Sequence record: NC_050154.1
Reading direction: 5' to 3' (one strand)
Length of the DNA stretch: 64,000 bases
Source of the DNA: Escherichia phage D6
Shown: piece after piece, positions 1 through 64,000 of the stretch
How the letters are laid out: every line of letters begins with the position of its first letter
Position numbering within the stretch: position 1 is the first letter of the stretch
Made by a program: the position numbers and the translations under genes
Notes under the pieces: generated by a model
Told to the model about the DNA's origin: nothing
The model's database searches: none
The model's input: only the letters and a program-made list of their open reading frames with translations

Positions 1-538
1 CGCGGTCTACATCTGTGAGTCTTTCTCGCACCAGTACGGGCATAGACATTTGCGAAATTTCGTCAGGATTCAGACCAAACTCTTTCGCATGGTCGATCAG
101 GTACTGGCGATACTCATCCGCCTGTCCTTGCTCATAGGCACGCCAGATACCCATACTCCTTCCGTTGCCGGATTCAACAACGTTGTCCGGACCAACTATC
201 GGCGCTCCGTGGCTGCTCATACCGGAATCCATTAATTGTGCCGGGCGTAAATCGGAGGCAATACGGTTAACCTGGAGTTTGCTGGATAGCCGGGTACGAT
301 CTCGTGGTTGGAGTTCTTCCGGGAAGGCCGGGTTAATCGTACCGTCAAGGTTGTTCGAAATGATCAGACTGCTGGCATCAACGACCTTAAAAGCCGTCTT
401 TACCTCTGCACCTTTGCTGGTGACTACGTAGCTACTTCGCCCCAGGCGTGTTTCTTTCCTCTCTAATGAAGAAACCAGAGCAATGACGCTGTTAATATCT
501 GCGGCCTCGGAAAGCGCAGAAGTAACTGATTTGTTCAA
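1..538 (-). CDS. hypothetical late-operon protein, truncated by window start (N-terminal ~179 codons present)
   Basis: Own translation: minus-strand frame open from about 538 to position 1 with no stop; GGAG 6 nt upstream of a TTG; absent from ORF track because no stop lies in the window. Confidence 0.4.
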   Translation of the reverse strand, partial: MNKSVTSALSEAADINSVIALVSSLERKETRLGRSSYVVTSKGAEVKTAFKVVDASSLIISNNLDGTINPAFPEELQPRDRTRLSSKLQVNRIASDLRPAQLMDSGMSSHGAPIVGPDNVVESGNGRSMGIWRAYEQGQADEYRQYLIDHAKEFGLNPDEISQMSMPVLVRERLTDVDR

Positions 539-577
539 AATACACTCCAACTATAGAGAAAGCTGTGAGTGTAAAAA

Positions 578-590
578 GAGTGTGATTTAT
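578..590 (-). promoter_or_regulatory. candidate late-promoter box (AAATCACA core, read on minus strand)
   Basis: Member of a motif family found upstream of several minus-strand late operons; here upstream of the truncated gene. Confidence 0.4.
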
Positions 591-632
591 GTGAGAACAG
601 AGAAGTGAAAGGGGCATTTCACCCCCTTTTGA

Positions 633-1007
633 TTACCCGGCATAACCGTTGGCTTTCACCCAGCTTATGGTCTGCTCTTTAGCCTGCTCCAACGTAAGGA
701 ATTCACCAACATAGTTTGAGATCCCACGCAGCGCATCAATAAATTCCATTTGTGTGGACTTTGTGAACACGCCGCCCAGGAAGTCAGTCACTATCTTAGG
801 AACTTCATCTGCAACAGGATCAGACTGTGGTTGTGGTTGCGGTTCCGACATCGGTTGAGCGGCAGTACCCAACCCCAGTTTAAGCATCAGATCAACAATC
901 TGCTTACCAATGGCGACGCGTTGTAATACTGGCGCGGTTTTCTGCGCCTGCATTAAATCTGATAGCTCTTTACCCAATTTCAGACGGTCTAAAACAGAGA
1001 TAGTCAT
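633..1007 (-). CDS. hypothetical protein (dar-operon-like small protein)
   Basis: 124-aa ORF; its start abuts the end of the upstream gene (coupled). Confidence 0.55.
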   Translation of the reverse strand: MTISVLDRLKLGKELSDLMQAQKTAPVLQRVAIGKQIVDLMLKLGLGTAAQPMSEPQPQPQSDPVADEVPKIVTDFLGGVFTKSTQMEFIDALRGISNYVGEFLTLEQAKEQTISWVKANGYAG

Positions 1008-2983
1008 TAAGCACCTCCCTGCTGAATTTCAGCCAGAATGTTGATCAGGTAGTCAACTGCTGCGCCAACCGTTGATTCGTTCTCGTCGTATCGACCAGCA
1101 CTGATAAGAGCGTTTGCAGCTTCCTGCACATGGTCAAGTTCGGCACTGATTACCGTCAGATCGCGAGATGTAAACTGCACCGGGACGGATTTAAGGTACT
1201 CCAACGCTTTATCTGCTTCCTGATCAGCTTCAGTTGCCGCTTCTTCAGCGTCTTCCGGCGTTGGCTGTTGCTCTGGTGCTGTTTGTGGGTGTGATTCTGG
1301 CTCAACTACAGGTGCTAATTCAGGATCTGGCGTTACTTCGTTTGAATGATTTTGAAGGGCGTTATATACGTCCATAATGAAAAGGTTCTCCCCATCACCA
1401 AGTGGATACGCCACGTTTGGAAACGCTTTGCGGAAAAGAATTTTCACTTGCGCCTTGAATGTTTTCAGGTCACTGCCAAACAGGTCTACATAGCCATCAA
1501 TATGTTTCGACATGCTGGACACAACCAATTGGCCTGCAAAATCTTTCAGCTCATCTTCATCAGGAAGATAGAGCAACTCGTACTGGCTGACTTCTTCATC
1601 TGTCAGTTTACGGTCATACGTAATGATACCGTGACGAGCATATTCGTAATACTGATCAGCCTGGTCAGGACGATCAAGCACGGCTTTATTTCCATCCGGC
1701 ACAGCACCAACACCAGCCGGGCGAGATAGAAGTGCATAGTGGTATTTACCTACATCCTGGCTCTCTGGTTGTGATACTGGGTTCGTCTCGGGGTCTGTCT
1801 GTGGTGGTTCGGGGTCTTCCTGCTGGCCTGGTAACACATCAACTTTATATTTATCTGCGTTATGCTCTCGGTAGGCTTTAAGTAATTTGGTTGCAGCATC
1901 TGCCAAACTGCCTCCTTTGACAGCACTGGCATTAATACTGAATTTACCTTCAGGTGCTACTATCGTAACGAAATTGTCACTGCCGGACGTGACATAATTA
2001 ACTTCAGCGCCATTATCCAGCACTGTTTTTCCGTCAATGGCAAGATTATGTTTTACATGTCGCAGCTGGTCGCTAAACGCTCGTTCTTTCGTTTTTTCAC
2101 CTTTAGCAGACAACAATTTATCGCGTGTTGCTTGTAATTCCTCGTTGATGGCTTTCTGGGCATCAAGTTTTTTTTGCATCTCCGTAAGAGCAGCACGCTT
2201 TTCAGTCAGCCCACGTTGCGCAACTTCCACCTGATCAATCATTATTGACCGTTCTTCTGCCAGTTTATCTGCTTCATTGAGATAACTCTCAATATCTGCC
2301 TTCATTTTGTCCTGGCGCTCTTTTGCTTTCTTAAATTTTTCGCTGTTACGCTCAATCAAATTAGATAGCGCCTGGCATACCTGGCTTAAAGAAACATCTC
2401 TCCCACCAATCGGGGCGACAACGTGAGTTACGTTACGCTTATTAAGTAAAAACTGAAATGCAACAAGCTCGTCGTTACTCTTTATTTTTGCCCCGTCAGC
2501 TGTTGGAGAGTGGAAAATTATGCTTGTACTCTGCCCGTCAGTAAGCGGTATCTGCGCGGTCAAAACAGGGATATTAGCTACCCGACGTACACGACCGATA
2601 ATCGCACCACCAATACAATTACGTCCATTTTCATCGGTCCCAGCTTCATCAGTCCCTGCCATAATATTCGTACCATTCAGGCCACGATTCAGCGCACGGA
2701 CGAAAGCTCGCATTGTTTGAGCTAACCGAATTCTGGTTGTAGTTATGGACTCAAACATAGCTTCGTCAGACACAACCAGAATTTCATTGCCCATATAGGC
2801 AAGCTCAATATCTTCTAAGGTCGCCGCCTCAAAAATCAGGTCATCTTCGCTTAATTCTTCTGAAGACCAGCGACTTGGCATATAGCCGGGGATCGTATCA
2901 GCAAAAGTAGACTGAATATTAATTCGTAAAGGATTGTTAATCATGCTCATCCTCCAGGCGCGCGATTTCTTCTTTAAGAGCAC
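1007..2983 (-). CDS. large coiled-coil virion protein, DarA-like (name tentative, from size and position next to lyd-like genes)
   Basis: 658-aa ORF, acidic Pro/Glu-rich N-terminus, central coiled coil; position matches the P1 lydA-lydB-darA arrangement. Confidence 0.55.
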   Translation of the reverse strand: MLLKKKSRAWRMSMINNPLRINIQSTFADTIPGYMPSRWSSEELSEDDLIFEAATLEDIELAYMGNEILVVSDEAMFESITTTRIRLAQTMRAFVRALNRGLNGTNIMAGTDEAGTDENGRNCIGGAIIGRVRRVANIPVLTAQIPLTDGQSTSIIFHSPTADGAKIKSNDELVAFQFLLNKRNVTHVVAPIGGRDVSLSQVCQALSNLIERNSEKFKKAKERQDKMKADIESYLNEADKLAEERSIMIDQVEVAQRGLTEKRAALTEMQKKLDAQKAINEELQATRDKLLSAKGEKTKERAFSDQLRHVKHNLAIDGKTVLDNGAEVNYVTSGSDNFVTIVAPEGKFSINASAVKGGSLADAATKLLKAYREHNADKYKVDVLPGQQEDPEPPQTDPETNPVSQPESQDVGKYHYALLSRPAGVGAVPDGNKAVLDRPDQADQYYEYARHGIITYDRKLTDEEVSQYELLYLPDEDELKDFAGQLVVSSMSKHIDGYVDLFGSDLKTFKAQVKILFRKAFPNVAYPLGDGENLFIMDVYNALQNHSNEVTPDPELAPVVEPESHPQTAPEQQPTPEDAEEAATEADQEADKALEYLKSVPVQFTSRDLTVISAELDHVQEAANALISAGRYDENESTVGAAVDYLINILAEIQQGGA

Positions 2984-3572
2984 GTGTCTTAGCTACTTCC
3001 TGAGACAAGGCAGCTTTAACATTACCCGTATCTTGCATTACTTTGTCTGACTTGCTCTGGAGTTTAGACAGTTTGTCGTTAGCATTAGCGATATCTTCAC
3101 GGAGTGCATCACGTGATTCTTTCGCTTCAGCTAATTTCTGAGCGTTAGATTTAACTCCCTGCCGCTTCTTATTTCCGTCATCAATATTTTTTGCTGCACG
3201 AGCAAGTTTTCGAGCTAATGACTTCTGGAAAGAAGTTGCTCCACGATTAAATAAAGCCGCAAGAGATTGCCCCAAAGCCGACATTGTTTTTACTGGCTTG
3301 AACGGTACTGTTTTACCATTCAGTTTGATCCCAGATATATCACCGGTATCGTTAACCTGAACTTCCATTGTCTGTTCATCAATACCAATAAGGGTAAACG
3401 TGCGCGTCATGATCCCATCTTTCTTCCTGCCATTACTTGCAGGGATCACCCTCGCTATCTTGTAACCACCTTTGCTGATTTCTTTGACGAGTTTTGACAG
3501 CCCCTTTTCGTTTAACTCATCATAATTAAGAAGAACATAATTATTTTTATTTGACATCCCAGTCTCCTTCAC
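2937..3572 (-). CDS. hypothetical coiled-coil protein
   Basis: 211-aa ORF in the same operon; coiled-coil C-terminus. Confidence 0.5.
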   Translation of the reverse strand: MKETGMSNKNNYVLLNYDELNEKGLSKLVKEISKGGYKIARVIPASNGRKKDGIMTRTFTLIGIDEQTMEVQVNDTGDISGIKLNGKTVPFKPVKTMSALGQSLAALFNRGATSFQKSLARKLARAAKNIDDGNKKRQGVKSNAQKLAEAKESRDALREDIANANDKLSKLQSKSDKVMQDTGNVKAALSQEVAKTRALKEEIARLEDEHD

Positions 3573-3993
3573 GCTTTTCGATCGTAAACTGGCGCTCTAT
3601 GCAGTCATTGATAGGGAAAATGCGATAAAGCGGATTCAGTCGGCAGTTACCGTTAGTCAATGTGACTTTCAGATCCCACTTCGTTGGCTCAAGATATTTC
3701 GTATCGATGAGCAAATACTCTTCTCTCTCACCGCGTTTTGAGGCGTCAACTGGTCGCGTTTTCCCTGAAATAACCACAGATGGATTTTTCAGGTCTTGCA
3801 ACCAATATTCGATTTGAGCATTGCTCACCCAGCTTCGCTTAACACGTAGCGAAACAGGAAATGCTATAGCGGATTCTTTCACTACAGCGTCACCAATACT
3901 CAAAATCTCAACACTCTTGCGACGAAAAATGAAACGGTCAATGATGGCAACAAATGCCATGATAAAAATGAAATAATTTCCAAAGTTACCCAT
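3547..3993 (-). CDS. putative antiholin/lysis regulator (LydB-like)
   Basis: 148 aa with one N-terminal hydrophobic segment; immediately downstream of the holin-like gene. Confidence 0.45.
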   Translation of the reverse strand: MGNFGNYFIFIMAFVAIIDRFIFRRKSVEILSIGDAVVKESAIAFPVSLRVKRSWVSNAQIEYWLQDLKNPSVVISGKTRPVDASKRGEREEYLLIDTKYLEPTKWDLKVTLTNGNCRLNPLYRIFPINDCIERQFTIEKREGDWDVK

Positions 3994-4319
3994 TATTTCT
4001 CTCCACCTTTTCCCCCATTCGCTATTACGCTTAAGAGATTCAAGACGTTACTAGCTCTGGACTTCAAGCCCTGTAAAATTTCACTACCGTTGTTACTGGC
4101 AATCAGAACAACGCAGAAAATGATACCTTCAGGCCATTCTTGGCTAACCGCCACCCCATACCCCGCAAGCCCGGCTGTTACCGCAGTAAACAATTCACTC
4201 GCAAGATTGAGCAGGGACGCAGAAATGCGCCCGTCTCTAACTCCGAGAAGGAATACGCCGGTTCCACTTAGTAGGGATGTTATGACTACTACAGCCAGAT
4301 TTTCATAATCTGCAAACAT
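3993..4319 (-). CDS. putative holin (LydA-like)
   Basis: 108 aa with several hydrophobic segments and a charged C-terminus; first gene of the late lysis/dar operon. Confidence 0.5.
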   Translation of the reverse strand: MFADYENLAVVVITSLLSGTGVFLLGVRDGRISASLLNLASELFTAVTAGLAGYGVAVSQEWPEGIIFCVVLIASNNGSEILQGLKSRASNVLNLLSVIANGGKGGEK

Positions 4320-4359
4320 ACCCCTCCAGAAATAACATCTAATGCGCCACTAACTTAGT

Positions 4360-4374
4360 CAGTTTGTTATTTCC
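4360..4374 (-). promoter_or_regulatory. candidate late-promoter box (GGAAATAACAAACTG on minus strand)
   Basis: One mismatch to the box seen at 10964 and 44949; upstream of the holin-like gene. Confidence 0.45.
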
Positions 4375-4424
4375 TTACAGGACATCTTCTAGAATCTCCC
4401 CCCTTAACATACAAGGGGGGACAT

Positions 4425-4985
4425 ATGCTTATTGGATACATTCGCGTATCAACTAATGACCAAAACACCGCTTTACAACGAAACGCCCTTGAAAGCGCAG
4501 GATGTGAGCTAATTTTTGAGGATAAGGCGAGCGGCAAAAAGGCTGAACGCCCAGGGTTAAAAAAGGTTCTGCGTATTCTTTCCAGAGGTGACACCCTGGT
4601 CGTATGGAAGTTAGATCGCCTTGGGCGCAGCATGCGTCACTTGGTTGTGCTGGTGGAAGAGCTGCGTGACAGAGGCATTAACTTCCGGAGTCTCACTGAC
4701 TCCATCGACACCAGTACACCAATGGGGCGCTTTTTCTTTCACGTAATGGGTGCGCTGGCAGAAATGGAACGTGAGCTTATCATTGAACGTACACGCGCTG
4801 GACTTGATGCAGCTCGCGCAGAAGGTCGTATAGGTGGGCGTCGGCCTAAATACCAAGAAGAAACATGGCAGCAAATGCGGCGATTGCTGGAGAAGGGCAT
4901 CCCTCGTAAGCAGGTTGCAATCATCTATGATGTGGCTGTTTCCACGCTTTATAAGAAGTTTCCGGCATCATCATTTCAATCCTAA
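4425..4985 (+). CDS. cin: serine DNA invertase, Cin/Gin/Hin/Pin family
   Basis: MLIGYIRVSTNDQNT...LVVWKLDRLGRS...GINFRSLTDSIDTS...IPRKQVAIIYDV; resolvase/invertase N-terminal catalytic motif and C-terminal HTH; AGGGGGG-type RBS. Confidence 0.95.
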   Translation: MLIGYIRVSTNDQNTALQRNALESAGCELIFEDKASGKKAERPGLKKVLRILSRGDTLVVWKLDRLGRSMRHLVVLVEELRDRGINFRSLTDSIDTSTPMGRFFFHVMGALAEMERELIIERTRAGLDAARAEGRIGGRRPKYQEETWQQMRRLLEKGIPRKQVAIIYDVAVSTLYKKFPASSFQS

Positions 4986-5003
4986 ACCTTGGTTTAAGAG
5001 AAC
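4978..5003. other. cix-type crossover site, left, overlapping the cin stop
   Basis: Imperfect 26-bp palindrome AATCCTAAACCTTGGTTTAAGAGAAC sharing ACCTTGGTTTAAGAGAA with the site at 9242. Confidence 0.7.
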
Positions 5004-5597
5004 TCGGTACCAGTGGTGAAAAGATCCCCCTGTTGAGTACGGCTAACACATGGAGTGCGCGCCAGACTTTCAATGGCGGGATCACCGGGGCGCTGATAGG
5101 GAACGCCGACACCGCGACGAAATTGAAAACAGCCATAAACATTAATGGCGTCAGGTTCGATGGTTCGGCTGACATTAATATCAATACTCTGGTATCGCGT
5201 GGTCGCGTAACGGCTCTGGGGGCGAATGCACAGGGGACATCCGGGATTCAGCTGTATGAGGCATACAACAATGGCTATCCTTCCCCCTATGGCAATGTGC
5301 TTCACCTTAAAGGTGCCACCGCTGCTGGCGAAGGTGAATTATTCATTGGCTGGAGTGTCTCGAGCGGTGACCATGCGCCCGTACATATCCGTTCGCGGCG
5401 TGATATTGATTCTGCCAACTGGTCTGAATGGGCACAGGTCTATACGTCAAAAGATTCAGTTCCCGGCGTTAATGCCAAAGGGAATCAGGATACCTCTGGT
5501 AATGCGGCTACAGCGACCAAATTGCAGACGGCGTGTACTATCAACGGTGTCTCGTTTGATGGTTCTAAAAACATTGAGCTAACGGCGGAAGATTTAA
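4997..5597. repeat. ~0.6 kb inverted repeat, left copy
   Basis: Encodes GTSGEKIPLLSTANTWSARQTFNGG...NIELTAEDLNL, near-identical to an internal segment of the 941-aa tail fiber on the opposite strand. Confidence 0.8.
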
Positions 5598-6553
5598 ATC
5601 TTGAGCAAACCGTAGAATTAGCCGCAGGAGCATTGCAGAAAAACCAGAACGGTGCAGATATTCCGAATAAAGATAAATTCATACAAAACACAGGGGCCTG
5701 TCGTGCATTTAGCGGTCAGACTGATATCGATGGTTCACAAGGTGAATGGTCGACAGTTGCATTTATCTCGTGGCTGGAGAATAACGGAGCTTTCCGACAT
5801 CCATACTGGATGTGTAAAGGGTCATGGTCCTATGCCAGAAACAGGGTTATTACGGATACCGGTTGTGGAAATATCTGCCTTGCCGGAGCCGTGATTGAGG
5901 TTATGGGAACCCGCGGCGCAATGACCATACGCGTTACCACGCCGAGCACGTCCAGCGGTGGCGGAATCACTAACGCTCAATTCACTTATATTAATCATGG
6001 TGATGCTTACGCTCCTGGCTGGCGACGAGACTACAACACGAAAAACCAGCAGCCTGCATTTGCTTTAGGGCAAACAGGACGCAGGGTCGCAAATGATAAA
6101 GCTGTTGGCTGGAACTGGAATAGCGGCGTTTATGATGCAGATATCAGTGGCGCATCGACATTAATCCTCCACTTTAATATGAATGCGGGGAGTTGCCCTG
6201 CTGTACAGTTCCGCGTGAATTACAGAAATGGCGGTATCTTTTATCGTTCAGCGCGTGATGGTTATGGCTTTGAAGCTAACTGGTCAGAGTTTTACACCAC
6301 AACACGCAAACCCTCTGCGGGAGATGTTGGTGCATATACGCAGGCAGAATGTAACTCAAGGTTTATTACAGGTATTCGCCTTGGCGGTCTGTCATCTGTT
6401 CAGACATGGAATGGTCCTGGCTGGTCTGACAGGTCAGGTTATGTCGTTACTGGTTCAGTTAACGGAAACCGTGATGAATTAATTGATACAACTCAGGCAA
6501 GGCCAATTCAGTATTGCATTAATGGAACGTGGTATAACGCGGGGAGTATTTAA
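5033..6553 (+). CDS. alternative tail-fiber variable C-terminal cassette (Sv'-type), silent in this orientation
   Basis: N-terminal ~190 aa equal the shared repeat, C-terminus diverges; no RBS or promoter of its own. Confidence 0.75.
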   Translation: MSTANTWSARQTFNGGITGALIGNADTATKLKTAININGVRFDGSADININTLVSRGRVTALGANAQGTSGIQLYEAYNNGYPSPYGNVLHLKGATAAGEGELFIGWSVSSGDHAPVHIRSRRDIDSANWSEWAQVYTSKDSVPGVNAKGNQDTSGNAATATKLQTACTINGVSFDGSKNIELTAEDLNLEQTVELAAGALQKNQNGADIPNKDKFIQNTGACRAFSGQTDIDGSQGEWSTVAFISWLENNGAFRHPYWMCKGSWSYARNRVITDTGCGNICLAGAVIEVMGTRGAMTIRVTTPSTSSGGGITNAQFTYINHGDAYAPGWRRDYNTKNQQPAFALGQTGRRVANDKAVGWNWNSGVYDADISGASTLILHFNMNAGSCPAVQFRVNYRNGGIFYRSARDGYGFEANWSEFYTTTRKPSAGDVGAYTQAECNSRFITGIRLGGLSSVQTWNGPGWSDRSGYVVTGSVNGNRDELIDTTQARPIQYCINGTWYNAGSI

Positions 6554-6555
6554 TT

Positions 6556-7089
6556 ATGATGCACTTAAAAAATATTACTGCTGGCAACCCTAAAACAAAA
6601 GAGCAATACCAGCTAACAAAGCAATTTAACATCAAATGGCTTTATTCAGATGATGGAAAAAACTGGTATGAGGAACAAAAGAATTTCCGGCCAGACACTT
6701 TGAAAATGGTCTATGACCATAACGGCGTTATTATTTGTATTGAAAAGGATGTTTCAGCAATTAATCCGGAAGGCGCAAGCGTCGTTGAATTACCTGATAT
6801 TACAGCAAATCGCCGGGCTGATATTTCGGGTAAATGGATGTTCAAAGATGGCGTAGTGATAAAGCGAACTTATACCGAGGAGGAACAGAGGCAGCAGGCA
6901 GAGAATGAAAAGCAAAGCCTGTTGCAACTTGTCAGGGATAAAACCCAGCTATGGGACTCACAGCTACGGCTGGGTATCATTTCCGACGAGAATAAACAAA
7001 AATTAACCGAGTGGATGCTCTATGCGCAGAAGGTCGAATCCACAGACACCTCCAGCCTGCCAGTAACGTTTCCAGAACAACCAGAATGA
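6556..7089 (+). CDS. tail fiber assembly chaperone, alternative copy (U-type)
   Basis: 177 aa, paralogous to the 176-aa ORF at 7118..7648 ([22 protein letters not shown]...ITANRRAD). Confidence 0.8.
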   Translation: MMHLKNITAGNPKTKEQYQLTKQFNIKWLYSDDGKNWYEEQKNFRPDTLKMVYDHNGVIICIEKDVSAINPEGASVVELPDITANRRADISGKWMFKDGVVIKRTYTEEEQRQQAENEKQSLLQLVRDKTQLWDSQLRLGIISDENKQKLTEWMLYAQKVESTDTSSLPVTFPEQPE

Positions 7090-7093
7090 AACA

Positions 7094-7110
7094 AGGCCCG
7101 CTATCGGGCC
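7094..7110. terminator. bidirectional hairpin between the two convergent chaperone genes
   Basis: GGCCCGCTATCGGGCC followed by a T-run. Confidence 0.6.
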
Positions 7111-7117
7111 TTAATTT

Positions 7118-7648
7118 TTATTCAGGCTTTTGTGGCCATTCAGGATTTGCCGTATCCACACGGCTGACCAGAACACTGTAGCGTTCCCATGACTCCAGTC
7201 GTGCGCGTTCCTCATCCGTCGCCATATTCAGTCTGACAGCGCGTTCCAGTGGCTGAATAACGTTTTCTGCTTCGGAAAGTAACGCGGCCTTTTGTGATTC
7301 GGCCTGTTGTTGTTGCTCGTCTGCCGTATAAATCCGTTTAACCACAGCTCCGTCCTTAAACATCCACTTCCCTGAATCATCGGCACGACGATTGGCTGTT
7401 ATATCTGGAATCTCAACGACGCTAAAGCCTTCGGGATTAAGCGTTGAGGCATCTTTGGTTATGGCAACAATAATATTATTTTCGTCGTATACAATCTTTA
7501 TGGTGTCGTCCTGAAAGTTATTTACTTCTTCATACCAGTTTTTACCGTCTTCGGACCATAACCAGATAACATCAAAATTCTTTGTTAGCTGATATTGTTC
7601 TTTCGTTTTAGGATTTCCAGACTTAATATTTTTTAAATGCTGCATCAT
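7118..7648 (-). CDS. tail fiber assembly chaperone (U'-type), expressed orientation
   Basis: 176 aa directly downstream of the tail fiber gene; paralog of 6556..7089. Confidence 0.8.
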
Positions 7649-10474
7649 TTACACCTGTGCGACGTTATACCATGTGCCATTGATGTATTTTTGTATTGGC
7701 CTGAAGATGGCTTCATCATCGCCATCTACTTCACCAATGATTCTTAATCCGGTAATTGCGTGTCCGGCTTTTTCATAACGACCACCACGCGCCATCAATT
7801 GAACAACACGTGTGCCAAGTCGGACATCTCTCACATAGCGTGAGTCAAAATTGCCATAATTGCCGGGAATAACTTGCGCACCACAAAGCCAGTTACCGTT
7901 ATTATCCATGTACGCCTGACCATCGGTGCCATTGGCTGTCCTTGAGTTATTAATCATGTAGATGCCAAATTGCTTGTTCCCCAGTCCACCTATCATGAAC
8001 TTTCGGTCGGCGTGATTCTGGCGAAGTAACGCCTGAGCGCTATCAGTGTTAACTATATTTTTCCCAAAGATAGCGTTGTTATCGCGCATCTGAATCCACA
8101 TACCATTACTGCTGTTAATAGCAAAACGGTCTGAAAGTGTCTCCCCTGAAACATTAAGACCACGTCCCATCGAAACAGCGCCAGTAGCGTTATTAATCCA
8201 TAATGGCCTTAATCCGTTATAAGTCCCCATGTTGTCACCGGAGTTTGTCAACATGAAGTATGTATTTGAACCATCATTACGAATAAAGAATCCGTAATTA
8301 CCATAAGCAATACGTAGGCCGTTTGCTGATTTTGATATGACTTCGCCATTTACAATGGCATTGACAAGAACATACAAAGCATCCCATTTAAGATTCATCA
8401 GGTCTTTTGTTGTGGTACTTTGTTTGCTTCTCCATTTGAAATATTCATTGCCGTTGTCGCCTGTCTCAAACCACATGTATGAATCAGTATCGCTGTCGGC
8501 ATCATTTTTAAAACCAATCTTCGCCCAGTCAGTATTCCGAATCCAGGCAAGGATTGAGTCGTTTTCAAAAGTAAGTCCACCGGACAAGGTATCGCCTGTC
8601 TTTTGAACCGCGTTATCAGCCTTGTTTACCGTTTCCTGTAGATTTAAATCTTCCGCCGTTAGCTCAATATTTTTAGAACCGTCAAACGAGACGCCGTTGA
8701 TAGTACATGCTATCTGCAATTTGGTCGCTGTAGCCGCATTACCAGAGGTGTCCTGATTCCCTTTGGCATTGACGCCGGGAACTGAATCTTTTGACGTATA
8801 GATCTGTGCCCACTCGGACCATGCCGCAGCAGTGCTATCTCTTTTGGATCGAATGAAAGCAGGTGCATGAGCGCCATTTGTGCCACTCCAGCCAATGAAT
8901 AACTCACCTTCGCCAGCAGCGGTGGCACCTTTAAGGTGAAGCACATTGCCATAGGGGGAAGGGTAGCCATTGTTGTATGCCTCATACATCTGCAATCCAG
9001 TAGCAGCACCTTGCGTTGTACCGGTAAGCGCAGTAACGCGTCCTCTAGACGTAATTGTTGGTATCGAAATGTTCGTAGAACCATCGAACCTGACGCCATT
9101 AATGTTTATGGCTGTTTTTAATTTCGTCGCGGTATCGGCGTTCCCTGTCAGCGCCCCGGTGATCCCGCCGTTGAAAGTCTGGCGTGCACTCCACGTGTTA
9201 GCCGTGCTCAACAGGGGGATCTTTTCACCGCTGGTACCGAGTTCTCTTAAACCAAGGTATTGGATAACGGCCAGTGTGCTTGTTTTAGCCAGAATATCGC
9301 GACCGACTGACGTTAAATCAGTCTGCGCTACCGTATCCTTACCGGTGAAATAAGGCAGTTTGTTTGCACCAGTCGCAAGGCCAGCGAGCGCGGTTAAAGT
9401 TGCATCCAGAGGCTGTTTGCCTGCCAGCGCATTTGTCATTGTTGTCGCAAAGTTCGGGTCATTACCAAGTGCTGCGGCAAGCTCATTCAGGGTATCAAGA
9501 GCTTCTGGTGATGAACCAACCAATGCGGATATGGCAGCTCTTACATAAGCGGTCGTAGCAATCTGCGTGTTATTCGTACCCTGTGCAGCGGTAGGCGCAG
9601 TAGGTATTCCCGTTAATGCAGGACTTGCTAAAGGAGCTTTAAGAGCCAGAGCATTGTTGATAGTTGTGCTGAAATTCGGGTCGTTATTGATCGCAGCCGC
9701 TATTTCTTTCAGCGTGTCCATCGTTCCCGGAGCACCATTGATAAGCGCATTTATAGCAGCATAGACAAAGGCCGCATTTGCGATCTGTGTGTTGTTTGTA
9801 CCGGGTTCAGGTGTCGGCGAAGTCGGCGTACCTGACAGATGCGGACTATCGAGCGGAGCTTTTGTATCAACCAAATCATGGAGAGTTTTGACAGCCAGAG
9901 GTGTAGCCGCTTTTCTTTCTTCTGTACTGCTTATTTCATTAGAGAATTCGACACCAACAGCACGGTTAACCCGGTATTTAAGCACAATCATTTCTTTAGT
10001 CACAGCCGTTGCGCCGTTAGGCACGATAACTCGACATAATTCAATTTGATTCTGCCCAATAGTATTGTCCGTACGCGCGTAAATTCTTGCAGCACTGACA
10101 GAAGATGCGCTATCTACCTGTGTCGTTTTTACACCATGTTCAAAATTGGCTTCCAGCACAATAATGTTGGTAGCCCCAGCCTTTACCGAGACAGTCACAT
10201 CTTCTATTTGCTGAACGGATATCTGAACATTATTTACATCTACTGAAGCAGCCCCTTTACCTTCTGAGTTTTCAGAAGTTATACGAACACTCAACCCTGT
10301 GCCGGGAACTGGTTCAAATCCACAGTAAAAGCCAGGCAAAACAATATTTTTAAGTTTTCTGTTAAGAGCCGAACTACTATAGAGTTCGAAATATTGAACA
10401 TCAGCAAGCAAAGGCTGTGAGACACCAGAGGATAGTGTCATTATGTTGTTCGTTTTATCAGCCCCCATAATCAA
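7649..10474 (-). CDS. tail fiber protein S (constant N-terminal part fused to the currently selected variable part)
   Basis: 941 aa; Gly/Ala/Thr-rich repeats; contains the inverted-repeat segment and the cix site mid-gene. Confidence 0.9.
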   Translation of the reverse strand: MIMGADKTNNIMTLSSGVSQPLLADVQYFELYSSSALNRKLKNIVLPGFYCGFEPVPGTGLSVRITSENSEGKGAASVDVNNVQISVQQIEDVTVSVKAGATNIIVLEANFEHGVKTTQVDSASSVSAARIYARTDNTIGQNQIELCRVIVPNGATAVTKEMIVLKYRVNRAVGVEFSNEISSTEERKAATPLAVKTLHDLVDTKAPLDSPHLSGTPTSPTPEPGTNNTQIANAAFVYAAINALINGAPGTMDTLKEIAAAINNDPNFSTTINNALALKAPLASPALTGIPTAPTAAQGTNNTQIATTAYVRAAISALVGSSPEALDTLNELAAALGNDPNFATTMTNALAGKQPLDATLTALAGLATGANKLPYFTGKDTVAQTDLTSVGRDILAKTSTLAVIQYLGLRELGTSGEKIPLLSTANTWSARQTFNGGITGALTGNADTATKLKTAININGVRFDGSTNISIPTITSRGRVTALTGTTQGAATGLQMYEAYNNGYPSPYGNVLHLKGATAAGEGELFIGWSGTNGAHAPAFIRSKRDSTAAAWSEWAQIYTSKDSVPGVNAKGNQDTSGNAATATKLQIACTINGVSFDGSKNIELTAEDLNLQETVNKADNAVQKTGDTLSGGLTFENDSILAWIRNTDWAKIGFKNDADSDTDSYMWFETGDNGNEYFKWRSKQSTTTKDLMNLKWDALYVLVNAIVNGEVISKSANGLRIAYGNYGFFIRNDGSNTYFMLTNSGDNMGTYNGLRPLWINNATGAVSMGRGLNVSGETLSDRFAINSSNGMWIQMRDNNAIFGKNIVNTDSAQALLRQNHADRKFMIGGLGNKQFGIYMINNSRTANGTDGQAYMDNNGNWLCGAQVIPGNYGNFDSRYVRDVRLGTRVVQLMARGGRYEKAGHAITGLRIIGEVDGDDEAIFRPIQKYINGTWYNVAQV
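8641..9250. repeat. ~0.6 kb inverted repeat, right copy
   Basis: Reverse complement of 4997..5597. Confidence 0.8.
9242..9267. other. cix-type crossover site, right, inside the tail fiber gene
   Basis: TTCTCTTAAACCAAGGTATTGGATAA; shares a half-site with the left site. Confidence 0.7.
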
Positions 10475-10917
10475 CCCTCAACTTGCTCGATTGTCATGAG
10501 AATACTGTAACGTTTACCTTTATAGAGGGTATCTTGCTGGGTGCAAAGCACACCAAAAGCCCGTTCCTCAGCATCAACAAGCACAAGCGTGTTAAAATCG
10601 TAAGGCGTGTTATCCGGCATTCTTTCTTGTGGGAAGGCTGCATTGATAGTGATAATCCCATCCACGCTGGACAATATCAGATCGGACACAGCAAACTGTT
10701 GAGCGTCACTCAATTTAAAATCGAGTGGAATGTCCGCTATATTCCAGCCTCCTGCACCATTAGCAGTTACCAGACTAGATTTGCACCAATACGCCTTAGA
10801 GATAACAAAACGCGCACCTTTGCCGATCGCCGACTCAGCGCGGCGTGAATAATAGTAGGAAAGCAATTGTGCCTTATACAGGCGGTTACCATCTCTTGCC
10901 TTTAAATTTTCAGCCAT
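10471..10917 (-). CDS. tail-fiber-associated protein (P1 R-like position)
   Basis: 148 aa immediately upstream of S with overlapping stop/start; AAGGAG RBS. Confidence 0.5.
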   Translation of the reverse strand: MAENLKARDGNRLYKAQLLSYYYSRRAESAIGKGARFVISKAYWCKSSLVTANGAGGWNIADIPLDFKLSDAQQFAVSDLILSSVDGIITINAAFPQERMPDNTPYDFNTLVLVDAEERAFGVLCTQQDTLYKGKRYSILMTIEQVEG

Positions 10918-10963
10918 ACGAACATAGCTCCTTCATAAGCAATGAACCAAAGGAGAGTATGCT

Positions 10964-10978
10964 CAGTTTGTGATTTCC
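10964..10978 (-). promoter_or_regulatory. candidate late-promoter box (GGAAATCACAAACTG on minus strand)
   Basis: About 45 bp upstream of the R-like start, followed by a CATACT -10-like hexamer. Confidence 0.5.
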
Positions 10979-11011
10979 GTTGTTCTTCCCCCAAATGCGG
11001 GGGAGGAATTA

Positions 11012-11857
11012 TTAAACAGGTTGAAGGTGGTAATCCAAAGGCCACGCATCGAGTGGGGTTACATCAAGATGTAATTGCTTTTCTGCCGTTCGGTTCGGTA
11101 TGGCGTTAAGAGAAATATTGTCTACCTGGCAGGAGGTATCACTACGGGATAGCATATCAGCCATACTCTCAGTAACATAAACACCTTCAATTACCGAAAC
11201 ATCCGTAGACAAGCAATTTAGTATTTCTGCCACTTCAGGGAATACAGCACTAAGCCGAAACGAGACGCCATCAAAAACAATATGCAATGGCAATAAAGGG
11301 GCTATTACTGTTTCGAAGTCAGATAACAATTTCTGTACAGCGGCTTCTTTATCCTGCTCTCCATATGAGCGATATAGCTTGTTCTGATCAACAACGACCA
11401 GCCCCCTTGATGTCAGGAAGAACTCACCGAATTGAGCCTGTGCCGTAGGTATTTCTATTTCGGTCGCAAAATATGAACCATAGGGGTGTTTTTCTATATT
11501 TACAGGTGCATACAGCGGTTCCCAACTAACAGGAATACAACCGAATTCACGCCAGAATGTCTGCTCAATTGGCAAGATAGTGCCTTTAAAGTGCACTTCA
11601 TCTAAACGTTGTGCCAGCAGCATTGGCCTACGAGCCTTATCTTTTTCAGTGATAACGAAAAAACGCCCGTATTCAGCAATGCGGGCATCCATGTCCTCAC
11701 TGTCCATAGTGAAGAAGGATTTTCTGTTACTTATTCTTGTTAATATTGGTTCTACTGCCTCATTCCAGACATCCTGTAAAGCGTCTATAAATGCACTCCA
11801 GAGATGTGAATCCTGTTTTACTTTAGTTAATCGTTCCTTAAGCCAATTATCTTTCAT
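11012..11857 (-). CDS. putative baseplate protein (P1 gene 16-like position)
   Basis: 281-aa ORF in the tail fiber/baseplate operon. Confidence 0.45.
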   Translation of the reverse strand: MKDNWLKERLTKVKQDSHLWSAFIDALQDVWNEAVEPILTRISNRKSFFTMDSEDMDARIAEYGRFFVITEKDKARRPMLLAQRLDEVHFKGTILPIEQTFWREFGCIPVSWEPLYAPVNIEKHPYGSYFATEIEIPTAQAQFGEFFLTSRGLVVVDQNKLYRSYGEQDKEAAVQKLLSDFETVIAPLLPLHIVFDGVSFRLSAVFPEVAEILNCLSTDVSVIEGVYVTESMADMLSRSDTSCQVDNISLNAIPNRTAEKQLHLDVTPLDAWPLDYHLQPV

Positions 11858-11867
11858 GCTAACCTCA

Positions 11868-13298
11868 TTACGGGTAAGAAATGCTGAACGTTGAAGATTT
11901 CACGTCAAGATAAATGAAGTCATTAAAGTAAACTGCATCTTTCATATTTTGTATTGTTATGTCATAAGAGAGAAACATATCCAGCGACTCTATTACTCGC
12001 CAAATATCTTTAACTTTTACCTGTGCATAACATTGCTGAGAATCATCATCACTCTGTAGTAATAAACTGAATGATGACGAATCACGACCAAAATTTTCTT
12101 CCAACGCTGCTTTAATAGCATTTTGAGCGTCGTCTATCAGAACATTTTTACGTGCAATACCTGTAAATTTTATAGTAAATGGTTGTTCATTTGTATCTAC
12201 ATACTCAAACCGCTTGTTCAACTCATTTGGAACATTCTCTAGAGCTTTCAGTATTTCTGATTTTAGCTGAGCCTGGCTTACACCTGGCTTATGTCCGCAA
12301 AAGAAAATCTTGTTGATGTTTCGAACGTCAAACCCAGTTATTTTCTCTTGCAACGCTTCGCCCCAAACGTTCAACCATGAAGTTCCATGAACAACATTCT
12401 GAATGAATTGGCGATAATCACCGCCCCATACCACTTGTTCATCGTATGCAACATAATACTGAGCACGATTTCGAGTTTCTTCTGTAGTTTCCATACCACT
12501 ACCACCGGTAATGATCGAATCAGTTTTAAACTCTAGTGACTCCACATATTGAGCGATATTTCCAGCCGGTTCTAACTTTTGTCCTTCAGCCAAAGTATAG
12601 TCGCCAAGGCTAGCCATAACATCGATTCGAACCTGACAGCCTGCTGGAGGCATCATACCCATAGAACCATCACCAAACTTGACTCCAAGTTGTTCTGTAG
12701 GTTTATATGCCAATGAATAGTGCTTACTCTTGTCTCTGGACATTCTAAATAATGGGTTATATGTCCATTTTTCTTCTACGCCATCTGTAATAACATAAAC
12801 ATCCAGGCTAGAGACTTCTTTTGTTAATTCTCTGGAAAGCAACAATGTCAGAAATAAAGTTTCCTTCTCAATATCAAATGTAACGCTAACAGCTTCATGC
12901 TGTTTAGTTTCTACGCCAGAAACAGTTCCTCCAGCAGGAATTACAACACTGTTAATAATTGCCAAAGGTGTTTGGTCATTGGCAAGCAATTCAGCCCCGG
13001 CTGGTAACGTAATATCCCGATCAGTTTTATTGGTTATAGACGTTGTTCCGTATGAAGCACTAACAAATCGCCCTACGTAGCTACGGTCTTCAGCAACCGC
13101 TAAAATACTTGAGCGGCGCGTAGCCGTTGAAATAAGTCCCTCAGTGAGGCCGCGGCTTGCAAATGTACGGGCAATATAAATAAGCTGTGATCCGAATATA
13201 GCGTGCATCTGCACAAACTGACTATTTACAAATCGTGACCACCATGTGTTTTCATTTAACTTGGCGTTAAATTTGTCCAGTAATTCTGTAATCGTCAC
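11868..13298 (-). CDS. putative baseplate protein (BplA-like position)
   Basis: 476-aa ORF, operon context. Confidence 0.45.
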   Translation of the reverse strand: MTITELLDKFNAKLNENTWWSRFVNSQFVQMHAIFGSQLIYIARTFASRGLTEGLISTATRRSSILAVAEDRSYVGRFVSASYGTTSITNKTDRDITLPAGAELLANDQTPLAIINSVVIPAGGTVSGVETKQHEAVSVTFDIEKETLFLTLLLSRELTKEVSSLDVYVITDGVEEKWTYNPLFRMSRDKSKHYSLAYKPTEQLGVKFGDGSMGMMPPAGCQVRIDVMASLGDYTLAEGQKLEPAGNIAQYVESLEFKTDSIITGGSGMETTEETRNRAQYYVAYDEQVVWGGDYRQFIQNVVHGTSWLNVWGEALQEKITGFDVRNINKIFFCGHKPGVSQAQLKSEILKALENVPNELNKRFEYVDTNEQPFTIKFTGIARKNVLIDDAQNAIKAALEENFGRDSSSFSLLLQSDDDSQQCYAQVKVKDIWRVIESLDMFLSYDITIQNMKDAVYFNDFIYLDVKSSTFSISYP

Positions 13299-13669
13299 GC
13301 GCCCACCCCACTTGATTTCTGCATAACAATATCCATGCTCCCACCTTTCGCATAAAAACTAATTAATAAAGAATCTTCAGAAATTGATGTGCAACGAATC
13401 CCCTGCACATCCAAACCTGGCAAGTCTTGTCGTAGTTTTTTCATCATTCTCCCTTCAATAGCCACTTCAACTATGTGCGAAGTTTCAGAGCCGAATGGTT
13501 CATGCTTAAATTCTTCCATTGGATTCCCCCAAGAGGGTAAACCATAAACACTCCCTTCAGGGGTTCGTAGCCACTCGTCAAGTCGGGCCATCCATGCTGC
13601 GGAACTTCCTTCTGCAATAATGACACCGCTCTCATTCGTTTGAAGTCTTGCGTCTATTTCATAAAGCAT
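13295..13669 (-). CDS. putative morphogenetic protein (PmgA-like position)
   Basis: 124 aa, coupled to neighbours. Confidence 0.45.
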   Translation of the reverse strand: MLYEIDARLQTNESGVIIAEGSSAAWMARLDEWLRTPEGSVYGLPSWGNPMEEFKHEPFGSETSHIVEVAIEGRMMKKLRQDLPGLDVQGIRCTSISEDSLLISFYAKGGSMDIVMQKSSGVGA

Positions 13670-13674
13670 CTTTA

Positions 13675-16600
13675 TTAATCCTCAAGCAGAGCATCCAGCG
13701 ACGGGTCATTAATAGTTGTGCTAGCACGTGGTCGCGGTTGCGGCTGCGATGTTTTGACAACCTTATCCGGATCGCCTTTTGTATTGTTCTTGTTCACATT
13801 CAGAAGATCGTTCAGGATAGAGCAGATGTTATCCAGCGCCTTCAACATAGCAGGATCGTTATTTATAGTGTCAGTAGTTAATGGTTGTCTTATTCCGCTT
13901 CGTGCGAGATCTGTTACAGTAGGAAGCTGTGGTGGCATAGCAAGAAAAGGTTCTTGCACGGCTGACGCAGAGCCAAATATGGCATTATTGGCTTCGTTTG
14001 ATATACCTCTAATGCTATCTGCGGTTTGTTGAATACCATTATTCAGCCAACTACCGGCGCTCCTGGTAAGCGGGCTAATAGCCCTAGCAATTGTTGAGTT
14101 CTGCCCAGTAGCCTGATAAACCAAATCATTAACAATGCCAGTGCCATCTACCCCACCAATAAGTCGTGAAACGTTATCGCCAATTGCAGGTAACACAGCA
14201 GAGCTAATACGTTTCAGACCTGTTAATGACGAGTCAAACAAAGAGCCAAGCACCCCCTTATCTTCACCATCAATTACCTTGTATCCATTGTCATAAACTG
14301 GAATCCCCCTTGAGTTTACAGGGATTTTTTCACTCTCACTTGCCGAAGAAACACCGGAAAGAAGATCCACTGAAGGCATATCGCGTTCAGCTTTTGGTCT
14401 TTTTTGTAAAGCGTCTCTTATATCAGTTACCTGGCTTGCTTTTTGAAATCCAAAAGATTTACCGGTTAAGCTGGATATCTTTTCAGTAAGAGCCTGATCC
14501 ATTCCTTTCGCTTTTTCGGAAAGCGAAGATATAGAACCAAACGAAGTCGCCGACGCAAAATCCTTAATCAGGCCAAGGCTTGTACCAGCAAGGCTGGTAG
14601 CCGCACCTCCAAATAAATTACCTACCCCGCTGTCATTTATAGCGATTAATCTCTCAAGCAGACTTGATGGAGAGCCAGTATTAACATCAACGTTCTCTGG
14701 ATTAATCGGTTGCGATTGATTGCCTGTTTTTTGTGGCTTTTTGACTGCCTGGGCATATTGTGCAACCTCAATTGGCTGTTGTGTTGCTGTCGGAACGGCA
14801 TTCAAAACTGGTTGAGCTGGAGATTTTCCATTAACATATTTTATCTTGCGACCAACACTATATTGCGAATCGCGGGCAATTAGCTGACCACCATTTTCTT
14901 TCTGAATTTTATTAATCCGCGCCAATGTTTCGTCAGAGAATTGTCCCTCCCATCGACCAGTATTTGTGTTAAATGCCCCAAGAGCATTCTTTATGAACTC
15001 ATTGTTAACCGCCGGGTTTCCACCTTCTTTCGTCGCTATTGCACGAACTAATTGCGTCATAACCTCTGGGTTGCTGACGTCTATTTTTTCATTAGGCGAG
15101 ACGCCAAGATATTTGCTGACGTTATCAATATATTGATTAGTATTGTTCTCCTTTGGGGGTGCCCATTTGGAAATAATACTGGATACCGTCTGTAGCTTCT
15201 GATACCCAGCAGCGGCGCTGGTGCCGTTGTAATAGCTTGACACCTGGTTTGCCAGCGCCCTGATCCCTTCTTCAGGCGTGTTAAATCGCGCAAAACGTTG
15301 TTCACCTTTTGCATTTGGTGCTTCCAGCGTCGCCCCTTCCTGATTAGCGAAAACAAGGTTGCCGAGATTATTATTCCGGTAATTGCGGTTTTTGGCGTTG
15401 CTGCCACCAATATTCAGATCCGCTGCAATGGTGTTGCTGGTAGGGGCATTAAATTCAGCCGGGGAAGTATACCCGTGCTCACCAACACCATCTTCACCAT
15501 CACGCCCGCCTTGTAGCTGCTCACCTAAAGAATGAATCGCATCGACAGTTTTTTTGGTGCCGTCTTCAACAGCTTTTTTTACTTGTTTTGTGTTTTCGTC
15601 AGTGGATAAAAATGTATCCTTAAGGCTACCAAAAACAGATTTTGTGATATCTACCGCGCCGTTAACACCACGAGCAATATCTCCGGTATCAAAATTCTGA
15701 AGTTTTTCACCTGCTCTTTCAAATCCTAGCGCAGAAATTCCTTTCCCTATCAAGTTTGTTGCGCCCGACACCAAGCCCCCCATATCGAGCACATTAGCTG
15801 TTGCGTAAGCCGTTTTTTGCTGTTCGGATACAGCATCATCGTCACTTAAACCAAAGGCTGCCTTTTGCGCCTCTGTATCTGTGTAACCATCTATGGCGTC
15901 ATATCCAGCCATTGCCAGCGAACCGATGATAGGGACCGCTCTTGCCGCAGTGGATGCTGCTGATTTAACTCCTATTTTTGCAGCACTTTTGAGGGCTACA
16001 GATTCAGTTTTTTTCTTTGCAATGGCTTCGCCGGTTTTAATGGTGGCATCTTCAGCCACAACACCAGCTGACTTCACGGCCTTAGCAGTATTTTTTGTTT
16101 CCTTTGCAATCCCCTTTGATGTATCGCTGATAGTGCTTACATCTTTGGGTTTGCTGATCTCATTTTTAACTACTTTTGCTGCTCCGACACCAGTGCCAGC
16201 TGCAGCGCTACCGGCAGCAACTTTTTCGCCAACGGAGAGTGCTTTTTTCCCAAGATTGCGGCCTTTCCTTTTCGATTTATTCCGTTTATTTTTTCCCGTT
16301 TGATCACCAATATTGATTTTATTTCTTCTGCTTGCTCGATTTTTCCAGAGATCACTTAAGCCGAACTTATTTCCAGAAGACACTGATTTCCGAAGCTTAA
16401 CTATCTCGTCAGAAACATTTTCCAGACCATCAATTATTTTGTTGTCATTGGTCTGAAGGATTTTGGTTTGCTCTTCTACTGCTTGTGCGGATTTTGTCTC
16501 AACAGCGTTATTGAACGCTTTTGCAGATGTTGCTTTTTGAGAATTCACCGCCGCCGGATAAGTAATTACTGGTGATATCGCTTTCGAGGTTGATGTTTCT

Positions 16601-17457
16601 TTTTTCCCCTTTTCTACCCATTCTTTAAGAGATTCTGCTTTACCTGTGATCTCTTTAGTTATGTCGTACATGCCTCGAGCCGCCATCCATAACGGCCCAC
16701 CAGCACCGACACCAGCTGCATTTGTTAAAGACTCTTCACTGGAAGACTGATTGCCATCTACCCCCATAATGGAACCTAGCTTTCTGAGAAAGCCAGCTTG
16801 TAATTTTGCGTCGGCTTTACGTGCGTTCTGCAATTCTTTTTTTCTGGCTATATCCTCATTGCTTTTTTGGGATACAAAACGTCCATTACTATCCCGCAGC
16901 GGGCCTTTTAGACTTTGGGGGGATTGTGGTTCAAGAGGGGCTGAATTAGCCGCTACCGGTATAAAACCGTCCGATTTTCGGATGGTCTGACGTGATTGCA
17001 CGGAGCGAACACTTTCTGGTGTGTTCGTTGCAACGATAGCGCGGTCCACGGTTTGGTTTATCGGTGCCCTTTCCTTTTTAGCAGGGAGACGTTTTTTATA
17101 TGGGTTAGTTTGGGCATCTCTAACGCTATCAGATGTACTTTGCTCGTAGTCTTTACGCCTGCGTGATAGTCTGTTGCTAACTCTGCCTTGCTTTTCGTCC
17201 TGTTGAGTTATGGTGCCTACCCCAGAAAGAATGGCGTCTTTTACCTCAGCAAGAGCTTTAAGTTCGTTTGTGCTCGCCTCCTGAATAGCGTCAATTATTG
17301 CGATACGGTCTTTATTCTCTTTCAAAATAACCTCTCTTTTACCAGCGCGATCAACGTTTCCCGGCTTGAGCTTTGTATTTTTCTTCCAGGGCTTTTGACA
17401 TATGGAGTGCTCGCCATTGCGGTAATTGTTCAACGTCGCTAACGGGCTGATATCCAT
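13675..17457 (-). CDS. large structural/injection protein, Sit-like (tape-measure-like)
   Basis: 1260 aa, low-complexity Ala/Gly/Ser/Lys-rich, with a globular domain near residues 630-760. Confidence 0.65.
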   Translation of the reverse strand: MDISPLATLNNYRNGEHSICQKPWKKNTKLKPGNVDRAGKREVILKENKDRIAIIDAIQEASTNELKALAEVKDAILSGVGTITQQDEKQGRVSNRLSRRRKDYEQSTSDSVRDAQTNPYKKRLPAKKERAPINQTVDRAIVATNTPESVRSVQSRQTIRKSDGFIPVAANSAPLEPQSPQSLKGPLRDSNGRFVSQKSNEDIARKKELQNARKADAKLQAGFLRKLGSIMGVDGNQSSSEESLTNAAGVGAGGPLWMAARGMYDITKEITGKAESLKEWVEKGKKETSTSKAISPVITYPAAVNSQKATSAKAFNNAVETKSAQAVEEQTKILQTNDNKIIDGLENVSDEIVKLRKSVSSGNKFGLSDLWKNRASRRNKINIGDQTGKNKRNKSKRKGRNLGKKALSVGEKVAAGSAAAGTGVGAAKVVKNEISKPKDVSTISDTSKGIAKETKNTAKAVKSAGVVAEDATIKTGEAIAKKKTESVALKSAAKIGVKSAASTAARAVPIIGSLAMAGYDAIDGYTDTEAQKAAFGLSDDDAVSEQQKTAYATANVLDMGGLVSGATNLIGKGISALGFERAGEKLQNFDTGDIARGVNGAVDITKSVFGSLKDTFLSTDENTKQVKKAVEDGTKKTVDAIHSLGEQLQGGRDGEDGVGEHGYTSPAEFNAPTSNTIAADLNIGGSNAKNRNYRNNNLGNLVFANQEGATLEAPNAKGEQRFARFNTPEEGIRALANQVSSYYNGTSAAAGYQKLQTVSSIISKWAPPKENNTNQYIDNVSKYLGVSPNEKIDVSNPEVMTQLVRAIATKEGGNPAVNNEFIKNALGAFNTNTGRWEGQFSDETLARINKIQKENGGQLIARDSQYSVGRKIKYVNGKSPAQPVLNAVPTATQQPIEVAQYAQAVKKPQKTGNQSQPINPENVDVNTGSPSSLLERLIAINDSGVGNLFGGAATSLAGTSLGLIKDFASATSFGSISSLSEKAKGMDQALTEKISSLTGKSFGFQKASQVTDIRDALQKRPKAERDMPSVDLLSGVSSASESEKIPVNSRGIPVYDNGYKVIDGEDKGVLGSLFDSSLTGLKRISSAVLPAIGDNVSRLIGGVDGTGIVNDLVYQATGQNSTIARAISPLTRSAGSWLNNGIQQTADSIRGISNEANNAIFGSASAVQEPFLAMPPQLPTVTDLARSGIRQPLTTDTINNDPAMLKALDNICSILNDLLNVNKNNTKGDPDKVVKTSQPQPRPRASTTINDPSLDALLED

Positions 17458-17471
17458 ATAGAGTCAGGTTG

Positions 17472-18293
17472 TTAATAATGGTTAGCCATCCATTCAGATC
17501 TAATTGATGGGATAAACTCTCTATTGAGAAAGGGGACGTACAGTGTGGTTGTCACATCTGCACCCTCCTTAGCGTTTTTGCAATGTTGCGGAGGCAGGAT
17601 CAGTCGGCTTGTGCCTCTCTCAATAGACATTTTCAGGCCGTGGCGTAGGTCTTTTTGCATAAGCTGTATGCGAGCCACAAGCGGAGTAAATTCGGTTTCA
17701 AGCGCCATGCTTTCAATGATGTCAAAGCGTCGGTTAGCGGCCTGCGTGAAGTCCTCCGGATCGTCTTCAAGCGCCGTGCATAAAGCGAGTTCAGCAATTC
17801 GCATCCGTGCCACGCCAGCACTGTATTCGGGGCTTTTCATATCAGGAAGTGACGCTCGCATTCGTTCAAGGAGTTCCGCGCCTTTCCCGGTTAATGGTTT
17901 AAGTATCCAGTCAGTTGGTATTCCATTTACTGGTACGTTGGTTTTCACGTAAGGAGGTACAGTGAGTATTTCTACTGTTTGGGCCAGGTCGCTCAGGTTA
18001 ATATCTGCATGATGCGTATTACCGCAGTGACTGCACTCATAGGAGTAGGTCATTACTGCATCGGGGCGCGAATTAACAAATATCCACCAAAGAGCAGTTC
18101 TGCGATCCTGAACTGTCCAGTTAGCACTGTCGTTAATTTCACCATCCTGCATAGAGTTAAGGTACTCTGTAGTAGTTGCCTCATCTTCTGCCGGGTTCAG
18201 GTCAGAATATTTCAGCGCATCCTTCACGGTAGGGGCGTGGAACTGAATTTCTGTCTCAGGACGGGAAGGCAATGGGAATTTTGGAATGTTCAA
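17472..18293 (-). CDS. putative morphogenetic protein (PmgB-like position)
   Basis: 273 aa, first gene of the operon. Confidence 0.45.
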   Translation of the reverse strand: MNIPKFPLPSRPETEIQFHAPTVKDALKYSDLNPAEDEATTTEYLNSMQDGEINDSANWTVQDRRTALWWIFVNSRPDAVMTYSYECSHCGNTHHADINLSDLAQTVEILTVPPYVKTNVPVNGIPTDWILKPLTGKGAELLERMRASLPDMKSPEYSAGVARMRIAELALCTALEDDPEDFTQAANRRFDIIESMALETEFTPLVARIQLMQKDLRHGLKMSIERGTSRLILPPQHCKNAKEGADVTTTLYVPFLNREFIPSIRSEWMANHY

Positions 18294-18339
18294 TTATTCC
18301 TCCGAAAAGCAGGTATCTGTTCATTTTCCAGAGGATAGG

Positions 18340-18355
18340 GAGTGTGTGATTTGCG
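18340..18355 (-). promoter_or_regulatory. candidate late-promoter box (CGCAAATCACACACTC on minus strand)
   Basis: Upstream of the pmgB-like start; same AAATCACA core. Confidence 0.45.
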
Positions 18356-18398
18356 ATGGGGATTGAATGAAGATCTTTGCCGGTCGAGAAGCGATTAT

Positions 18399-18660
18399 TG
18401 AGGGTGATTTTTACACCTTAAGTGACGCTACTCACATATCCACAGAGTATTTTTATAAACCTTTTTCCATTTTTAATCCTTTTTAGATCCTTTTTAGGCG
18501 TCGCTGGAGCCAGTAGTGGCGCGGGCTGTAGAGGAGGCTGGTGTAAGATTTGCCCTCAATTAAATACGATCGGTGTAAGATTTGCCCTCAAAAGGTGTAA
18601 GATTTGCCCTCAAAAGGTGTAGTAATTGCCCTCAAAGTGATGTAAAAATTGCCCTCACCA
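18399..18660. other. origin-like region: inverted iteron, DnaA-box-like TATCCACAG (~18437), AT-rich stretch, five direct iterons
   Basis: Read directly; classic iteron-plasmid origin layout upstream of the rep gene. Confidence 0.65.
18540..18657 (+). repeat. iteron array, 5 direct copies of GGTGTAAGATTTGCCCTCA (last two degenerate), mostly 22-23 bp spacing
   Basis: Copies begin near 18540, 18572, 18594, 18616, 18639. Confidence 0.85.
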
Positions 18661-18681
18661 TTTGAAGGATCACACAGGGTT

Positions 18682-19437
18682 ATGAACAGAGCGGAATTAA
18701 CAGCAAAAGCCGTCAGCCTGATTGAGTCAGCGACACCTATTAGTCGTAGTTTGGCACAAGCCAATGAGATCACGGAGGCTGCTTATCACCTGACTCGCGA
18801 CCAAAAGCGACTGTTGTTTATTGTGGTGGGAAGACTTCGCTATGCTTCTAAGGATGGCGTTCTTGGTTCAGGTGCCTGTGAGTTGACGGTCAACGAATAT
18901 GCAGAGATGTATAATTTGCCCTCTGCTGAAGCCAGCAAGGATATTCGTAAGGCCATTTCAGGTCTTAGCGAGAAGAAAGTTACGATATATAACCCTGATG
19001 AATCGACCGAATCAGAAGACAGTTATGAGTCTTATCCTTGGATGATTAAGGATGCCTATTCACCACGGCGCGGGACTTACATTATTCATCTTAATCCATA
19101 TCTCATGCCGTTTTTTACTCTGCTTGATAAGAGATTCACAAGGCTGAATTTTACCGAAGTATCTCGCCTTACAAATCCTTATTCTATGCGGCTTTATGAG
19201 TCCTTATGCCAGTACAGGAAGGATGATGGAAGCGGCTTTGCCATACTTGGCGTCGAATGGATGCGGGAGCGTTATGGGTTACCAAAAAGCTATCAGCGGT
19301 ATGCCGAATTTAAGAGAAGTTTTTTAACGAAGGCTGTAGCAGAGATTGAAAAAAATACAAAAATGAAAATAGTCTTCTCAGAGGTGACGGAAGGCGGCAA
19401 AGTTACCAGGATAAAATTTACCTATCAGCAGTCTTAA
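18682..19437 (+). CDS. iteron-binding replication initiator, Rep_3-like
   Basis: ANEITEAAYHLTRDQKRLLFIVVGRL N-terminal signature; flanked by iterons; start moved to the ATG at 18682 because the track start lies inside an iteron. Confidence 0.8.
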   Translation: MNRAELTAKAVSLIESATPISRSLAQANEITEAAYHLTRDQKRLLFIVVGRLRYASKDGVLGSGACELTVNEYAEMYNLPSAEASKDIRKAISGLSEKKVTIYNPDESTESEDSYESYPWMIKDAYSPRRGTYIIHLNPYLMPFFTLLDKRFTRLNFTEVSRLTNPYSMRLYESLCQYRKDDGSGFAILGVEWMRERYGLPKSYQRYAEFKRSFLTKAVAEIEKNTKMKIVFSEVTEGGKVTRIKFTYQQS

Positions 19438-19770
19438 GGGCAATTTTTACACCCTTCTCAAGGTGTAGAATTTGCCCTTAACGATCGGCAATTGAGGGCA
19501 ATTTTTACATCTTAATTGCATGTATCTTGTTATTAGCAAGTTGTGTTTTTATATAACGTATTGATATATAAGGGTTATGTAAAAATCACCCTCAACCAAT
19601 ATCGTGCGTATCGTGCATTCTTATTGCGCTTTTTTATTATCATTCACTGTGTTAACTGATTGATATTATTGAAATGTGTAAAGAATGCCTTCATTACAGA
19701 TGAATTGATGATGTAAAAAATGCCCTCAAAATTGCGCTACCTTCCCTACCCGCTATCGTTGAGGGCGTGG
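19437..19770. repeat. downstream iteron-like copies in both orientations within AT-rich DNA (inc-type control region)
   Basis: AGGGCAATTTTTACACC, GGTGTAGAATTTGCCCTTA, TGAGGGCAATTTTTACATC, GATGTAAAAAATGCCCTCA. Confidence 0.6.
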
Positions 19771-19818
19771 GTGCTGACGGGAAATGAGCAACCCTCCAGC
19801 ACACATAATTAAAGCGCT

Positions 19819-20526
19819 TCAGAATTTAATCACTCCACTCACAGCTCCCTTTAACGCACTTGTAGCCATGCCTGCGGCACCGTTGACCAAAGCAGAAACA
19901 CCTGAGCCTGCGGATGTGTATTTCTGGAAAGTGATTGGGTATGACAAGAACTCTGACACCTGATCACGTGAGCGAGTGATTTCCCCAAGTTGTGTAGGAA
20001 ATACGCGCATTTCTTCTTCCAGTTCTTTTCCGCCGTCCTGAGTTACCCGGTAGACACGGATTTTCATCAGATATTCCGGAGGAAGGTTTATTGTTCCATC
20101 AGGATTTGTTACACGAGAACGACGCTCTTTGAACCAGTCCATGATCTTGCCATCTTCGGTATCCCTCACGGTCATAGTGACCGGTCCGGCGCTAACATAG
20201 GTTGGCTTGCTGAATTCTACGCTGCCGATCACCTTGCTTTCTGTCTCGATGTTCCCACTGCTGTAGGTGATATCCTTCACGAACATATCGAAGCCGTTCA
20301 GACCATCCACTTCAACGGTCCACTGCCACCCCTGGGCGTAACGGATACGCATAGCGGCAGCAACAATATTTTTCCCGTAGGCAATATCGCTACTGTAATT
20401 CCCGCTTACCCCGCCGCCTGATATGGCTTTATCAAGAATGTCGCTAATGAGGTTGCTGGTGAATGATTTCGTGTTAAATGACAATGCGGTGGTCAACGTT
20501 CTACCAACGCTGCTGAAAATACTCAC
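19819..20526 (-). CDS. hypothetical virion structural protein
   Basis: 235-aa ORF, last gene of the minus-strand structural operon. Confidence 0.5.
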   Translation of the reverse strand: MSIFSSVGRTLTTALSFNTKSFTSNLISDILDKAISGGGVSGNYSSDIAYGKNIVAAAMRIRYAQGWQWTVEVDGLNGFDMFVKDITYSSGNIETESKVIGSVEFSKPTYVSAGPVTMTVRDTEDGKIMDWFKERRSRVTNPDGTINLPPEYLMKIRVYRVTQDGGKELEEEMRVFPTQLGEITRSRDQVSEFLSYPITFQKYTSAGSGVSALVNGAAGMATSALKGAVSGVIKF

Positions 20527-20541
20527 TCTGCGCCTCCAGCG

Positions 20542-21093
20542 TTAAAAAATGGTAGCCCCCGGAATAATGGCCCGGTTTGAGGACATTTTTTCCTCAATCT
20601 CCTGCACGCGGGCATATAGCGTGGCTTCATCGGGCAGATCGGAGTAGTCAAATTTCCCGTCGATGGATGCTCTACGCTGCCGGGCGACATTTCTTACGTT
20701 GATAAGCGCCTCCAGATATTCCTCCAGCATTCCAATGATTGCAGGAGGCACTTGCCATTCATCCAGCTTTCTGTCGCGTAGATTAACCAGATACAGCATT
20801 CGAAAAGGCCAGCGTTCTGAACCTGTTAGCTCTAATTCAATAAAGCCGGATAATTCATCCGAATAGACCAACAGGCCGTTGTTGTCGGTAACATGAACCA
20901 GAGAGAGATAATCTTCTGGCAACGGGATTGCAGTACCACCAGCTCTTTCAAGTTTTAACGTTTTCACTACCCCTGCCCTGTCCTGATACGTGGTCAGAGC
21001 TTTGATCAGGAATGCTTTCAACGTTTCTTCTTCACGCACAAGCAGCGGATTAAATCGCTCTTTAACGCTTTCTAATAATTCAATTGGTGTCAT
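20542..21093 (-). CDS. hypothetical virion structural protein
   Basis: 183-aa ORF, operon context. Confidence 0.5.
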   Translation of the reverse strand: MTPIELLESVKERFNPLLVREEETLKAFLIKALTTYQDRAGVVKTLKLERAGGTAIPLPEDYLSLVHVTDNNGLLVYSDELSGFIELELTGSERWPFRMLYLVNLRDRKLDEWQVPPAIIGMLEEYLEALINVRNVARQRRASIDGKFDYSDLPDEATLYARVQEIEEKMSSNRAIIPGATIF

Positions 21094-21147
21094 TGTTGCC
21101 TACAACTCAATAACAAGGATGTTCCCGCCACAAGGGCGGGATAGGGA

Positions 21148-21639
21148 TTATTCCGCCCAGTTGTAAACAATGCGCAGGGAAGGTTTAACGACCGCCGTTA
21201 CGTCTTCGGATGAGAAGTCCACGGCGTCGGAATACACTTTGCAATGAGAATATGTGCGGATCAGACCTTTATGGTTACCGCTATTCGATTCAGCCGCCGC
21301 CTGTAAGGTAATTTCCAGATATTCTTTTCCGTATACCATCTGTTTTACAGCGGCGAGAACTGCGCCTTCGATAGTTTCCGCGCATGTGACCTGAAATTCA
21401 CCAGAGTTGCGTAATGGTCCGTGCTGGTTGAATTTCATGCCACCAGGGGCGTAATCCTCCACATCTTCACGTGTCATTTCTGGTAACTGAGCTGTACGAA
21501 CTAGTACAGACAGATGTTCGTAACCCTTAATGGTCATCCAATATTCAGAACCAATAAGTTTTTCGCCTGCAGCCAGGTTTTTATTAAACCGGGATTTTAG
21601 AAAGGCCATATCGGCTTTTGTATTTGCAAAACCGGACAT
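21148..21639 (-). CDS. hypothetical tail protein
   Basis: 163-aa ORF, operon context. Confidence 0.45.
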   Translation of the reverse strand: MSGFANTKADMAFLKSRFNKNLAAGEKLIGSEYWMTIKGYEHLSVLVRTAQLPEMTREDVEDYAPGGMKFNQHGPLRNSGEFQVTCAETIEGAVLAAVKQMVYGKEYLEITLQAAAESNSGNHKGLIRTYSHCKVYSDAVDFSSEDVTAVVKPSLRIVYNWAE

Positions 21640-21647
21640 AAATACTC

Positions 21648-22238
21648 CTACACAAAAACAGATGAGATATTGCTACGGTTGATCGATGTGTTACCGCTGC
21701 ATTGCAGGGTTACCGTGTTATGAGTGAAATAGCCTTCCGGTGTGCGCGGGGCGTCCAGTTGGTAACTCACGCTTTTGATAACAACGTCGGTAAGGGCTAT
21801 GTTCCTACCTATGTTTAACGTTACTGTCTCCGGGCGACGACCGAATGGCGCTACATTGTTCAGTTCCGGCGATTCCATCTTCAGCAATGCTGTAATGGCT
21901 GCGTTCACTTCAAGTTGCGCATTCACTGTCGCCATGAAATCAATTACCAGATTAAATTCAGGCGGTTGCTGACCTTCCCAAACAAGCATTGAGTTGAAGA
22001 GGGTTTTTGTTGTTACGCCGGTTGCGGTCTGAAGCGTATCTGCAAGAGAGCCAGCCGCAGCGCTAATACCGCCAAGCAAACCTCCTACTGACTGGTTTTC
22101 AAATGGTGATTGCCACATTGATGACAGTTCTGCGGTAGATCCTTCACCGATATAACCGACGACCATATCCTCTGAAGAGAGGATATAAACCTTCATTAAC
22201 GGACTTATTCCGTCAGGCATTATCGCGCCGCAAATCAA
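21648..22238 (-). CDS. putative tail tube protein
   Basis: 196 aa, two genes downstream of the sheath-like gene; size matches myovirus tube proteins. Confidence 0.4.
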   Translation of the reverse strand: MICGAIMPDGISPLMKVYILSSEDMVVGYIGEGSTAELSSMWQSPFENQSVGGLLGGISAAAGSLADTLQTATGVTTKTLFNSMLVWEGQQPPEFNLVIDFMATVNAQLEVNAAITALLKMESPELNNVAPFGRRPETVTLNIGRNIALTDVVIKSVSYQLDAPRTPEGYFTHNTVTLQCSGNTSINRSNISSVFV

Positions 22239-22287
22239 ACGCTATTTCTCCCAGGTAGAGGCCACCTTTGCAGGCGGCCTGTGTCAC

Positions 22288-23028
22288 TTACAAACCGCGT
22301 TTTTTGCGAATGCGCATTGATTTTTTGCGGTTGATATTCGCTACGGATGTATGTGCTTTGCGGCGTGCTTTTTTCAGCGCCTGTTTTTGCAATGACGTCA
22401 TGCGGCGAGGACGCGGGCGTTTACGGATGATGGTAACCTTGCCATCACGAACCACTTTTTTACGTACCGCTTCCAGCATTGCGCTATCACCACCAGCAAC
22501 GGTGTAAATGGCAATAGCTGTTTCCATCATGTCGGTGTCGCTTTCGGAAAGAGCGTCATAAACACGTTCGGCAGCTGAGTCATCTTCATCGTCGATCATT
22601 TCGGTTACATCGTCCTGATCAGCGCCAAGCGCAACAGCTGCATCAGCAAGAGCTGCGAGAGCATCGTTATAAGCATCGATTTGCTCATCGGTGAAATCGG
22701 TGTCTTCATCGATATCAGCCAGGCCAGCCATAGTGATTGCTAATGCATCAAATGAGTCAGCCTCCGGATCACCATCTTCAACCCAACCAGCAAGCATGGA
22801 AGCTGCCAGGCTGCGCATATCACCTTGTGCACGGGATTCAACCGCTTCCATCATCGCGGTTTCAATGTCGTCTTTGGGCTTTGGTTGAGTGTCCTTTCCT
22901 TTCTGTCCTGCGCTTTCCAGCATGGCGTTATCATTATTGTCCTGCGTGGATTTATCACCGCTTTCAAAGCAGCCAGAACCGAAAATCGCACGCATAAAAG
23001 GATCAGCAGTATAATTTTTCATATTCAA
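22288..23028 (-). CDS. acidic protein with basic C-terminal tail (scaffold/internal-protein-like)
   Basis: 246 aa, Asp/Glu-rich core and KKARRKAH...RKKRGL tail. Confidence 0.45.
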   Translation of the reverse strand: MNMKNYTADPFMRAIFGSGCFESGDKSTQDNNDNAMLESAGQKGKDTQPKPKDDIETAMMEAVESRAQGDMRSLAASMLAGWVEDGDPEADSFDALAITMAGLADIDEDTDFTDEQIDAYNDALAALADAAVALGADQDDVTEMIDDEDDSAAERVYDALSESDTDMMETAIAIYTVAGGDSAMLEAVRKKVVRDGKVTIIRKRPRPRRMTSLQKQALKKARRKAHTSVANINRKKSMRIRKKRGL

Positions 23029-23065
23029 ACCTCTCTCCCCCGCATCATTTAGCGGGGGTTATAAA

Positions 23066-24724
23066 TCAGCGCATCAGAATTGGCTTACCGACGATTCGGC
23101 GAGCTGTACCGGTCGGACAAACAGACCAGGACACTTCCCACAGATCGATGTCCTTTTGGACAACCTGAACAACATATGGATCTTCACCCTGGGACTTGTC
23201 ACGTGGAGTAACCAGCGCACCGGCTGCAACGTAACGGTCAAGCAATTCAGTCATTGCTTTCATTAGCGTTTCTTTGGTAATGCCATCCGGTTCGTGCTTA
23301 ATCGCCTGAGCTACTTCATAGAAATCTCTGGCGATGGCGTTCATCAAGGAAGACACATGCTGGAATCGCAGATAGTTGTTTTTGCTGTAAGTTGTTAAAG
23401 AGTCGTCAATGTAAACGGACCCGTCAGCAGCAACTGAAACTGGATTAATGCGCGCAAGAACGAACGCTTCACGATCAACTGCACCGATATTTGGAATTCG
23501 GGCAATGTTCTGTCGATCAATAATCGCGCGTGATATACCTGCCGGTGCGTAATGCCAACCACCAACATCCGGTACCAGCGCCACTCCTTTTGCTTTCGCT
23601 ACGAATGCGTCGCAGCTAATGCCATAGACGACATTCATTCCAGTGAAAGTATCTCGGCAGGAGAGCGGGAAGTAGTAACGGCTTGGTTGATGTGAGCCGC
23701 CAAAACTATGGCTTTTCGCTTCTGAAATAGCGTTTTCAGGTGTCTGGTTGCCCTTCAGGTCATAGAACATGTCTACGCGAACATCTTCAGCCAGCTTTTT
23801 GATTGCGGCTAAGGCGGATGCGTCATAACAACCCAGTGACAGCAATGCGGTGTAATTAACCTCTGAAGCTTCGAGAACCTTTAATGCTTCCAGATAGTCT
23901 TCAGTGTCAATTTCGGACAGATCTCCATCAGTACCACCTTCAAAAGCTACATCCTCAAAAATGAGTTGAGCAGCGGATGCTTCTGCATTATCTGCCAGTA
24001 CGGCACCAATGCGAGTGGACTGGCTTTCAAGCAGTGTCGGAATCCATGCTGGTTGGCCCATGTCGTTAGTGCCTTCTGGATTGAAAGACACTTGGTGGCT
24101 TTCCAGCACCTCAATGGACCCATCGGTTTGTTTTTCTTTCAGCGTCAGCGTAAAGAGTTCGCTTTCTTCATCATCGCGAGTTAGTGATAACGTGCGATTT
24201 TGAGATGCATCACCATCTTTGATGAAGAATAATGCCTTCTCTTCACCTTTAATCTGGGGCGTCTCTTTGGGTGTGAAGGACACTGATTGAGTCGTTGCAG
24301 TTGAAGCAACACCAACGCTTAATGTGTCACCTGGATTTACTGTGGTTTCAGTAGGTTCAACGGAAAGTTCTTTGCTCGCCTTTGCCGCTTTTGCTTTGCC
24401 CACAACGGAAACAGAAATACCCGGCACCTTCATGTCTTTAGCGCAAACTCGAACGACATATCCAGATCCGCCTTTTACTGCACGCTCCACGTGGCGATAT
24501 GGTTCAAATGCCGCGCCCTGGCGAGGGTGAATCGGTGAACCTAATACGCTTTGATAAGTCGTATCGTCAACTTTCAGTACCTTACCCGGTGCGCCACGAC
24601 GCGATATTACAAGCCCAGCAAAGACGGATGCGCCACCGCTGGTATTGGTGAGGGTAGCGTCAGCATTTACTGACATTACAGCAACGCCAGCTGCCTGCCC
24701 TACCGAAAAACTAATCTTATTCAT
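23066..24724 (-). CDS. putative contractile tail sheath protein
   Basis: 552 aa next to the largest structural gene; assignment by size and order. Confidence 0.45.
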   Translation of the reverse strand: MNKISFSVGQAAGVAVMSVNADATLTNTSGGASVFAGLVISRRGAPGKVLKVDDTTYQSVLGSPIHPRQGAAFEPYRHVERAVKGGSGYVVRVCAKDMKVPGISVSVVGKAKAAKASKELSVEPTETTVNPGDTLSVGVASTATTQSVSFTPKETPQIKGEEKALFFIKDGDASQNRTLSLTRDDEESELFTLTLKEKQTDGSIEVLESHQVSFNPEGTNDMGQPAWIPTLLESQSTRIGAVLADNAEASAAQLIFEDVAFEGGTDGDLSEIDTEDYLEALKVLEASEVNYTALLSLGCYDASALAAIKKLAEDVRVDMFYDLKGNQTPENAISEAKSHSFGGSHQPSRYYFPLSCRDTFTGMNVVYGISCDAFVAKAKGVALVPDVGGWHYAPAGISRAIIDRQNIARIPNIGAVDREAFVLARINPVSVAADGSVYIDDSLTTYSKNNYLRFQHVSSLMNAIARDFYEVAQAIKHEPDGITKETLMKAMTELLDRYVAAGALVTPRDKSQGEDPYVVQVVQKDIDLWEVSWSVCPTGTARRIVGKPILMR

Positions 24725-24791
24725 GCTGGTTCTTATCCTCTAAAGCGAGAGAACGAGGCAAGGCTACCCACGGTTAATGGGCAGCCTCTGA

Positions 24792-25070
24792 TCAGGATTC
24801 GCTTACCGTGAAGTTGTCGCCTACGGTTACTTCTTTCGTAGTTGGTTCAACACTGACGGCGCTTACGCTTTTAGGTGCCTCCCTAACAGTGACTGTGCAC
24901 TGTGCGGTTTTATTGCCGTCATTTGTTTTGATTGTCAGCACTGCCTGCCCGGCCTTAAGAGCGGTACATGTAGTGCCATCAACCTGGACAATTTCAGGGT
25001 GATCTGACTCAACAGTGAAAGATTTGTCTGTTGCGTCAGATGGCGTGATAGTTACTTGAATGTTTGCCAT
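24792..25070 (-). CDS. Ig-like domain protein (decoration/accessory)
   Basis: 92 aa, Thr/Val-rich beta-strand pattern. Confidence 0.45.
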   Translation of the reverse strand: MANIQVTITPSDATDKSFTVESDHPEIVQVDGTTCTALKAGQAVLTIKTNDGNKTAQCTVTVREAPKSVSAVSVEPTTKEVTVGDNFTVSES

Positions 25071-25217
25071 TCTTTTCTCCTGAACGCCCCTTATTCAGGG
25101 GCGTGTTTTTGCCTTACTTCTGCTTTGTTTTTTTCTGTGCCTTTGAAGTGTTCGCGGCGATAGTTTCACCTTCATCTACGTCAAGTGACGTTGGTGATAC
25201 CGACACGTTCGCCACCA

Positions 25218-26915
25218 TCACTTTTTTTCGTTAACCTTGCCTGTCAGCATGTCGATAGCACCTTCTTTGGCACGAGTCAGACGCAGGCGGGTGAAGTAGT
25301 TTTCACCGTTGCGAGGATGTACTTCGTTGATGGCACTGCCCCAGAGAGTGGTACGGTTAACGAGAGACGGATTGGTTTCGTGCACGTAAGGGATTGCTGG
25401 GACTGCATCACCAGCAATCAGACCGGCTTTACCGATGCCTTCGCCACGCCCATAGAAGAAGATGTCATCCAGCCCGAAGTCATATCCCTGTGCCTGGAAT
25501 TGCTCACAGACAGGTTGCGGCACTTCGTAAATACGAATCGTGCCAAACAGGGTGCCGATGTACTGTACATACGGCGACTGAACGTAACCTGGTGCGATCT
25601 GGAAGTGCTGTGGAGGCAGAGAGCGCAGGAAGTTCGCGGCGTCACCACCAGCAAAGCCGCCACGAATACCCGTTGTCAGGGTACGATTTGCCATTTCTTG
25701 AGACAGAGCGTTTACTACGTGACGCAGGAGGCCGACCCAGGACTCATAGTTTTGAGCTTCCGGCAGAGCCACATCAAATTCACGACCATAAACGGTATGG
25801 AATACCAGGGTGCGCAGACGCATGATGTCGGTTTCATGGGAGATCCAGTTACGCATCGCGGAGAACTGAAGTGCCGCTAATTCAAGGCCGTGCTCACGGC
25901 TTAAATCGGATGCGGACATTACCGTGTGTTCGGAAGCAATTACGTACTGGGACGGACGAACTTCGTACTTACGCATAGCCTGGTTGATCACCGGAATCAG
26001 GCTTGGATTGCGCTCGATGTTAATTTCGACCTGAACAGCAATTTCAGTACCTTCTGGCGGAGCCTGGGTAAATGTAATGTCAATGACACCAGTGTCATAG
26101 GCAACTTTGGCAGTCGCTGAGAAAGCATTACCTTTGCTGTCTTTAGCATTGAAATAAAGGTTGCCATCGCCGTCGTCAACTTTGGACGGTTTGCGGTTGA
26201 TCAGCAGTTTGTTATAACCAGCGCGAAGCGGGCAGGATTGTCCCTCAAAATTTTGGATGTCGAACTGGAAGGTTTTGGTGCTGCCATCCCCTTTAGTGGA
26301 AAGGGTATACAGGCGCTTCATTTGAGAATAAACACCAGCTGACTGCATATTCAGTTCGTCACCTTGTTTGAAGGTGCCGAATTTTGTGCCTGCTACGTTG
26401 ACCAGTTCATAAATATTTGACTCGTCACGATCACAAGGAACAAAAGTACAGGCATCACTGGTAGCAGCGCCCAGAGAGGCAGGCAGAATTAGAGCAGCAT
26501 ATTGAGCAACTTTCATTACGCCGTCAGAGCTACGCATTGATTGCGCGACAGACTCAAACATTGCCTTACCCGTGCCTTCATGGGTATCACTGGCACATTC
26601 AGTCATCAAGCGTTCAAGAGCCATGTGTGCGTTCGCCAGGATGTCACTTGCCGGGTAATGACCATGTTGACGTTTATACTCATGCAGAGACATAGCCCAC
26701 CCACCAGTGATCTGACGAGCGACCTCTGGATTTACGCCTTCAAACATAGGCACTTTCTGGATTGCTTTATCCAGGTTTTCCATCATTACTGCCTGGTCAG
26801 CAATCATGTTTCCTGCTGCATCGGTGGTCGGATCGACGGTCATAGCCATGACGCTTGCCGCCCGATTCATAATCTCGCGCTCGCGATCACGAGCTGGCTG
26901 AATGTTTTTATTCAC
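25218..26915 (-). CDS. putative major capsid protein
   Basis: 565 aa, first gene after a late-promoter box; assignment by size and order. Confidence 0.45.
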   Translation of the reverse strand: MNKNIQPARDREREIMNRAASVMAMTVDPTTDAAGNMIADQAVMMENLDKAIQKVPMFEGVNPEVARQITGGWAMSLHEYKRQHGHYPASDILANAHMALERLMTECASDTHEGTGKAMFESVAQSMRSSDGVMKVAQYAALILPASLGAATSDACTFVPCDRDESNIYELVNVAGTKFGTFKQGDELNMQSAGVYSQMKRLYTLSTKGDGSTKTFQFDIQNFEGQSCPLRAGYNKLLINRKPSKVDDGDGNLYFNAKDSKGNAFSATAKVAYDTGVIDITFTQAPPEGTEIAVQVEINIERNPSLIPVINQAMRKYEVRPSQYVIASEHTVMSASDLSREHGLELAALQFSAMRNWISHETDIMRLRTLVFHTVYGREFDVALPEAQNYESWVGLLRHVVNALSQEMANRTLTTGIRGGFAGGDAANFLRSLPPQHFQIAPGYVQSPYVQYIGTLFGTIRIYEVPQPVCEQFQAQGYDFGLDDIFFYGRGEGIGKAGLIAGDAVPAIPYVHETNPSLVNRTTLWGSAINEVHPRNGENYFTRLRLTRAKEGAIDMLTGKVNEKK

Positions 26916-26971
26916 GGTTAAGCCCTAAATTCGGGCGCGGCGTGAAGGTTCTTTTGACGGGCTAACAATAC

Positions 26972-26987
26972 CTACTTTGTGATTTAG
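26972..26987 (-). promoter_or_regulatory. candidate late-promoter box (CTAAATCACAAAGTAG on minus strand)
   Basis: Upstream of the capsid-like gene, followed by TATTGT. Confidence 0.45.
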
Positions 26988-27044
26988 TCAATAGGTTTAG
27001 TAAAATAAAATCTATTAACACTCATGTTGTTATGTGATTTAATT

Positions 27045-27067
27045 TTGGTTTTCTAACACAAATCATT
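27045..27067 (+). promoter_or_regulatory. candidate C1-type operator (TTTCTAACACAAA)
   Basis: Member of a recurring TGTGTTAGAAA family; directly upstream of the ATG at 27074. Confidence 0.5.
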
Positions 27068-27073
27068 AGAGTT

Positions 27074-27466
27074 ATGGCGTATCGAATCTTTGTTTCGTAT
27101 AAAAATGGCGCTAAGAGCCACTCTCTGAACACAACAAGTCGCTTTCTTGTTGAGGCGCAGTTGGCATCAATTCTTGCCGAAAGTGAGATACTCTCGCTCG
27201 CTGAACGGATCGTTATCCAGTTTTCTGGTAGAGATATACTCAATGCCCCCGCCCTCACTCCGGCCTCCGAAGTTATGGAATCAATTAAATGGCCTGTATG
27301 CGGATGTCCTGCCAGGGTTGAAGAGCCGGTAACAGCAACGCTCTACATGCCGAAAGCAGTAAGAGATTGGCTTGCTATGGTTGGTAATGGGAAAGTCAGT
27401 GCTGGACTTCGCAAGTTAATTGAAATGGCAGATATTCCTGAGTTAAAAAATGCATGGCGACAATGA
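27074..27466 (+). CDS. hypothetical protein, operator-controlled
   Basis: 130-aa ORF right after the operator-like motif. Confidence 0.55.
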   Translation: MAYRIFVSYKNGAKSHSLNTTSRFLVEAQLASILAESEILSLAERIVIQFSGRDILNAPALTPASEVMESIKWPVCGCPARVEEPVTATLYMPKAVRDWLAMVGNGKVSAGLRKLIEMADIPELKNAWRQ

Positions 27467-27482
27467 GTAAACAAGGGACAAA

Positions 27483-27941
27483 ATGAGTCACGTTAACCCA
27501 TCAAAAACACAATATCGCTTAATGCTGGCGATCGCGTCAGCTATACCAACCAGCCTGAATCCCCCGGCAGGCTATCCCGCTGTTGTTGATGATTGTTTTC
27601 AGTATTACGGAGAAGACATCCTGAGCCAGTCAAAAGCGCTCAAGCAGTTATGTAAGGCAGGTATTCTTCACTGTATCGGAGATCCGGACGATTTTGTTGT
27701 TATGCTGGCGGATCGTGACTCTTTTCTACTGTCCTGGAAAGCTGGTGCGCGCGAAGCACGTTTGGGGAATGGTATTGGTTACATAGACTATAGCGATTGT
27801 CCGCTGGCATTTGCTGGTGGATATATGCATTGGCATGAGCGAAATAGGGGCCGTCAGCGTCAGTATCGTTTGAGTGACTTTAACGTCTGTCACGGTTTCG
27901 AAGAAGCTGACAGCCAGGACATCTGGCTTCAGGAGCCTTGA
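27483..27941 (+). CDS. hypothetical protein
   Basis: 152-aa ORF, second gene of a plus-strand cassette inside the late region. Confidence 0.55.
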   Translation: MSHVNPSKTQYRLMLAIASAIPTSLNPPAGYPAVVDDCFQYYGEDILSQSKALKQLCKAGILHCIGDPDDFVVMLADRDSFLLSWKAGAREARLGNGIGYIDYSDCPLAFAGGYMHWHERNRGRQRQYRLSDFNVCHGFEEADSQDIWLQEP

Positions 27942-28240
27942 TCCCCCTTCCCTTCCCAAATCTCCCTGTTTCTTTGGTTATTCAGTGCGTTTCGTTGGTT
28001 GCATTCGTCGATCGTGCTGAATAACTGTTCAGCGTATGTCGGATACTTGTTTAACAGCACTGGCGTGTCTTCTGGCACTAAACAAGGGGAGTAATCAATC
28101 AGATTTGCCTGCGGCTTGCTGGTGGCTTCTACGGTAATTTTCACTGGCACGCTGGTTGATGGCTTTTGCCCGTTCCCGCTGCATCCTGATAACGTCATCA
28201 GGCACACGCACATCGTTAATCCCAGCACGGCGTAACGCAT
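27929..28240 (-). CDS. o-spanin (outer-membrane lipoprotein), overlapping the i-spanin 3' end
   Basis: Signal peptide with lipobox LMTLSGC, Pro-rich body; start chosen at MRYAVLG. Confidence 0.65.
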   Translation of the reverse strand: MRYAVLGLTMCVCLMTLSGCSGNGQKPSTSVPVKITVEATSKPQANLIDYSPCLVPEDTPVLLNKYPTYAEQLFSTIDECNQRNALNNQRNREIWEGKGDQGS

Positions 28241-28568
28241 TTTCAAGGCGAGTGATTTCATTCTGGCTTTCCTCTCGTTGTTTGATTAGGTTGGCATTCA
28301 GTTCTGCTGTTTTGCGCTGGTACTCCTTTTCCAGTGCTTTAATTCTTTCGTTTTCGGTCAGCATGGCTGAGCGAGCGTTCTCACTTAACTGTAATGCGGT
28401 AGAAAGCGTGTTGTTCGTGCTTTCCAGTTGTGATTTTGAGTCTTCAAGCGATCGGACATACCTGATGTGTTCGATAACTGCCGTCGTTGTTCGGTAAATT
28501 CCAGAAATGGCTAAAAGCGCAATTACAATCAAAATTATCTTTTTCAAAACCATCCTCTTCAGGTTCAT
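28095..28568 (-). CDS. i-spanin (inner-membrane, Rz-like)
   Basis: 157 aa, N-terminal TM anchor then long coiled coil; overlaps the o-spanin gene. Confidence 0.7.
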   Translation of the reverse strand: MNLKRMVLKKIILIVIALLAISGIYRTTTAVIEHIRYVRSLEDSKSQLESTNNTLSTALQLSENARSAMLTENERIKALEKEYQRKTAELNANLIKQREESQNEITRLENALRRAGINDVRVPDDVIRMQRERAKAINQRASENYRRSHQQAAGKSD

Positions 28569-28623
28569 TTTCGGTGTTAAACATGTACCAAATTACATCC
28601 TTTTGTGTGCCTAAGTGGTGTTG

Positions 28624-29430
28624 CTATGGTTCCTTTTTGGTGTTCTTTTGGAGCGCATCGATAACGCCTTGTGGCATGATTAAACTGATTGCCGGACTCA
28701 TTACTGCATCATCCAGTAGAGAACCAGTTAACGTGATGGCGACAGCGTTCTCTAAACCTTTGGTTGCCTGAGTGGTTGACGTTTTAATGCGACCTGTAAG
28801 GGCTACGACACTCTCACTTGCTGAGTTAATTTCGGAGAGTAAAGCTTCGGCGGCTGTCACTGCTTCCCGTAAAGCATCAATTTCATCCTGAGTAATGACT
28901 GGAGCCTGAGCGCCCCCAGCACCACCCTGTCCACCATTGCTATCACCACCACCAGCACTTCCGGCAGCTTCAATTTTTGCGTTAATGGCGTTCATGGCGG
29001 TTTTCAGAGCATCAAGTTTTAGCGCCGTCAATGCGTCCGTTAGAGATTGCGGAATGGAAACATTCCCCATTCCCTCAACAAGGGCGAAAGCAGGTATGGG
29101 GGTCAGCTCGTTACCTTTTGCGTAGCATTCCCAGCCAATCTTCATCTGTAACAGCTCTGATGGCTTGGTGTATGGGGAAAGAGAATCAGCCAGTAATGAA
29201 GACGCTTTGCTGGCCTCATTGAGCTGTTCAGAAAAGCCAAGCAATTGAGTAGTCCAGGCCGAAACAGAATCAGGATAGGTTTTATCGGCGTGAACTATTC
29301 CCTGTATGGCGCTGGCGAGCGATGAGGCTTTTACAGAAGCTGCTCGGCTTATGGTTATAGATTCTGGTGTAGAGATACCGGCATCTGACAGAATTTTGAA
29401 GGCTTTAACTTCACCTATTGAATCAAGCAT
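28624..29430 (-). CDS. hypothetical structural protein
   Basis: Start moved to MLDSIG; its ATG overlaps the TAA of the upstream gene. Confidence 0.5.
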   Translation of the reverse strand: MLDSIGEVKAFKILSDAGISTPESITISRAASVKASSLASAIQGIVHADKTYPDSVSAWTTQLLGFSEQLNEASKASSLLADSLSPYTKPSELLQMKIGWECYAKGNELTPIPAFALVEGMGNVSIPQSLTDALTALKLDALKTAMNAINAKIEAAGSAGGGDSNGGQGGAGGAQAPVITQDEIDALREAVTAAEALLSEINSASESVVALTGRIKTSTTQATKGLENAVAITLTGSLLDDAVMSPAISLIMPQGVIDALQKNTKKEP

Positions 29431-29714
29431 TATGCAACCTGAAAAATATCCTCGCCGTTGGCGATAACAGAACCACAAGAAAGCAGATCGCCTACACAGA
29501 CAACTCCCTTTCCACCTATCGAAAACCATGCTCGCGTCGATACAGCTGCCCCTGGATGTGCACTGTTACCGTCAGTGTGACTGGGAAACATGGCACCATC
29601 TACAACAACTGGCTTACCGTTAACGGTGAACCAGGGAACGGTTTCAGCTACCAGTCGCGGCGGAAATCCTCCGTGACCAGAACAAAGGGTGTCGCTGGTG
29701 GCTATTGCGCTCAT
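29430..29714 (-). CDS. PAAR-like spike-tip protein
   Basis: 94 aa with Gly/Cys pattern (CSGHGG, VNGKPVVVDGA, VCVGDLLSCGSVI). Confidence 0.55.
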   Translation of the reverse strand: MSAIATSDTLCSGHGGFPPRLVAETVPWFTVNGKPVVVDGAMFPSHTDGNSAHPGAAVSTRAWFSIGGKGVVCVGDLLSCGSVIANGEDIFQVA

Positions 29715-29789
29715 TCTTCACCTCCTGGTTATCCTTCTATTGTCATCACTTTGTTATTTCGTCATTCAAACGGAGAGTTAAATTTCGGA

Positions 29790-29965
29790 ATATTTTTGTA
29801 TTCTCAATTCGCTCTCAAATTTATCTCACTATCAGACCATCATTCGGTGGGTGATTAAGATATTCTCAAAATAAACTCAACAAGCGCCCTTTTTTATCTC
29901 GTTTGGTGTGGATTTTTGGGGGCTTCTCTTTTAAAATTACATTTTGATTCTCAAATGTGTCTCAG
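29790..29965 (+). repeat. parC-like centromere candidate, 5-7 copies of (A/T)TTCTCAAA
   Basis: GTATTCTCAATT, GCTCTCAAATTT, ATATTCTCAAAAT, GATTCTCAAATG, GTCTCAGAAG in the 190 bp before parM. Confidence 0.4.
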
Positions 29966-29980
29966 AAGTGGAGCAAGAAG

Positions 29981-30937
29981 ATGCGCATTTTTATCGATGA
30001 TGGTTCAACCAATATCAAAATGCTGTGGGAGCACGACGGGGAAACTCGCACTCACATCAGCCCTAACAGCTTTAAGCGCGGATGGTCAGCAACATTTGGT
30101 GCGGGCAAGCCGTTTAACTATGTCATTGACGACGAAAAGTATTCATACGACTTGATATCGCCAGATGTTCTGCCGACGAATAATGTGGAATGGCAATACA
30201 GCCCGCTTAACGTCCTGGCTGTTCACCATGCCCTGCTGACAAGCGGTATTGAGCCGCAGGAAGTAGAAATTGTGGTCACGCTGCCTCTGGCAGAGTTTTA
30301 CGACGACGACGCGCAATACAATCTCGATAACATCGAGCGCAAGAAAGCCAGTCTTATGCGCCCCGTCACGCTGAATAAAGGCAATGTATTCACTATTAAG
30401 AAAGTTACGGTACGCCCGGAGTCTATCCCGGCGGGAATTAGCCTGTGCGACAATCTGAACCCTGCCCACTCTGTTCTTATCGTCGATTTGGGTGGAACTA
30501 CCCTTGATGTTTCAATGGTCGCTGGACAAATGACGGCAGTTTCCCGTGTTTTTGGCGATTCGAATCTTGGTGTATCACTGGTCACCAGGGAAGTAAGGCA
30601 AGCACTTGCAAGGGCCAATACCGAAACGTCAAATTACAATGTTGATCAGCTCATTATTAACCGCCACGATGAAGATTATCTGAACGACAATATCAATGAC
30701 CCATCAGCGATTGGTGATGTGAAAAAGGCCATTGCCGCAAGCATTGACCGTCTGCGTACCCGCGTTCTTGATGTGATTGGCGACTTTAAAGGATATACGC
30801 ATGTCATGGTGATCGGTGGTGGCGCACCGCTGGTGGCAGATGCAATTCGCGAGCAAGTTAATATTCGTGATGACCGTTTCTTCGTGGCGGATGACCCGCA
30901 ACTTGCTCTTGTTCATGGCCTGAAAGCAATCGGTTAA
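29981..30937 (+). CDS. parM: actin-like partition ATPase ParM/StbA
   Basis: MRIFIDDGSTNIK...ISPNSFK...AVHHALLTSG...LIVDLGGTTLDVS; start moved to the RBS-supported ATG. Confidence 0.9.
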   Translation: MRIFIDDGSTNIKMLWEHDGETRTHISPNSFKRGWSATFGAGKPFNYVIDDEKYSYDLISPDVLPTNNVEWQYSPLNVLAVHHALLTSGIEPQEVEIVVTLPLAEFYDDDAQYNLDNIERKKASLMRPVTLNKGNVFTIKKVTVRPESIPAGISLCDNLNPAHSVLIVDLGGTTLDVSMVAGQMTAVSRVFGDSNLGVSLVTREVRQALARANTETSNYNVDQLIINRHDEDYLNDNINDPSAIGDVKKAIAASIDRLRTRVLDVIGDFKGYTHVMVIGGGAPLVADAIREQVNIRDDRFFVADDPQLALVHGLKAIG

Positions 30938-30943
30938 CGAGGT

Positions 30944-31288
30944 ATGTCCATGTCTCAGGAACGTAAGAAAGTGATGATTTATCTTCGCCCAGAGGCTTAT
31001 GCCAATGAAAAGGCGGCGAGCGAGAAGATAAAAAAACATAGCGATATGGCAAGAACTGCATTGTTGGCAGGGCTTGCGCTGGGAGAAGTCGATAGCAGGC
31101 TTCCAGGATTACTGGCTTCCCTGCTGACCGAAGACAATAACCCGGAGCTGATCCGAAAAATGCTGGCATCCTTCTTGGAACTACCAGCTGCGGTTGAGGA
31201 GCGCCCTGCCTCCATTGAGCCAGTGAAGGAGCAATTTGTTGCCAAAAGCGCGTCGGCGCGCAATCTGGCTGACTCTCTACCTGATTGA
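30944..31288 (+). CDS. parR: ParR/StbB-like centromere-binding protein
   Basis: 114 aa immediately after parM; N-terminal RHH-like region, acidic C-terminus. Confidence 0.6.
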   Translation: MSMSQERKKVMIYLRPEAYANEKAASEKIKKHSDMARTALLAGLALGEVDSRLPGLLASLLTEDNNPELIRKMLASFLELPAAVEERPASIEPVKEQFVAKSASARNLADSLPD

Positions 31289-31307
31289 CAGAAGATGTGC
31301 TGGTTTA

Positions 31308-31333
31308 AGGCTGCAAATTGCAGCCTTTTTTAT
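31308..31333 (+). terminator. intrinsic terminator after parR
   Basis: AAGGCTGCAAATTGCAGCCTT followed by TTTTT. Confidence 0.7.
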
Positions 31334-31344
31334 GCCTTAATGGT

Positions 31345-31420
31345 GTCTAATTAGTGTTAATCTGGCACCAGTTAGGTGCTGTTATGGTGCAATTTTGTAT
31401 CTGGTTCCAATTTGGGGCTG
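31345..31420. repeat. GGTGC(A/T) and GGTTCCAATT boxes upstream of the parA-like gene
   Basis: CTGGCACCAGTTAGGTGCTGTTATGGTGCAATT...CTGGTTCCAATTTGG; same motifs recur after the RHH gene. Confidence 0.45.
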
Positions 31421-31575
31421 CTTTCGTGTTAAATAGGATGCAATATAAGGTGTATTTGGTCTGATTGATGTTATACTTTGCCAAACATTCATGACTCCAT
31501 TATAGAGCCTGTCCCGCATCAAAAAGGCTCTTATCTGGAACCGTTTTGATACCAAAATCACACCGAGGAACGGAT

Positions 31576-32217
31576 ATGATTATATTGGTAGTCAGCCAAA
31601 AAGGTGGCTGTGGAAAATCAACCACAAGCGTAAACATCTGTGCGGAGCTTGCCCGCGAAAATAAGGATGTAGTGTTACTAGATGCAGACAAGCAAGGAAC
31701 AGCTGCCCGCTGGGCAGCTGACCGTAACACGGCAGAGGTTTCTCCTGTAATTCATTGTGTCCAGAAGTTTGGTAATATTCGAGAAACACTTCTCGATCTG
31801 GATAAGCGTTATGAATTTGTAGTTGTTGATACAGCCGGGCGCGATAGCAAAGAGATGCGTACAGGCATAACCGCTGCAGATATTGTGTTGGTCCCATTCA
31901 GACCATCTCAACCAGATTTAGACACGCTGGCACACTTTGTTGAAGTGTTTGAAGAGGCTTTGGACCTGATGCCTAATCCTAGCATCAAGGCGTTCGCAGT
32001 CTTAACAATGGCCCCATCCAATCCGGTTGTGAATGAAACCAATGAGGCCAAAGAGTACCTGGCTGAATATCCGCAACTGAAGTTGCTGAAAACCATCATT
32101 CGTGATCGTAAGGTTTACCGCGATTGCATGGCTGAAGGGAAGGGCGTTGTTGAGATGGACAACGGGAAAGCTAAAGGTGAAATCCAGATGTTGGTTAAGG
32201 AGTTATTAAGTGATTAA
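31576..32217 (+). CDS. small Walker-type partition ATPase (ParA/ParF-like, type Ib)
   Basis: deviant Walker A VVSQKGGCGKST; about 213 aa; GAGGAA RBS. Confidence 0.85.
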   Translation: MIILVVSQKGGCGKSTTSVNICAELARENKDVVLLDADKQGTAARWAADRNTAEVSPVIHCVQKFGNIRETLLDLDKRYEFVVVDTAGRDSKEMRTGITAADIVLVPFRPSQPDLDTLAHFVEVFEEALDLMPNPSIKAFAVLTMAPSNPVVNETNEAKEYLAEYPQLKLLKTIIRDRKVYRDCMAEGKGVVEMDNGKAKGEIQMLVKELLSD

Positions 32218-32497
32218 GCCTCGTAAATCGGTAAAAGCCCCCGAAGTAAAAGACCCTGATCTTGAACGCCGAATTGAGGATTTTGCCAGTAAGGCTGATT
32301 TGGTGCCGGGTGAGCAACCAGAAGACAACAAAGTGCTCGATAAGGACGCTCCACGTGATTTTAAATCTATTCGTGTTGGTTTCAATGAATACGAGTACCA
32401 AGTACTTGATGCGTTAAGTAAAAAGCATAATCGCAGCAAATTGAATATGATCCGCCATGCTATCCTCATGTTAGCGGAGTCTGAGGAAGCAAAATAA
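32210..32497 (+). CDS. ParG-like RHH centromere-binding protein
   Basis: 95 aa overlapping the ParA stop; C-terminal RHH-like FKSIRVGFNEYEYQVLDALSKKHNRSKLNMIRHAILMLAE. Confidence 0.55.
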   Translation: MIKPRKSVKAPEVKDPDLERRIEDFASKADLVPGEQPEDNKVLDKDAPRDFKSIRVGFNEYEYQVLDALSKKHNRSKLNMIRHAILMLAESEEAK

Positions 32498-32539
32498 AGT
32501 CTTTCAGGTTGGTTTTAGAACTTAAAAAGTCTTGAACCA

Positions 32540-32620
32540 AAGGTGCACCAATACACCACTAATTTGGTGCACCTTTACATCCTTTTTGGTTCCAATTGTG
32601 TACCATTTGTCATTAATTTA
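32540..32620. repeat. 13-bp perfect inverted repeat AAAGGTGCACCAA plus a GGTTCCAATT box
   Basis: Palindrome with 13-bp spacer; matches the boxes upstream of the parA-like gene. Confidence 0.5.
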
Positions 32621-32765
32621 CTTATGCGCAAAAGTGGGCTTCATGAAAAAGCTCATTATTGAAATAACGATAGAAAGCAATTTCTAATCAACTAGTGGTT
32701 GTCAGCCTATTCGGCTTATAAGATCATACGCTGTTATACGTTGTTTACGCTTTGAGGAATCCACA

Positions 32766-34427
32766 ATGAGTGAGGCAGAAGCCCGCCCGACTAACTTTAT
32801 TCGTCAGATCATCGATGAAGATCTGGCCAGTGGTAAGCACACCACAGTACATACCCGTTTCCCGCCGGAACCGAATGGCTATCTGCATATTGGTCATGCG
32901 AAATCTATCTGCCTGAACTTCGGGATCGCCCAGGACTATAAAGGCCAGTGCAACCTGCGTTTCGACGACACTAACCCGGTAAAAGAAGATATCGAGTACG
33001 TCGAGTCGATTAAAAACGACGTTGAATGGTTAGGTTTTCACTGGTCTGGCAACATCCGTTACTCCTCCGATTATTTTGACAAACTCCATGCCTATGCTGT
33101 TGAACTGATCAACAAAGGCCTGGCGTATGTTGACGAACTGACGCCGGAACAGATCCGCGAATACCGCGGCACCCTGACGCAGCCGGGTAAAAATAGCCCG
33201 TACCGCGATCGCAGCGTTGAAGAGAACCTGGCGCTGTTCGAAAAAATGCGTGCCGGTGGTTTTGAAGAAGGTAAAGCCTGCCTGCGTGCGAAAATCGATA
33301 TGGCTTCGCCGTTTATCGTGATGCGCGACCCGGTGCTGTACCGCATTAAGTTTGCTGAACACCACCAGACTGGCAACAAGTGGTGCATCTACCCGATGTA
33401 CGACTTCACCCACTGCATCAGCGATGCGCTGGAAGGTATTACGCACTCTCTGTGTACGCTTGAGTTCCAGGACAACCGTCGTCTGTATGACTGGGTACTG
33501 GACAACATCACCATTCCTGTTCACCCGCGCCAGTACGAATTCTCGCGCCTGAATCTGGAATACACTGTGATGTCCAAGCGTAAGCTGAACCTGCTGGTGA
33601 CCGACAAGCACGTTGAAGGCTGGGATGACCCGCGTATGCCGACCATTTCCGGTCTGCGTCGTCGTGGTTACACTGCTGCTTCTATTCGTGAGTTCTGCAA
33701 ACGCATCGGCGTGACCAAGCAGGACAACACCATTGAGATGGCGTCGTTGGAATCCTGCATCCGTGAAGATCTCAACGAAAATGCGCCGCGCGCAATGGCG
33801 GTTATCGATCCGGTGAAACTGGTTATCGAAAACTATCAGGGCGAAGGCGAAATGGTCACCATGCCGAACCATCCGAACAAACCGGAAATGGGGAGCCGTC
33901 AGGTGCCGTTTAGCGGTGAGATTTGGATTGATCGCGCCGATTTCCGCGAAGAAGCTAACAAGCAGTACAAACGTCTGGTGCTGGGTAAAGAAGTGCGTCT
34001 GCGTAATGCTTATGTGATTAAGGCAGAACGCGTCGAGAAAGATGCCGAAGGTAATATCACCACCATCTTCTGTACTTATGACGCCGATACCTTAAGCAAA
34101 GATCCGGCAGATGGTCGTAAAGTCAAAGGTGTTATTCACTGGGTGAGCGCGGCACATGCGCAGCCGGTTGAAATCCGTTTGTATGACCGTCTGTTCAGCG
34201 TGCCGAACCCAGGTGCTGCGGATGATTTCCTGTCGGTGATTAACCCGGAATCGCTGGTGATCAAACAGGGCTTTGCTGAACCGTCGCTGAAAGATGCGGT
34301 TGCGGGTAAAGCATTCCAGTTTGAGCGTGAAGGTTACTTCTGCCTCGACAGCCGCCATTCTACGGCGGAAAAACCGGTATTTAACCGCACCGTTGGGCTG
34401 CGTGATACCTGGGCGAAGTTAGGTTAA
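32766..34427 (+). CDS. glnS: glutaminyl-tRNA synthetase, host-like
   Basis: 553 aa with class I HIGH motif and VMSKR (KMSKS) motif; full-length match to E. coli GlnRS as I recall it; the upstream leader ends in TTTACGCTTTGAGGAATCCACA as in the E. coli glnS leader. Confidence 0.97.
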
Positions 34428-34451
34428 TAGGTATTTCGCCACATAAAAAAG

Positions 34452-34477
34452 TAAACGCCGCTACTGCGGCGTTTTTT
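34452..34477 (+). terminator. glnS intrinsic terminator, overlapping the last codons of the convergent methyltransferase gene
   Basis: AACGCCGCTACTGCGGCGTT followed by TTTTTAC. Confidence 0.8.
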
Positions 34478-35477
34478 ACTTCATTATTGCAATTATATCG
34501 TTAGCAACTACACGTGTTGACGCCTTGCAGGACACCGACCGTCTGGCTGCCATATGATGTACTTTAAACCCGTTTCCTTCATATAGTTCACGGATGTTTG
34601 GCGCACCACTATTTGTTATCACTACCTTAGCGCCGCGCTGGTGGGCTTCCACCAATAGAGATACCAGCCGTTTCTGTTCGTCGAAACGGAAGCTATTTCC
34701 TGAATAACTGGTAAACCCTTCTGTATCCGGCAGCGGTTCATACGGCGGATCGCAAAAAATCACATCGCCTTCACCAGCCGCCTCGATGACGCCAGCAAAG
34801 TCACCTGATACAAAGGACGTGTTTTTGAGTACGTCATCAGCCAAAAATGCCTCCATCTCTGCATGTGGGAAGTAGGGCGCTTTGTATTTGCCATACCCCA
34901 CGTTGAACTCGCCATTTTGGTTGTACCGCGTTACGCCATTAAAACAGTGCCGATTAAGGTACAAAAAGGCGGCAGCATGATGTAGCTGGTCATACTTTCC
35001 TCTGTTAAATGCCTCACGCACTTCGAGGTAAGCGTCAGCGTTGTTGTAATTTTGGAAAAAACTATATGACAGCGTGACGAGCGAATGTCCTTCTCGCTGC
35101 AATGTCTGATAGAAGTTAATCAGGTCACCGTTAATATCATTAAGCAGGTTGTGGCGAAATCCTGCATTCGTAAATACGGAACCGCCACCAACGAATGGTT
35201 CTATTAACCGCTTACCGTGTGGTAGATGCTCAAGCACTGTAGGCAATTCTGAGAATTTACCACCTACCCATTTGAATATCGGACGCTCATATTCATCCGG
35301 AGTCCGAATGGTGCGCATATAGCTAATTTCAGCCATCGTATCCTGTTTTTCTATGGCTATGCTTGCTATAGATTTACTCATAGAGCACCCCCTTATTCGC
35401 TTCGAAAACTGCCTTTGCGAATCCATGTGGAGTAGCACTTCGAAAATTAGCCCTGTCAGGCCCTGGTGGCGCGGCAT
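34476..35477 (-). CDS. Dam-family N6-adenine DNA methyltransferase domain protein (C-terminal half of a dmt-like locus)
   Basis: FKWVGGK AdoMet motif and DPPY catalytic motif. Confidence 0.85.
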   Translation of the reverse strand: MPRHQGLTGLIFEVLLHMDSQRQFSKRIRGCSMSKSIASIAIEKQDTMAEISYMRTIRTPDEYERPIFKWVGGKFSELPTVLEHLPHGKRLIEPFVGGGSVFTNAGFRHNLLNDINGDLINFYQTLQREGHSLVTLSYSFFQNYNNADAYLEVREAFNRGKYDQLHHAAAFLYLNRHCFNGVTRYNQNGEFNVGYGKYKAPYFPHAEMEAFLADDVLKNTSFVSGDFAGVIEAAGEGDVIFCDPPYEPLPDTEGFTSYSGNSFRFDEQKRLVSLLVEAHQRGAKVVITNSGAPNIRELYEGNGFKVHHMAARRSVSCKASTRVVANDIIAIMK

Positions 35478-36054
35478 GGATTCTGTTATCTGGCTTGCCT
35501 AATGATTCGTCCATTAGGGCATCAGGCATGACAAAGCCCTGGCCGCTCCAGAGGCATGTTTTTTTGGTGTAGTTATCTTCCTGACAATATGCAGTGAAGA
35601 AGTAAGGGTGAAAGATGTGATCTGGCTTACGCCAGAATGTCGATATTTTGCTGACCGGATTTTCAATCATGTACGGACAACCGATCATCTTTGCAATGTC
35701 ATAACACTGCCAGACAACCTGCATTGCTTTGAACTGGAAAACCGGATCTTTATTAGCCTTGTCCGAAAACCAGCGCGCGCCGGAAACAGCCAGGTCAGTA
35801 CACGGTGGGAACCCGGCCAGAAACACGATGCGCTGCAAATTCTTACGGAGAAAAGCGTATACTTCATCGCTATCGATGATCGCACTAATACGCGTCAGAA
35901 CGGCACCTGATTGCATCCGCTCGTCACTGGTCGATAAGTGCTGTGGATCGACGATAGCGGCATCGACACCGTATTCCAGCCAGGGGGCAACCATTGCCCC
36001 CGTAAAATCACAAAGACTCACAACAAGCGGTCGGTTATTATCGTTCTGCTTCAC
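35374..36054 (-). CDS. C5-cytosine methyltransferase-like domain ORF (N-terminal half of the dmt-like locus); overlaps the Dam ORF in another frame
   Basis: GFPPC (PC motif) and IENP (ENV-like) motifs; start moved to a GTG with GGAGG RBS because the track start would overlap hrdC by ~90 nt. Confidence 0.5.
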
Positions 36055-36943
36055 CGCCAATGGCCTCCACCAGCGCGTTAAACAGTGCAGATAATTCGCC
36101 CGTAAAGAGCACGAAATCAGCATCAAATCGTTGTGCTACATCCTCCCGGTCGATATCGTCGTTCTGGTCATAGAGATCATCACAGAATGTCAGGGCTTTG
36201 ATACTCATATCATCGTTGACTCTGAACGACGCGCGGTCCATCCAGTTAATTGCAACGGTCGTAGCTACTTTCCCCGCCTCAATGTGAGACATAATCTCGT
36301 CGGACTGTAGATCAACTTTGTTGCAGCGAACGGCACCACCATTATCGAGCAGACCCTTTAATGTGGCGTCTTCACCTGCTGTAAATCCGGCAGGGAAGCC
36401 GTTTTTAAACCACTCGGTCATTGTAATTTCCAGCGGTTCGCGTGGTGTGAATGGAATGACAGGCAGGCTGCCGAGCGATTTTCGCAATAAAGCCAGCTGG
36501 TCCTCTGCCTTTTTGGCGCTGCTTGCCTCAACGAATACCAGATGGTTTCTGCGGTCGATCAGGATTTTGGCGAGTGATTTTCTCGTGAAAGCACGAGGAA
36601 GAAGAGAGTGAAGCACTTCATCCTTCAGCGAATCTTTTTCGGTCTTCTTCAGCTTTCTGTCTTGCTCTTCTTCAAGTGTCAGGATTTTTTTCTGTAACTC
36701 TTCTTTGAGCACTTGAGAAGGTAGGATTTTTTCCTCTCGTTTATGCTGTATCAGAAGAAAACCCTGGTATTCATGGGTGAGGTTGTCACCAAGAACGGAG
36801 GTCCAACCAGCTTTAGCCATATCCTGAGAACCGCATGGGGTAAACACAAACTTGCTAAGGGCTGCATTTACTTCTGCAGTATCCCAGCTAACTTCGCGTG
36901 AAAGACGATAGATGAAGATATTTTTGAAAGCGACTGATCTCAT
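36038..36943 (-). CDS. hrdC: RdgC-family recombination-associated protein (P1 hrdC-like)
   Basis: Near-colinear with E. coli RdgC: [91 protein letters not shown]. Confidence 0.9.
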
Positions 36944-36950
36944 GTCTCAC

Positions 36951-36992
36951 CATTTGTGTTAGAAAATACATATTAATTATCTAACACAAATG
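36951..36992. promoter_or_regulatory. palindromic pair of candidate C1-type operators just upstream of hrdC
   Basis: CATTTGTGTTAGAAAATACATATTAATTATCTAACACAAATG. Confidence 0.55.
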
Positions 36993-37002
36993 GGTGCATT
37001 TT

Positions 37003-37656
37003 CTATCCTTTCTTGAAATCGAAGTTGCCAGCAGTGGCCTGAAAGGTTCCTCCTGCCTTGAAAGCTATGTCTCCGTTAGCGGTGACAGCTATATTTTCCC
37101 CATTAACATTGATGTTGTTGGCTGATTTGACGTTAACACTCCCTCCTGCATTCACGATTACATCAGCCGGACCAATGATATATATCTGCCCGGACTCATT
37201 CATGCCAATCCTTGCGCCTGCTGCCGTATTGGCAATTTCATAGCCGCCACCAGCAGTTCGTACTTCAAGAATATTGTTGCGGTGAATAACGAAGTCTTTC
37301 GTTGCTGAGATTTGGGGGCGGGGAGGTGCTCCATCTACTTCCGGCGGCGTCCAGCCGTTGCCTTTGCCAGATGCTTCTGGTGCAACGTTTGGAATTCCTC
37401 CCGGTGCATCCTGAGCGGCACCAACTATCATTGGGCGTCTGGTGTCTATTCGACCGTTAACATCTAAATAAGGAAACTCTACCCAGACCAGGTCACCTTT
37501 GACTGTGGGTACAAAAGCGTTTCCGATGGGTAACAGGTATTCCGCCCAGGGTAGATCGTCATCAGGAACGCCATTCCAGTCAGGTAAAACACGGACTTGA
37601 GCACGCATAAGCCCTGCCGGGTGCACAGTTCCAACAATTTGCGCTCTACGCTTCAT
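37003..37656 (-). CDS. hypothetical protein with beta-helix-like repeats
   Basis: 217 aa; C-terminal VNAGGSVNVKSANNINVNGENIAVTANGDIAFKAGG repeats. Confidence 0.5.
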   Translation of the reverse strand: MKRRAQIVGTVHPAGLMRAQVRVLPDWNGVPDDDLPWAEYLLPIGNAFVPTVKGDLVWVEFPYLDVNGRIDTRRPMIVGAAQDAPGGIPNVAPEASGKGNGWTPPEVDGAPPRPQISATKDFVIHRNNILEVRTAGGGYEIANTAAGARIGMNESGQIYIIGPADVIVNAGGSVNVKSANNINVNGENIAVTANGDIAFKAGGTFQATAGNFDFKKG

Positions 37657-38633
37657 TTGTTCGGCACTCCCAATATCATTCGTGTTGTGTAGCCTACGCG
37701 GTCTTCAAAGTGCGCAACATTTTTTACTATCAGCTTACGGGGCATTGATTCATCAATGCGGTTTTCCTGGTCATAGCGGTATACGATAATCTCTATCACC
37801 ATCCCCGGTTTTATATCAGGATTGCCTGCGACTTCTATATCCATTTTGGGGACGAGAGACAGCTGCATATTGCGAAGAGTTTCCATATCAGAGTCGGATA
37901 TATAACGCACTGGGAGTGAGCTATCGCCATATTCGACGTAGCCATCGGTCATGGAATACCCAACAAAACGATATTGATTCTTTGCTGTTGTCGCATGTTC
38001 CTGTTGGAGTAGGCGCATTTTGGACAAAGTGTATTCTGCTTTAGGGTTATTCCCCTCGTAGGTAAATGATGGCGTTTGCTTCATCAGATCAGCCAGGGTG
38101 TAAAAGTTAAATTCCCCCCGGCATACCCAACATAATGCACCTTTGTCTCGCGCTATCTCCGAAAGCATTTTTGACGGTTTGTCACCGGCATTCAGATGAT
38201 ATGTAACTGCGCGTTTTAGCACGCTGCTGGTAATTTTAAGCTTGCCGGAATATGCCTTGAATATAGCGTCTGGTGTTTTGTTGGTATGTAAATTTGTGCG
38301 CGGGGAGGGGATCTTAAACCTGCGCACGTCTTCACTGACAGCAATAACGGTAACAACATCACCAGCCAGCATTGCAGACGTAACAAAGAAATCTGTTTTA
38401 AAAGTGCCTGCATTACCGTTTGGATCGCCCATTTCAGCCACCAGCGATGCACCGTATTTGGCTTTCCAGTCATCAATTACGGTGCCGGTAGCGTCATGAA
38501 TTTCCAGTTTTAGCAAAGGGGCTTTGAGGCTGGTTTTTTCTACATATACTGCGGTAAAAATCCAGTCTCGTGGCACTTTGTTATCGTTAATGAGCACTGA
38601 CTGTAGAAAATATTGTTGTAACTCCTGGGCCAC
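37653..38633 (-). CDS. hypothetical protein
   Basis: 326-aa ORF coupled to neighbours. Confidence 0.5.
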   Translation of the reverse strand: MAQELQQYFLQSVLINDNKVPRDWIFTAVYVEKTSLKAPLLKLEIHDATGTVIDDWKAKYGASLVAEMGDPNGNAGTFKTDFFVTSAMLAGDVVTVIAVSEDVRRFKIPSPRTNLHTNKTPDAIFKAYSGKLKITSSVLKRAVTYHLNAGDKPSKMLSEIARDKGALCWVCRGEFNFYTLADLMKQTPSFTYEGNNPKAEYTLSKMRLLQQEHATTAKNQYRFVGYSMTDGYVEYGDSSLPVRYISDSDMETLRNMQLSLVPKMDIEVAGNPDIKPGMVIEIIVYRYDQENRIDESMPRKLIVKNVAHFEDRVGYTTRMILGVPNK

Positions 38634-38636
38634 TTA

Positions 38637-39404
38637 TCACCCCATAGATATCGAGGTTTCGGTAATAATACGTTTTGCGTCCAACTCCCATGCTGTGATC
38701 ACGTCTGCAATCACACTTATCGGCGCTTGTGTGGCATAAATACGCTCTTCTCCAATTGGTGCTGAAACATCCGTAAAGCCGACTTCTTTGGCATCCTGTA
38801 TCGAGCAAATCAGCGGGACCGGGACACGAACAAGGTGAGTGGTTGCTTCAAATTGTGTACCTGTCATCAGGCGAAGCCGTGCGCCCAGCGAATTACACAT
38901 CAGACTCATGGTCGCTTTATCAGTTGCCATTAACGTAACGTCATACGTCAGAATAGCCTGGGTGTATTCCAGTTCTGCTAAAGGCATTCCGGTATCCGGT
39001 TCGCAAAAACTGGCTACTTTTTTGCGGTCAATCTGCTGATCATCGTTGATATAATTGATATCCATAGTGCGTGAGATATTGACCAGGGGGAGAGCATCCC
39101 GGTTAATGTTCTGGTTTTCAGGTTTTCTCCCTTGCCCGGCATTTGCGCGACGAACTGCTTTAAGAAACTCGATCGCATTGTCGAAACGGGCCACATAAAC
39201 ACGCTCTGCTGGTGGACGATTCAGGAATGACGCAAAGCGTTTTTCTTCCGGCGCGGGGGCCACCAGTAAGATATCAGAAAAAATGTTGCTGATTAGCGTC
39301 GCAAACGCGTTATCCACGTTTTCAAAGCCCGTGGTCTGGAATTTTCCTGTGCGTGAGGTTTGCCATTCACCTGTTCGCGCCAGGAGGGTTTTATTTGAAG
39401 TCAT
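38637..39404 (-). CDS. hypothetical protein
   Basis: 255-aa ORF. Confidence 0.5.
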   Translation of the reverse strand: MTSNKTLLARTGEWQTSRTGKFQTTGFENVDNAFATLISNIFSDILLVAPAPEEKRFASFLNRPPAERVYVARFDNAIEFLKAVRRANAGQGRKPENQNINRDALPLVNISRTMDINYINDDQQIDRKKVASFCEPDTGMPLAELEYTQAILTYDVTLMATDKATMSLMCNSLGARLRLMTGTQFEATTHLVRVPVPLICSIQDAKEVGFTDVSAPIGEERIYATQAPISVIADVITAWELDAKRIITETSISMG

Positions 39405-40204
39405 TCGATCACTCCGTTTTGAGTCGTATCAAAATTCCTGGCAGGTATGCAGTAGTAAAGCGAACCAACATGCTGTGTGCCGTAGCTAAAAATACGGTGC
39501 ACGTACCACCAGCGGCGCGCTACGCCGTTTACCATCTCTTCATTCCATTCAAGAATTGAGCCGACGGGGACGTTATTTGCTGCAATACGCAGAATCAGAA
39601 CATCATCGGTTAAGCCATCCTGCTCACCGTCTGCGTCAATCGCATGGAAAGAGTCACGCCCGTCAGGGTTATCCAGCACATAAACGATTTCAGGTTCCTG
39701 GTAAGTCAGTTCGCGTTGGTTGTTATCCAGTTCAGTGAATGACTCTTCTCCTGTTTCGTCGCTGACTACCCCATATGTGCCAACATCTGGTCGATATAAG
39801 AGAGCCTGAAACGCGTCTGGGCTGGATTCAATAATCAGCATCCAGTCTGCGCGGATTTGGTCGTTAAAGGCTTTATGCCCGTTATAGCGTGCTTTTAGCT
39901 GTGGAGTTGATTCTCTGCCAGCCAGGGAAGGTGGAAGTATGGCTATATCTGATTCGCCAGCATCCGGAGTAAGGCCACCGTTGCTATCAGCAAAATTATC
40001 ATGGCTATCAGCTTTGGCGGCGGGTTGCTCTTCCAGAATGCTGAATGAATCCGAACCGGTATTGCCATGTTCCGGCGCGCCTCCTGCATTCACTTCAATC
40101 GGCGCTGGCGTTTCTCTCTGCGTGCTGTCATGTTCTGACTCCTTACTTGCCAGGTTTGCATCGTCAGCAAACCATTCGTCAAAACGGCCCATAAGCATCC
40201 TCAA
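39401..40204 (-). CDS. hypothetical acidic protein
   Basis: 267-aa ORF; an AAATCACAA-type box lies ~40 bp upstream (40242..40257). Confidence 0.5.
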   Translation of the reverse strand: MRMLMGRFDEWFADDANLASKESEHDSTQRETPAPIEVNAGGAPEHGNTGSDSFSILEEQPAAKADSHDNFADSNGGLTPDAGESDIAILPPSLAGRESTPQLKARYNGHKAFNDQIRADWMLIIESSPDAFQALLYRPDVGTYGVVSDETGEESFTELDNNQRELTYQEPEIVYVLDNPDGRDSFHAIDADGEQDGLTDDVLILRIAANNVPVGSILEWNEEMVNGVARRWWYVHRIFSYGTQHVGSLYYCIPARNFDTTQNGVIE

Positions 40205-40354
40205 AGGTCGATCTGTCAGGTATCGAAAGGAAGATTTTCGGGAGATTGTGATTTTGGATGAAGGAGGGGGAATTCATAAAATGCACTTGCGCACAGTGCA
40301 ACGGTGCGCTATAGTTATGGCATTCGGTAATCATCACGGAGGATCAAATGACTA

Positions 40355-40657
40355 ATGACCAAAAAAATTAACATAAAGGATTTCAGGGATGCGTGGCTTG
40401 ATGATTTTTTTGAATTTTCAACACCACATAGAAAGATACCTCCTGATATTCATATGACATTGTCACGGAAGTTGGACATTATCAATGCCGCAACTACCTG
40501 TAAGGATTTAAGATCACCACCAGGTAATCGGTATGAGGAACTGTCAGGGAAGCTAAATGGCTATTCATCAGTAAGGGTGAATAAGCAATATAGGTTAATT
40601 TTTAAGTGGGTTAACGGAAAGGCCGAGGACTTGTATCTCGACCCTCACAAATACTAA
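40355..40657 (+). CDS. higB: HigB-type toxin (RelE/ParE superfamily, plasmid killer)
   Basis: 100 aa, C-terminal YRLIFKWVNGKAEDLYLDPHKY; toxin-first order with an HTH partner. Confidence 0.75.
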   Translation: MTKKINIKDFRDAWLDDFFEFSTPHRKIPPDIHMTLSRKLDIINAATTCKDLRSPPGNRYEELSGKLNGYSSVRVNKQYRLIFKWVNGKAEDLYLDPHKY

Positions 40658-40727
40658 AACAGATACCCGGTTACGGACCGGGTTCTGACCAGAGTCCACT
40701 TAATACGCACGCTAGTAAGGGCAAAAA

Positions 40728-41066
40728 ATGAAACAGGCAACCAGAAAACCGACGACCGTAGGTGATATCCTGCTGTACGAATACCTGGAGCCGTTAGAGC
40801 TGAAGATCAACGAGTTAGCAGAAATACTTCATGTTCATCGTAACACCGTAAGTGCTCTTGTTAATAATAATCGTAAGCTAACGATGGATATGGCATATCG
40901 CCTGGCAAAAGCATTCGATACTTCTGTAGATTTTTGGATTAATCTTCAGACCGCAGTAGATCTGTGGGAAGTCGAAAATGATATGCGCGTTCAGGAAGAG
41001 TTAAGTCGTATCAATACTGCTGAAAAATTTATTTCTCAGCGTAACCTGAATAAAAAAGCAGCCTGA
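40728..41066 (+). CDS. higA: HigA antitoxin (XRE HTH)
   Basis: GDILLYEYLEPLELKINELAEILHVHRNTVSALVNNNRKLTMDMAYRLAKAFDTSVDFWINLQ. Confidence 0.8.
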   Translation: MKQATRKPTTVGDILLYEYLEPLELKINELAEILHVHRNTVSALVNNNRKLTMDMAYRLAKAFDTSVDFWINLQTAVDLWEVENDMRVQEELSRINTAEKFISQRNLNKKAA

Positions 41067-41085
41067 TATAGTAAAACACATACAA

Positions 41086-41110
41086 AAAGCCCACTTAGCA
41101 AGTGGGCTTT
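41086..41110 (+). terminator. intrinsic terminator after higA
   Basis: AAAGCCCACTTAGCAAGTGGGCTTT. Confidence 0.7.
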
Positions 41111-41122
41111 CCTTTGTAATTA

Positions 41123-41482
41123 ATGAACATTAAACCTATCCGTACAGAACAAGATTATGAGGCCGCACTGCGTGCGGTCGAACCGATGTTCGATAACGAA
41201 CCGGAAATGAATACTCCGGAAGGTGATTTCTTTGAGGTTATGAGTCTTCTCATTGAGGAGTACGAGAAGAAACATTACCCAATTGAGCCACCATCACCTA
41301 TTGAGGCCATTAAATTCCGTATGGAACAGCAAGGGCTGACCGTGAAGGATCTGGAACCGGCGATTGGTAAGTCAAATCGTGTTTACGAAGTGCTAAATGG
41401 GACACGAAATTTGACGTTACCTATGATTCGCCGTTTACATTCCCAGTTTGGCATTCCTCTTGAAAGCTTGGTTGGTATTTGA
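41123..41482 (+). CDS. second HigA-like antitoxin-type HTH protein, no adjacent toxin
   Basis: 119 aa; C-terminal HTH IGKSNRVYEVLNGTRNLTLPMIRRLHSQFGIPLESL resembling E. coli HigA-type antitoxins. Confidence 0.65.
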   Translation: MNIKPIRTEQDYEAALRAVEPMFDNEPEMNTPEGDFFEVMSLLIEEYEKKHYPIEPPSPIEAIKFRMEQQGLTVKDLEPAIGKSNRVYEVLNGTRNLTLPMIRRLHSQFGIPLESLVGI

Positions 41483-41544
41483 GTTTGGCGGTCTGGATGA
41501 CCGCTATTTTCATAAAATAGATATTAGAAATCACGGTAGTTTAT

Positions 41545-42273
41545 ATGAATACAGATTCATCAACAGAAAAATTGACTGAAAATGATCTAATCAAAGTATC
41601 TTTTGGAGATGCCATAAAAGACAAGCTTTTTAATAAAGTGTTTGCATATATATTAATTTCTTTTCTAATTATTAATTGGAAAGATATACTAATATTGATG
41701 AAGTCAAAGGATGATATCCTATATACTTTATCTGTAACATTTGTTGGAGGTAAGATTCCTCTAGTTTATGAAGGCGTTTTGTCTCCTTGGCTTTATCATT
41801 TTTGCTTGCCATTTATTTTTGGAATTATTGCATCAATTGCAGCTCCGATTGTCACTCTTTGCGTATCAAAGCTAACAAGTAAAATATATACAGAGATAAG
41901 GTATTTGGATGCCGACATGGATCAAAATAAAAGAAAGGCGTTGCAAATAAAAGAGACTGAAATAATAAAAAGTATTAATGATACACAATTCAACAAAAGA
42001 ATTATGGATGAAAATAAAAATGAACTTGAGAGATTGCTTAGGCAGCAAAAAGAGATTATGGCGGCAATAAAGTTATTATATGATGATGTTGGAGTTATCA
42101 TTGAGCTTTTTAAAAGTAGAGGGGTTGGTATTGACTCCCCAGAAAAGTTATATGATTTTGTAATGGCAATAAAGAAGACTTCGCTTTATAATGGCGATCA
42201 TGATTTTAATAAATTGGTTGCTGATATTTCAAATTTATTTGATAAAACGGAAATTGATTTTTCAAAAAGATGA
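41545..42273 (+). CDS. AT-rich hypothetical membrane protein (2 TM segments plus coiled-coil C-terminus)
   Basis: 242 aa, visibly lower GC than flanks; 62 bp after the orphan HigA-like gene. Confidence 0.65.
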   Translation: MNTDSSTEKLTENDLIKVSFGDAIKDKLFNKVFAYILISFLIINWKDILILMKSKDDILYTLSVTFVGGKIPLVYEGVLSPWLYHFCLPFIFGIIASIAAPIVTLCVSKLTSKIYTEIRYLDADMDQNKRKALQIKETEIIKSINDTQFNKRIMDENKNELERLLRQQKEIMAAIKLLYDDVGVIIELFKSRGVGIDSPEKLYDFVMAIKKTSLYNGDHDFNKLVADISNLFDKTEIDFSKR

Positions 42274-42274
42274 A

Positions 42275-42297
42275 AGCCTAGCCTAGGCAGCTAGGCT
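42275..42297. terminator. hairpin between convergent genes
   Basis: AGCCTAGC...GCTAGGCT palindrome. Confidence 0.5.
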
Positions 42298-42306
42298 ATG
42301 TGTAGT

Positions 42307-43500
42307 TTATGCTTTTTTTACATACTCCATGAACATTTTTTCAGCTTGTGCTGGTGGTGTTCCAGCCATGACAAGCGCATCAATGAACGCCTGCTTCTTC
42401 AGTGCGAACTGATCGGCAAGGCGTTGCTGAAGCTCCTTGTTTTTCTGTTTCTCACGTTGCAAGGCCGCTTCTTTTGCTGCCGCCCGTTTTTTCTGTGCAT
42501 CTGACAACTTTCTGGCCTTGGTCAATTGGTCACGTAGTTTGTCGATCTTGCCGTTGTCCTTTGCCAGTTTTGTACTTAAAGCTGCCTGGCGCTTCTGATA
42601 GAGCCTCCATTCGCGTTTGGCGGCTTCAACGTTCGTTTTACTGCTACGATTGCGATTAAACTCCTTCTCGTCTTCTTTTGAGAAGTGTTTGGTTGTACGG
42701 CGGCGATCGTCACCAAATGCAATTTGCGTTGCAGCCTTTTGTAGCGCACGAGCAATACTCATTTGCCAACTGGCGGACTGTAACCGCGTCATTGAGTGGA
42801 TCACGTGTTTACAGGCGACGCCTTGCAGCTTCGGGTTGCGAACTTTTGGATAGGCGTATTCTTTTGGCGGTGCCAGGGCAAAGTTACCCGCAGTGGCGAT
42901 GTAACGATACCAGTATTGATGACGACCACAGTCACAATCGAAAGACACTCGCCCGGCGCACAGTGATTTAGTGATTTTGAGAGCTGATTTATCGTCTTCT
43001 GCGATGTCATCAACCATCTGATCCCATTCTTCAAAGCGTATCCGGACGATATGGTGCTGGTGGACGGATATATCCGATGCTTCTACGCGGATATTAATCA
43101 CATTGTGGCGAAGAGATACGGGTGTAGCTCTTTTGATACCAGATCCGTCATCCACGGCGTTATTTGCACGCTTAATATCGATTGCCTGGCTGGATGCCAC
43201 CAGCTGGGCGTATGTGATGCCAGCCGTCTTGCTGTCATATTTTTCGCGCGTTTTACTCCGTAGCTTTTCGAAACCTTTCAGGTCGTCTCGCGTGAAGAAC
43301 GTGCCGCCTTTTTTCTTCCCTAACTTGAGAATATCTTCGGCGGATTTGTTCCTCAGTCTACTTGGCGTCAGCGTCCGGTGAGCTTGTCGGCGCTTACGGG
43401 TTTGTTCTTTCCTGATAAGCTCGAATAAACGCGTGAAGTCCTTAGAGGACAGGCCGTCAGTGATATAGCGCCCGTCCTGGTTTTTCAGGAAATCAGGCAT
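42307..43500 (-). CDS. hypothetical protein with SWIM-type zinc finger and Lys/Arg-rich coiled coil
   Basis: 397 aa; CDCGRHQ...GVACKHV (CxC...CxH). Confidence 0.55.
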   Translation of the reverse strand: MPDFLKNQDGRYITDGLSSKDFTRLFELIRKEQTRKRRQAHRTLTPSRLRNKSAEDILKLGKKKGGTFFTRDDLKGFEKLRSKTREKYDSKTAGITYAQLVASSQAIDIKRANNAVDDGSGIKRATPVSLRHNVINIRVEASDISVHQHHIVRIRFEEWDQMVDDIAEDDKSALKITKSLCAGRVSFDCDCGRHQYWYRYIATAGNFALAPPKEYAYPKVRNPKLQGVACKHVIHSMTRLQSASWQMSIARALQKAATQIAFGDDRRRTTKHFSKEDEKEFNRNRSSKTNVEAAKREWRLYQKRQAALSTKLAKDNGKIDKLRDQLTKARKLSDAQKKRAAAKEAALQREKQKNKELQQRLADQFALKKQAFIDALVMAGTPPAQAEKMFMEYVKKA

Positions 43501-43822
43501 TTTCTATCTCCGGTTCCGCGCTCGCGTAATCACGGATCTTGTTCCTCAGCCATGCCACATCAGGAAGAGTTAACGTGGTCCCGGCGGGCATTTCTTCCAT
43601 TTCTGACTCATGGCCCACCAGCACCCGGAATACCCAGCGCAAATCTGCATTGCCATACGCCCTGTAGGCTGCAAGGTCTGAACGATATACTTCATCAATC
43701 TTTATCGTGTACTGGAAATTATCAGAGTGATACTCCGATACCCGCTTAATCATTTCCTGGTGAAACAGCGCACGAAAAATATCGTCTTCAATGTACCTAT
43801 CGTCGAGTCTGCTATAGCCCAT
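43493..43822 (-). CDS. hypothetical protein
   Basis: 109-aa ORF coupled to the downstream gene. Confidence 0.5.
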   Translation of the reverse strand: MGYSRLDDRYIEDDIFRALFHQEMIKRVSEYHSDNFQYTIKIDEVYRSDLAAYRAYGNADLRWVFRVLVGHESEMEEMPAGTTLTLPDVAWLRNKIRDYASAEPEIENA

Positions 43823-44015
43823 AACAAAGCCTCTCAGTCATAACCTGGGGGAAACTGTATGCAGGGTGTGAAATGCGAGAAACAGACAGGCCACCAGTTC
43901 AGGGGGATGTGGTTCATAAATCCCCTCACTGGTGACAAGTGACTTTCATTAATCTTTATGCGTGGGCCAGCTTCATTTGCTGGCATTAGATTAAAAATTA
44001 AACGGAGTGAATGAC

Positions 44016-44150
44016 ATGGATGTTATCTTCGAATTATTAATGCTAATTGATCTGTTTATGAACGCTTCATTGACCACGCAAATACTGGCGTCAATATTTT
44101 TGTTACTCTTCTACCTGGTATTGAGGGAGTTAACAAAGCTACTAATGTGA
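44016..44150 (+). CDS. small hydrophobic peptide (44 aa)
   Basis: Own translation MDVIFELLMLIDLFMNASLTTQILASIFLLLFYLVLRELTKLLM with GGAG RBS; not in ORF track. Confidence 0.35.
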   Translation: MDVIFELLMLIDLFMNASLTTQILASIFLLLFYLVLRELTKLLM

Positions 44151-44804
44151 TCAAAGTATCACGGTATCTTCATCAACTTCTTTCCCAGCCAGTGACTTTG
44201 GCTGGGAGGTGCCTGCTTTAACTTTTTCATGCCCAATAATGGAAAGGAACGAAGCGAGTATGCCTGTTTTTTGCTCTTTCTCGACTGTACCGATCATCTG
44301 CTCTACGTAATCCGCACTGGCAACGTTGTGGTATACGGTCGCGTAGCAACACAGGATCATCAGAATATGCTCCGGCCTGATATCCTGCCAGTTCACCCTG
44401 TAGACTTCTTCTCCGTTACCGTTGTATTCGGTATCAACGATAGAGTCGGGGATTTCGAAAGCACCTTTGTTATTTTGCGGCAGGGATAATAGTTTCTGGA
44501 GTTTTAACTCTCTGTATCTTTCCATCCCGACGATGATTGCTGCTCTACCATCGGCATGACGGGTCTTGAGAGTCACCTGGCTTGCTCCGGTGCCAGCGGA
44601 GATCGTTGGCGTAATTTCGTCTACTAGAACCTTGAATTTGCTTTTCCGCAGGGCTGCTATAGCTGGAGGAATTTTTTGCTTTTGCTCCAATGCTGACGCA
44701 GGAAGGGGTTTTACTTCGTTAATAATGAGAGCACCGTCTTTCAGTATTGCAGTGAGCATTTGAGGCTTGCTGGTGGTCAGGCTGAATATTGCGATCTTTT
44801 CCAT
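44151..44804 (-). CDS. hypothetical protein
   Basis: Start moved to MEKIAIF with GGAGGAAGG RBS. Confidence 0.55.
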   Translation of the reverse strand: MEKIAIFSLTTSKPQMLTAILKDGALIINEVKPLPASALEQKQKIPPAIAALRKSKFKVLVDEITPTISAGTGASQVTLKTRHADGRAAIIVGMERYRELKLQKLLSLPQNNKGAFEIPDSIVDTEYNGNGEEVYRVNWQDIRPEHILMILCCYATVYHNVASADYVEQMIGTVEKEQKTGILASFLSIIGHEKVKAGTSQPKSLAGKEVDEDTVIL

Positions 44805-44822
44805 TGTCCTTCCTCCACGGAT

Positions 44823-44856
44823 GACGGATACAAAAAAAGGCCGCACATGGCGGCCT
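44823..44856 (-). terminator. intrinsic-terminator-like hairpin in the 5' leader of the 44804 gene
   Basis: Minus strand: AGGCCGCCATGTGCGGCCT followed by TTTTTTT, between the late box and the RBS. Confidence 0.5.
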
Positions 44857-44948
44857 GCTTTGGCGTTATGACTCCCTACCGCGCTTCGGCTGAAAGTTAA
44901 TCGTCAAAAGAACCTTCAACGGGAGCCGTTAGCGCGATGGATTATGTG

Positions 44949-44963
44949 CAGTTTGTGATTTCC
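44949..44963 (-). promoter_or_regulatory. candidate late-promoter box (GGAAATCACAAACTG on minus strand)
   Basis: Identical 15-mer to the one at 10964; followed by CATAAT. Confidence 0.5.
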
Positions 44964-45149
44964 AAAATAGTGTCAACCACTTTTTGTGGATTTTATTTTT
45001 TGACAGAAATTTGGCCTAAATCATGTTGATTTGGCTGATTATTTTTATAACATAAAAGTCATTTTGATTGCATGAAGGACGGTGCAGTGAAGTTAATGGT
45101 TTTAGGGACCGCGCTCGCGGCTAAGATGGTAAGGTATGGAGTTAATGAA

Positions 45150-45983
45150 ATGTTTTTTATAAAAAATGGAAAAAGATTTTCCTCAACAATACTAGCTACT
45201 GTTGTTGCTCTTTTTGTTCCCACACTCACCTTTGCTTATGATTTTAGCAAAATTGACTGCAATTCCCCTAAAACTAGGCAGATGTTAATCGATGATTATA
45301 ATGAACTGCTGAAGGACGAGCAGGAAGCAATCTCTGTAATTGATGCTTATAATCAGATCAATGAGATAAGAGAAAACAATAAGCTCCAATGCCTGGGAAC
45401 GTATGAATTCTCAGATGGAAGTGCGCTTAGGGTTAGATATAAGTTATATTTAAATAGCCTCGGCACACCCATATATGAATTTGCTCCAGTTGAGGAATTA
45501 ACGCAAGATGATGTAAGCGCATCTATTCATAATTCCCCTGCAACTCCTGCAAGCATGGCTGGACATGATAAAAAAAATAATGGTGAAACGTATGCCTGTA
45601 AGGTGGCTGTAACTTACAAGGGGGAGCGTTCTAACTATATGGGGGATTCCGGAACATGGGATCGTGTGATTACTGACTATGGCACTTATTTTTCATGGGA
45701 TTTGCCACGCGGAAACCGAGGCAACAGCACAGGTCAGGATGCTTTTAGTGGCATGGACGAATCAAAGCCTGTATTAGAAAATCAGCTAGTGAGAAAGGAA
45801 ACTGAAAAAGATGGTAGCGTGGTTGATGAATTTAGGACTGATGTAAGTTATGGGGAAAAACAACCAGTTCATAAGTTTGTATATGCTCGTAGAATAAAAC
45901 CTACAGGCATGAGAGAGTATTATGTTACGGATTTAACAGACAAGCGGGCGTTTATGTTTCTGAATTGTCAGAGAGATTCGTGA
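45150..45983 (+). CDS. hypothetical secreted/periplasmic protein
   Basis: Signal peptide MFFIKNGKRFSSTILATVVALFVPTLTFA; moderately AT-rich; start moved to the RBS-supported ATG. Confidence 0.6.
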   Translation: MFFIKNGKRFSSTILATVVALFVPTLTFAYDFSKIDCNSPKTRQMLIDDYNELLKDEQEAISVIDAYNQINEIRENNKLQCLGTYEFSDGSALRVRYKLYLNSLGTPIYEFAPVEELTQDDVSASIHNSPATPASMAGHDKKNNGETYACKVAVTYKGERSNYMGDSGTWDRVITDYGTYFSWDLPRGNRGNSTGQDAFSGMDESKPVLENQLVRKETEKDGSVVDEFRTDVSYGEKQPVHKFVYARRIKPTGMREYYVTDLTDKRAFMFLNCQRDS

Positions 45984-46022
45984 TTGACATAGCAGGCTTA
46001 CTATTAAGCCTGCTTTTTGGCT

Positions 46023-46382
46023 TTACTCGGTAATAGTTTTGCAGTTGTTTTGATTTAATGACAATCCTAGCTTGCTAGCAGCCAACTCATTTTCTGTGTG
46101 AGAACCAGCAAAAATGAAGCCTTGTTTTATCTTATTTACGGTGAAATATTTATTATACATGAACGCCCAGATAAATGAGGCAATCCACGGGCCAATTCCG
46201 GCTGTGAGGAATGCCAGTATCAGCATCACTACAAATACCCCAATAAAAGTTATAAAGTCTTTCCTGAACAAAGCTGGAAAAGCACCAAACAAGAATGTAG
46301 TCCAGGAAAAACCATAAAAACCGGTGATTGATTCGCCAGTTTGAGGGTTTTCAAGTTTAATTTTAGTAGCCACGATTATCAT
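46023..46382 (-). CDS. small inner-membrane protein (2 TM)
   Basis: 119 aa, GFSWTTFLFGAFPALF...FIGVFVVMLILAFLTAGIGPWIASFIWAF. Confidence 0.55.
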   Translation of the reverse strand: MIIVATKIKLENPQTGESITGFYGFSWTTFLFGAFPALFRKDFITFIGVFVVMLILAFLTAGIGPWIASFIWAFMYNKYFTVNKIKQGFIFAGSHTENELAASKLGLSLNQNNCKTITE

Positions 46383-46518
46383 CCTTTTACATAAAAAACA
46401 TATAGTTATAGTGCTGTGTGAGATTCTAATGTTACTAATTTACACTTTGTAATGCAATTAAATAACTTTAGGCAGTGGAAGTAACTATTCGTGGCAGACT
46501 ATCGTTAAGATCTTTCAA

Positions 46519-46803
46519 TTATGGTTGCTGTAAGTGGAGGGGAACAGCCTGTTCTATCATCTCGCGTATCAAGCCAACTTCAAGTAGTTCCTCGTATTCC
46601 CAGTATCTGTTTGTCACCAGATCCAGGCTGGCTATGACCTTGTGCCGGTCATTCGGCATAGCCAATTTTTCTGCTATAACCATCAGTGAAAACTCTTCAT
46701 CCAGTAGAATTTGATAGCAGTTTTTTGATAGTTCCACTTCCCTTATGAGACTGAAACGTCGCTGGATTGTGGCAGCAGAGTAAGTGAAATCTATTTTCTT
46801 CAT
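46519..46803 (-). CDS. hypothetical protein
   Basis: 94-aa ORF. Confidence 0.45.
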   Translation of the reverse strand: MKKIDFTYSAATIQRRFSLIREVELSKNCYQILLDEEFSLMVIAEKLAMPNDRHKVIASLDLVTNRYWEYEELLEVGLIREMIEQAVPLHLQQP

Positions 46804-46835
46804 CGTGCGGAGAATCCGGTTATTTAGTAGTTAAA

Positions 46836-46854
46836 GCCCCGGACAGGCCGGGGC
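46836..46854. terminator. hairpin after the ant-like gene
   Basis: GCCCCGGACAGGCCGGGGC. Confidence 0.6.
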
Positions 46855-46862
46855 AACAGTAA

Positions 46863-47804
46863 TTAACTAACAATCCAGTCCGTAGCAACAACATCCTCTG
46901 GAGCTAAATCAATCGCATGGATTTTCCCATCCCGGATAGTGCGCCAGTGCTTTCGTGATCCACCTTCGGGCCACACCCATACACCTTCAGGCCAGGATGC
47001 TCGACGGCATACGATTGCATAGCCTGTTTTAATCCTCTCTCTGGCGGTATGCAACGACAGGTTTGCCTTTGGACTTTCAGGCACAGGATGGTGGATTGCC
47101 TGAAACATCCCCATCTTTGGATGATACCAGCGTTTATTGCGTGGTTCTGCCTCCGACATCACCTGCTTAAAGGCTTTCCGGAAGGGGGCCAGGGCCACAA
47201 TGGAGCGTTGCGCAAGCAAACCATCGGGAGTTAAAAACTCATGCGTATCGGTGGGAATCCGGTAAGCGTTAACCAGGTTTCGGCATTTGGCTTCAGTCAG
47301 GCCACATTTCGCCGCCAGCTGGCGGTAGCCAATGTAGCCTTCCGGAATATTGCCTTTCTTTATTTGCTCGAGTGTTTCAGCGACCATCGATACTTGTGCT
47401 GATACCTCGGCTACCTGGGCATTTACGGCGTTGATCCGGCGTTCATGCTCAAGATGCATTTGCGCCATTTCAGCCAGAATTTCGGCTTTTGATTTTAACT
47501 GTACCCGGGCATTCTCCAGTTCGCGCCAGCGGTCCACCAGCCGGGCGGTGAATTCGGGAGAGAGCTGCGCGACGACAACAATGCTGTCTCGTTTGCCTTG
47601 CTCGCCTTCGAAGACATAGACCGGATCTTTGACAACCTTCCCTAAGTTATTGATTCTTTCGACGAACTCATTTTGAGTTTCTCGGATGACACCGCTAGCC
47701 ATCATATTGCGAATGGTACGTAAAACATTGCCGTGACGACTACCAACTAACTCTGCAATATCTAGGCTACTCATTGTCGCTTTTTGAGAGATGGACAGAT
47801 TCAT
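46863..47804 (-). CDS. antirepressor-like protein (Rha/Ant-type N-terminus)
   Basis: 313 aa; N-terminal SSLDIAELVGSRHGNVLRTIRNM; sits downstream of an icd-like ORF and a c4-like RNA. Confidence 0.55.
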   Translation of the reverse strand: MNLSISQKATMSSLDIAELVGSRHGNVLRTIRNMMASGVIRETQNEFVERINNLGKVVKDPVYVFEGEQGKRDSIVVVAQLSPEFTARLVDRWRELENARVQLKSKAEILAEMAQMHLEHERRINAVNAQVAEVSAQVSMVAETLEQIKKGNIPEGYIGYRQLAAKCGLTEAKCRNLVNAYRIPTDTHEFLTPDGLLAQRSIVALAPFRKAFKQVMSEAEPRNKRWYHPKMGMFQAIHHPVPESPKANLSLHTARERIKTGYAIVCRRASWPEGVWVWPEGGSRKHWRTIRDGKIHAIDLAPEDVVATDWIVS

Positions 47805-48019
47805 CAGCGCACCTCCACGCAGTTCATCGGCAGATTCCAGTAATTGAGGATCTCCATCGCATCAAGAGTGAAGCGAGCAGCAAAAATGCAGGGTTCTTCG
47901 GGAAGGTATGAGCGCGCCTCTGATTCGGTAGCAGCCATGACGCAGATATACAGGTGCTTTTGGCAGGAATAGAAACGCCAGATAAATTCAGAATGAGTTG
48001 GGGTAGGGATAGTAGCCAT
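47804..48019 (-). CDS. Icd-like small protein
   Basis: 71 aa, stop overlaps the ant-like start; AAAAGGAGG RBS. Confidence 0.45.
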   Translation of the reverse strand: MATIPTPTHSEFIWRFYSCQKHLYICVMAATESEARSYLPEEPCIFAARFTLDAMEILNYWNLPMNCVEVR

Positions 48020-48079
48020 ATTGGCAGCCTCCTTTTGCTAATTTAAGGAGCTACCGCGTGAGGTCTCAATCTCAATGGC

Positions 48080-48155
48080 GGTAGCACTGGCTGGGTTGAG
48101 ACTACCGGCGCAAAAGGGAACCGGCCTGCCTTTCGGCAGCCCAGCCAGCACTACC
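48080..48155 (-). ncRNA. candidate c4-type antisense regulatory RNA (~76 nt)
   Basis: 16-bp closing stem with two G-U pairs enclosing a GAAA-looped hairpin; a loop GUCUCAA is complementary to two UUGAGAC sites, one just before the icd-like RBS. Confidence 0.4.
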
Positions 48156-48206
48156 ATTGATCTTGGAGCTATACGCTACGTATGGCTGTGCGATGGCATG
48201 ACACAA

Positions 48207-48228
48207 AAAAAGACGCTTTCGGCGTCTG
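48207..48228 (-). terminator. intrinsic terminator upstream of the c4-like RNA
   Basis: Minus strand GACGCCGAAAGCGTC followed by TTTTTTT. Confidence 0.6.
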
Positions 48229-48817
48229 TGTCGCCTTTTGCATTATCCGGGGTCTCAATCCCGGCACCCGTTTTTCTAAGGTGCCGTAGAAATATACCCC
48301 ACGATAATGCCAGGGCGCAACAGTCAGTATTTTATGCTTTGGCGGATTTCTTCCGGGCTTGCTTGCAGGCGTAGGCCATTGCTTTAGCTTTCACTTCATC
48401 CAGCTTCCCGGTGATCACTTCTTTTCCGAGAGTGACAAACCAGTCATAGCAACCGCCAGTGATGTTCTGGATTTGAAAGTTGAGGTAGCGAACTGTCATT
48501 TTGACCCCCCCAGCGCGAGTAAAGAATGCAGATTATCGCGTGAGTGGCGGACAACGAGTGATGGGAAAAGACAGTAGCTGTTCATAGTGTAGTGACTCCT
48601 TGCTTTCGGAGCCGCCATCGACTGTTCCACGGTCTGGTGGCGGCGCAATAAAGGCTGGAACACCGTGAGTCAACGGGGGCTTTTCAGCCACCTATATTGC
48701 ACCGCCATAGGTATAGCGGCGGCAATAATACGAAAAACTAAACAGTTTGTCTCAAAAAGTTGACCGGTGTGCCAATCGGTAGTGAATGTACATCGGAGAA
48801 ATTTACAATTCAACTTA

Positions 48818-48839
48818 AAATGTTAGAAAACTAATTTAT
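48818..48839. promoter_or_regulatory. candidate C1-type operator upstream of the immI-like unit
   Basis: AATGTTAGAAAACTAATTTAT, 17/19 identical to the motif at 62787; overlaps the ref-like stop. Confidence 0.5.
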
Positions 48840-49409
48840 CAATTCAATCGCCATCTGATACAACGTCATTTCATCGGCATTGTGCCGCATGAAATCTGCT
48901 TTTCCGCCTATTTTTCCGTCAGCATGAACAGGGACCAGCCAGGGATATTGTTCTCGGACCTCGGCTGGCGCTGCGTACTGGTGGTGCCATTTACACAAAG
49001 GGAGGACATATTTATGCGCGTTCTCTGCCGTTCTCCCGAAGATATGGTGCAGGGATACCACTGGGCTATGTTGCCCGTGAATATGGCAGGCAATGCAGGG
49101 GAGAGCACCGATAGCGGTCTGTATCCGGCGTTCATCGGCTGTGAGTGATCTGCCTTTCAGGCCGCGTGACGTGCGTGTTTTTTTGGACGGAGCGGATACA
49201 GCTTTATCTTTTCTCCGCTGTTCATATTGCTTTGCTTTTTCAATTTTCTTTTGCCGATATTCAGGCGATGCGGCTTTTTCTCTCGCTCGCTGCTGCTGGC
49301 GTTGAGCTTGTTGAAGGCACTTTGCCCTTTGTTCCTCTCGCCAGGCTGGGTCAGCCAATTTTTGCATGGCTTTTTGTCTCTGTTTCTCCCAATAGCTCTG
49401 TTTCTGCAT
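48831..49409 (-). CDS. HNH-type endonuclease with Lys/Arg/Gln-rich N-terminal extension (P1 Ref-like)
   Basis: 192 aa; CIACHIHGQHSPVVSLHHIFGRT...LPLCKWHH; operator-like motif ~60 bp upstream. Confidence 0.55.
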   Translation of the reverse strand: MQKQSYWEKQRQKAMQKLADPAWREEQRAKCLQQAQRQQQRAREKAASPEYRQKKIEKAKQYEQRRKDKAVSAPSKKTRTSRGLKGRSLTADERRIQTAIGALPCIACHIHGQHSPVVSLHHIFGRTAENAHKYVLPLCKWHHQYAAPAEVREQYPWLVPVHADGKIGGKADFMRHNADEMTLYQMAIELIN

Positions 49410-49472
49410 GATGGCTGCCTCTTACTTTTCAGCGATTTTTCTATGATTGATCAAAATGATTAGATATTCAAA

Positions 49473-49493
49473 ATTGATTTTCTAACACAAAAC
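49473..49493. promoter_or_regulatory. candidate C1-type operator in a divergent promoter region
   Basis: ATTGATTTTCTAACACAAAAC. Confidence 0.55.
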
Positions 49494-49681
49494 ATTAATA
49501 TCATTCCTGATAACTGTTTGGAGGACATGATGCTTATAGCTTTAAGTGCGATCCACCAGCCATCTGTGAATGAGATTGGCCTGTTCTATGTGTTGTTTTT
49601 CGGGGCGTTGGCGCTACTTGAGCTTGGTATTGAGCTTTTCGCAGTGCTTATGTTTTGCGTCACGATTTTGGGGAAATTTTG

Positions 49682-50293
49682 ATGGTGAAACGTGTTTTGA
49701 AAATTTACATCGCGGGGCCGATGACTGGTTATCCAGATTACAACCGTGCTGCGTTTAATGCGAAAGCGAGCGAGCTGATGGCTGAAGGGCATATCGTTCT
49801 GAATCCAGCTGTGTTACCTGGTGGCCTTTGTCAGAGTGAATACATGGATATTTGCCTGGCAATGGTGCGTTCTGCTGATGCGATCTACTTGCTCAATCGA
49901 TGGGAGGAATCGATTGGTGCTCGTGCAGAGCACGCGCTGGCTGAAAAGCTGGGGCTGACTGTAATTTATGAGTCACCAACCAACATTGAATGCCAGGTTG
50001 CTCCGCATATTTACCGGGAACTGGTCAATGCACTGTGTGATATCGCTGCTGTATATCACGGCACAGAACAGCTTCGTGAGCGTTTAGCCCATACCATTTC
50101 CTATTACCTGTCTTTATCTCATGAGCACAAGCTCCGCCAGAAGGTAATGATCAAATTTATCATGAGGTTATCGAAATCCCTGGCAAACGCCGATCCAAAG
50201 AATCCATTACCGAAAGAGGCAATGAATTACCTGAAGTCCTGCAACGTTGTTTCTGAAGATGGCGTGCTTTTGGTTAGAAGGAGTTCTGCGTGA
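49682..50293 (+). CDS. DUF4406-like protein with C-terminal extension
   Basis: KIYIAGPMTGYPDYNRAAF N-terminus; C-terminal HIYRELVNALCD...GTEQLRERL module also present in the 56427 ORF. Confidence 0.6.
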   Translation: MVKRVLKIYIAGPMTGYPDYNRAAFNAKASELMAEGHIVLNPAVLPGGLCQSEYMDICLAMVRSADAIYLLNRWEESIGARAEHALAEKLGLTVIYESPTNIECQVAPHIYRELVNALCDIAAVYHGTEQLRERLAHTISYYLSLSHEHKLRQKVMIKFIMRLSKSLANADPKNPLPKEAMNYLKSCNVVSEDGVLLVRRSSA

Positions 50294-50607
50294 GCTGGCG
50301 GGGATGGGGAAGGGCAGAAATCATGATACTCCGCCAGTGCGCCGGGACTATGACAGTCGAGAGTATTGGGAGGCTGATCGGGCGTACCGGTAGTGCTGTC
50401 AGAACCAAAGCGCGGCAACTGCGGATCTGCATGATTCTGAAAGGAGACTTTCACCCGTCAGCCAAATACCGGCAGGGCGATATAGAACTGGCACGGCAAC
50501 TTCATCGGTGTGGTGTTCCCCGCCGTGAGATCGCGGAAAAACTCGAAATGCCCCTAGGCATGATTAATCAGTACGTTTATTTCGAAAGGAGAGTGTATGA
50601 AGTCTGA
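50290..50607 (+). CDS. putative HTH DNA-binding protein
   Basis: 105-aa ORF coupled to the upstream gene. Confidence 0.5.
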   Translation: MSWRGWGRAEIMILRQCAGTMTVESIGRLIGRTGSAVRTKARQLRICMILKGDFHPSAKYRQGDIELARQLHRCGVPRREIAEKLEMPLGMINQYVYFERRVYEV

Positions 50608-50953
50608 AGGTTTAACGCCCGCACAACTGGCAGAGCGTAACGCTGAGTATGTAACGGAAATTTCCCGACTTGAGAAAGCGTGTGCTGCGCTGGCGGCGGA
50701 GAATGCTGGGCTGAAACATGCAATGGCTGTAACTCTTGAGCATGTGTCGGTCACGGATGCAGGTCAGGCCGGAGTTGCTGCAATGATTATCAACGATGCC
50801 CTGCACCACAGCGAAACTCCAGCCACCGATGATTTTCTGGCTGAAGTACGTGCGCAGGGCGTGGAGATGTTTGCTGAGTGCGCATACACACTTGAACATC
50901 ATGATCACGCAGTAGCTTTTGCCGCTGAGCTTCGTACAGGAAATAAACAGTGA
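50597..50953 (+). CDS. hypothetical protein (paralogous module family)
   Basis: 118 aa; LAEVRAQGVEMFAE module similar to [13 protein letters not shown] in the next ORF. Confidence 0.5.
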   Translation: MKSEGLTPAQLAERNAEYVTEISRLEKACAALAAENAGLKHAMAVTLEHVSVTDAGQAGVAAMIINDALHHSETPATDDFLAEVRAQGVEMFAECAYTLEHHDHAVAFAAELRTGNKQ

Positions 50954-51618
50954 ATGAGATTTACTACCTGACGTTACGTGAACGTTATTCACCAAAACCA
51001 GCGCCTAAATGCTCTGTTTGTGGCGAGGAAATGTCAATGCAGCGCATATCTGGATCACATGTTGTTTATGCCTGTTCTGGCATGGAGGATGACGGATGCT
51101 TCAAAACTGGACGAACTTATGCTGACGAGCATTACAAAAAATCGCGCATAACAGTAGTTGATGATAGCGATCCTGATGTGATTGAACTGCTGGACGAGAA
51201 CGTGGAGATGGCTCTAACGCTTGAGAATCTGCGTGTTGAGCTGGAAGCCGCTAAAAAGTGTATTGCAGAGCTGGAAAGCAATTGCGGGGCGCTGGTGGCG
51301 GAATGCCAAAACAAAAAAGCAGCACTTGAGGAAATTCTTAGCCATCTCCCAATTAATCATCCAGATATAGACATCGCATGTGTAGCGAACATAGCTCATA
51401 ACAAATTAGGCGAGGCGAAAAGCACTACATCTGAAGCTTACCTTGTTGAAATACAGGCTCAGGGATTGGAGGCATTCGCTTTGACGATGCGCGATACCGG
51501 AGATGATCCATTTTTTGATTCCGTTGCTTCTGCTTGCGCGGATGCGGCTGACAGGTTCGCAGCCCTGCTTCGTAAAGGACAATCCTGCCTGCGCCCGAAC
51601 TTTGAAGGGAAAAGATGA
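50950..51618 (+). CDS. hypothetical protein with N-terminal Cys cluster and coiled coil
   Basis: 222-aa ORF, overlapping stop/start. Confidence 0.5.
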
Positions 51619-51938
51619 TGACCACATCGCATTCTGCAATTACCCAAGAAAAAGCCTTCAACATACTCGAACGACTAGAGACGCTCGCTACGGAGGAGGA
51701 TATATCCCCGGAGAAACTGGTTGAGTTCAGCCGTGTGATATTGCGTCGCAAGAACGATATGGAGCGGCTGACATCTGGCGCTCCATCCTTATCAGTCAGT
51801 CCAGCGCTTTATTGCAGCTTCTGCAACAAATCCCAGCACACCGTTAAAAAGTTAATTGCTGGGGACGCCGTTTTCATCTGCGACGAGTGTGTGGATGCGT
51901 GCAACAACGTTATCCGGGAAGAGGGCTTAAGAAAATGA
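51615..51938 (+). CDS. small protein with ClpX-type N-terminal zinc-binding domain at its C-terminus
   Basis: [39 protein letters not shown], near-colinear with the E. coli ClpX zinc finger as recalled. Confidence 0.75.
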
Positions 51939-52029
51939 ATGACGAATTTGACCGCTTTGAATTTTAACGGGGCGCACCGTCGCCCCGCATGGGAGGGGGA
52001 TACGATGAAAAAAGATGAGGCAGAATCCA

Positions 52030-52305
52030 ATGAATATCGACACGACAATAACGATCGATACGCTCCTAAATTCCGGTCTGGCACTTCTCGGTTGGTTTTA
52101 CATCATGTTCAGTGCGGGGAAGTGGGCGGCCTCTGTTTTTCTAAAGCAGTGGGGAAAGCGCCGCAAACAGGAAAAACGCCAGAAAGCGTTGGAGGCGTTC
52201 TATGACGCATTTGAACTTAGCCGCATTGAACCAGGCACAACAGCCAGGATAGCGACAAAAGGCGACCTGATGATAGTGATGTTCAGACAGGAGAAAACCA
52301 AATGA
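52030..52305 (+). CDS. small membrane protein
   Basis: Hydrophobic LALLGWFYIMFSAGKWAASVF then basic tail; coupled to the next gene. Confidence 0.45.
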   Translation: MNIDTTITIDTLLNSGLALLGWFYIMFSAGKWAASVFLKQWGKRRKQEKRQKALEAFYDAFELSRIEPGTTARIATKGDLMIVMFRQEKTK

Positions 52306-52526
52306 CAGAACAGACGATGACAAATCGCGAACTTGTTGATGCCGCGATTGAACTTGCTGGCGATTTTTATTCCATGATGGGGTACACGCATCGCCCAGGC
52401 TTCAAATATTGGGAGTCTCCGCACCCGCAAGAGCAACGGGTATTTCAAATGGCCTGTCGCGCTTTTGAAGTTATTCGCGGTTCTGATGTGATGGACGCGG
52501 TTGCTGATTTGGAGGATGAAGAGTGA
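52302..52526 (+). CDS. hypothetical protein
   Basis: 74-aa ORF. Confidence 0.5.
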   Translation: MTEQTMTNRELVDAAIELAGDFYSMMGYTHRPGFKYWESPHPQEQRVFQMACRAFEVIRGSDVMDAVADLEDEE

Positions 52527-52834
52527 ACACAATTAAAGAAATGCCGGTAGAACGTGATGAATATGGCTGCTGGACACATCCGGAGTATGAAAAGTTTTGC
52601 GCAGGTCGTGAATATATATCCACTGAGGAATTTGACGCCTGGATGAAGGAAAATAATCTTCAGTGGACTATTCGCAGTATGGATGAAGATGATTTTGATC
52701 TGGACGCAGCTGGTCCCGATATTGCCGTCTGGGAACCGGAGCGACCAGAGGGTGAAGGCTGGTTTGTTGGCTCTATTCATGACACTGAAGATGGTCCAGT
52801 TTGTATCTGGCTGCGGGAGAAGGTTGCCGCATGA
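52523..52834 (+). CDS. hypothetical protein
   Basis: 103-aa ORF. Confidence 0.5.
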
Positions 52835-53523
52835 TCCAGACTATGCATGAAGTGAATTTATATAGCCGTATTGATGGTTCTGGCTACAGAAACATATGGG
52901 TTGTTGGTGATCTGCATGGTTGCTACACCAGACTGATGTCCGAACTCCATCGTGTGGATTTTGACCCGGCGCAGGATTTACTGATATCTGTTGGCGACCT
53001 TATCGATCGCGGTACTGAAAATGTCGAATGTCTGGAACTATTGCAGATGCCCTGGTTCAGGGCAGTAATGGGGAACCATGAGCGGTTGATGCTTGATGCG
53101 TTAAGTCCTGATGGCAACGTGAATAACTGGCTAATGAATGGCGGACAATGGTTCTTCATGCTGGACACTGATCAGGAAATATTAGCCTGGGCGCTGGTGG
53201 AGCTGGTAAAGCGTCTGCCATATATCATTGAGTTGAACACCGGGCATGAAACTATCGTTATAGCCCATGCCGACTATCCAGGTGGAGAGTACCAGTTCGG
53301 TAAGGATGTGTCGCTTTTTGATGTTGTCTGGTCGCGCAGTCGCGTCGGTGATTCGATAGATGGCATTGGTGGAGAAATCACAGGCGCAGATCGCTTTATC
53401 TTTGGGCACACACCGGTACGAAGACCAAAAGCATACTGGAATCAGCACTACATAGACACGGGCGCGGTTTTTTGCGGAAATCTGACGCTAATGCAGGTGA
53501 AGGGAGGGCAGCTTAAAGTCTGA
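52831..53523 (+). CDS. Ser/Thr protein phosphatase, lambda-phosphatase/PrpA family
   Basis: GDLHGC, GDLIDRG, GNHE metallophosphatase motifs; colinear with E. coli PrpA as recalled. Confidence 0.9.
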
Positions 53524-53550
53524 TCAAATCATTTACGCACTCAAAATTAC

Positions 53551-53580
53551 GTTAGAACATTGATTTTAGTTTTCTAACAT
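53551..53580. promoter_or_regulatory. inverted pair of candidate C1-type operator half-sites
   Basis: GTTAGAACATTGATTTTAGTTTTCTAACAT, ~40 bp upstream of the 53622 ATG. Confidence 0.5.
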
Positions 53581-53621
53581 ATTATTTTACCGCTCGGAAC
53601 AAAACAGAGTCGGTATACATT

Positions 53622-54617
53622 ATGAGTGCAATAATCACACCTCATTTCGTAAACGGAGCTGGTGTGGCTGTCTTTCCGGTAGACAAGCCCACCAGTAACT
53701 ACATTGGCGCAGGTCGCCGTTTCATTATCTCCCCACTTCCGCGTGAACAGGCTGAAAACACGCCAGATGGCGTAGTGGATCTGAATTATTCGCTGGTTGC
53801 CAACCAGTCTCTGAAACCGTTTTTTCAAAGCGAGCGCGTATTTAACGCGTTAGGCGGTGAAGATTCGCTTGTTCATTGGGTAAGTTCCAATATCCACGAT
53901 TGCCAGGCGCACGATAAGCGCGATTGTAGCCACCAGCTAACCACTCATTTCTATAACGGCTCTGCCGTTCGCCTGTGCTGGAAGCATGATGCGGAATACA
54001 TGATGAAGGGGTACAGCAAGCTGGACGACCAGTTATCCCTGAATCGCGCCAACTGGGTTATGAACTGGGCTGCGAGCGAGTTAAAACTACCGCCAGAACG
54101 CGATCTGAGCATGGTTGAACTCACTTTTTGGGCCATTCGCCGGAATCTGAAAGATGAGCTGCCAGATGAAGCCGGTCGCATTGCATTTTGTCAGCCAAAA
54201 ACTGAAATCCCTACCGGTACGCTGAAAGAATCAGATATCACTTGGGAGCACAGTACCCGCGAGCTGGTGGACATAACCGCAGAGCAGATCGTCAACCTGT
54301 CTGTAGATGAGGATTCCGGCCTGCTTTATATGCGCCGACCAAAAGTGGTCCTCGGTAAAAGCCCAGCTTATCTCCGGTTTGTGGTTTCTCGTCCGTGCAT
54401 CGGATGCGGTGGCAAAGTTAACCACCCGTTCATGTACCGCGTCCGCTCGTTAAACGAACACGACCGCTGGGCTGTTCCTCTTTGCGATGACTGCGCCAGA
54501 AGCGCAGAAAACGATGTCCGGGCATGGGAAAAAGCACATGGCATACGACTTTATGTAGCCGCTAACCAGCTTTTCGACTTCGCCATCGAGCGCGGAGTGA
54601 TCACGTTTAATAACTGA
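53622..54617 (+). CDS. hypothetical protein with C-terminal zinc-ribbon-like Cys motifs
   Basis: 331 aa; PCIGCGG...PLCDDC. Confidence 0.5.
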   Translation: MSAIITPHFVNGAGVAVFPVDKPTSNYIGAGRRFIISPLPREQAENTPDGVVDLNYSLVANQSLKPFFQSERVFNALGGEDSLVHWVSSNIHDCQAHDKRDCSHQLTTHFYNGSAVRLCWKHDAEYMMKGYSKLDDQLSLNRANWVMNWAASELKLPPERDLSMVELTFWAIRRNLKDELPDEAGRIAFCQPKTEIPTGTLKESDITWEHSTRELVDITAEQIVNLSVDEDSGLLYMRRPKVVLGKSPAYLRFVVSRPCIGCGGKVNHPFMYRVRSLNEHDRWAVPLCDDCARSAENDVRAWEKAHGIRLYVAANQLFDFAIERGVITFNN

Positions 54618-54630
54618 TGGGAACAACGCA

Positions 54631-54930
54631 ATGAGTCAAGGTAACGGTGACGGAGCTGCAAAGTGCAGAATCTCCACTTGTTTGATTAATGGCAGAAAAA
54701 TAGAACCGTGCGCGGCGCTGGCACAATCTCTGGAGCAGGATGCTGAATACACGACGCGAAAAGGCCTGCTGAAATACAAAGTCTATAACCATGAATTAAT
54801 TCATTCACAGGACCTGATCATGCTGCGGTCTGGTGAATTTTCTAAATCGCCTATTCGAGTTTCATTTTGCCCATTCTGTGGTGAAAGTCTGAAAACGTGG
54901 GAAGCGGAGGCAACCAGTGAGCAAGATTGA
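54631..54930 (+). CDS. hypothetical zinc-ribbon protein
   Basis: 99 aa; C-x4-C ... CPFCG. Confidence 0.45.
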   Translation: MSQGNGDGAAKCRISTCLINGRKIEPCAALAQSLEQDAEYTTRKGLLKYKVYNHELIHSQDLIMLRSGEFSKSPIRVSFCPFCGESLKTWEAEATSEQD

Positions 54931-55564
54931 TTATCAAAAGCTTCGTGAAATCGCTGAAAAAACAAAAATTGCTGGTGAAGCACCTGTAATGCCTTTCGAT
55001 CAGCGAATTAATGCGCTTAACGATTTTATGAAGCACTTTTCGCCAGATATCGCGCTGGCATTGTTGGATGAACGGGAAAGAAACCTGCAATACATCAAAA
55101 GCCGCGATCAGGAGAACGAGGATATTGCGCTAACGGTAGGGAAGCTGCGTGTTGAGCTGGAAGCAGCAGAGAACAACCTTATTGATAGTGAATGCCATGT
55201 TGCTGAACTGGAAGAAGCGCTACGCGATAAGCAGGCGTTACTTGAAGCATCAGAAAAGCGCATAGCAGAACTGGAAGCACGGGAAATAAAACCAGCCAAA
55301 GGTGAAGTTCTTGTCGTTGTTTCTGGTTTTACTGGTTGCGGAAAAAGCGCCATCGCCGGGGAAATAGAAATCGCGATGAAGGCTATTGGTGTACCGGTTA
55401 AGTGGACTAATGGCGATGCAGAAAAGCGCATGACTGGCGCTGACTGGCTGACAGCGATTGAGATGTACAAACCAACAGTGCGCATCGTGGAAGTTAATGT
55501 GCCACGCGTCGCTGGCATTTGCATCAAAGGAGACGCAGGAGAGCAAAACGATGAAAAACCGTAA
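54917..55564 (+). CDS. hypothetical coiled-coil protein (paralogous module family)
   Basis: [14 protein letters not shown] resembles [14 protein letters not shown] in the 50950 ORF. Confidence 0.5.
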   Translation: MSKIDYQKLREIAEKTKIAGEAPVMPFDQRINALNDFMKHFSPDIALALLDERERNLQYIKSRDQENEDIALTVGKLRVELEAAENNLIDSECHVAELEEALRDKQALLEASEKRIAELEAREIKPAKGEVLVVVSGFTGCGKSAIAGEIEIAMKAIGVPVKWTNGDAEKRMTGADWLTAIEMYKPTVRIVEVNVPRVAGICIKGDAGEQNDEKP

Positions 55565-55742
55565 AGCTAAGATGCTTATCTCCCGTGTATACAGACTTTG
55601 CTATCCCAGCCAGTGGTTGAGAGTTAGCAATCGTCGTGTGGTGTTGTTTTCATTTTCTGGAATTGCCAGAGAGGGAGTCCGAGATAAGGGCAGCGCGGCG
55701 CAAAACCGCTGGAAAAACCACCTGCGCACTAAAGGAGACTGA
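55551..55742 (+). CDS. hypothetical small basic protein
   Basis: RBS-supported ATG inside a longer track ORF. Confidence 0.4.
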   Translation: MKNRKAKMLISRVYRLCYPSQWLRVSNRRVVLFSFSGIAREGVRDKGSAAQNRWKNHLRTKGD

Positions 55743-55743
55743 T

Positions 55744-55959
55744 ATGGCTATTGCCGCAAGTTACACCATGCATCTCTACTGTGATTGTCGCCAGTGTACA
55801 AATGGTAAATATCAAACGCCAGACTTCGGTGAGTATATCGGTACGTCATGGGCTGGCTGTGCAAAAGAGGCGCGTAAGGATGGCTGGCGAATAAGCGCCG
55901 ACAAAACGCGTGCTTTTGCGCCAGGTCATAAAATTTTGAGGATCAACAAAGGAGAGTGA
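55744..55959 (+). CDS. hypothetical Cys-rich small protein
   Basis: AAGGAG RBS before MAIAASYTMHLYCDCRQC. Confidence 0.45.
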   Translation: MAIAASYTMHLYCDCRQCTNGKYQTPDFGEYIGTSWAGCAKEARKDGWRISADKTRAFAPGHKILRINKGE

Positions 55960-55960
55960 T

Positions 55961-56416
55961 GTGCCGACATTATTCAGAAAAGAATATCCGCGAAGAAGCA
56001 GGGCTATAGAACTCTTGTTTCTCATTCTGTTTATCGTGCTGCTGATACCGATATCCTCAATATTAGTGACTGTTCTAGTGGGGAAAGCATTTGAACCGTT
56101 AGTTGACCTGTATATCGATATAGTGTGTAAACCATTCGGGGCACTACACAATAAAATTAACCCATACAAGGAAACTGATATGGCAACTTTGACAAAAGAA
56201 GAGAGTTTTACCAAAAAACAAATCGCCGAGGCAAAAATCCTCGACAATAACGGAACCTACTTTATCAACGGCTCCATCCTTCCTGTTTATATCAATGAAA
56301 ATGGCGACACTTACCTTATTGAAGAGTACGAAAAAGGCAAGCCGAGCGAACACCTCATTAAAGACTTATTCGCCGACGGCGTTCTTGTTGCTGTTAATCC
56401 GATTGGCTACAACTGA
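55961..56416 (+). CDS. AT-rich hypothetical protein with N-terminal TM segment (possibly two short genes)
   Basis: GTG start after GGAG; an internal Met at MATLTKEE could begin a second product. Confidence 0.45.
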   Translation: MPTLFRKEYPRRSRAIELLFLILFIVLLIPISSILVTVLVGKAFEPLVDLYIDIVCKPFGALHNKINPYKETDMATLTKEESFTKKQIAEAKILDNNGTYFINGSILPVYINENGDTYLIEEYEKGKPSEHLIKDLFADGVLVAVNPIGYN

Positions 56417-56426
56417 GGCATAAATT

Positions 56427-57509
56427 ATGACCGTTTTAACCGACAAAGAACTGATTAAAGAAATCAAAGAGCGCATAGGCAGTCTGGACGTTCGAGACAA
56501 TATTGAGCGCCGTGCTTATGAAATTGCGCTGGCATCGCTGGAAGCAGAGCCTGTTGGTGAGTTTTATGAATACAAACCGGGTGACTGGTATCAGCGTTCG
56601 GTCGGGGATAAAGCACCAAAGTGGGTGCCGTTATATGCTACTCCGCCAGTTCGGGAATTGCAGGCTGATGTCGCGCAAGCAATTGAAAATCTCAAGCAGA
56701 AGTTAGTGGAATGCAATCGCTATAACTACTGCGCAGATGCCGTTAAAGGTGTTGAGGATGCCAGCCGCGTCTTGGCACTCCAAAATCAAAATATGTCAGC
56801 GCCGATAACGCCGGAGGCCATTGAAAACGCAATTGAATACATCCGCAGTATCGCTTTTCACATCGATGAAGACGATTACCACGGCAAACATATTGCGTAT
56901 TTCATGCGACAAGCATTGGCCTGGCTGGAAGGGCATTCATGCAGCAACGACAGACTGGGTAAAGCCGATAATCAACCAGTACGCGGCAACCAGGCTGCCG
57001 AATCCAATCGCGGTAATGAGTGGACCGGCAATCCTGATATTGATAACGCCATCATCATGCTCGATCGCATAGATACGCTGGAAAATTGCGATGATGACCG
57101 TATTGAGGCTGTTAAGGCCGTTTTGCGTAGACTGGCTGGCAACTATCCGGATATTCCGGATAGTTCGGTGCCAGCGCCAGGAAAGGGCGTCACCGGTGAA
57201 CGTATCCGAATTAAGCCGCATGTTTATCGCGAACTGGTTAACCGTCTCCACGATACAGCGATCAAGAGTGCGGGCACCCAGCAATTACGAGAAAGAATTA
57301 GCCGTGTTTTGGGCGACGTTATTACACCAGATCATCATAAACAAGCCGAGAAAAGTGGCTTGGAAAGGTGTCACCTTGAGGCGGCATTAAACATTAAGCC
57401 GGGGCATACGCTTGGCATTATTGATGCACTATTGGTTCATAAGATGGCCAGGGCTTTATTGCCGCTGGTGGCTGAAAAGCATGAGGCGGACCATGCCAAC
57501 GAAAGCTGA
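56427..57509 (+). CDS. hypothetical protein, mosaic with the 49682 ORF
   Basis: 360 aa; shares the HVYRELVNRLHD...GTQQLRERI module. Confidence 0.55.
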   Translation: MTVLTDKELIKEIKERIGSLDVRDNIERRAYEIALASLEAEPVGEFYEYKPGDWYQRSVGDKAPKWVPLYATPPVRELQADVAQAIENLKQKLVECNRYNYCADAVKGVEDASRVLALQNQNMSAPITPEAIENAIEYIRSIAFHIDEDDYHGKHIAYFMRQALAWLEGHSCSNDRLGKADNQPVRGNQAAESNRGNEWTGNPDIDNAIIMLDRIDTLENCDDDRIEAVKAVLRRLAGNYPDIPDSSVPAPGKGVTGERIRIKPHVYRELVNRLHDTAIKSAGTQQLRERISRVLGDVITPDHHKQAEKSGLERCHLEAALNIKPGHTLGIIDALLVHKMARALLPLVAEKHEADHANES

Positions 57510-57645
57510 ATTACAGGTGCGCGTAGATGAGCTTGAAAAAGAGAACGCGAGCCTCAAAAAAATGCTGTCGCGGGATTATCAGGCAAATTATTGCCAGAAG
57601 AACTGCCACCAGCAGATATACCTGATCGAGTGTCCTGGTGGATGA
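57493..57645 (+). CDS. hypothetical small protein
   Basis: Start chosen at MPTKAELQVRVDELEKENASLKK. Confidence 0.4.
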   Translation: MPTKAELQVRVDELEKENASLKKMLSRDYQANYCQKNCHQQIYLIECPGG

Positions 57646-57751
57646 AGTATTTCCGTGCACCGTGGGAGGCGTTTTGGTGCTACGACCATCGCAGATGGTG
57701 TGATGAACTTGATAGCAGTTTTCCCTACTTTGCGGAAGGGAACACCTGCCC

Positions 57752-58102
57752 TCAATGCAGGGGATAGCATTTGACGAAATCGATCACCCTATCCTGAACT
57801 TCAGAAAGAAGGTCTTTTTCACGCGCCAGGACGTCAGGATATTGACGTTCTGGCCTTACTAGATGCCGGAGCTTCCCATTAAGCAGAATGGCCTCAGAAA
57901 ACACTTTTACGCTGTGCTTTATCCCCTCTGTTTCACTTTTCAGCGTCAAAATAAAGCGCAATTGCTTATTAGCCTGATTCAGATTCAATACACGAATTTG
58001 CAGTTCGTCTATGCTGTTTCGCAATGGGATTGATGCCACCACACTGGTGCAGTCTCTGATTGTCTGAATTGAACGGCTAACATTGAGAACGTTATTGTGC
58101 AT
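57752..58102 (-). CDS. hypothetical protein
   Basis: 116-aa ORF, divergent from the hot/humD promoter region. Confidence 0.45.
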   Translation of the reverse strand: MHNNVLNVSRSIQTIRDCTSVVASIPLRNSIDELQIRVLNLNQANKQLRFILTLKSETEGIKHSVKVFSEAILLNGKLRHLVRPERQYPDVLAREKDLLSEVQDRVIDFVKCYPLH

Positions 58103-58134
58103 GTGCCTGATCCACTAACTCCTGGAGGTTTCTT

Positions 58135-58281
58135 GTGTCAGATCGAAATATAGCAGCTAAAAGCCAGGAAGAGCGAGACAAGGTGAACGTAGACCTTGCC
58201 GCCAGCGGCGTTGCTTACAAACCCCGCTTTCACAAACTATGCCTTTTCAATGTATACTGTATGAATAAACAGTATCATTGA
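58135..58281 (+). pseudogene. hot: truncated hot (homolog of Pol III theta, HolE) remnant
   Basis: GTG after GGAGG; ERDKVNVDLAASGVAYKPRF aligns with HolE DKVNVDLAAAGVAFKERY, then homology stops and the frame ends inside the LexA box. Confidence 0.5.
58255..58274. promoter_or_regulatory. LexA box (SOS operator) upstream of humD
   Basis: TACTGTATGAATAAACAGTA, perfect CTGT-N8-ACAG. Confidence 0.8.
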
Positions 58282-58292
58282 GGTAAAACGCT

Positions 58293-58682
58293 ATGGGCTT
58301 CCCTTCTCCTGCGGCGGATTATGTTGAAAGCCGAATTTCTCTTGATCAGCAACTAATTAGACATCCATCAGCAACCTACTTCATGCGGGCAGCTGATAGC
58401 CATCACCGTGAGGGAATATTGCAGGGTGCTTTGCTGGTGGTTGATTCCTCACTTACTCCGGTTGATGGCTCACTGCTTATATGCGCTATGGAGGGGGAAT
58501 ATCGCGTAAAAAGATACCGGAAGTATCCGCGCCAGCACCTGGAGGATTTAAGCACCGGGAAGAAAGAGGCGTTACCAGTAGATGACGATGGTTACACGGG
58601 TAGTAATGCTGTTTTTGGTGTGATCACCCACATTATCAATGACGCCAGGGGCGGTGAATTTGATGATAGTCCTGCTATATGA
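58293..58682 (+). CDS. humD: UmuD'-like S24 peptidase-fold protein
   Basis: 129 aa; SATYFMRAADSHHREGI...GALLVVDSS; lacks the UmuD N-terminal arm. Confidence 0.85.
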   Translation: MGFPSPAADYVESRISLDQQLIRHPSATYFMRAADSHHREGILQGALLVVDSSLTPVDGSLLICAMEGEYRVKRYRKYPRQHLEDLSTGKKEALPVDDDGYTGSNAVFGVITHIINDARGGEFDDSPAI

Positions 58683-58816
58683 TTTGTTTTCAGAGAAACC
58701 ATAGAGAGGCATGACTGGATCTATATCGCCCTGGCCATTTAAATGATTCCTCCCATTAGACGCGGTTACTCACTTGAAGATAAGATGAGGTTATAATTCT
58801 CTTTTTAGGTACGCGA

Positions 58817-59239
58817 ATGAGTTCGTCTGCTTTTGTCACTGTTGTCACTGGAGTAAGCGTTTTTGTCCTAGGTCGACTCATCATCAAGGGGGTTGAGTCT
58901 TACATTTCATTCAAGGAACAGTTGGGGGAAATATCGCATCTGTTATTGTCTAACCAAGCAAAGCTATCGAATCCCCGCTCTGACTTAAAACAAGAAATCA
59001 TCCATGATTTGAAAGATGCGGCAGCACAGTTACGGGTGAAGTACGAACTATTACCTTTCTATATCAAAATGTTACACATCGGTTTTCGCCTTGTTCCATC
59101 AGAAACTGAAATTCGTAAAGCGGCGCAAGAATTGAATCTGATAGCCTCGATACATGACGGTAAAACCGGAGAGCTGCCATATGAGCACATAGCCAAGATT
59201 GGATTACTGCTCAGAATTCCAACCACTTATTCTGCTTAA
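58817..59239 (+). CDS. AT-rich hypothetical membrane-anchored protein between humD and phd
   Basis: 140 aa, N-terminal TM FVTVVTGVSVFVLGRLII; lower GC than flanks. Confidence 0.55.
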   Translation: MSSSAFVTVVTGVSVFVLGRLIIKGVESYISFKEQLGEISHLLLSNQAKLSNPRSDLKQEIIHDLKDAAAQLRVKYELLPFYIKMLHIGFRLVPSETEIRKAAQELNLIASIHDGKTGELPYEHIAKIGLLLRIPTTYSA

Positions 59240-59347
59240 TCCCAGCAATTGCAAGACTGCATCTCGAGGATTTAAGGCACCAAGAAGTGGTATTCAGCAT
59301 CATTAAAACCTATAATTGCGTACACATAACGAGCACACGAGGTGTTT

Positions 59348-59569
59348 ATGCAATCCATTAACTTCCGTACCGCGCGCGGCAACCTTTCTGAAGTGCTCAA
59401 CAATGTTGAAGCCGGGGAAGAGGTTGAAATCACCCGCAGAGGCCGTGAGCCAGCAGTAATTGTTAGCAAGGCTACTTTTGAAGCCTACAAAAAAGCGGCG
59501 CTGGATGCCGAATTTGCATCCCTGTTTGACACCCTGGACTCCACCAACAAGGAACTGGTTAACCGATAA
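59348..59569 (+). CDS. phd: Phd antitoxin
   Basis: [73 protein letters not shown], matches P1 Phd as recalled. Confidence 0.97.
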
Positions 59570-59949
59570 TGAGGCATATATCACCGGAAGAACTTATTGC
59601 GCTTCATGATGCGAATATAAGCCGCTACGGTGGCCTGCCGGGAATGTCAGATCCGGGTAGGGCAGAGGCCATTATCGGGAGAGTTCAGGCCAGAGTTGCC
59701 TACGAAGAGATCAGCGACCTTTTCGAAGTCTCCGCCACCTACCTGGTGGCTACAGCGAGAGGGCATATATTCAATGATGCCAATAAGCGTACCGCGCTAA
59801 ACAGTGCGCTGCTATTTCTACGCCGTAACGGGGTTCAGGTATTTGATTCACCTGAACTGGCAGACCTTACTGTAGGCGCTGCGACTGGCGAGATATCTGT
59901 ATCTTCTGTCGCCGACACGTTACGTAGATTGTATGGTTCTGCGGAGTAG
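59569..59949 (+). CDS. doc: Doc toxin (Fic-fold kinase)
   Basis: [11 protein letters not shown] Fic-type motif; full-length match to P1 Doc as recalled. Confidence 0.97.
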
Positions 59950-59953
59950 ATTA

Positions 59954-60151
59954 ATGGCACGTAAATACAACAAGTTGTCCCGTGAAGCGTTAAAGATGCT
60001 TCTTGATGGCGTGAGTCGCCGCGAGGTAAAGCAATACCTGGTTGGTAAGCAAATTGGTGCCAGGACCGCTATTGCTGTGTTATGCCGTCAGGAAATGGTT
60101 GTGCTTAAACAGAGAATGCTTGGTAGCAGACAAAGTGCTTCCAGTATTTGA
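59954..60151 (+). CDS. hypothetical small protein downstream of doc
   Basis: Start chosen at MARKYNKL. Confidence 0.4.
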   Translation: MARKYNKLSREALKMLLDGVSRREVKQYLVGKQIGARTAIAVLCRQEMVVLKQRMLGSRQSASSI

Positions 60152-60156
60152 AAAGA

Positions 60157-60179
60157 AGCCCGCCATACCAAGCGGGCTT
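60157..60179. terminator. bidirectional terminator
   Basis: AAGCCCGCCATACCAAGCGGGCTT flanked by A- and T-runs. Confidence 0.7.
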
Positions 60180-60183
60180 TTTG

Positions 60184-60960
60184 TTATTCCACCTCTTCTG
60201 CCGCTGTATCATTGGACTGTTCTTCTTTGGCCCGTTCTGCAATCGCCGCACGGCATTTCGCCCTGGCTGTAGCGATTGCTTCTGCTCGCACATCGTCTGG
60301 AATCGTTGACGTGATATACATATCCAGTTCTTCGGCACGGAATACTGTTTGGTCCAGATATTCGCGTAGCATCCAGGTAAATTCGAAATCACACGCGATA
60401 ATCTCTGCGCTACCTTCTGCACCATTTGGGAAATGAATAAATGCCTGTTTAGCCAAACCGATAACACGACATGCGGTTGCCAAAACAGCGACAACCAGGT
60501 TTACATTTTCACACGCTACGGGCTGATTAACGCCGGAGATTACTCCATTTAACTGTCGGTTATATGGAAGGTAGTTTGAGATGCGTTCTACGCGCCATGT
60601 GCCAGTCAGGCTGCCATTCTTAAAGATAATTGGTGTAACGGATAGCCCAAGCTCGCGTATAAGTCGTTGCGCTATAGCAGGATCATTAAACATGTCTAAT
60701 GCTACACATTCGAAAGACTGTGCAAGGGTAAACAGTTCTTCCAGAGAGTAGTCTTTGCCCCTGGCGGTGATGTAACGATGAACGCCGCTTTCTGCATCGC
60801 TCCATATAGCTACGCCATGCTCTTCATTCAGTTCTTCATTAAAGCCGAGATATGTCATGATAGTGCGTTCAATCGTGTCAAACGGCAGTGACATGTCGGC
60901 GTTAACAGCCACCAGCAGGCCATTACGCAAGCGGTATTGAATTGCTTTAGTATTTTCCAC
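60184..60960 (-). CDS. hypothetical protein
   Basis: 258-aa ORF. Confidence 0.55.
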   Translation of the reverse strand: MENTKAIQYRLRNGLLVAVNADMSLPFDTIERTIMTYLGFNEELNEEHGVAIWSDAESGVHRYITARGKDYSLEELFTLAQSFECVALDMFNDPAIAQRLIRELGLSVTPIIFKNGSLTGTWRVERISNYLPYNRQLNGVISGVNQPVACENVNLVVAVLATACRVIGLAKQAFIHFPNGAEGSAEIIACDFEFTWMLREYLDQTVFRAEELDMYITSTIPDDVRAEAIATARAKCRAAIAERAKEEQSNDTAAEEVE

Positions 60961-60966
60961 GTTAAA

Positions 60967-61407
60967 TCACTCCACCACAAACCAGTCACATGCCAGTAAG
61001 TCGCCTACAGAAGGAACCCACGGAACAACTACACCTTGTGCATTTTTTAAGGCGAAATAAGCACCATACGGAACGAGGTCGCCGGGGAAATATCCCTTAA
61101 TGGCTTCCATTCGTGCCGGGTACTGTCCTTCAGGAACCAGCCAGCAGAATTGGTTTTCGCCGTTCCACCCGCGTCGAGCAACTTTCTTGCCATCCTTCAG
61201 CCACATCAGCGCGTCAGAAAAGTCGGCTGCTTCAAGGTCGATTTCTTCTTGCTGGGTGGTGATGCCACCAGCAGAAATAGTTACGCTCCCGGTAAGATTA
61301 ATCATCACGCCGTTGTCATCCGTAATGATGACCGTGGTTCCATTTTTTTTGTGAGCTTTGTATTTTGGAAGGAACTTAAAAAGCTCTTTCGTTGCCATGT
61401 TATTCAT
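60967..61407 (-). CDS. DUF2829-like protein (Tad2-type fold candidate) with N-terminal extension
   Basis: FSDALMWLKDGKKVARRGWNGENQFCWL in the C-terminal ~85 aa. Confidence 0.55.
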   Translation of the reverse strand: MNNMATKELFKFLPKYKAHKKNGTTVIITDDNGVMINLTGSVTISAGGITTQQEEIDLEAADFSDALMWLKDGKKVARRGWNGENQFCWLVPEGQYPARMEAIKGYFPGDLVPYGAYFALKNAQGVVVPWVPSVGDLLACDWFVVE

Positions 61408-61421
61408 AGTCTTTTCTCTGC

Positions 61422-61916
61422 TTATAACTTTTCGTACTGAAGCGGTGAACGCTTAATTTCAAAGTGGCCTTCCGATGTGCTACCAAAGCCACCATCACCA
61501 CGTTCCGTTTCGTTGAGTTCCTCAACCTCGACTAGTGAGACTTGTTCAACACGCTCAAAAATTCCTTGCATGACAGCCATTCCAGGCTTGAGACAAACGC
61601 CTTCCCCGCCGGGATCAGTAATCAGTTTTGCCATGATTTCGCCGCGATAATCGGAGTCGATAATTCCTACGCAGTTAGCCAGGCGAGTATGTTTTTTGCA
61701 GCCCAATCCGGATCGCGGATAGAGTTTCAGACACCAGCCGGGCGGGATCTCCATAGCCAATCCGGTGTACACCCACCAGCTTGAGGAAATTGCACCATTG
61801 CTATCGACACATGGTTTTATTTCAACAGCCTCAAAATCCATCGCCGCCGATCCGGAGGTGGCATAAGCTGGAAGTTTTGCTGCCGGATGTAGGCGTTTCA
61901 CTTTTACGTAAATCAT
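61422..61916 (-). CDS. dut: dUTP diphosphatase
   Basis: GIIDSDYRGE and RGDGGFGSTS dUTPase motifs. Confidence 0.92.
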   Translation of the reverse strand: MIYVKVKRLHPAAKLPAYATSGSAAMDFEAVEIKPCVDSNGAISSSWWVYTGLAMEIPPGWCLKLYPRSGLGCKKHTRLANCVGIIDSDYRGEIMAKLITDPGGEGVCLKPGMAVMQGIFERVEQVSLVEVEELNETERGDGGFGSTSEGHFEIKRSPLQYEKL

Positions 61917-62389
61917 TGTTTTTTAGCTCTCTGCGTGAAGGTGTAAACCCGACGTTTGATATGTGGAACGGTTGGAACAGGAAGACAGGAACTTTCAATA
62001 ACTCCTTGCTCCTCCAGCGATCGCACCGCCCGCAAGAACTGCGACGTGTCGCCGCCAAACTGGCGGGCATAGGTGCTGCCGTTATGAAGTATTTGAGCTA
62101 TTACCCGAGCTTTTGTCTGGCTGTCACGATATGCGAATAGCCGCACGGCCTCTTCTGGCGCAATCGATAACTGATAGCCTTTACCGGCACGGTGTCGAAT
62201 GAATCCATGCGCCAGTAGGTTTTTGAGTTCGTTACGAGTGCGAACAGATCCGTAATCCAGGAAGTGTGGATTGATAACGACTGGCTTAAACCATTCCGTA
62301 GGTGCTTTAGCTAATAGAGCTAACAGCTTCCCGGACAATCCTGGATAGGAAGACGGGTAACAATTCAGAGATGGGTAATAAGTTTTCAC
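61913..62389 (-). CDS. hypothetical protein
   Basis: 158-aa ORF coupled to dut. Confidence 0.5.
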   Translation of the reverse strand: MKTYYPSLNCYPSSYPGLSGKLLALLAKAPTEWFKPVVINPHFLDYGSVRTRNELKNLLAHGFIRHRAGKGYQLSIAPEEAVRLFAYRDSQTKARVIAQILHNGSTYARQFGGDTSQFLRAVRSLEEQGVIESSCLPVPTVPHIKRRVYTFTQRAKKQ

Positions 62390-62742
62390 CGACGCCCCCT
62401 TGCCGGATATCGACCTGCATTAGTATCCGGTGCAATAAAGCCGGTAGTGGGGCGAGTGAAAGCGAGATTAATCTTCTCGACCATAGTGCGATAATTTTCC
62501 TGATAGTGGGCCAGGAGTTTTTCGGCGGCAATGATGGTTACTTTCCGGACGTAGCTTTCTGCTTCCTCCAGATTTCGCCAGTTTTTTTCGAGGGTAAACA
62601 CAGGGACGGCCTCAAGCCCGGTCATGATGCCGAATACAACGACAGCATGACTGTTCTTAACACCAGCGGCGAAGGTTACGGTGTAACCATCCACCGTGAA
62701 GCGTCTTGATTCCGTGATTTGACTCTGCAAAGCACCCTCCAA
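62386..62742 (-). CDS. hypothetical protein
   Basis: 118-aa ORF, first gene after the operator-like motif. Confidence 0.5.
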   Translation of the reverse strand: MEGALQSQITESRRFTVDGYTVTFAAGVKNSHAVVVFGIMTGLEAVPVFTLEKNWRNLEEAESYVRKVTIIAAEKLLAHYQENYRTMVEKINLAFTRPTTGFIAPDTNAGRYPARGRR

Positions 62743-62786
62743 AATAGGCGAGGGTACTTTACAGCAAAGATATCAATCTAAAAAGA

Positions 62787-62807
62787 TGTGTTAGAAATTT
62801 AATTTAT
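62787..62807. promoter_or_regulatory. candidate C1-type operator, overlapping the recombinase stop
   Basis: TGTGTTAGAAATTTAATTTAT. Confidence 0.5.
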
Positions 62808-63832
62808 GAATCCATCAAGCGGCTATTAGCCCCCACAGACACACCGCCACGGCGCAGATACCGCATAAGTGTTTCCGGTTTCTTCCAGGTTCCTTCCTGC
62901 ATAATCTCCACCATAGACACCTGCTTTTCAGCCATATCGATAGCGGCCCCGACACGAGCACTATGCCCGGTCCACGTCCGGTATCTCCCTTTGTTTGGCG
63001 TGGCATCCCTTTTATTCAGCAACACCCAGGCGTCGCTGAATATTTTCTCCATTGCAGGTGCAGTAAGGGGCGTTGTCGTAATCCTGGCCTTATTGCTACG
63101 GTGTATCGGCGGGAACAGCACCGCGTCAGGATGTTCACGAAGCCCGGAAACATCCAGCCAGTCATTCAGCACAGCAGTAGTGCGACGGGAAAGCACCTTA
63201 TCAAGCCCGGCGGCGGTCGTTATTGTCTTCGTGTGTGAAATATGTAGCGTGACAGTGTCACCTGTTTGGTCCAGATCTCCTACACGAATACGCGAGATTT
63301 CCGACATACGCATCAGCGTATTGTATGCAACAAAGAGAAAAGCCCGGTTGCGCAGGTCCACCAGCCGTTCTGACCTGGACAACAGGACGTCGAGCAGTTT
63401 CAGGTCGTCCCATCGCAGCGGTATAGCCTGGCCTGTTCGTTCGCCTTTTTCCGTTGCCGCTTCGCGCCGGATACGCCGCATAGCCAGAGAAACACTTTTA
63501 TCATCCGAAAGTGGCGGAAGGCCACAATGAGAAAGCAGCATGTTAAGCATGGCGTAGTGCTTATCAATGGTGGTCGAAGCCAGATCGGCATCATGCAACT
63601 GAAGAAAATACTCGCGGGCCATTTCTGGTGAGATCGGAAACCAGGCAAGCTGGCGAGCGTGACACCAGCGCGCCCAGGAATGAAACACCAACCGGAGGTC
63701 GCGCAGAGTATTCGGCGCATAAGCACCCTGATCATTCATGAACCGCATAAAGTTTTCTGCGGCTTCCTGGTACTCTTTGCCAATGTTGCGCAGAAAACCA
63801 CCGGAACTGCCAGAGATAATTAATTCACTCAT
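62804..63832 (-). CDS. Cre-family tyrosine recombinase (Dre-like)
   Basis: 342 aa colinear with P1 Cre at reduced identity: HSWARWCHARQLAWFP, SVSLAMRRIRRE, GHSARVGAAIDMA; rox-like half-site follows. Confidence 0.9.
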   Translation of the reverse strand: MSELIISGSSGGFLRNIGKEYQEAAENFMRFMNDQGAYAPNTLRDLRLVFHSWARWCHARQLAWFPISPEMAREYFLQLHDADLASTTIDKHYAMLNMLLSHCGLPPLSDDKSVSLAMRRIRREAATEKGERTGQAIPLRWDDLKLLDVLLSRSERLVDLRNRAFLFVAYNTLMRMSEISRIRVGDLDQTGDTVTLHISHTKTITTAAGLDKVLSRRTTAVLNDWLDVSGLREHPDAVLFPPIHRSNKARITTTPLTAPAMEKIFSDAWVLLNKRDATPNKGRYRTWTGHSARVGAAIDMAEKQVSMVEIMQEGTWKKPETLMRYLRRGGVSVGANSRLMDS

Positions 63833-63984
63833 GAAACCATTTCACCTCTATATACAGATGACGCTACGCGAAAAATATAAAAATGACAGGGTAGCTATAA
63901 GTTAATTTTCAAAATACAAGCCTTTGATTGGAGGTACGTATTTTCAGTGATGTCAATACTGTTCATCTACACATGATTATAGCC

Positions 63985-64000
63985 TAACTTTAAATAATGC
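63985..64000. other. partial rox-type recombination site (first 16 bp, cut by window end)
   Basis: TAACTTTAAATAATGC equals the first 16 bp of rox (TAACTTTAAATAATGCCAATTATTTAAAGTTA) as I recall it. Confidence 0.6.

Follow-up and report, generated by a model that had tools for sequence, protein, structure and literature searches.

In the parC centromere of plasmid R1, iterons lie on both sides of the promoter in two sets of five, and type Ib RHH partners of the TP228 kind bind arrays of short boxes that double as operator. Loci of the pB171 type have a central region that is a shared centromere. The E. coli virulence plasmid pB171 is the studied case of a double par locus, with a type II system (par1, parMRC) and a type Ib system (par2, parABC) that has both parC1 and parC2 (Ebersbach & Gerdes 2001; Ringgaard et al. 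2007; both as cited in PMC4270457). Such pairings are not rare. The initial annotation of the DNA studied here called double systems uncommon, a view not supported by a 2026 survey of PLSDB, where ~19% of par-carrying plasmids have multiple partition systems and type I-RHH and type II systems occur together in 971 accessions (PMC13245405). For D6-like prophages, 'cop, parA, stbB and parM' have been listed as the partition function, and glnS was noted in all genomes (PMC6799933). That account takes the genes as one 'partition system', without two cassettes, centromere-like boxes or modular exchange.

We analyzed 64,000 nucleotides of Escherichia phage D6 (NC_050154.1), hereafter the window. Two plasmid-segregation cassettes adjoin in it, each complete, conserved and accompanied by its own repeats, in the plus-strand order parM, parR, terminator, parA and a gene for a 95-aa RHH protein (Table 1). 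Very probably the region serves a low-copy phage-plasmid of the D6-like family as its double partition locus, composed of two autonomous cassettes in tandem. On gene identities and repeats, the initial annotation of two tandem partition systems, type II ParM/ParR followed by type Ib ParA/RHH, was essentially correct; its interpretation needs correcting.

Table 1. Positions in the window of the genes and candidate sites of the double par locus
Feature	Position	Strand	Description
parC(M) iteron cluster 1	29798..29834	+	three 11-bp units, TCTCA cores at 29802, 29813, 29824
parC(M) iteron cluster 2	29860..29882	+	TTCTCAAA at 29863 and degenerate ACTCA at 29875, 11 bp apart
candidate parMR -10, TAAAAT	29932..29937	+	flanked by iteron clusters 2 and 3
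parC(M) iteron cluster 3	29945..29966	+	TCTCA at 29949 and 29960; just 5' of parM RBS (GGAG 29970)
parM	29981..30937	+	318 aa, actin-like ATPase for segregation; Pfam StbA_N, ParM C-terminal domain
parR	30950..31288	+	StbB-family adaptor, 112 aa, putative centromere binder; PF10784
intrinsic terminator	31307..31335	+	AAGGCTGCAAATTGCAGCCTT followed by T run; ends parMR operon
upstream ParB-box cluster (parC1-like)	31341..31454	.	candidate boxes, partly 11-bp phased
candidate extended -10 for parAB, TGTTATACT	31470..31478	+	putative promoter
parA	31576..32217	+	small type Ib Walker-type ATPase, 213 aa; Pfam AAA_31, CbiA, MipZ
parB-like RHH gene	32210..32497	+	95 aa, putative centromere binder; GTG start, RBS AAGGAG at 32198
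downstream ParB-box cluster (parC2-like)	32510..32605	.	candidate boxes: two GGTGCACC palindromes, TGGTTCCAATT at 32587, TGTACCA at 32599

The replicon has the make-up of a D6-like plasmid prophage, which the initial annotation had not recognized: myovirus structural genes related to those of P1, an iteron-bearing RepB replicon and glnS, all on a ~90-kb non-mobilizable plasmid. Its annotated products include capsid, tail sheath (41% identity to that of P1/P7), baseplate, PAAR, RepB and GlnS (glnS). The gene repB lies at 18649-19437 with ~22-bp iterons flanking it on both sides, as expected from the iteron replicon that had been placed ~10 kb from the par locus. The Salmonella plasmid pYU39_89 is 99.9% identical to the window across the double par locus. 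Megablast of the locus and neighboring structural genes against a phage collection that did not include D6 (MF356679) returned no match. Tail, baseplate and PAAR genes adjoin the par locus on one side and DNA-metabolism genes on the other. A chromosomal island, a reading prompted by the adjoining glnS, was dropped because the whole locus sits on ~90-kb circular plasmids.

The first cassette encodes a canonical type II pair. ParM scores far over both Pfam cutoffs (234 bits for StbA_N and 187 bits for the C-terminal domain), R1 ParM structures align to it over the full length (E 1e-111), and the nucleotide-binding motifs of the actin fold are intact (DDGSTNIK, DLGGTTLD and GGGAP). Only 13 nt separate the parM stop from the start of parR, directly downstream, which encodes a small adaptor recognized by its Pfam family model (43.3 bits against a cutoff of 25) and by the 'StbB protein' structure 2JD3 in PDB (E 1.6e-6). 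These matches, together with upstream TCTCA boxes described below, bear out the actin-like pair with upstream repeats that had been read from this part of the locus.

The second cassette is of type Ib. ParA falls within the ~200-220 aa expected of this class, has no N-terminal HTH domain and carries a deviant Walker A motif of the form KGGxxGK[ST] (KGGCGKST, residues 9-16). The ParF/TP228 ParA in PDB matches it over its full length (E 1e-18), and it reaches 163 bits with the NCBIfam model ParA_partition, under the cutoff of 180. The 3' end of parA overlaps the start of the RHH gene by 8 nt, and the gene is translationally coupled to parA like those of the small RHH-fold partners in type Ib loci. 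With a deeper alignment, AF2 modeled the 95-aa protein at a pLDDT of 83; a shallow alignment gave a poor model (pLDDT 57). The protein is ribbon-helix-helix (RHH), and the ParA/RHH pair was correctly proposed. It matched no model in Pfam or NCBIfam, is 'unknown function' in PHROGs and is otherwise annotated as 'hypothetical' or as 'cop', the latter a differing functional guess of copy-number control (PMC6799933). An exhaustive HMM search was needed for distant homologues because a word-based search gave only relatives of at least 76% identity; the family comprises 124 representative clusters at 50% identity. In the distant relatives the RHH gene always lies directly 3' of a ParA of 210-211 aa. 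On three unrelated plasmids (pACICU1, Kacie_13 and a metagenome contig with RepA_C), ParA and the RHH protein form the only par cassette, located beside rep genes, and a Serratia plasmid carries the module alongside a ParB/Spo0J-family gene.

Of 5,426 complete genomes of E. coli, 77 carried the tandem pair, as did 106 PLSDB plasmids of the D6-like family, which also extends to Salmonella and Shigella; no family member that we examined lacked it. Purifying selection acts strongly on all four genes (dN/dS 0.01-0.26), whose dS reaches up to saturation. Because the pair is this widespread, strongly constrained and synonymously diverged, it looks old within the sampled family, which does not support an earlier suggestion that one cassette may be a recent acquisition. 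Across eight aligned loci the motors ParM and ParA are 93-100% identical, and the adaptors diverge much faster, with identities of 62-99% for ParR (dN/dS 0.07-0.26) and 78-98% for ParB (0.06-0.12). Intergenic regions of divergent alleles are 43-80% identical, and the two cassettes recombine independently, indicating modular exchange. One cassette may, as also suggested at first, serve incompatibility exclusion, with which the fast-diverging centromere and adaptor alleles are compatible.

The same pattern is what one would expect if partition specificity or incompatibility were under diversifying pressure, and could mean that only one cassette segregates the plasmid, while the other is no active partition machine and is kept mainly to determine incompatibility or exclusion or to regulate transcription, as an RHH 'cop' might, the name given to the small gene (PMC6799933). 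There is precedent in Streptomyces SCP1, whose stability under laboratory conditions depended on only one of its two par systems (PMC13245405). We regard this division of labor as improbable, however, since an incompatibility-only or repressor-only role would require a centromere and an adaptor but no ATPase, whereas both ATPases retain all catalytic motifs and have very low dN/dS (0.01-0.04 for parM; 0.02-0.06 for parA where dS is informative). The occurrence of ParA and its RHH partner as sole par cassette elsewhere likewise argues for a segregation function of the second cassette.

The setting of the locus among phage genes, with the plasmid replicon 10 kb away, might instead suggest that one cassette serves lytic growth, such as the positioning of replicating or packaging DNA, rather than prophage inheritance. 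ParM homologues with 48% identity are carried by phages of the P88/Xuanwuvirus group, which are P2-like and integrative, a hint at ParM roles outside partition. No lytic-cycle regulatory signal was found, however, and R1-type ParM, StbB-type ParR and R1-like phased iterons flanking a promoter constitute a canonical plasmid-partition setup, making lytic service very improbable.

The candidate sites of the first cassette are iterons around the parMR promoter. TCTCA occurs six times here (the cores given in Table 1 and 29864) against 0.42 expected, exact TTCTCAAA has two copies in the window, both upstream of parM, and the three same-strand TCTCA pairs spaced by exactly +11 bp in the window all precede parM. 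The 11-bp phasing of cluster 1 is kept in all eight loci, with an indel of one unit (11 bp) separating alleles; the cluster 3 block ttctcaaatgtgtctcagaagtggagca is identical in 8/8. Phased iterons, as candidate ParR sites, are therefore present, non-random and conserved. The candidate -10 TAAAAT is kept in 8/8 aligned loci, with no clear -35 seen near it. Likewise retained in 8/8 loci is the TGnTATACT proposed for parAB, in a spacer otherwise only 56-77% identical; a consensus promoter scan reported neither inferred promoter. Between the two operons stands the terminator, nearly invariant in the eight loci, two of which show a single substitution, amid diverging flanks. An Rfam scan of the intergenic regions gave nothing meaningful.

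Candidate ParB boxes lie on both sides of parAB. Those of the upstream cluster are TGGTGTC (31341), TGGCACC (31363), AGGTGCT (31374), TGGTGCA (31385), TGGTTCC (31402), TGGGGCT (31413) and AGGTGTA (31448), and relatives have TGGTGCW arrays at the same place with strict 11-bp spacing (at 105, 116, 127 and 138 in L008). GGTGCA was observed 5 times against 0.24 expected. The box consensus is loose. Two different boxes had been proposed to flank parAB on both sides. This is so for TGGTTCCAATT, of which the window holds exactly two copies, one per side (31402 and 32587), but not for GGTGCACC, whose two copies (32542 and 32566) are both downstream, with only the related half-boxes at 31363, 31374 and 31385 upstream. 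Both GGTGCACC palindromes are held within a 13-bp inverted repeat (32539-32551/32564-32576), which is perfect as originally described. In each of two distant relatives, parAB is flanked on both sides by that relative's own box. We do not claim that ParB G57/S57 variants track the box palindromes (GGTGCACC versus GGTACC), as the correspondence is imperfect: in L007 and L009 the window-type ParB occurs without either palindrome, and in L004 a downstream region of the window type goes with the other type of ParB.

Explaining the repeats by chance or base composition, with the genes as ordinary passengers that have no cognate sites here, is hardly credible. In its favor, ParB boxes follow a degenerate consensus, and the 3 strict hits of the upstream cluster taken alone are inside the shuffle range (maximum 4 in 100 shuffles). 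Against it, no other part of the window has boxes as dense as the downstream cluster, which beats all 100 shuffles with 5 strict hits per 120 bp (shuffle maximum 4). All four copies of GGTGCACC and TGGTTCCAATT, the sole +11 TCTCA pairs and the top box clusters of the window are at the par locus, and highly diverged alleles keep both box type and 11-bp phasing.

From these features we infer how a double partition locus with two autonomous cassettes would operate. ParR dimers are predicted to bind the phased TCTCA iterons (parC) flanking the parMR promoter, where they would both repress parMR and build the complex that caps ParM filaments, whose actin-like growth would push sister plasmids apart. 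The second cassette begins past the conserved terminator. Its 95-aa RHH protein probably binds the TGGTGCW-type arrays upstream of parAB, overlapping the promoter and so providing autoregulation, and may also bind the boxes downstream of parB. The basic N-terminus and a conserved helix (residues 16-29) of this protein would stimulate the ATPase of nucleoid-bound ParA, which is predicted to space plasmids over the nucleoid. Both cassettes would thereby contribute to plasmid stability.

A complete double par locus is thus borne by a widespread phage-plasmid family, and the 95-aa protein gains a predicted function and candidate binding sites, of use for annotation, for incompatibility typing of D6-like prophages and for the design of stable P1/D6-type vectors. 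More tentatively, the two cassettes might form a combinatorial partition-specificity system, in which near-fixed motors are paired with diversifying adaptor and centromere alleles that are reshuffled independently, and which includes a previously uncurated RHH ParB family with TGGTGCW boxes on both sides of its operon. We consider this proposal rather doubtful at present; if true, combinatorial specificity would enable related phage-plasmids to evade incompatibility in partitioning and to share a cell or superinfect.

Compared with single model systems, the first cassette resembles R1/NR1 parMRC (stbAB) in its full-length ParM homology and in the StbB Pfam family of its ParR, and its 11-bp-phased iterons lie on both promoter sides as in R1 parC. 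It differs from R1 in having 7-9 boxes in three clusters (3+2+2), another iteron sequence and a second par cassette downstream. For the second cassette, TP228 ParF is the closest solved structure to ParA, and as in ParF/ParG the small partner has a flexible basic N-terminus and a C-terminal RHH. Unlike in TP228, this partner belongs to another sequence family without a Pfam or NCBIfam model, and its boxes are TGGTGCW-like. It aligned neither with the IncK ParB partner nor, at detectable similarity (BLASTP E 0.14), with the CopG-family ParB of L003, the pB171-type locus through which we made the comparison with pB171.

Loci of the pB171 type, found on IncF plasmids, carry the same four gene types. 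As in pB171, the D6-like locus has adjoining genes for ParM, StbB-type ParR, a ~213-aa ParA and an RHH/CopG-type ParB of ~91-95 aa, with candidate ParB sites both upstream and downstream of parAB like parC1 and parC2. Identities to the pB171-type proteins are 43% for ParM, 32% for ParR and 43% for ParA. The host of pB171-type genes is an IncF virulence plasmid and here a phage-plasmid; L003 is arranged divergently around its central region, whereas the D6-like cassettes follow one another on the same strand with a terminator between them. Because double par loci of type II and type Ib are known from pB171 and common in plasmid databases, no new mechanism is opened. Collectively, the D6-like locus would function as a double par locus without having the architecture of pB171, and what sets it apart from pB171 is its tandem layout without a shared centromere and a ParB family beyond the existing Pfam and NCBIfam models.

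The window carries two different partition systems in tandem, each with its own repeats, an identification proposed in the initial annotation and well supported by our analysis of genes and repeats. The first is a type II ParMRC cassette. In its ParM the phosphate and adenosine motifs of the actin fold are intact, and the alignment with R1 ParM spans the full length (E 1e-111); its ParR matches PDB 2JD3 ('StbB protein'), which we take to be the pB171 ParR structure. The terminator following parR is almost invariant across eight diverged loci. Where the parC iteron region begins, a PAAR-domain gene of the tail/baseplate block ends; some relatives misannotate it as 'alanine racemase'. Full-length ParM homologues of ~48% identity were also observed in P88/Xuanwuvirus-group phages (H136-H147, genomes of 33.7-40 kb), presumably P2-like and integrative; if they are, the presence of a partition actin in phages that integrate calls for an explanation.

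Features of the double partition locus, its neighbors and the RepB replicon (window coordinates)
Feature	Position	Product	Remarks
RepB replicon	18398-19733		
Upstream iterons	18539-18662		five tandem ~22-bp copies, GGTGTAAGATTTGCCCTCAA
repB	18649-19437		~22-bp iterons on both sides; more copies downstream, some inverted
PAAR-domain gene	29430-29714 (- strand)		
TCTCA cluster 1	29802/29813/29824		
TCTCA cluster 2	29864		degenerate copy at 29875
TCTCA cluster 3	29949/29960		
parM	29981-30937	318 aa	well exceeds the cutoffs of both ParM Pfam domains
parR	30950-31288	112 aa	StbB family, PF10784
Intrinsic terminator	31307-31335		strong; after parR
Boxes upstream of parAB	31341, 31363, 31374, 31385, 31402, 31413, 31448		
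parA	31576-32217	213 aa	deviant Walker A KGGCGKST
parB	32210-32497	95 aa	8-nt overlap with parA end; own RBS
Boxes downstream of parAB	32510, 32533, 32541/32544, 32552, 32565/32568, 32587, 32599		
glnS	32678-34427	glutaminyl-tRNA synthetase	directly after downstream boxes

Upstream of parM, TCTCA occurs six times versus 0.42 expected, always on one strand, and the three exact 11-bp TCTCA pairs of the entire 64-kb window all lie here. The 11-bp phasing is retained in the eight loci despite upstream regions that are only 55-80% identical, and alleles are set apart by a single inserted unit of 11 bp, TTGTTCTCAAA.

The second cassette is type Ib. TP228 ParF/ParA are the best solved relatives of its ParA, which scores just below the NCBIfam ParA_partition cutoff. 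The 95-aa product of parB matched no Pfam or NCBIfam model and resides in PHROGs as phrog_9169, 'unknown function'. An exhaustive HMM search placed it in a family of 124 representative clusters (50% identity) with members of 65-100 aa. These have in common a basic N-terminus (M-x-K-R-R) and an IExFAxxAD helix, both conserved, then a variable linker leading to the C-terminal block FKxIxVxFNEYEYxxLxxxAxxxGRSKLNxIRxAI. A ribbon-helix-helix (RHH) fold is supported for the protein on several counts: 20-22 of 59 family members match RHH_1 or NikA-like Pfam models, CopG aligns with the family profile over the whole RHH domain (weak E of 0.15), and a PHROG Arc-like repressor family weakly matches the window protein. 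It founds an RHH family lacking a Pfam or NCBIfam model. Residues R5, F25 and D30 are near-invariant in the family alignment and are candidates for ParA contact.

Around parAB, the GGTGCA core is enriched (5 observed versus 0.24 expected), as is GGTACCA with one mismatch allowed (10 versus 0.92). No cluster in the window is denser than the downstream one, which has 5 strict hits (at most 4 in any of 100 shuffles) and contains the perfect 13-bp inverted repeat described initially. Boxes had been placed on both sides of parAB. This is true of TGGTTCCAATT, whose only two copies in 64 kb lie one on each side, but not of GGTGCACC, whose only two copies are both downstream. Relatives with a 56-59% identical spacer have cleaner arrays, such as TGGTGCA/TGGTGCT/TGGTGCT at strict 11-bp spacing in L008. 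The ~80-nt leader of the neighboring glnS matches chromosome-sized records, E. coli included, at 88-96%, which marks glnS as a gene captured from a host; some D6-like relatives (L006-L010) lack glnS and have a terminator then dam in its place.

In distant members of the 95-aa family with readable context, the gene always directly follows and overlaps a 210-211-aa ParA gene. No other par cassette accompanies this module, which often adjoins a rep gene, in metagenome contigs, pACICU1 and a Kacie_13 plasmid; in a Serratia plasmid it sits alongside a ParB/Spo0J-family gene. ParMR was adjacent to it in none of these. In two distant modules, parAB is flanked on each side by the module's own box, AAACTAA in L017 (2330-2380 and 3290-3335) and TAGTACC in L013 (3160-3350 and 4290-4300). 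Centromeres flanking the operon on both sides may thus be typical of the family.

In database searches, the matches to the 3-kb locus were circular plasmids of ~90 kb, non-mobilizable and from E. coli, Salmonella and Shigella. Among complete E. coli genomes, 77 of 5,426 contain 80% or more of the locus, as do 106 PLSDB plasmids. Salmonella Typhimurium pYU39_89 (CP011430) is 99.9% identical over the double locus. The publication on this plasmid describes a D6-like plasmid prophage that has repB plus iterons, repL, cre/lox, glnS, two toxin-antitoxin systems and 'a partition system ... cop, parA, stbB and parM' (PMC6799933). In an annotated relative, capsid, tail sheath, baseplate and PAAR genes lie directly upstream of the locus and glnS, dam and rdgC downstream; the tail sheath is ~41% identical to that of P1/P7. 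Collectively, the pYU39_89 match, structural genes and tail sheath show that this low-copy replicon is a phage-plasmid. The RepB iteron replicon reported ~10 kb from the par locus is real.

Window genes were compared with seven diverged loci, with dN/dS read where dS, which ranged up to saturation, was informative. Ratios were 0.01-0.04 for parM, 0.07-0.26 for parR, 0.02-0.06 for parA and 0.06-0.12 for parB, and all four ORFs are intact in every locus examined. Adaptors (ParR and ParB) and centromere regions evolve far faster than motors (ParM and ParA). The pair was present in every D6-like family member examined, and purifying selection on it is strong; both points speak against the recent acquisition suggested initially. 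In L009, parA is near-identical to that of the window (dS 0.007) and parM is saturated (dS 2.6), whereas L004 and L010 show the reverse (parM dS 0.15-0.19, parA dS 1.25). This discordance shows that parMR and parAB are swapped as independent modules, and implies recombination breakpoints within the intergenic centromere regions. The double locus is a mosaic when L004, L007, L009 and L010 are compared with window 29981-32497. From sequence, we infer that ParR and ParB would bind DNA at their boxes and autoregulate, and that each cassette would contribute to stability.

The pairing had also been considered uncommon. In a 2026 survey, ~19% of the PLSDB plasmids with any par locus had more than one such system, and 971 accessions combined type I-RHH with type II, a pairing that had been described earlier (PMC13245405); it is therefore not uncommon. 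An ordinary, though nicely organized, double partition locus is the well-supported reading. The same four gene types occur together in the pB171-type locus of IncF plasmids, where the cassettes are divergently oriented around a central region. ParM, ParR and ParA of the window are 43, 32 and 43% identical to their pB171-type counterparts, whereas the ParB proteins have no detectable relation. What sets the window locus apart from the pB171 model is a tandem arrangement without a shared centromere, a ParB from an RHH family without a curated model, and independently exchanged adaptor/centromere alleles.

Follow-up and report, generated by a model that had tools for sequence, protein, structure and literature searches.

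A host-type glnS gene as probable cargo of D6-like phage-plasmids, with signs of an old capture and of conversion by chromosomal alleles

The locus described here raises the question of why a phage-plasmid should duplicate, among its own partition and methylation genes, an aminoacyl-tRNA synthetase gene that its host cannot do without, and of how old that copy is. The window, i.e., the whole stretch of 64,000 nucleotides of Escherichia phage D6 (NC_050154.1) that was analysed, contains an intact glnS coding sequence with an ATG start (32766..34427, + strand), encoding 553 aa and recognised from the list of open reading frames, Pfam, NCBIfam and structural comparisons. Searched with the NCBIfam glnS equivalog TIGR00440, the product reaches 1067.9 bits (cutoff 425.8; model positions 1–524 of 524 covered), and it comprises the class Ic catalytic domain PF00749 (aa 28–337) and the two anticodon-binding β-barrel domains PF03950 (aa 340–439) and PF20974 (aa 456–528). 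The E. coli GlnRS structures 1o0b, 1gtr and 1qtq align with it end to end, residues 1–553 being collinear with residues 1–553 of 1o0b_A (E = 0), and both signature motifs are intact, HIGH at aa 41 and VMSKR, of the KMSKS type, at aa 268; the score, the three domains and the motifs confirm the full-length class I GlnRS gene proposed in the initial annotation. When compared to the K-12 enzyme, five substitutions were found (V97I, Q106K, I112V, L466Q and V552L), none of them near HIGH or VMSKR, and the last residue is missing. The identity of 96.1–97.4% at nucleotide level and ~99% at amino acid level to E. coli chromosomal glnS also supports the earlier view of a host-type gene rather than a diverged viral paralog. 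The GC content of glnS (52.3%, vs. 46.5% in the window) and its presence or absence among related elements, reported below, fit a cargo cassette.

The element around the gene is a ~90 kb D6-like phage-plasmid, distantly of the P1 type. The P1/D6-like backbone expected at the outset was recovered: the capsid protein shows 44% identity with P1 gp23, the Dam protein 69% identity with the Dam part of P1 Dmt, and plasmid pYU39_89 (CP011430) 99.9% DNA identity to the window across 7 kb. The latter plasmid, from Salmonella Typhimurium ST213, has been classed as D6-like (PMC6799933). A relative 100% identical to the window is annotated with RdgC/hrdC, the baseplate gene order 5/6/24, Ref, an Icd-like protein, a maturation control protein and PAAR. 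The replication and partition genes include a RepB-family initiator (rep_cluster_1704), ParM/StbB and ParA/RHH; the records of the element are circular, ~90 kb long and non-mobilizable. A search of a phage collection with the 7 kb region gave no matching record.

On the left side, glnS is preceded by a ParA-like ATPase (31546..32217, + strand; Pfam AAA_31/CbiA/ParA) and by an overlapping ORF of 95 aa, the size of an RHH partner (32210..32497, + strand), both annotated in NZ_CP122910.1, which constitute a type Ib-like partition operon (31546..32497). The smaller ORF gave no match in the Pfam search, and its RHH label is putative; of the flanks originally described as a ParA/RHH locus and a dmt-like methylase, the positions, ParA and a D12-class Dam are confirmed. 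Just downstream of the operon, a repeat search revealed a perfect 13-nt inverted repeat, AAAGGTGCACCAA / TTGGTGCACCTTT (32539..32576), within a set of GGTGCACC, GGTTCC and GTACC motifs; relatives devoid of glnS show analogous but different motifs, GGTACC and GGTGTC, in the equivalent place. This repeat is probably a centromere-like site, and would belong to the backbone rather than to the glnS insert. It is followed by the left junction zone (32640..32698, + strand), weakly homologous (~60% by eye) to the chromosomal nagE–glnS intergenic region in alignments that included eight E. coli chromosomes (K-12 and seven others), E. albertii and Citrobacter. The homology to the E. coli chromosome, weak back to ~32640, is clear from ~32690 and extends through the last glnS codons.

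On the right side lies a convergent Dam (D12-class) methylase ORF (34476..35477, − strand; Pfam MethyltransfD12), annotated in relatives as 34476..35381, whose stop codon is 48 bp beyond that of glnS. It overlaps a second ORF of the downstream backbone (35374..36126, − strand), and the two, which are fused in a 2289-bp version in p13ZX36-90, jointly correspond to what is one gene, dmt, in P1. RdgC/hrdC (36038..36943; Pfam RdgC) comes after this pair, hrdC–dmt being the gene order of P1. With gaps of 268 bp (from the end of the 95-aa ORF to the glnS ATG) and 48 bp, phage or plasmid genes do lie within ~300 bp on both sides, as had been noted.

The insert brings its own expression signals, as predicted by the initial annotation. 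A consensus scan and the alignment with chromosomal glnS identified a sigma-70-like promoter, TTGTCA-17-GATCAT (32699..32727, + strand), whose −35 and −10 hexamers are identical to those of K-12 glnS, as is the ribosome binding site; the spacer differs by three substitutions. The 29-nt promoter is unchanged in 15 of the 17 other copies inspected, with one spacer substitution in pTB423 (L094) and in p13ZX36-90 (L095), and the hexamers are invariant in all of them, together with the Dam site GATC (32722..32725) located inside the −10 hexamer. Chromosomal glnS is repressed by Dam (Plumbridge and Soll 1987, as cited and re-confirmed in PMC11741368). The Shine-Dalgarno sequence GAGGAA (32754..32759, + strand), read from the sequence 6 nt upstream of the ATG, is common to all chromosomal and phage-plasmid copies aligned.

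At the other end, scanning of both strands revealed an intrinsic terminator (34453..34474, T-tract to 34479) with a 9-bp stem, AAACGCCGC and GCGGCGTTT, closed by the loop TACT. T runs are present on both strands; that of the + strand enters the dam stop codon (34476..34478), in agreement with the reported overlap with the end of the convergent methyltransferase gene, and since A6 flanks the left side the structure is also readable for the convergent dam transcript. This terminator forms the right-hand junction of the insert. Because MAFFT placed it opposite the one found in the same position in relatives lacking glnS, its assignment to the backbone was considered; however, the latter is a different terminator (AAAAGCCCC-N4-GGGGCTTTT), whereas an identical stem follows chromosomal glnS of Citrobacter and Enterobacter, and the assignment was discarded. 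In E. coli, an apparent REP-type palindromic insert lies between the glnS stop codon and the matching sequence AAACGCCGCGCTCTG, which was seen in two strains, at the point where the aligned stretch had been cut off. Promoter and terminator would therefore be independent of the flanking operons, as for a moron or an autonomous cargo cassette.

The same arrangement recurs in ~97 complete PLSDB plasmids of E. coli, Salmonella and Shigella, and in 19 IMG/VR viral contigs, and the junctions are identical and ungapped in 17/17 other complete copies inspected, with 0–7 mismatches upstream and 0–3 downstream. Thus, the sequence is real, and the chimeric assembly that the initial annotation had proposed to exclude can be dismissed. 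Moreover, since all the copies have the same junctions, the cassette entered the lineage once.

The gene had been regarded as a recent capture from E. coli, but its 5′ part and the allele of pTB423 contradict this. Sliding windows and unique sites delimited a first segment specific to the phage-plasmid lineage (CDS nt 1–363, 32766..33128, + strand), followed, according to the triplet pattern, by a segment of E. coli chromosomal type (CDS nt 366–1650, 33131..34415, + strand) with a mixed zone up to ~nt 720. The maximum chi-squared breakpoint falls between nt 363 and 366 (p ≤ 0.0005), and the trees of the 5′ and 3′ parts of glnS are incongruent. Nucleotides 201–420 of the CDS are ~8% divergent from the chromosomal alleles of E. 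coli used for comparison; over the region 32700..33200, 5,422 of the 5,500 E. coli records show 90–95% identity and the other 78, which reach ≥95%, are essentially all plasmids, and the 5′ part of glnS reaches at most ~95% identity to ~5,424 E. coli chromosomal records. From ~nt 600 on, instead, only 0–2 differences per 150 nt separate the gene from the nearest chromosomal allele (3–5 in the mixed zone before), and 33490..34415 is 99.4% identical to the O157:H7 and O55:H7 chromosomes, with 315 records at ≥99%. The first ~363 nt represent the old phage-plasmid allele, and nt 366–1650 were gained by gene conversion from a K-12/O157-type chromosomal allele. The mosaic arises because homologous recombination with the resident chromosomal glnS repeatedly overwrites stretches of the plasmid gene: in pAPEC201603, it is the 5′ ~720 nt that are identical to a chromosomal allele. 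The least converted allele, that of pTB423, is divergent along its whole length, with a dS of ~0.29 vs. K-12, about the distance between E. coli and E. albertii. Taken together, shared junctions, 5′ identities and this dS point to a capture that was single and old.

In a donor search of genome contigs, E. albertii and one divergent Escherichia were among the matches listed, which included no E. fergusonii, E. marmotae, E. ruysiae or Salmonella. An apparently divergent Salmonella version (89% identity) on pSa1423-90k contains many single-base indels, evidently of an uncorrected assembly, and was excluded from all statistics. Carrier strains hold two glnS alleles that are 1–6% apart, and the reads of the two copies can therefore be confused in genome analysis. 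Overwriting by chromosomal alleles could alone suffice to preserve a large part of the reading frame, in which case purifying selection would look stronger than it is.

Second copies of aminoacyl-tRNA synthetases on mobile elements often confer resistance, as in the case of the mupirocin-resistant IleRS MupA, and to our knowledge such alleles differ greatly from the housekeeping form. Resistance or immunity had been put forward for this gene too, i.e., that the second GlnRS would be insensitive to, or would titrate, a natural inhibitor or toxin targeting GlnRS, and a doubled gene dose could indeed bring a slight tolerance. The D6-like gene shares with mupA the location on a mobile element, but the divergence expected around the active site of a resistance enzyme is not seen: ~99% aa identity to the sensitive host enzyme, with 3–8 conservative substitutions in 553 aa, all outside HIGH and VMSKR, makes inhibitor resistance unlikely. 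In addition, its segments are interchangeable with those of chromosomal alleles, V97I, Q106K and I112V having been lost by conversion without consequence in pAPEC201603 and p98222, and no inhibitor biosynthesis or toxin genes were found flanking glnS. This hypothesis found no support, and we consider it very improbable.

Exchange with chromosomal glnS demonstrably happened several times, and it could be argued that the 1.7 kb of near-identity is itself selected, as a handle for pairing, integration or exchange with the host chromosome. Integration at chromosomal glnS was therefore considered, but a D6-like RHH segment was found on the chromosome in 0 of 5,426 complete E. coli genomes. Moreover, the 5′ core of the phage-plasmid allele is essentially absent from chromosomes, and thus the transfer is one-way; a tract of homology alone would need no intact ORF, promoter and terminator kept under a dN/dS of 0.02. 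We give hardly any credit to this explanation.

All the complete copies examined for this are intact: 11/11 alleles of the plasmid and window set (the window, ETEC1706 and nine other plasmid alleles) and 7/7 complete IMG/VR copies, i.e., 18/18. The dN/dS ratios in phage-plasmid comparisons, pTB423 included, were 0.013–0.033, those of chromosomal Escherichia pairs 0.007–0.012. Low dN/dS and intactness argue for a working enzyme, and GlnRS appears to be under strong purifying selection. A different possibility is that glnS is a nearly neutral passenger of no benefit, persisting through the toxin-antitoxin and partition functions of the element, which encodes HigBA and two partition systems, with an ORF that stays intact mainly through chromosomal overwriting. 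The frequency of conversion and the relatives without glnS are compatible with this, and the selfish-element possibility has been raised as well in PMC6799933. However, the wholly divergent allele of pTB423 shows 89 synonymous vs. 9 nonsynonymous differences from K-12 and no frameshift, the unconverted 5′ core has 15 synonymous vs. 3 nonsynonymous differences, and the promoter hexamers are invariant. The intact copies also include those from Salmonella hosts, in which conversion from a more divergent resident glnS should be rarer. A neutral passenger is, in the light of these data, improbable.

The gene is not an obligatory component of the element. The D6-like plasmids L003, L004 and L006 have a plain terminator at the site and no glnS, and across complete E. 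coli genomes ~13–20% of the D6-like plasmids are without the gene, which is therefore dispensable for the element. In the 5,426 complete E. coli genomes, we counted 81 plasmid copies, and chromosomal glnS is full-length in 5,425, carriers included; since it is retained, there is no sequence-level sign that the plasmid copy replaces that of the host.

On these bases, the reading that we favour, and hold to be probable, is that glnS is a cargo gene ("moron") of the D6-like phage-plasmid, which entered once, became mosaic and is kept by purifying selection, a dosage or backup value being the most likely reason. A cassette of ~1.8 kb, made of the native promoter, CDS and native intrinsic terminator of glnS from an Escherichia-type chromosome, occupies the interval from the ParA/RHH operon to the 3′ terminus of dmt, where the relatives without glnS have only a bidirectional terminator. 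In lysogens, glnS would be transcribed from its own sigma-70 promoter with GATC in the −10 hexamer, and each carrier would therefore have two sources of an essential enzyme, that of the element being maintained independently; lytic replication of the element should increase the number of glnS copies. The selective value could be a dosage or backup effect on the charging of Gln-tRNA(Gln), which would make the element useful or costly to lose, and protection against an inhibitor is a less likely benefit.

A related hypothesis is that the extra GlnRS serves mainly virion production, boosting translation as the element amplifies and host expression declines, in the manner of the aminoacyl-tRNA synthetase and tRNA genes of large phages. 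The element has the genome of a P1-type myovirus, complete in its structural modules, glnS dosage would increase with lytic replication, and the promoter could be freed from repression on DNA that has just been copied and is still short of methylation at the GATC of the −10 hexamer. Translation genes are also known in this type of phage: in P1, in line with the initial annotation, tRNA genes lie directly downstream of dmt, with trnA (Asn) and trnT (Thr) at ~670 bp and trnI (Ile) a little further, and pYU39_89 has four tRNAs, in a region other than that of glnS (PMC6799933). The proposed translation-cargo hotspot finds only a loose correspondence in the P1 tRNAs near dmt, since a tRNA scan of the 64 kb window found no tRNA gene, tRNA-Gln included, and those of pYU39_89 are elsewhere. 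Furthermore, over the 48 largest ORFs of the element, 3.86% of the encoded amino acids are Gln, with no enrichment, and a special demand for Gln-tRNA was therefore discarded; glnS lies outside any C1-controlled or late operon, under a housekeeping host promoter, and related plasmids do without it. A role mainly in virion production is thus rather unlikely.

Phage D6 is reportedly the subject of a paper by Gilcrease and Casjens (2018, Virology 515:203), cited in the 2019 description of the pYU39_89 glnS. The latter work reported glnS in D6-like genomes, called it a moron and placed it in the methylation and partition neighbourhood (PMC6799933, 2019); literature searches for functional follow-up on D6-like glnS found only this paper. 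The gene of phage D6 and pYU39_89 is the same as that of the window, in the same family of elements, and, being known from the 2018–2019 literature, its presence as stated is no novelty. The same source places glnS in all D6-like genomes (PMC6799933), whereas a part of the D6-like plasmids analysed here lacks it. As far as found, what goes beyond the published description is the apparently old and single capture, the mosaic gene, the origin of the native terminator and the D6-like plasmids without glnS. An old copy under strong purifying selection and recurrent recombination makes this a clean natural system in which to study how gene conversion links a mobile element to an essential gene of the chromosome, whether the duplication of an essential gene stabilises plasmids, and the Dam-dependent control of a cargo gene located beside the element's own Dam methylase.

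Among known systems, the P1 tRNA cluster is similar in position, both being translation-related cargo immediately 3′ of dmt in a P1-type phage-plasmid; however, the P1 tRNAs belong to the C1-controlled ban operon and are co-directional with dmt, whereas D6-like glnS has a host promoter and is convergent to dmt. Jumbo and huge phages also carry aminoacyl-tRNA synthetases, including GlnRS homologues in the uncultured megaphages LR745206 and LR756502, but these are only 50–57% identical to the window protein and represent diverged viral lineages, not a near-copy of the gene of the present host.

Another comparable case is the cysS gene of plasmid pBT1 in Salmonella Typhimurium D23580, which was suggested to serve in the maintenance of the plasmid, whose product is 89% identical (79% at nucleotide level) to that of the chromosomal gene and which was experimentally demonstrated to take over, chromosomal cysS being down-regulated (Canals et al. 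2019, PMC6333337). It has been invoked as a model for D6-like glnS (PMC6799933), and the idea of maintenance outlined above would be the same. By analogy, plasmid glnS could even be a full maintenance module of this kind, by which a cell carrying the element comes to depend on the plasmid GlnRS rather than on the chromosomal one, e.g., through the Dam-sensitive promoter beside the element's own Dam/Dmt, while conversion matches the enzyme to the tRNA(Gln) of each host. We regard this extension as doubtful; if true, a transducing phage-plasmid present in ~1.5% of complete E. coli genomes would use an essential housekeeping gene for addiction, in a form that adapts to the host. Unlike pBT1 cysS, D6-like glnS is ~99% identical to the host enzyme at amino acid level and recombines with the chromosomal gene. 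It appears to be a functional duplicate of a gene essential to the host, with native expression signals, and what the two systems have in common is that a large plasmid carries an additional gene for an essential aminoacyl-tRNA synthetase.

The open reading frame at 32766..34427 (+ strand) starts with ATG and encodes 553 amino acids, and the initial annotation had described it as a full-length class I GlnRS gene. This is borne out by its score against the NCBIfam glnS equivalog (1067.9 bits, cutoff 425.8), by the presence of the class Ic catalytic domain and both anticodon-binding domains, and by an alignment in which the crystallised E. coli GlnRS is collinear with the window protein from end to end; the signature motifs HIGH (aa 41) and VMSKR (aa 268) are unbroken. 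Compared with the K-12 enzyme, the protein carries five substitutions (V97I, Q106K, I112V, L466Q and V552L) and lacks the terminal Glu. The change at codon 466 (34161-34163), within the distal anticodon-binding barrel, is private to the window, Leu being found in the phage-plasmid allele ETEC1706 and in all the other plasmid and chromosomal alleles examined; three other nearest plasmids have one mismatch each in the stretch of this codon, presumably at the same site.

The neighbours are the phage or plasmid genes that had been described. Upstream are a ParA-like ATPase (31546..32217) and its 95-aa, RHH-sized partner ORF, which ends at 32497; downstream, a D12-class Dam methylase on the minus strand converges on glnS, with its stop codon at 34476..34478, and is followed by a second ORF, RdgC and baseplate genes. 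Two unlike partition systems adjoin here, ParA/RHH (31546..32497) and, further upstream, an actin-type ParM/StbB pair (29957..31288). Immediately downstream of the ParA/RHH operon, the spacer (32500-32640) is dense in short palindromic motifs, including GGTTCC and GTACC variants, and contains a perfect 13-nt inverted repeat (AAAGGTGCACCAA / TTGGTGCACCTTT). In relatives without glnS, the same spacer has other motif variants (GGTACC, GGTGTC, GGCGCC) along with other RHH alleles, and the motifs and the RHH protein look like a putative co-varying centromere and binding protein.

On the left side of the insert, the sequence resembles the chromosomal nagE-glnS spacer, weakly from ~32640 and clearly from ~32690. 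A signal scan predicted a sigma-70-type promoter, TTGTCA-17-GATCAT, at 32699..32727 (+ strand); its hexamers and the Shine-Dalgarno are the same as in K-12, with three differences in the promoter spacer, so the resemblance of the leader to the chromosomal glnS promoter, already pointed out in the initial annotation, was confirmed. On the right side, similarity to E. coli ends with the last codons (WAKLG* in the window, WAKVGE* in K-12), and a terminator with a 9-bp stem and T runs on both strands is predicted at 34453..34474. Since its stem, AAACGCCGC / GCGGCGTTTTTT, is that found directly 3′ of chromosomal glnS in Citrobacter and Enterobacter, the terminator came with the cassette; in E. coli chromosomes, an apparent REP-type palindromic insert separates the glnS stop codon from the matching terminator-like sequence. 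At the empty site of D6-like relatives without glnS (pEC361_3, a Shigella dysenteriae plasmid and p1_000837), a different bidirectional terminator, AAAAGCCCC-N4-GGGGCTTTT, abuts the dam stop codon; the cassette therefore took the place of that terminator and, as A6 precedes the cassette terminator, the latter now serves both convergent genes. In the E. coli strains SC477 and GN02350, a DeoR/GlpR regulator replaces nagE upstream of chromosomal glnS; together with the REP-type insert, this makes both chromosomal flanks variable, which may bear on the excision of the cassette.

The 7 kb around glnS are 100.0% identical to the E. coli plasmid NZ_CP122910.1 and 99.9% identical to the Salmonella plasmid pYU39_89 (CP011430), a published D6-like plasmid prophage (PMC6799933); no matching record was found in the phage collection searched. 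The annotated relative encodes tail sheath, capsid, baseplate and tail-fibre proteins, Ref, an Icd-like protein, HigBA and a RepB-family initiator. Identity to P1 amounts to 44% for the capsid (against gp23) and to 69% for the window Dam (against the Dam part of Dmt). This gene set, the P1-like capsid and Dam, and the near-identity to pYU39_89 show that the P1/D6-like label is right and that the claim of a phage-plasmid backbone holds. The counterpart of P1 dmt (34476-36126, minus strand) comprises two overlapping ORFs, Dam and one with no Pfam or NCBIfam match; the annotation of p13ZX36-90 gives one fused 2289-bp dmt gene, like P1, and the split could be either a frameshift or a genuine two-gene arrangement. 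A structural ORF of 1260 aa (13675-17457, minus strand) is intact in the window; the otherwise near-identical NZ_CP122910.1 has a shorter counterpart (3296-7512) directly beside an IS91-family transposase, so the window does not represent exactly this plasmid. A HigB/HigA toxin-antitoxin pair, as reported for D6, lies at 40355-41070 (by offset from 30356-31067 of NZ_CP122910.1); phd-doc is also listed for pYU39_89 (PMC6799933). One glnS-bearing D6-like plasmid, Salmonella Blockley pR17.0776_84k (NZ_CP100729.1), differs from the rest of the inspected family members in being typed as conjugative by MOB-suite (MOBP relaxase, MPF_T); it may be a hybrid or a cointegrate that includes a conjugative plasmid.

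In PLSDB, ~97 plasmids from E. coli, Salmonella and Shigella contain ≥80% of the region, a set of 5,426 complete E. coli genomes yielded 81 plasmid-borne copies of glnS, and the plasmid-specific 3′ junction was found in 19 IMG/VR viral contigs. In all 17 other complete copies extracted, the flanks are ungapped (0-7 mismatches/130 nt upstream, 0-3/70 nt downstream) and the -35 and -10 hexamers unaltered. The same arrangement in so many records rules out an assembly artefact and answers the question of chimerism. The 89% 'identity' of the Salmonella plasmid pSa1423-90k (NZ_MK356557.1) was rejected as divergence: this record has 1-3 nt indels throughout glnS and its flanks and nearly no annotated genes, a sequencing-error artefact. 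The D6-like RHH segment is carried by 93 complete E. coli genomes, on a plasmid in every case, and ~12-18 of these apparently have no glnS; it is thus no longer accurate that 'all D6-like genomes' carry it. A separate plasmid glnS, 86% identical to the window at the nucleotide level, lies at 6074-7741 of a 133.6 kb Enterobacter ludwigii plasmid (NZ_CP116349.1) unrelated to the D6-like family, beside two site-specific integrases and a dinQ toxin gene, which suggests that mobile elements took up glnS more than once.

The capture had been considered recent, and this is not what the alleles indicate. Identity is 94.5-99.9% among the phage-plasmid alleles, 94.1-99.1% between them and eight E. coli chromosomal alleles, and 97.3-100% within the chromosomal set. 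In windows over nt 226-450 of the CDS, most phage-plasmid alleles differ from the nearest chromosomal allele at 7-17 positions/150 nt, against a maximum of 3-4 between chromosomes, and in the rest of the CDS at 0-5; the divergence over nt 200-420 is ~8%. In the whole collection, the 5′ 501 nt (32700..33200) match 5,422 records at 90-95% identity and only 78, essentially all plasmids, at ≥95%; for the 3′ 926 nt, identity to the O157:H7 and O55:H7 chromosomes is 99.4%, with 315 records at ≥99%. Triplet max-chi-square analysis placed a breakpoint in the window gene between nt 363 and 366 (p ≤ 0.0005) and identified pAPEC201603 as a reverse mosaic, with 5′ ~720 nt of chromosomal type; neighbour-joining gave conflicting trees for the 5′ and 3′ parts. 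The pTB423 allele is divergent over its full length, with 67 sites absent from all eight chromosomal alleles and no close match among E. coli chromosomes, and its dS to K-12 (0.29) is similar to that between K-12 and E. albertii (0.27). The simplest reading of these patterns would be that the gene was captured once, long ago, from a lineage at the level of Escherichia but outside the sampled E. coli, and was then repeatedly converted by resident chromosomal alleles. Alternatively, pTB423 itself could be the recombinant; this also needs chromosome-plasmid exchange, because the remaining alleles cluster with various E. coli chromosomal alleles. Transfer looks one-way, as essentially no chromosome has the plasmid-type 5′ core.

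The gene is intact in all 18 complete, good-quality copies. Comparisons with plasmid alleles gave dN/dS of 0.013-0.033 (0.007-0.012 for chromosomal Escherichia pairs), with 89 synonymous and 9 nonsynonymous differences between pTB423 and K-12, and 15 and 3, respectively, in the unconverted core of the plasmid gene. These values argue for a working enzyme under slightly relaxed yet strong constraint; chromosomal conversion adds to the pattern, yet cannot account for the divergent allele. The same constraint makes it unlikely that glnS is a homology handle for chromosomal integration, and no integrated copies were found in the 5,426 complete E. coli genomes. Resistance to a GlnRS inhibitor through a second enzyme, suggested in the initial annotation, is also unlikely, given the ~99% amino-acid identity to the host protein and the segments freely exchanged with host alleles.

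With its host-type signals, the cassette forms an autonomous unit that has been maintained as a coding gene, and in lysogens it would be transcribed from its own promoter. Dam represses chromosomal glnS via promoter GATC sites (Plumbridge and Soll 1987; RNA-seq confirmation in PMC11741368); the same control is plausible for the plasmid gene, because the -10 GATC is kept and the element's own Dam adjoins. A strict takeover of the GlnRS supply is made less likely by the chromosomal glnS kept in 5,425 of 5,426 complete E. coli genomes and by the absence of the cassette from some D6-like relatives. A boost of translation in the lytic cycle is possible; it is weakened by a Gln content that is not raised (3.86%), by the lack of a tRNA-Gln and by the housekeeping-type promoter. 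We favour a dosage or backup effect, which might make the element useful or costly to lose, by analogy with the second cysS of the Salmonella Typhimurium D23580 plasmid pBT1.

The presence of glnS on D6-like phage-plasmids is already known: PMC6799933 credits Gilcrease and Casjens 2018 for it and, on the model of pBT1 cysS, speculates on a role in host fitness or plasmid maintenance; no later functional studies were found in the literature. What is added here is its evolutionary anatomy: the gene was probably captured once and long ago, brought its native terminator, has been converted recurrently and is missing from some relatives. On the whole, the initial observation was confirmed and its interpretation partly supported. 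The statement that P1 has tRNA genes beside dmt was correct, its order being upfC(PAAR) - uhr - hrdC - dmt - trnA - trnT - plp - tciABC - trnI - ban - dbn - 5 - 6 - 24. With respect to the PAAR gene, the dmt operon of the window is inverted, and glnS and two partition systems lie 3′ of dmt, where P1 has trnA and trnT. As for a translation-cargo hotspot, pYU39_89 carries its tRNAs elsewhere, in a tRNA/tci region of their own (PMC6799933), and a scan found no tRNA genes in the 64-kb window; cargo with a role in translation sits directly 3′ of dmt in both lineages, and this shared placement is suggestive of such a hotspot but does not demonstrate it.

Follow-up and report, generated by a model that had tools for sequence, protein, structure and literature searches.

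The window analysed here, a 64,000-nt stretch of DNA from Escherichia phage D6 (NC_050154.1), carries two methyltransferase-like genes in succession, and the question it raises is whether these genes are the separated pieces of one bifunctional enzyme or two enzymes in their own right. An earlier note on this DNA, made from the sequence alone, described a dmt-like locus in which an open reading frame (ORF) with C5-cytosine methyltransferase-like motifs precedes and overlaps an ORF for a Dam-type N6-adenine methyltransferase; it proposed either a frameshifted (inactivated or recoded) bifunctional methyltransferase or two translationally coupled enzymes. We confirmed the presence of two ORFs in different frames of the minus strand and concluded that the locus is an ordinary, already annotated two-gene operon of D6-like phage-plasmids, not a broken or recoded fusion. 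The best explanation, to which we assign a probability of roughly 0.75, is a D6-like DNA-methylation module made up of three separate, co-transcribed, and coupled genes: rdgC/hrdC, a C5-like gene, and dam. The two-gene reading is already found in GenBank and in the paper on pYU39_89 (PMC6799933). The useful results of the present analysis are negative: (i) the 100-nt overlap between the two genes is a product of ORF calling, and (ii) homology to P1 Dmt is confined to the Dam half.

The D6-like element and its methylase unit

The window represents a D6-like plasmid prophage that occurs in E. coli and Salmonella and is distantly related to P1. Over the 1.8-kb locus, identity is 100% to the E. 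coli plasmid NZ_CP122910 and 99.4-99.9% to the other 19 plasmids among the matches listed, which come from E. coli and Salmonella. The matching plasmids are about 75-94 kb each, with a single larger one of 216 kb, and 118 of the 120 plasmid records that match the locus are predicted to be non-mobilizable. Their annotated neighbours include capsid, tail, and baseplate genes, a maturation-control protein, parA, a recombinase, and higBA. The plasmid pYU39_89 (CP011430), termed a D6-like plasmid prophage (PMC6799933), is 99.9% identical to the locus. Nothing material distinguishes it from the window, and it is another copy of the same element. For exact copies of the two methylase proteins, the recorded source name is 'DNA methyltransferase [Escherichia phage D6]'. 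In the phage collection, megablast with the locus found no nucleotide match, the 20-kb flank had patchy matches to P1-like phages only, and the best protein match was 58% identical.

The features of the unit are given in Table 1. The unit starts with an rdgC/hrdC homologue and ends at an intrinsic terminator that was found on both strands by the scan and is common to dam and the convergent glnS. The GTG start of the C5-like gene lies 17 nt inside the 3' end of rdgC, and the coordinate 36054 that the earlier note had given for this end of the locus was correct. The note had also reported that no restriction endonuclease partner is present, and this was borne out: no restriction endonuclease gene adjoins the methylase genes, whose neighbours are rdgC, baseplate/tail genes, glnS, and parA, and the locus lacks the adjacent endonuclease of a Type II restriction-modification system. 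For Dam, PADLOC ranked 'orphan methyltransferase' highest, and it matched neither the C5-like protein nor RdgC.

Table 1. Features of the methylase unit, its upstream region, and related sites in the window
Feature	Position	Strand	Details
rdgC/hrdC homologue, 301 aa, first gene of the unit	36943-36038	-	PF04381 RdgC, E 4.7e-103; 52% identity to P1 HrdC over 300 aa
Minimal C5-cytosine-methyltransferase-like gene, 226 aa	36054-35374	-	GTG start, GGAGG 9 nt upstream; Cys85 (FPPC), Glu131 (ENP), Asp36 after strand 2
dam, D12-class N6-adenine DNA methyltransferase, 301 aa	35381-34476	-	ATG start, AAGGGGG 6 nt upstream; PF02086, TIGR00571
Bidirectional intrinsic terminator	34453-34474	both	9-bp stem, 6 G-C pairs, T runs on both sides; terminator scan
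Perfect 14-bp inverted repeat CCATTTGTGTTAGA-N16-TCTAACACAAATGG	36950-36963 / 36980-36993		59-bp gap between a baseplate gene and rdgC
Two inverted copies of the 15-nt half-site TTTGTGTTAGAWAAT within the repeat	36953-36967; 36976-36990	+; -	sequence
Sigma-70-like promoter candidate	37005-36976	-	-35 TAGAAA (37005-37000), 18-nt spacer, -10 GATAAT (36981-36976)
Half-site, single copy (TTTGTGTTAGAAAAT)	49477-49491	-	upstream of the Ref-like endonuclease gene
Ref-like endonuclease gene	48831-49409	-	phrog_2321, E 1.8e-83
Half-site, single copy with one mismatch	27048-27062	-	divergent intergenic region between a capsid gene and 27074-27466

Predicted activities of the two methyltransferases

The assignment of the downstream gene as a Dam-type N6-adenine methyltransferase was confirmed by profile searches. 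Its product matches PF02086 (E 2.5e-56, 191.7 bits with a cut-off of 22) and TIGR00571 (E 4.9e-74, 249.4 bits with a cut-off of 114.85). Its score of 240.6 against NF008152, the equivalog model of E. coli Dam, is under the cut-off of 441; thus, it is a member of the D12 family and not the host Dam equivalog. The translation contains FCDPPYEP (the DPPY motif) and EPFVGGGS (the SAM loop), both of which align with P1 Dmt, and the protein is 69% identical to Dmt residues 478-753 (278 residues). By this identity to the P1 Dam domain, the D6 enzyme should methylate GATC. The GenBank record of P1 states that Dmt methylates GATC and 'perhaps' C5 of cytosine. A link between Dam and a visible P1-like pac site was considered and dropped, as the window contains no GATC-hexamer cluster; GATC is not enriched there (214 sites observed vs 247 expected), with a maximum of 4 per 200 bp.

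The upstream 226-aa protein had no match in Pfam, NCBIfam, or PADLOC, including none to PF00145 at E<=0.1, and the PDB, searched by sequence with the protein itself and with its family profile, returned chance matches only (BH2621, ornithine decarboxylase) and no methyltransferase. It aligns end-to-end with phrog_757 ('DNA methyltransferase', E 4.3e-78), and its homologues form more than 7,900 clusters at 90% identity and 2,610 clusters at 50% identity. The tblastn search with this protein found matches in 1,589 phage records, among them T1-like, Dhillonvirus, Webervirus, Jilinvirus, rV5-like, and Arthrobacter phages, where the product is often annotated as a (cytosine) methyltransferase. The motifs FPPC, ENP, YTKxTCLW, and RSxTPxGFA are common to the 226-aa protein and phrog_757. 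Residues D36, C85, and E131 are invariant across 68 family members that are 33-50% identical to the window protein, and the sole Pfam family repeatedly matched by these members is PF00145, in 7 of the 68, always below threshold (best E 0.0039).

The fold of the 226-aa protein is closest to solved C5 methyltransferases, and the best structural matches all belong to the canonical C5 enzymes (a group with M.HhaI, M.HaeIII, Dcm, the DNMT3 catalytic domain, and the prophage CP-933R protein 3g7u) and the phage carboxymethyltransferase CmoX (8yf3). The FPPC motif with C85 follows strand 4 (residues 76-81) in a flexible loop of low confidence, the ENP motif with E131 is at the end of strand 5 (residues 128-132), and D36 after strand 2 takes the place of the motif II acid. 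In one relative (P0220), an intein is inserted exactly at the PPC cysteine; a catalytic residue is a typical position for intein insertion. Other regions differ from the C5 pattern. The motif I loop after strand 1 reads LCDFTGAM (consensus SLxDxTGxM) and has one conserved Gly, in contrast to the FxGxG of C5 motif I. The large, variable target-recognition domain that C5 enzymes have between motifs VIII and IX is absent, and the corresponding stretch of about 50 residues (approximately 150-205) is strongly conserved, for example in PDxRIH. From these observations, we assign the 226-aa protein a C5-pyrimidine methyltransferase fold and the catalytic pair of such enzymes. We do not file it as a demonstrated PF00145 member, because its motif I (CDxTGxM) is atypical, it is about 100 residues short, and its recognition stretch is short and conserved. 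The earlier description of this ORF as C5-like thus stands for the FPPC and ENP motifs and the fold, and fails for curated profiles, none of which was matched at threshold. The protein represents a very large, uncurated family of putative minimal C5-methyltransferase-fold enzymes of about 215-230 aa that have no large recognition domain. No biochemical characterization of this small C5-type family was found in the literature searched.

A less conventional activity of the 226-aa protein is conceivable, though improbable. The protein may be something other than a plain site-specific 5mC enzyme: it may transfer another group, as a CmoX-like enzyme, it may act on RNA or methylate DNA almost non-specifically, or it may be a partner subunit that needs Dam or another protein and borrows its targeting. 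The conserved Cys/Glu pair, which is what C5 methylation needs, speaks against these variants, as does the practice of many phage annotators, who call the protein a cytosine methylase. The partner-subunit variant also disagrees with the genomic neighbourhoods of the family. At 57 non-D6 phage loci encoding relatives of the 226-aa protein (49-62% identity), no Dam homologue was present within 3 kb. The 111 immediate neighbours at these loci belong mostly to the replication/nin region (SSB, NinB, NinX, DnaB, VapE, and ParB-HTH proteins) and include about three methyltransferases. Since most family members are unpaired, a partner is not generally needed. Among the 25 most frequent neighbour Pfam families listed, there was no recurring restriction-enzyme family. 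General pairing of the small family with Dam or with a restriction enzyme was therefore rejected by the data on the 57 loci. The small C5-type gene is normally solitary; rare fusions aside, it is in the D6-like lineage that it occurs together with Dam.

In some other phages, the small C5-type gene adjoins other methylases. In a natural in-frame fusion of 563 aa (P0121, three members on three contigs), a protein of the same family is followed by a D12 Dam domain, as in the D6-like gene order. Its existence is consistent with a common role of the two proteins in modifying DNA, without showing their physical cooperation in the D6-like locus. The D6-like operon and the rare fusions are a natural place to test the idea of targeting borrowed from Dam. 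The product and the specificity of the small C5-type enzyme, if found, would clarify how many temperate phages and phage-plasmids mark their DNA.

Palindrome and candidate promoter upstream of rdgC

The operator-like palindrome that had been reported just upstream of the unit is a perfect repeat upstream of rdgC, and its half-site recurs elsewhere on the element, which would fit a C1-type operator. In the window, 4 occurrences of the half-site were counted (0.82 expected), and 5 matches were reached in 0 of 100 shuffles. Elsewhere on the plasmid, one perfect copy precedes icd-like and Rha/ant-like genes, and another copy has two mismatches; a single site is located at plasmid position 21040. 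All copies in the window and in the rest of the plasmid are intergenic. By eye, the half-site shares 9 of 14 positions with ATTGCTCTAATAAATTT, the consensus for the P1 repressor C1. In P1, ref and the immI region are also controlled by C1.

The promoter candidate overlapping the repeat has 9 of 12 consensus matches, and its -10 box falls inside one half-site. The promoter scan yielded no more sites than shuffled sequence; hence the proposed promoter of the rdgC unit is weak when taken alone and is suggested by its position. For the repressor, tblastn with P1 C1 gave no match in the window. Outside the window, a 345-aa ORF next to pacB (positions 1-1038 of NZ_CP122910) weakly matches C1 residues 8-242 (21% identity, pairwise E 1.2e-6), and this position beside pacB is where c1 lies in P1. 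According to the GenBank record of P1, the C1 operator Odmt (Op68) is located upstream of uhr-hrdC-dmt, that is, in the equivalent place. It is reasonable, but unproven, to regard the palindrome as a putative two-copy operator of a C1-like repressor that overlaps the promoter of the unit.

Alternatively, the palindrome may act as an RNA hairpin that controls translation or processing or forms a barrier to read-through from the baseplate operon. As RNA, the repeat is predicted to fold into a hairpin of -21.5 kcal/mol (z -5.1) with a stem of at least 14 bp that abuts the ribosome-binding site GGTGAG, and the weakness of the promoter match counts in favour of this possibility. A hairpin, however, does not explain the single non-palindromic half-sites at three or four other intergenic sites of the plasmid, nor the C1 operator that P1 has at the equivalent site. 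We consider it unlikely that the palindrome is a hairpin instead of an operator; the two roles are not mutually exclusive.

Junction of the two genes and comparison with known systems

In the list of longest ORFs, the two methylase genes extend over 36126-35374 (250 aa) and 35477-34476 (333 aa). The overlap of about 100 nt claimed earlier (35374..35477) appears because the longest ORF was taken, starting from the in-frame ATG at 35477. The stop of the 226-aa gene is at 35374-35376, and the junction reads AAGGGGGTGCTCT-ATG-AGTAA. The dam gene starts with the ATG at 35381, behind a Shine-Dalgarno sequence, and this start and the upstream TAA lie within an 8-nt overlap of the two genes (ATGAGTAA). 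The same gene coordinates, including the dam start at 35381, are given in GenBank CP055626. For pYU39_89, the published gene order is rdgC_2, 'putative DNA-cytosine methylase' (681 nt), dam_2 (906 nt), and glnS_2, with an 8-nt overlap of the two methylase genes (PMC6799933 and its S1 Table).

To compare the junction among relatives, we used 23 D6-like loci from IMG/VR, in which the upstream protein is 64-100% identical to that of the window. The methylase genes are separate and the dam start is conserved in all 23 loci. In the 22 loci with a 226-aa upstream protein, an ATG or GTG is found at the 8-nt overlap behind AAGGGGG or AAGGAGG. The ATG equivalent to 35477, on which the long overlap rests, is absent from 6 close relatives. 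The dam frame upstream of the ATG is open for 39 codons in the window vs 0-3 codons in three relatives (L006, L008, and L027); in L027, a stop directly before the conserved start closes it. RdgC, the 226-aa-type protein, and the D12 methylase are also encoded as three genes, with overlaps of 19 and 4 nt, on a pair of contigs that are more distant (85 and 88 kb; 64% and 75% identity), and the dam frame of these contigs is open upstream for 0-3 codons. Thus, the start at 35381 with the 8-nt overlap is the only conserved start of dam. Both alternatives of the earlier note can be judged on this basis. The reading as two translationally coupled enzymes agrees with the short overlaps and the Shine-Dalgarno sequences, which are conserved across diverged relatives. 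The reading as a frameshifted, inactivated, or recoded bifunctional enzyme does not hold, as the long overlap is not conserved and the end of the 226-aa protein coincides with the end of more than 2,600 stand-alone family clusters.

The frameshift reading takes two forms. In the first, the locus would be a P1-type fused dmt broken by a frameshift, either as a pseudogene or as a sequencing error, with one or both halves inactive. P1 indeed has a single 754-aa Dmt, C5 part first and Dam second, at the same place after hrdC, and the open dam frame upstream of the ATG in the window would suit such an origin. Yet the 226-aa protein does not resemble Dmt residues 1-477 (BLASTP E 2.9, hhalign probability 0.2%), and it is full length in comparison with thousands of stand-alone homologues. 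The exact 226-aa and 301-aa proteins were called on at least 1000 and on 982 contigs, respectively, and therefore an assembly indel is ruled out. The two-gene layout is kept at 64-84% identity with differing junction sequences, and the dam frame is closed upstream in relatives. This form of the frameshift reading is largely refuted. We found no evidence in the sequence for a split P1-type dmt, as the cytosine-type half has no detectable homology to that of P1.

In the second form, which is just as improbable, programmed ribosomal frameshifting in the overlap would yield a C5-like-Dam fusion beside the separate proteins; the 563-aa natural fusion of the same two domains and the approximately 100 nt with both frames open in the window are compatible with it, but relatives share no extended two-frame overlap (L027, L006, and L008 do not keep the frame open, and 6 loci lack the upstream ATG), neither a slippery site nor a stimulatory structure is evident in the 8-nt junction, and Dam expression is accounted for by the conserved start codon and Shine-Dalgarno sequence.

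For the preferred reading, a module of three coupled genes, we propose the following scheme. In a lysogen, a distant C1-like repressor would occupy the paired operator and keep the unit off. Upon induction, the spacing of the genes, their overlaps, and the terminator suggest a single minus-strand transcript running through rdgC, the C5-type gene, and dam to the terminator. The overlaps of 17 and 8 nt, each with its own Shine-Dalgarno sequence, would allow ribosomes to re-initiate on the next gene, which would couple the translation of the three genes. Dam would methylate GATC, as its similarity to the P1 enzyme suggests. The small enzyme would most likely use Cys85 and Glu131 to add a group, presumably methyl, to C5 of cytosine, as suggested by its fold and catalytic pair. 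By analogy with orphan methylases of other phages, both modifications may protect replicating phage and plasmid DNA from restriction in new hosts.

Comparison with P1 revealed several common features: (i) the order of an RdgC homologue, a cytosine-type module, and a Dam module; (ii) identities of 52% for HrdC and 69% for the Dam domain; and (iii) a repressor operator, putative in the D6-like element, upstream of the unit. The differences are as follows. P1 encodes one 754-aa Dmt in which Dam follows a canonical PF00145 domain (about 470 aa), whereas the D6-like locus has two genes; both domains occur in one polypeptide in none of the 23 D6-like loci. P1 has uhr-hrdC-dmt, and the D6-like unit lacks uhr. 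The sequence of the putative D6-like operator is unlike that of P1, and it is present as an inverted pair. The description 'dmt-like' applies to the Dam half, to the position after hrdC/rdgC, and to the putative upstream operator, and does not apply to the C5 half. Alignment of both ORFs to P1 Dmt, which the earlier note had suggested as a check, likewise succeeded for Dam and gave no similarity for the upstream protein.

The D6-like arrangement also differs from other phrog_757 genes, which usually stand alone among replication/nin genes with no Dam nearby, whereas the D6-like gene is paired with Dam. Like the canonical C5 enzymes, the 226-aa protein has a class-I fold in which the Cys loop follows strand 4 and the Glu follows strand 5; unlike them, it is about 100 residues shorter and has no large target-recognition domain. 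Two-subunit C5 methyltransferases, in which the function is divided over two adjacent or overlapping genes, are exemplified by M.AquI and M.EcoHK31I. The two polypeptides of these enzymes are halves of one C5 methyltransferase, whereas the second gene of the D6-like locus encodes a complete Dam.

Half-site copies and a putative C1-like repressor

Further copies of the 15-nt half-site, two inverted copies of which lie upstream of rdgC, were found in intergenic regions of both the window and the part of plasmid NZ_CP122910 outside it (L010, positions 1-28000). These copies occur in three settings: (i) upstream of the Ref-like gene, (ii) upstream of the icd-like/Rha-like genes, and (iii) near pacA. 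Considered alongside a distant C1 homologue, these intergenic copies resemble a P1-type C1 regulon in a form particular to D6. Divergent from the Ref-like gene is an ORF of 212 aa whose best-supported match is phrog_5781; its similarity to the nucleoside 2-deoxyribosyltransferase and MazG-like families is weaker. This ORF may have a role in nucleotide metabolism, and it adjoins an operator copy.

Positions of the half-site copies and neighboring features
Feature	Sequence	Position	Strand	Setting
Half-site TTTGTGTTAGAAAAT	window	27048-27062		intergenic
Half-site TTTGTGTTAGAAAAT	window	49477-49491		intergenic
Half-site TTTGTGTTAGAAAAT	NZ_CP122910 (L010)	21040		intergenic
Half-site TTTGTGTTAGAAAAT	NZ_CP122910 (L010)	4402		intergenic
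Distant C1 homologue	NZ_CP122910	1-1038
212-aa ORF	window	49655-50293	+	divergent from Ref-like gene
glnS (glutaminyl-tRNA synthetase), full length	window	32766-34427	+	convergent with dam

The glnS gene and the remainder of the plasmid

The plasmid-prophage glnS shares approximately 97% identity with the chromosomal E. coli gene, and its matches include 81 plasmid places in 5,426 complete E. coli genomes. The role of glnS in D6-like elements, as cargo or as a possible maintenance gene, has been discussed previously (PMC6799933). The RefSeq annotation of L010 also lists a Thoeris anti-defence protein of the Tad2 family, a SNF2-related protein of 2,278 aa, a TerB-like protein, and a tRNA gene cluster. 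The proteins encoded at window positions 34400-36200 are present in the protein collection as named phage D6 proteins; at the nucleotide level, this region has no matches among 50,697 phage records, a set from which the D6 genome seems to be absent.

Fusions and insertions in the small C5-like family

Several homologues of the 226-aa C5-cytosine-methyltransferase-like protein carry additional domains. In P0220 (548 aa), a Hint/LAGLIDADG intein interrupts the FPPC motif precisely at its cysteine (FGFPP|C...HN|CTNLSVSGARWF), and P0175 (348 aa) has a C-terminal HNH endonuclease domain (PF13391, E 5.9e-8). In P0121, P0271, and P0272 (563 aa), encoded on three contigs, an N-terminal small C5-like domain and a C-terminal D12 Dam domain form one natural polypeptide. 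This fusion shares its architecture with the bifunctional P1 Dmt, whereas its building block is the D6-type module.

Follow-up and report, generated by a model that had tools for sequence, protein, structure and literature searches.

What is the inverted repeat at positions 36951-36992 in the 64,000 nucleotides of phage D6 DNA analysed here (the window), and does it belong to a wider regulatory network? A first-pass annotation of the same DNA had listed closely related copies at six promoter-proximal places and proposed them as candidate operators of a repressor resembling P1 C1. The analysis described below indicates that the repeated TGTTAGAAAA motif very probably constitutes the operator set of a master repressor of the C1 type, encoded by a phage D6-like plasmid-prophage, a reading in which the binding itself is deduced from sequence, gene position and analogy with P1.

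A recurring motif in single and paired form

All six places reported in the first-pass annotation carry the motif, and its members stand clearly apart from the rest of the sequence when scored with a 24-nt weight matrix that was refined on these sites. In the window and 9.8 kb of adjoining sequence, 12 half-sites scored at least 25.7 bits (range of members, 25.7-33.7 bits), nine of them at the six reported places and three just past the right end of the window, while the runner-up reached only 10.1 bits; the score distribution is thus bimodal, with a 15-bit gap between the members and the best non-member. The consensus, wwTrTGTTAGAAAAyTAAwwT, is asymmetric and roughly 20 bp long. Exact copies of TTGTGTTAGAAAA are found at 27049-27061(-), 36954-36966(+) and 49478-49490(-), a copy with one mismatch at 36977-36989(-), the palindromic partner of the copy at 36954, and copies with two mismatches at 53570-53582(-) and 62786-62798(+), while the copy at 48818 reads AAAATGTTAGAAAA. 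The sites and the genes next to them are given in Table 1.

Table 1. Predicted operator sites and associated genes in the window, with further sites in the complete relative NZ_CP122910.1
Feature	Position	Strand	Score or match	Remarks
Proximal half of predicted paired operator before rdgC/hrdC	36950..36973	+	27.2 bits	CCATTTGTGTTAGAAAATACATAT
Distal half of predicted paired operator before rdgC/hrdC	36970..36993	-	29.9 bits	CCATTTGTGTTAGATAATTAATAT
Single site	27042..27065	-	30.3 bits	Intergenic
Single site over ref stop codon	48814..48837	+	28.8 bits	
Predicted paired operator, ref (-) / DUF4406 operon (+)	49451..49494		30.9 bits (strong half)	Strong half 49471-49494(-)
Weak half of ref/DUF4406 pair	49451-49474	+	5.3 bits	Background 99th percentile -15.6
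Predicted paired operator	53543..53586		25.7 and 33.4 bits	Halves 53543-53566(+) and 53563-53586(-)
Single site	62782..62805	+	30.6 bits	Upstream of orf2-orf3-dut operon
rdgC/hrdC homologue	36038..36943	-	PF04381 RdgC, E 4.7e-103	51.7% identical to P1 HrdC
ref-like gene (RecA-dependent nuclease)	48831..49409	-	PF16786, E 4.6e-35	Predicted operator at each end
dre, Dre tyrosine recombinase	62804..63832	-		AY753669 annotates dre, rox and c1
Site in NZ_CP122910.1	27 nt before c1 ATG			
Site in NZ_CP122910.1	80-107 nt before lpa			lpa, late-gene activator
Site in NZ_CP122910.1	37 nt before PmgS-like gene			Another site directly past the stop of this gene
Site in NZ_CP122910.1	Before first c4-icd-ant unit			About 105 nt upstream of C4 target element a1b1
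Site in NZ_CP122910.1	22242			Between two unnamed genes
Sites in NZ_CP122910.1	Remaining loci			Equal to the six window loci

Could such AT-rich sequences simply recur by chance? The one result that would favour this comes from the 13-mer of the first-pass annotation, which with up to two mismatches gave 8 matches against 2.67 expected, a number reached in 1 of 100 shuffles; this enrichment is only weakly significant, and two of the eight matches (45043 and 45769) fall outside the motif family. As a definition of the family the 13-mer with two mismatches was rejected as too loose, since it admits these two false members, the match at 45043 arising because it falls within the -10 hexamer region of a mat-proximal element that resembles a P1-type late promoter and precedes a mat-like gene. 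The refined word TGTTAGAAA occurs six times in the window against 0.55 expected under a second-order Markov model, is the commonest 9-mer of the non-coding DNA of the window, and has all six copies within the 7.8% of the window that lies outside open reading frames (ORFs) of at least 50 aa. Together with the 15-bit gap and the conservation of the motif at matching sites of divergent elements (see below), these figures already refute a chance origin. The enrichment that the first-pass annotation wished to see in a motif scan is therefore unambiguous for TGTTAGAAA and the weight matrix and marginal for its own 13-mer, and the positional bias outside coding regions, whose absence it had named beforehand as a possible refutation, was found without exception, every strong site being intergenic.

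The sites are either single or arranged as inverted pairs, in which the AT-rich tails face each other in the middle and the GTTAGA heads form the outer ends, with a G-to-G distance of 27 bp in every pair. Four clear inverted pairs are associated with lpa, rdgC, ref/DUF4406 and DUF968, and a possible fifth lies after pmgS at plasmid position 8855 of the complete relative; the partner halves score 31, 33, 6.8, 5.3 and -2.8 bits, whereas the 99th percentile of the background is -15.6. Of the arrangements described in the first-pass annotation, the palindrome (36951-36992) and the inverted pair (53551-53582) are both real and share this 27-bp register, and the window contains a third pair (49451-49494), made of one strong and one weak half.

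At the palindrome, for which rdgC/hrdC is the first gene downstream, the half-site at 36950..36973 ends 8 nt from the rdgC ATG at 36943, and a predicted consensus promoter (TAGAAA-18-GATAAT, 37005-36976(-)) places its GATAAT -10 hexamer inside the distal half-site CCATTTGTGTTAGATAATTAATAT. The site at 27042..27065 occupies a divergent region between a capsid-like gene (25218-26915(-)) and a gene at 27074-27466(+), the G of its GTTAGA (27057) being 17 nt before the 27074 ATG. Upstream of a minus-strand unit composed of a small ORF, an isrK-like RNA, a C4 RNA, icd and ant (Rha) lies the site at 48814..48837; the two RNAs of this unit, a C4 antisense RNA (48074-48161(-), 76 bits) and an isrK-like sRNA (48206-48284(-), 59 bits), both identified with Rfam, are located upstream of the icd-like and Rha/ant genes. 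The pair at 53543..53586 is preceded by a Ppp-like metallophosphatase gene and followed by the DUF968 operon, and the orf2-orf3-dut operon next to the site at 62782..62805 starts at 62742 on the minus strand. As had been proposed, two copies extend over stop codons: the motif tail at 48814..48837 overlaps the ref TAG (48831-48833), and the site at 62782..62805 overlaps the first two bases of the dre TAA (62804-62806).

The symmetry of the 36951-36992 palindrome also raises the question of whether, between the tail gene and rdgC, it forms a hairpin in RNA or DNA that serves in processing, translational control or termination. The RNA indeed folds at -21.5 kcal/mol (z = -5.1) directly before the rdgC Shine-Dalgarno sequence, but this was the only one of the four loci tested to fold strongly, the others being weak or similar to shuffled sequences (z = -2.9, 0.2 and -0.4). 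Moreover, half of the loci are single copies that are unable to pair, no U-tract follows the stem, conservation tracks the sequence of the half-sites and not their pairing, and no compensatory stem changes without preservation of GTTAGA were seen in the relatives. A hairpin can hardly be the explanation of the motif, and we retain the operator reading for this locus.

Two further groups of repeated or promoter-like sequences were recorded in the window. A second enriched non-coding word family, TGTAAAAATTGCCCTCA, was considered and set aside, as it corresponds to the repB iterons and is unrelated to the operator motif. About ten iterons (roughly 19 bp, rGTGTAArATTTGCCCTCAA) flank repB (18649-19437) in the stretches 18530-18670 and 19440-19730, five in tandem upstream and the others downstream in both orientations, an arrangement like that of incC and incA around P1 repA. 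Sequences similar to the -22 region of P1 late promoters are present at 45043-45072(-) and 43925-43955; the first consists of AAATGACTT followed by TTATAAAA before the mat-like gene, as in P1 LPmat, and in the second AAGTGACTT lies within a palindrome at 43937.

The D6-like element and its C1 gene

The window is part of a P1-related, D6-like phage-plasmid of Escherichia coli and Salmonella that carries the Dre recombinase and a rox site. Its P1-related features include a Sit-like tail protein, Ref, RdgC/HrdC, a Ppp-like phosphatase, a tyrosine recombinase, C4 RNA, and repB with iterons. Part of the window is matched by 1706 records of plasmids from E. coli, Salmonella and relatives, the best complete relative being plasmid NZ_CP122910.1 (90,922 bp, 98.7% identity), and in the contig collection 5863 indexed blocks contain the recombinase. 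A megablast search of positions 30000-45000 against the phage collection returned almost no matches, the whole D6 genome apparently being missing from that collection.

The first-pass annotation had stated that the repressor gene is not in the window and should be sought elsewhere in the element, which is correct: in colinear contigs 95-99% identical to the window, c1 starts about 227 bp past position 64000, divergent from dre and about 390 bp away from it. A 345-aa protein with the precomputed domain Phage_P7_repressor_C1 (PF27008) was present in all six places shown among the recombinase matches, and the C1 of the colinear contigs shares 100% identity with D6 C1 (AY753669). The identity extends to rox and Dre of the D6 immC region, and the window belongs to the D6 phage group. 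No operators are annotated in AY753669, and a literature search for the motif string and for D6 operators returned nothing relevant. An earlier description in the literature is possible.

Despite its divergence, the D6 protein is recognizable as a homologue of P1 C1. Pairwise BLASTP gave 21% identity over 240 residues (E 2e-8), and both proteins match phrog_1678 (E 2.8e-170 for D6 C1 and 2.6e-140 for P1 C1); PHROGs and pairwise BLASTP were used because the Pfam set lacked PF27008 and gave no match for C1. No solved structure related to C1 was found. D6-type C1 proteins (345-355 aa, 345 aa in D6; L004 8569-9606(-)) have about 60 additional residues at the C terminus compared with P1 C1 (283 aa), which aligns to the 347-position PHROG profile over positions 1-280 only.

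Other features of the element were noted alongside the repressor gene. The rox site (TAACTTTAAATAAT-TGGC-ATTATTTAAAGTTA) straddles the right end of the window (63983-64000 and beyond; 9816-9850 in contig L004) and contains a near-consensus promoter, TTGGCA-16-TATAAT, directed toward dre. Two contigs of 388 kb (L004) and 823 kb (L006) carry the D6-like element, compared with a replicon of about 90 kb, and in these the element may have inserted or formed a co-integrate, or the contigs may have been misjoined during assembly. At 32766-34427(+) lies a full-length gene for glutamine--tRNA ligase, named glnS in the RefSeq annotation of the relative, and several tRNA genes of the relative lie outside the region of the window. 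Besides, a cin-like serine recombinase gene (4425-4985) stands beside oppositely oriented tail-fibre and tail-fibre-assembly genes, and the whole stretch (4425-7648) resembles the invertible host-range segment of P1.

Predicted operator positions compared with P1 and with divergent relatives

Scanned with the weight matrix, the complete plasmid NZ_CP122910.1 has 12 loci with a total of 14 sites that score more than 20 bits, and every one of the 14 falls within the 12.7% of the plasmid that is non-coding (87.3% is annotated as coding). These sites precede c1, lpa, ref, hrdC-dmt, both c4-icd-ant antirepressor units and pmgS, with further sites before the DUF4406 and DUF968 early operons and the dut operon, and in the window itself the leftmost 27 kb (1-27000), occupied by structural operons, contains no site. 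The orientation of the motif relative to the downstream gene is mixed, and at some sites the first clear gene is a long way off, as at 48822, where the distance is about 320-540 nt. As a separate observation, the complete relative has a second c4 unit with a1b1 targets (L007 20738-20944), giving two immI-like antirepressor units.

The curated P1 record (AF234172) annotates both "monovalent" and "bivalent" C1-controlled operators, and the positions can be compared directly. In P1, Oc1a-e lie before c1, Oref before ref, Omat over the ref stop codon, and Olpa about 70 nt before lpa; OpmgRa/b are found before pmgR-pmgS and downstream of ppp-pmgQ, OpmgT after pmgS-pap, and Odmt (formerly Op68) before uhr-hrdC-dmt (AF234172). 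The D6-type motif is present at every position corresponding to Oc1, Olpa, Oref, Omat, Odmt, OpmgR and OpmgT. The 36951-36992 palindrome is the positional counterpart of Odmt/Op68, because it stands directly before the HrdC homologue, and the label "hrdC-dmt" given to this locus in the first-pass annotation agrees with P1 nomenclature. Both c4-icd-ant copies of the D6-like element also have a motif site upstream, and in P1 c4-icd-ant is controlled by Op51, the operator before c4.

The two systems share homologous repressors (phrog_1678), the gene order pacAB, c1, recombination site and recombinase, and asymmetric, dispersed, intergenic operators that occur as single sites and as inverted pairs with the tails inward; likewise, the ImmC regions of P1 and P7 and the D6-type element share as targets c1, lpa, ref, the site over the ref stop codon, hrdC-dmt, pmgS and c4-icd-ant. 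A dispersed and asymmetric network of the P1 C1 type, as suggested in the first-pass annotation, is thus supported by the adjoining C1 gene, the intergenic location of the sites, their P1-matching positions and their single and paired forms. The recognition sequence, in contrast, is different: D6-type sites have TGTTAGAAAAyTAA, whereas the P1 consensus is the asymmetric 17-bp sequence ATTGCTCTAATAAATTT, with 22 sites (PMC8546580). The window holds no match to ATTGCTCTAATAAATTT within three mismatches, and therefore the sites are not operators of P1 specificity, which upholds the earlier remark that the sequence departs from the P1 consensus. The resemblance of the two consensus sequences, at most 9 of 17 identities and those only at sites starting TTTGTG, is too weak to support descent from a common ancestral sequence. 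The geometry also differs, since P1 Oc1ab consists of two inverted 17-mers whose tails overlap by 6 bp and which span 28 bp (AF234172), while the D6-type pairs span about 38-40 bp, or about 38 bp when measured at aligned positions, and are one helical turn wider. There are about 14 strong half-sites in the complete D6-like relative, compared with 22 in P1.

Comparison of three contigs whose C1 homologues are 89%, 51% and 44% identical provided a view of the motif across divergent elements. The gene order lpa, pacAB, c1, recombinase and dut operon is kept in all three contigs, and in all three GTTAGAAAA is kept before c1, lpa, the dut operon and DUF968 and around the pmgS-like gene, with the 27-bp register retained in the lpa pair. 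In the intergenic alignments, whose mean identity is 49-75%, the motif is the longest or the sole long invariant block, although the tail after GTTAGAAAA differs between lineages. TGTTAGA is invariant at the dut-operon site in an alignment of 49% mean identity, and the strong half of the 53543..53586 pair is invariant in the relative with a 44% identical C1. This pattern of sequence conservation supports a functional role of the motif. Independently of the motif, a GC-rich hairpin (CCCCTCGG...CCCGGGGG) covers the lpa Shine-Dalgarno sequence outside the window (L004 5245-5282); it is kept in relatives with C1 proteins 44-51% identical and may exert translational control over the late activator.

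The same data bear on the identity of the binding protein. As the link between C1 and the motif is deduced, the tail of the motif is AT-rich, and the element encodes several further putative DNA binders, the sites might instead be occupied by another protein of the element or of the host, such as the small DNA-binding protein of the DUF4406 operon, an HTH protein or an AT-preferring nucleoid protein. However, eight site positions match experimentally defined or curated P1 C1 operators, one of them before c1 itself, and another binder would leave this match unexplained; in addition, the invariant GTTAGA head is not simply AT-rich and the motif accompanies C1 homologues even in very divergent elements. 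We consider a binder other than C1 improbable.

A directional promoter element, whether an early promoter for the host RNA polymerase or a target of Lpa, is less probable still. In P1-like phages, Lpa-dependent late promoters combine an inverted repeat at -22 with a -10 hexamer and stand in one orientation ahead of the structural and lysis operons. Every copy of the motif lies ahead of genes, its tail looks like a -10 hexamer (TAAAAT, TAATTT) and TTGTGT like a -35, but the orientation is mixed, which fits a repressor site and not a directional promoter, and there are four clear inverted pairs and a possible fifth. Besides, the motif stands before lpa and c1 and is missing from the 27 kb of structural operons, and the P1 late-promoter -22 element AAGTGACTT (LPmat) is unrelated to it in sequence, a -22-type copy occurring separately before the mat-like gene. 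Networks in which one repressor acts at many asymmetric sites scattered over the genome are also represented by the stoperators of mycobacteriophage L5, recognized by gp71. The L5 stoperators are mostly within transcription units, have one orientation relative to transcription and stop elongation, whereas the D6-type sites are all intergenic, near promoters, of mixed orientation and in some cases paired, and the L5 gp71 repressor is unrelated to D6-type C1. The operators of a C1-type repressor thus remain our preferred reading of the motif.

Predicted regulation and significance

By analogy with P1, one C1 molecule would occupy each half-site in the lysogen, and the bound repressor would block the overlapping sigma-70 promoter or its start site. 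A strict scan of the sites found a consensus sigma-70 promoter over the operator only at rdgC, and therefore promoter overlap at most of the other sites is assumed. Early, recombination, replication-accessory and antirepressor genes would consequently be silent, and with lpa turned off the late genes would all remain off as well. A further site, immediately ahead of the ribosome-binding site of c1 and downstream of a conserved candidate promoter (TTTACT-17-TAAATT), suggests that c1 would be autoregulated. No coi-like ORF was found before c1, and there is no ORF of at least 27 aa on the c1 strand between c1 and rox, while Lxc has been reported as not detected in the D6-like plasmid pYU39_89 (PMC6799933); therefore, the control of D6-type elements may differ in detail from that of P1. 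Operators with a specificity of their own, serving a C1 homologue, are to be expected in a phage family already known, and no new principle is involved.

The comparison with relatives also allows some more speculative suggestions. It is possible, and we put it forward tentatively, that D6-type C1 forms a separate specificity class, marked by a GTTAGAAAA head that is invariant even at 44% C1 identity and by strict 27-bp pairs. As these pairs are exactly one helical turn wider than the bivalent operator of P1, the C-terminal extension of about 60 residues could provide a cooperative, dimer-like contact across the pair that is absent in P1 C1. Alternatively, one immunity specificity could be common to a broad and varied set of phage-plasmids in E. 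coli and Salmonella.

Phage-plasmids of the D6 type abound in E. coli and Salmonella, and some of them carry resistance genes. The operator sequence and the predicted C1 regulon offer a direct handle on the lysogeny switch of these elements, and the repressor and its operators would represent tight, orthogonal parts beside Dre/rox, which is already in use in genome engineering. Furthermore, the operator sequence gives a means of predicting which of these elements are mutually immune and which are heteroimmune with P1, D6-type and P1-type elements being expected to be heteroimmune at the operator level because their recognition sequences differ.
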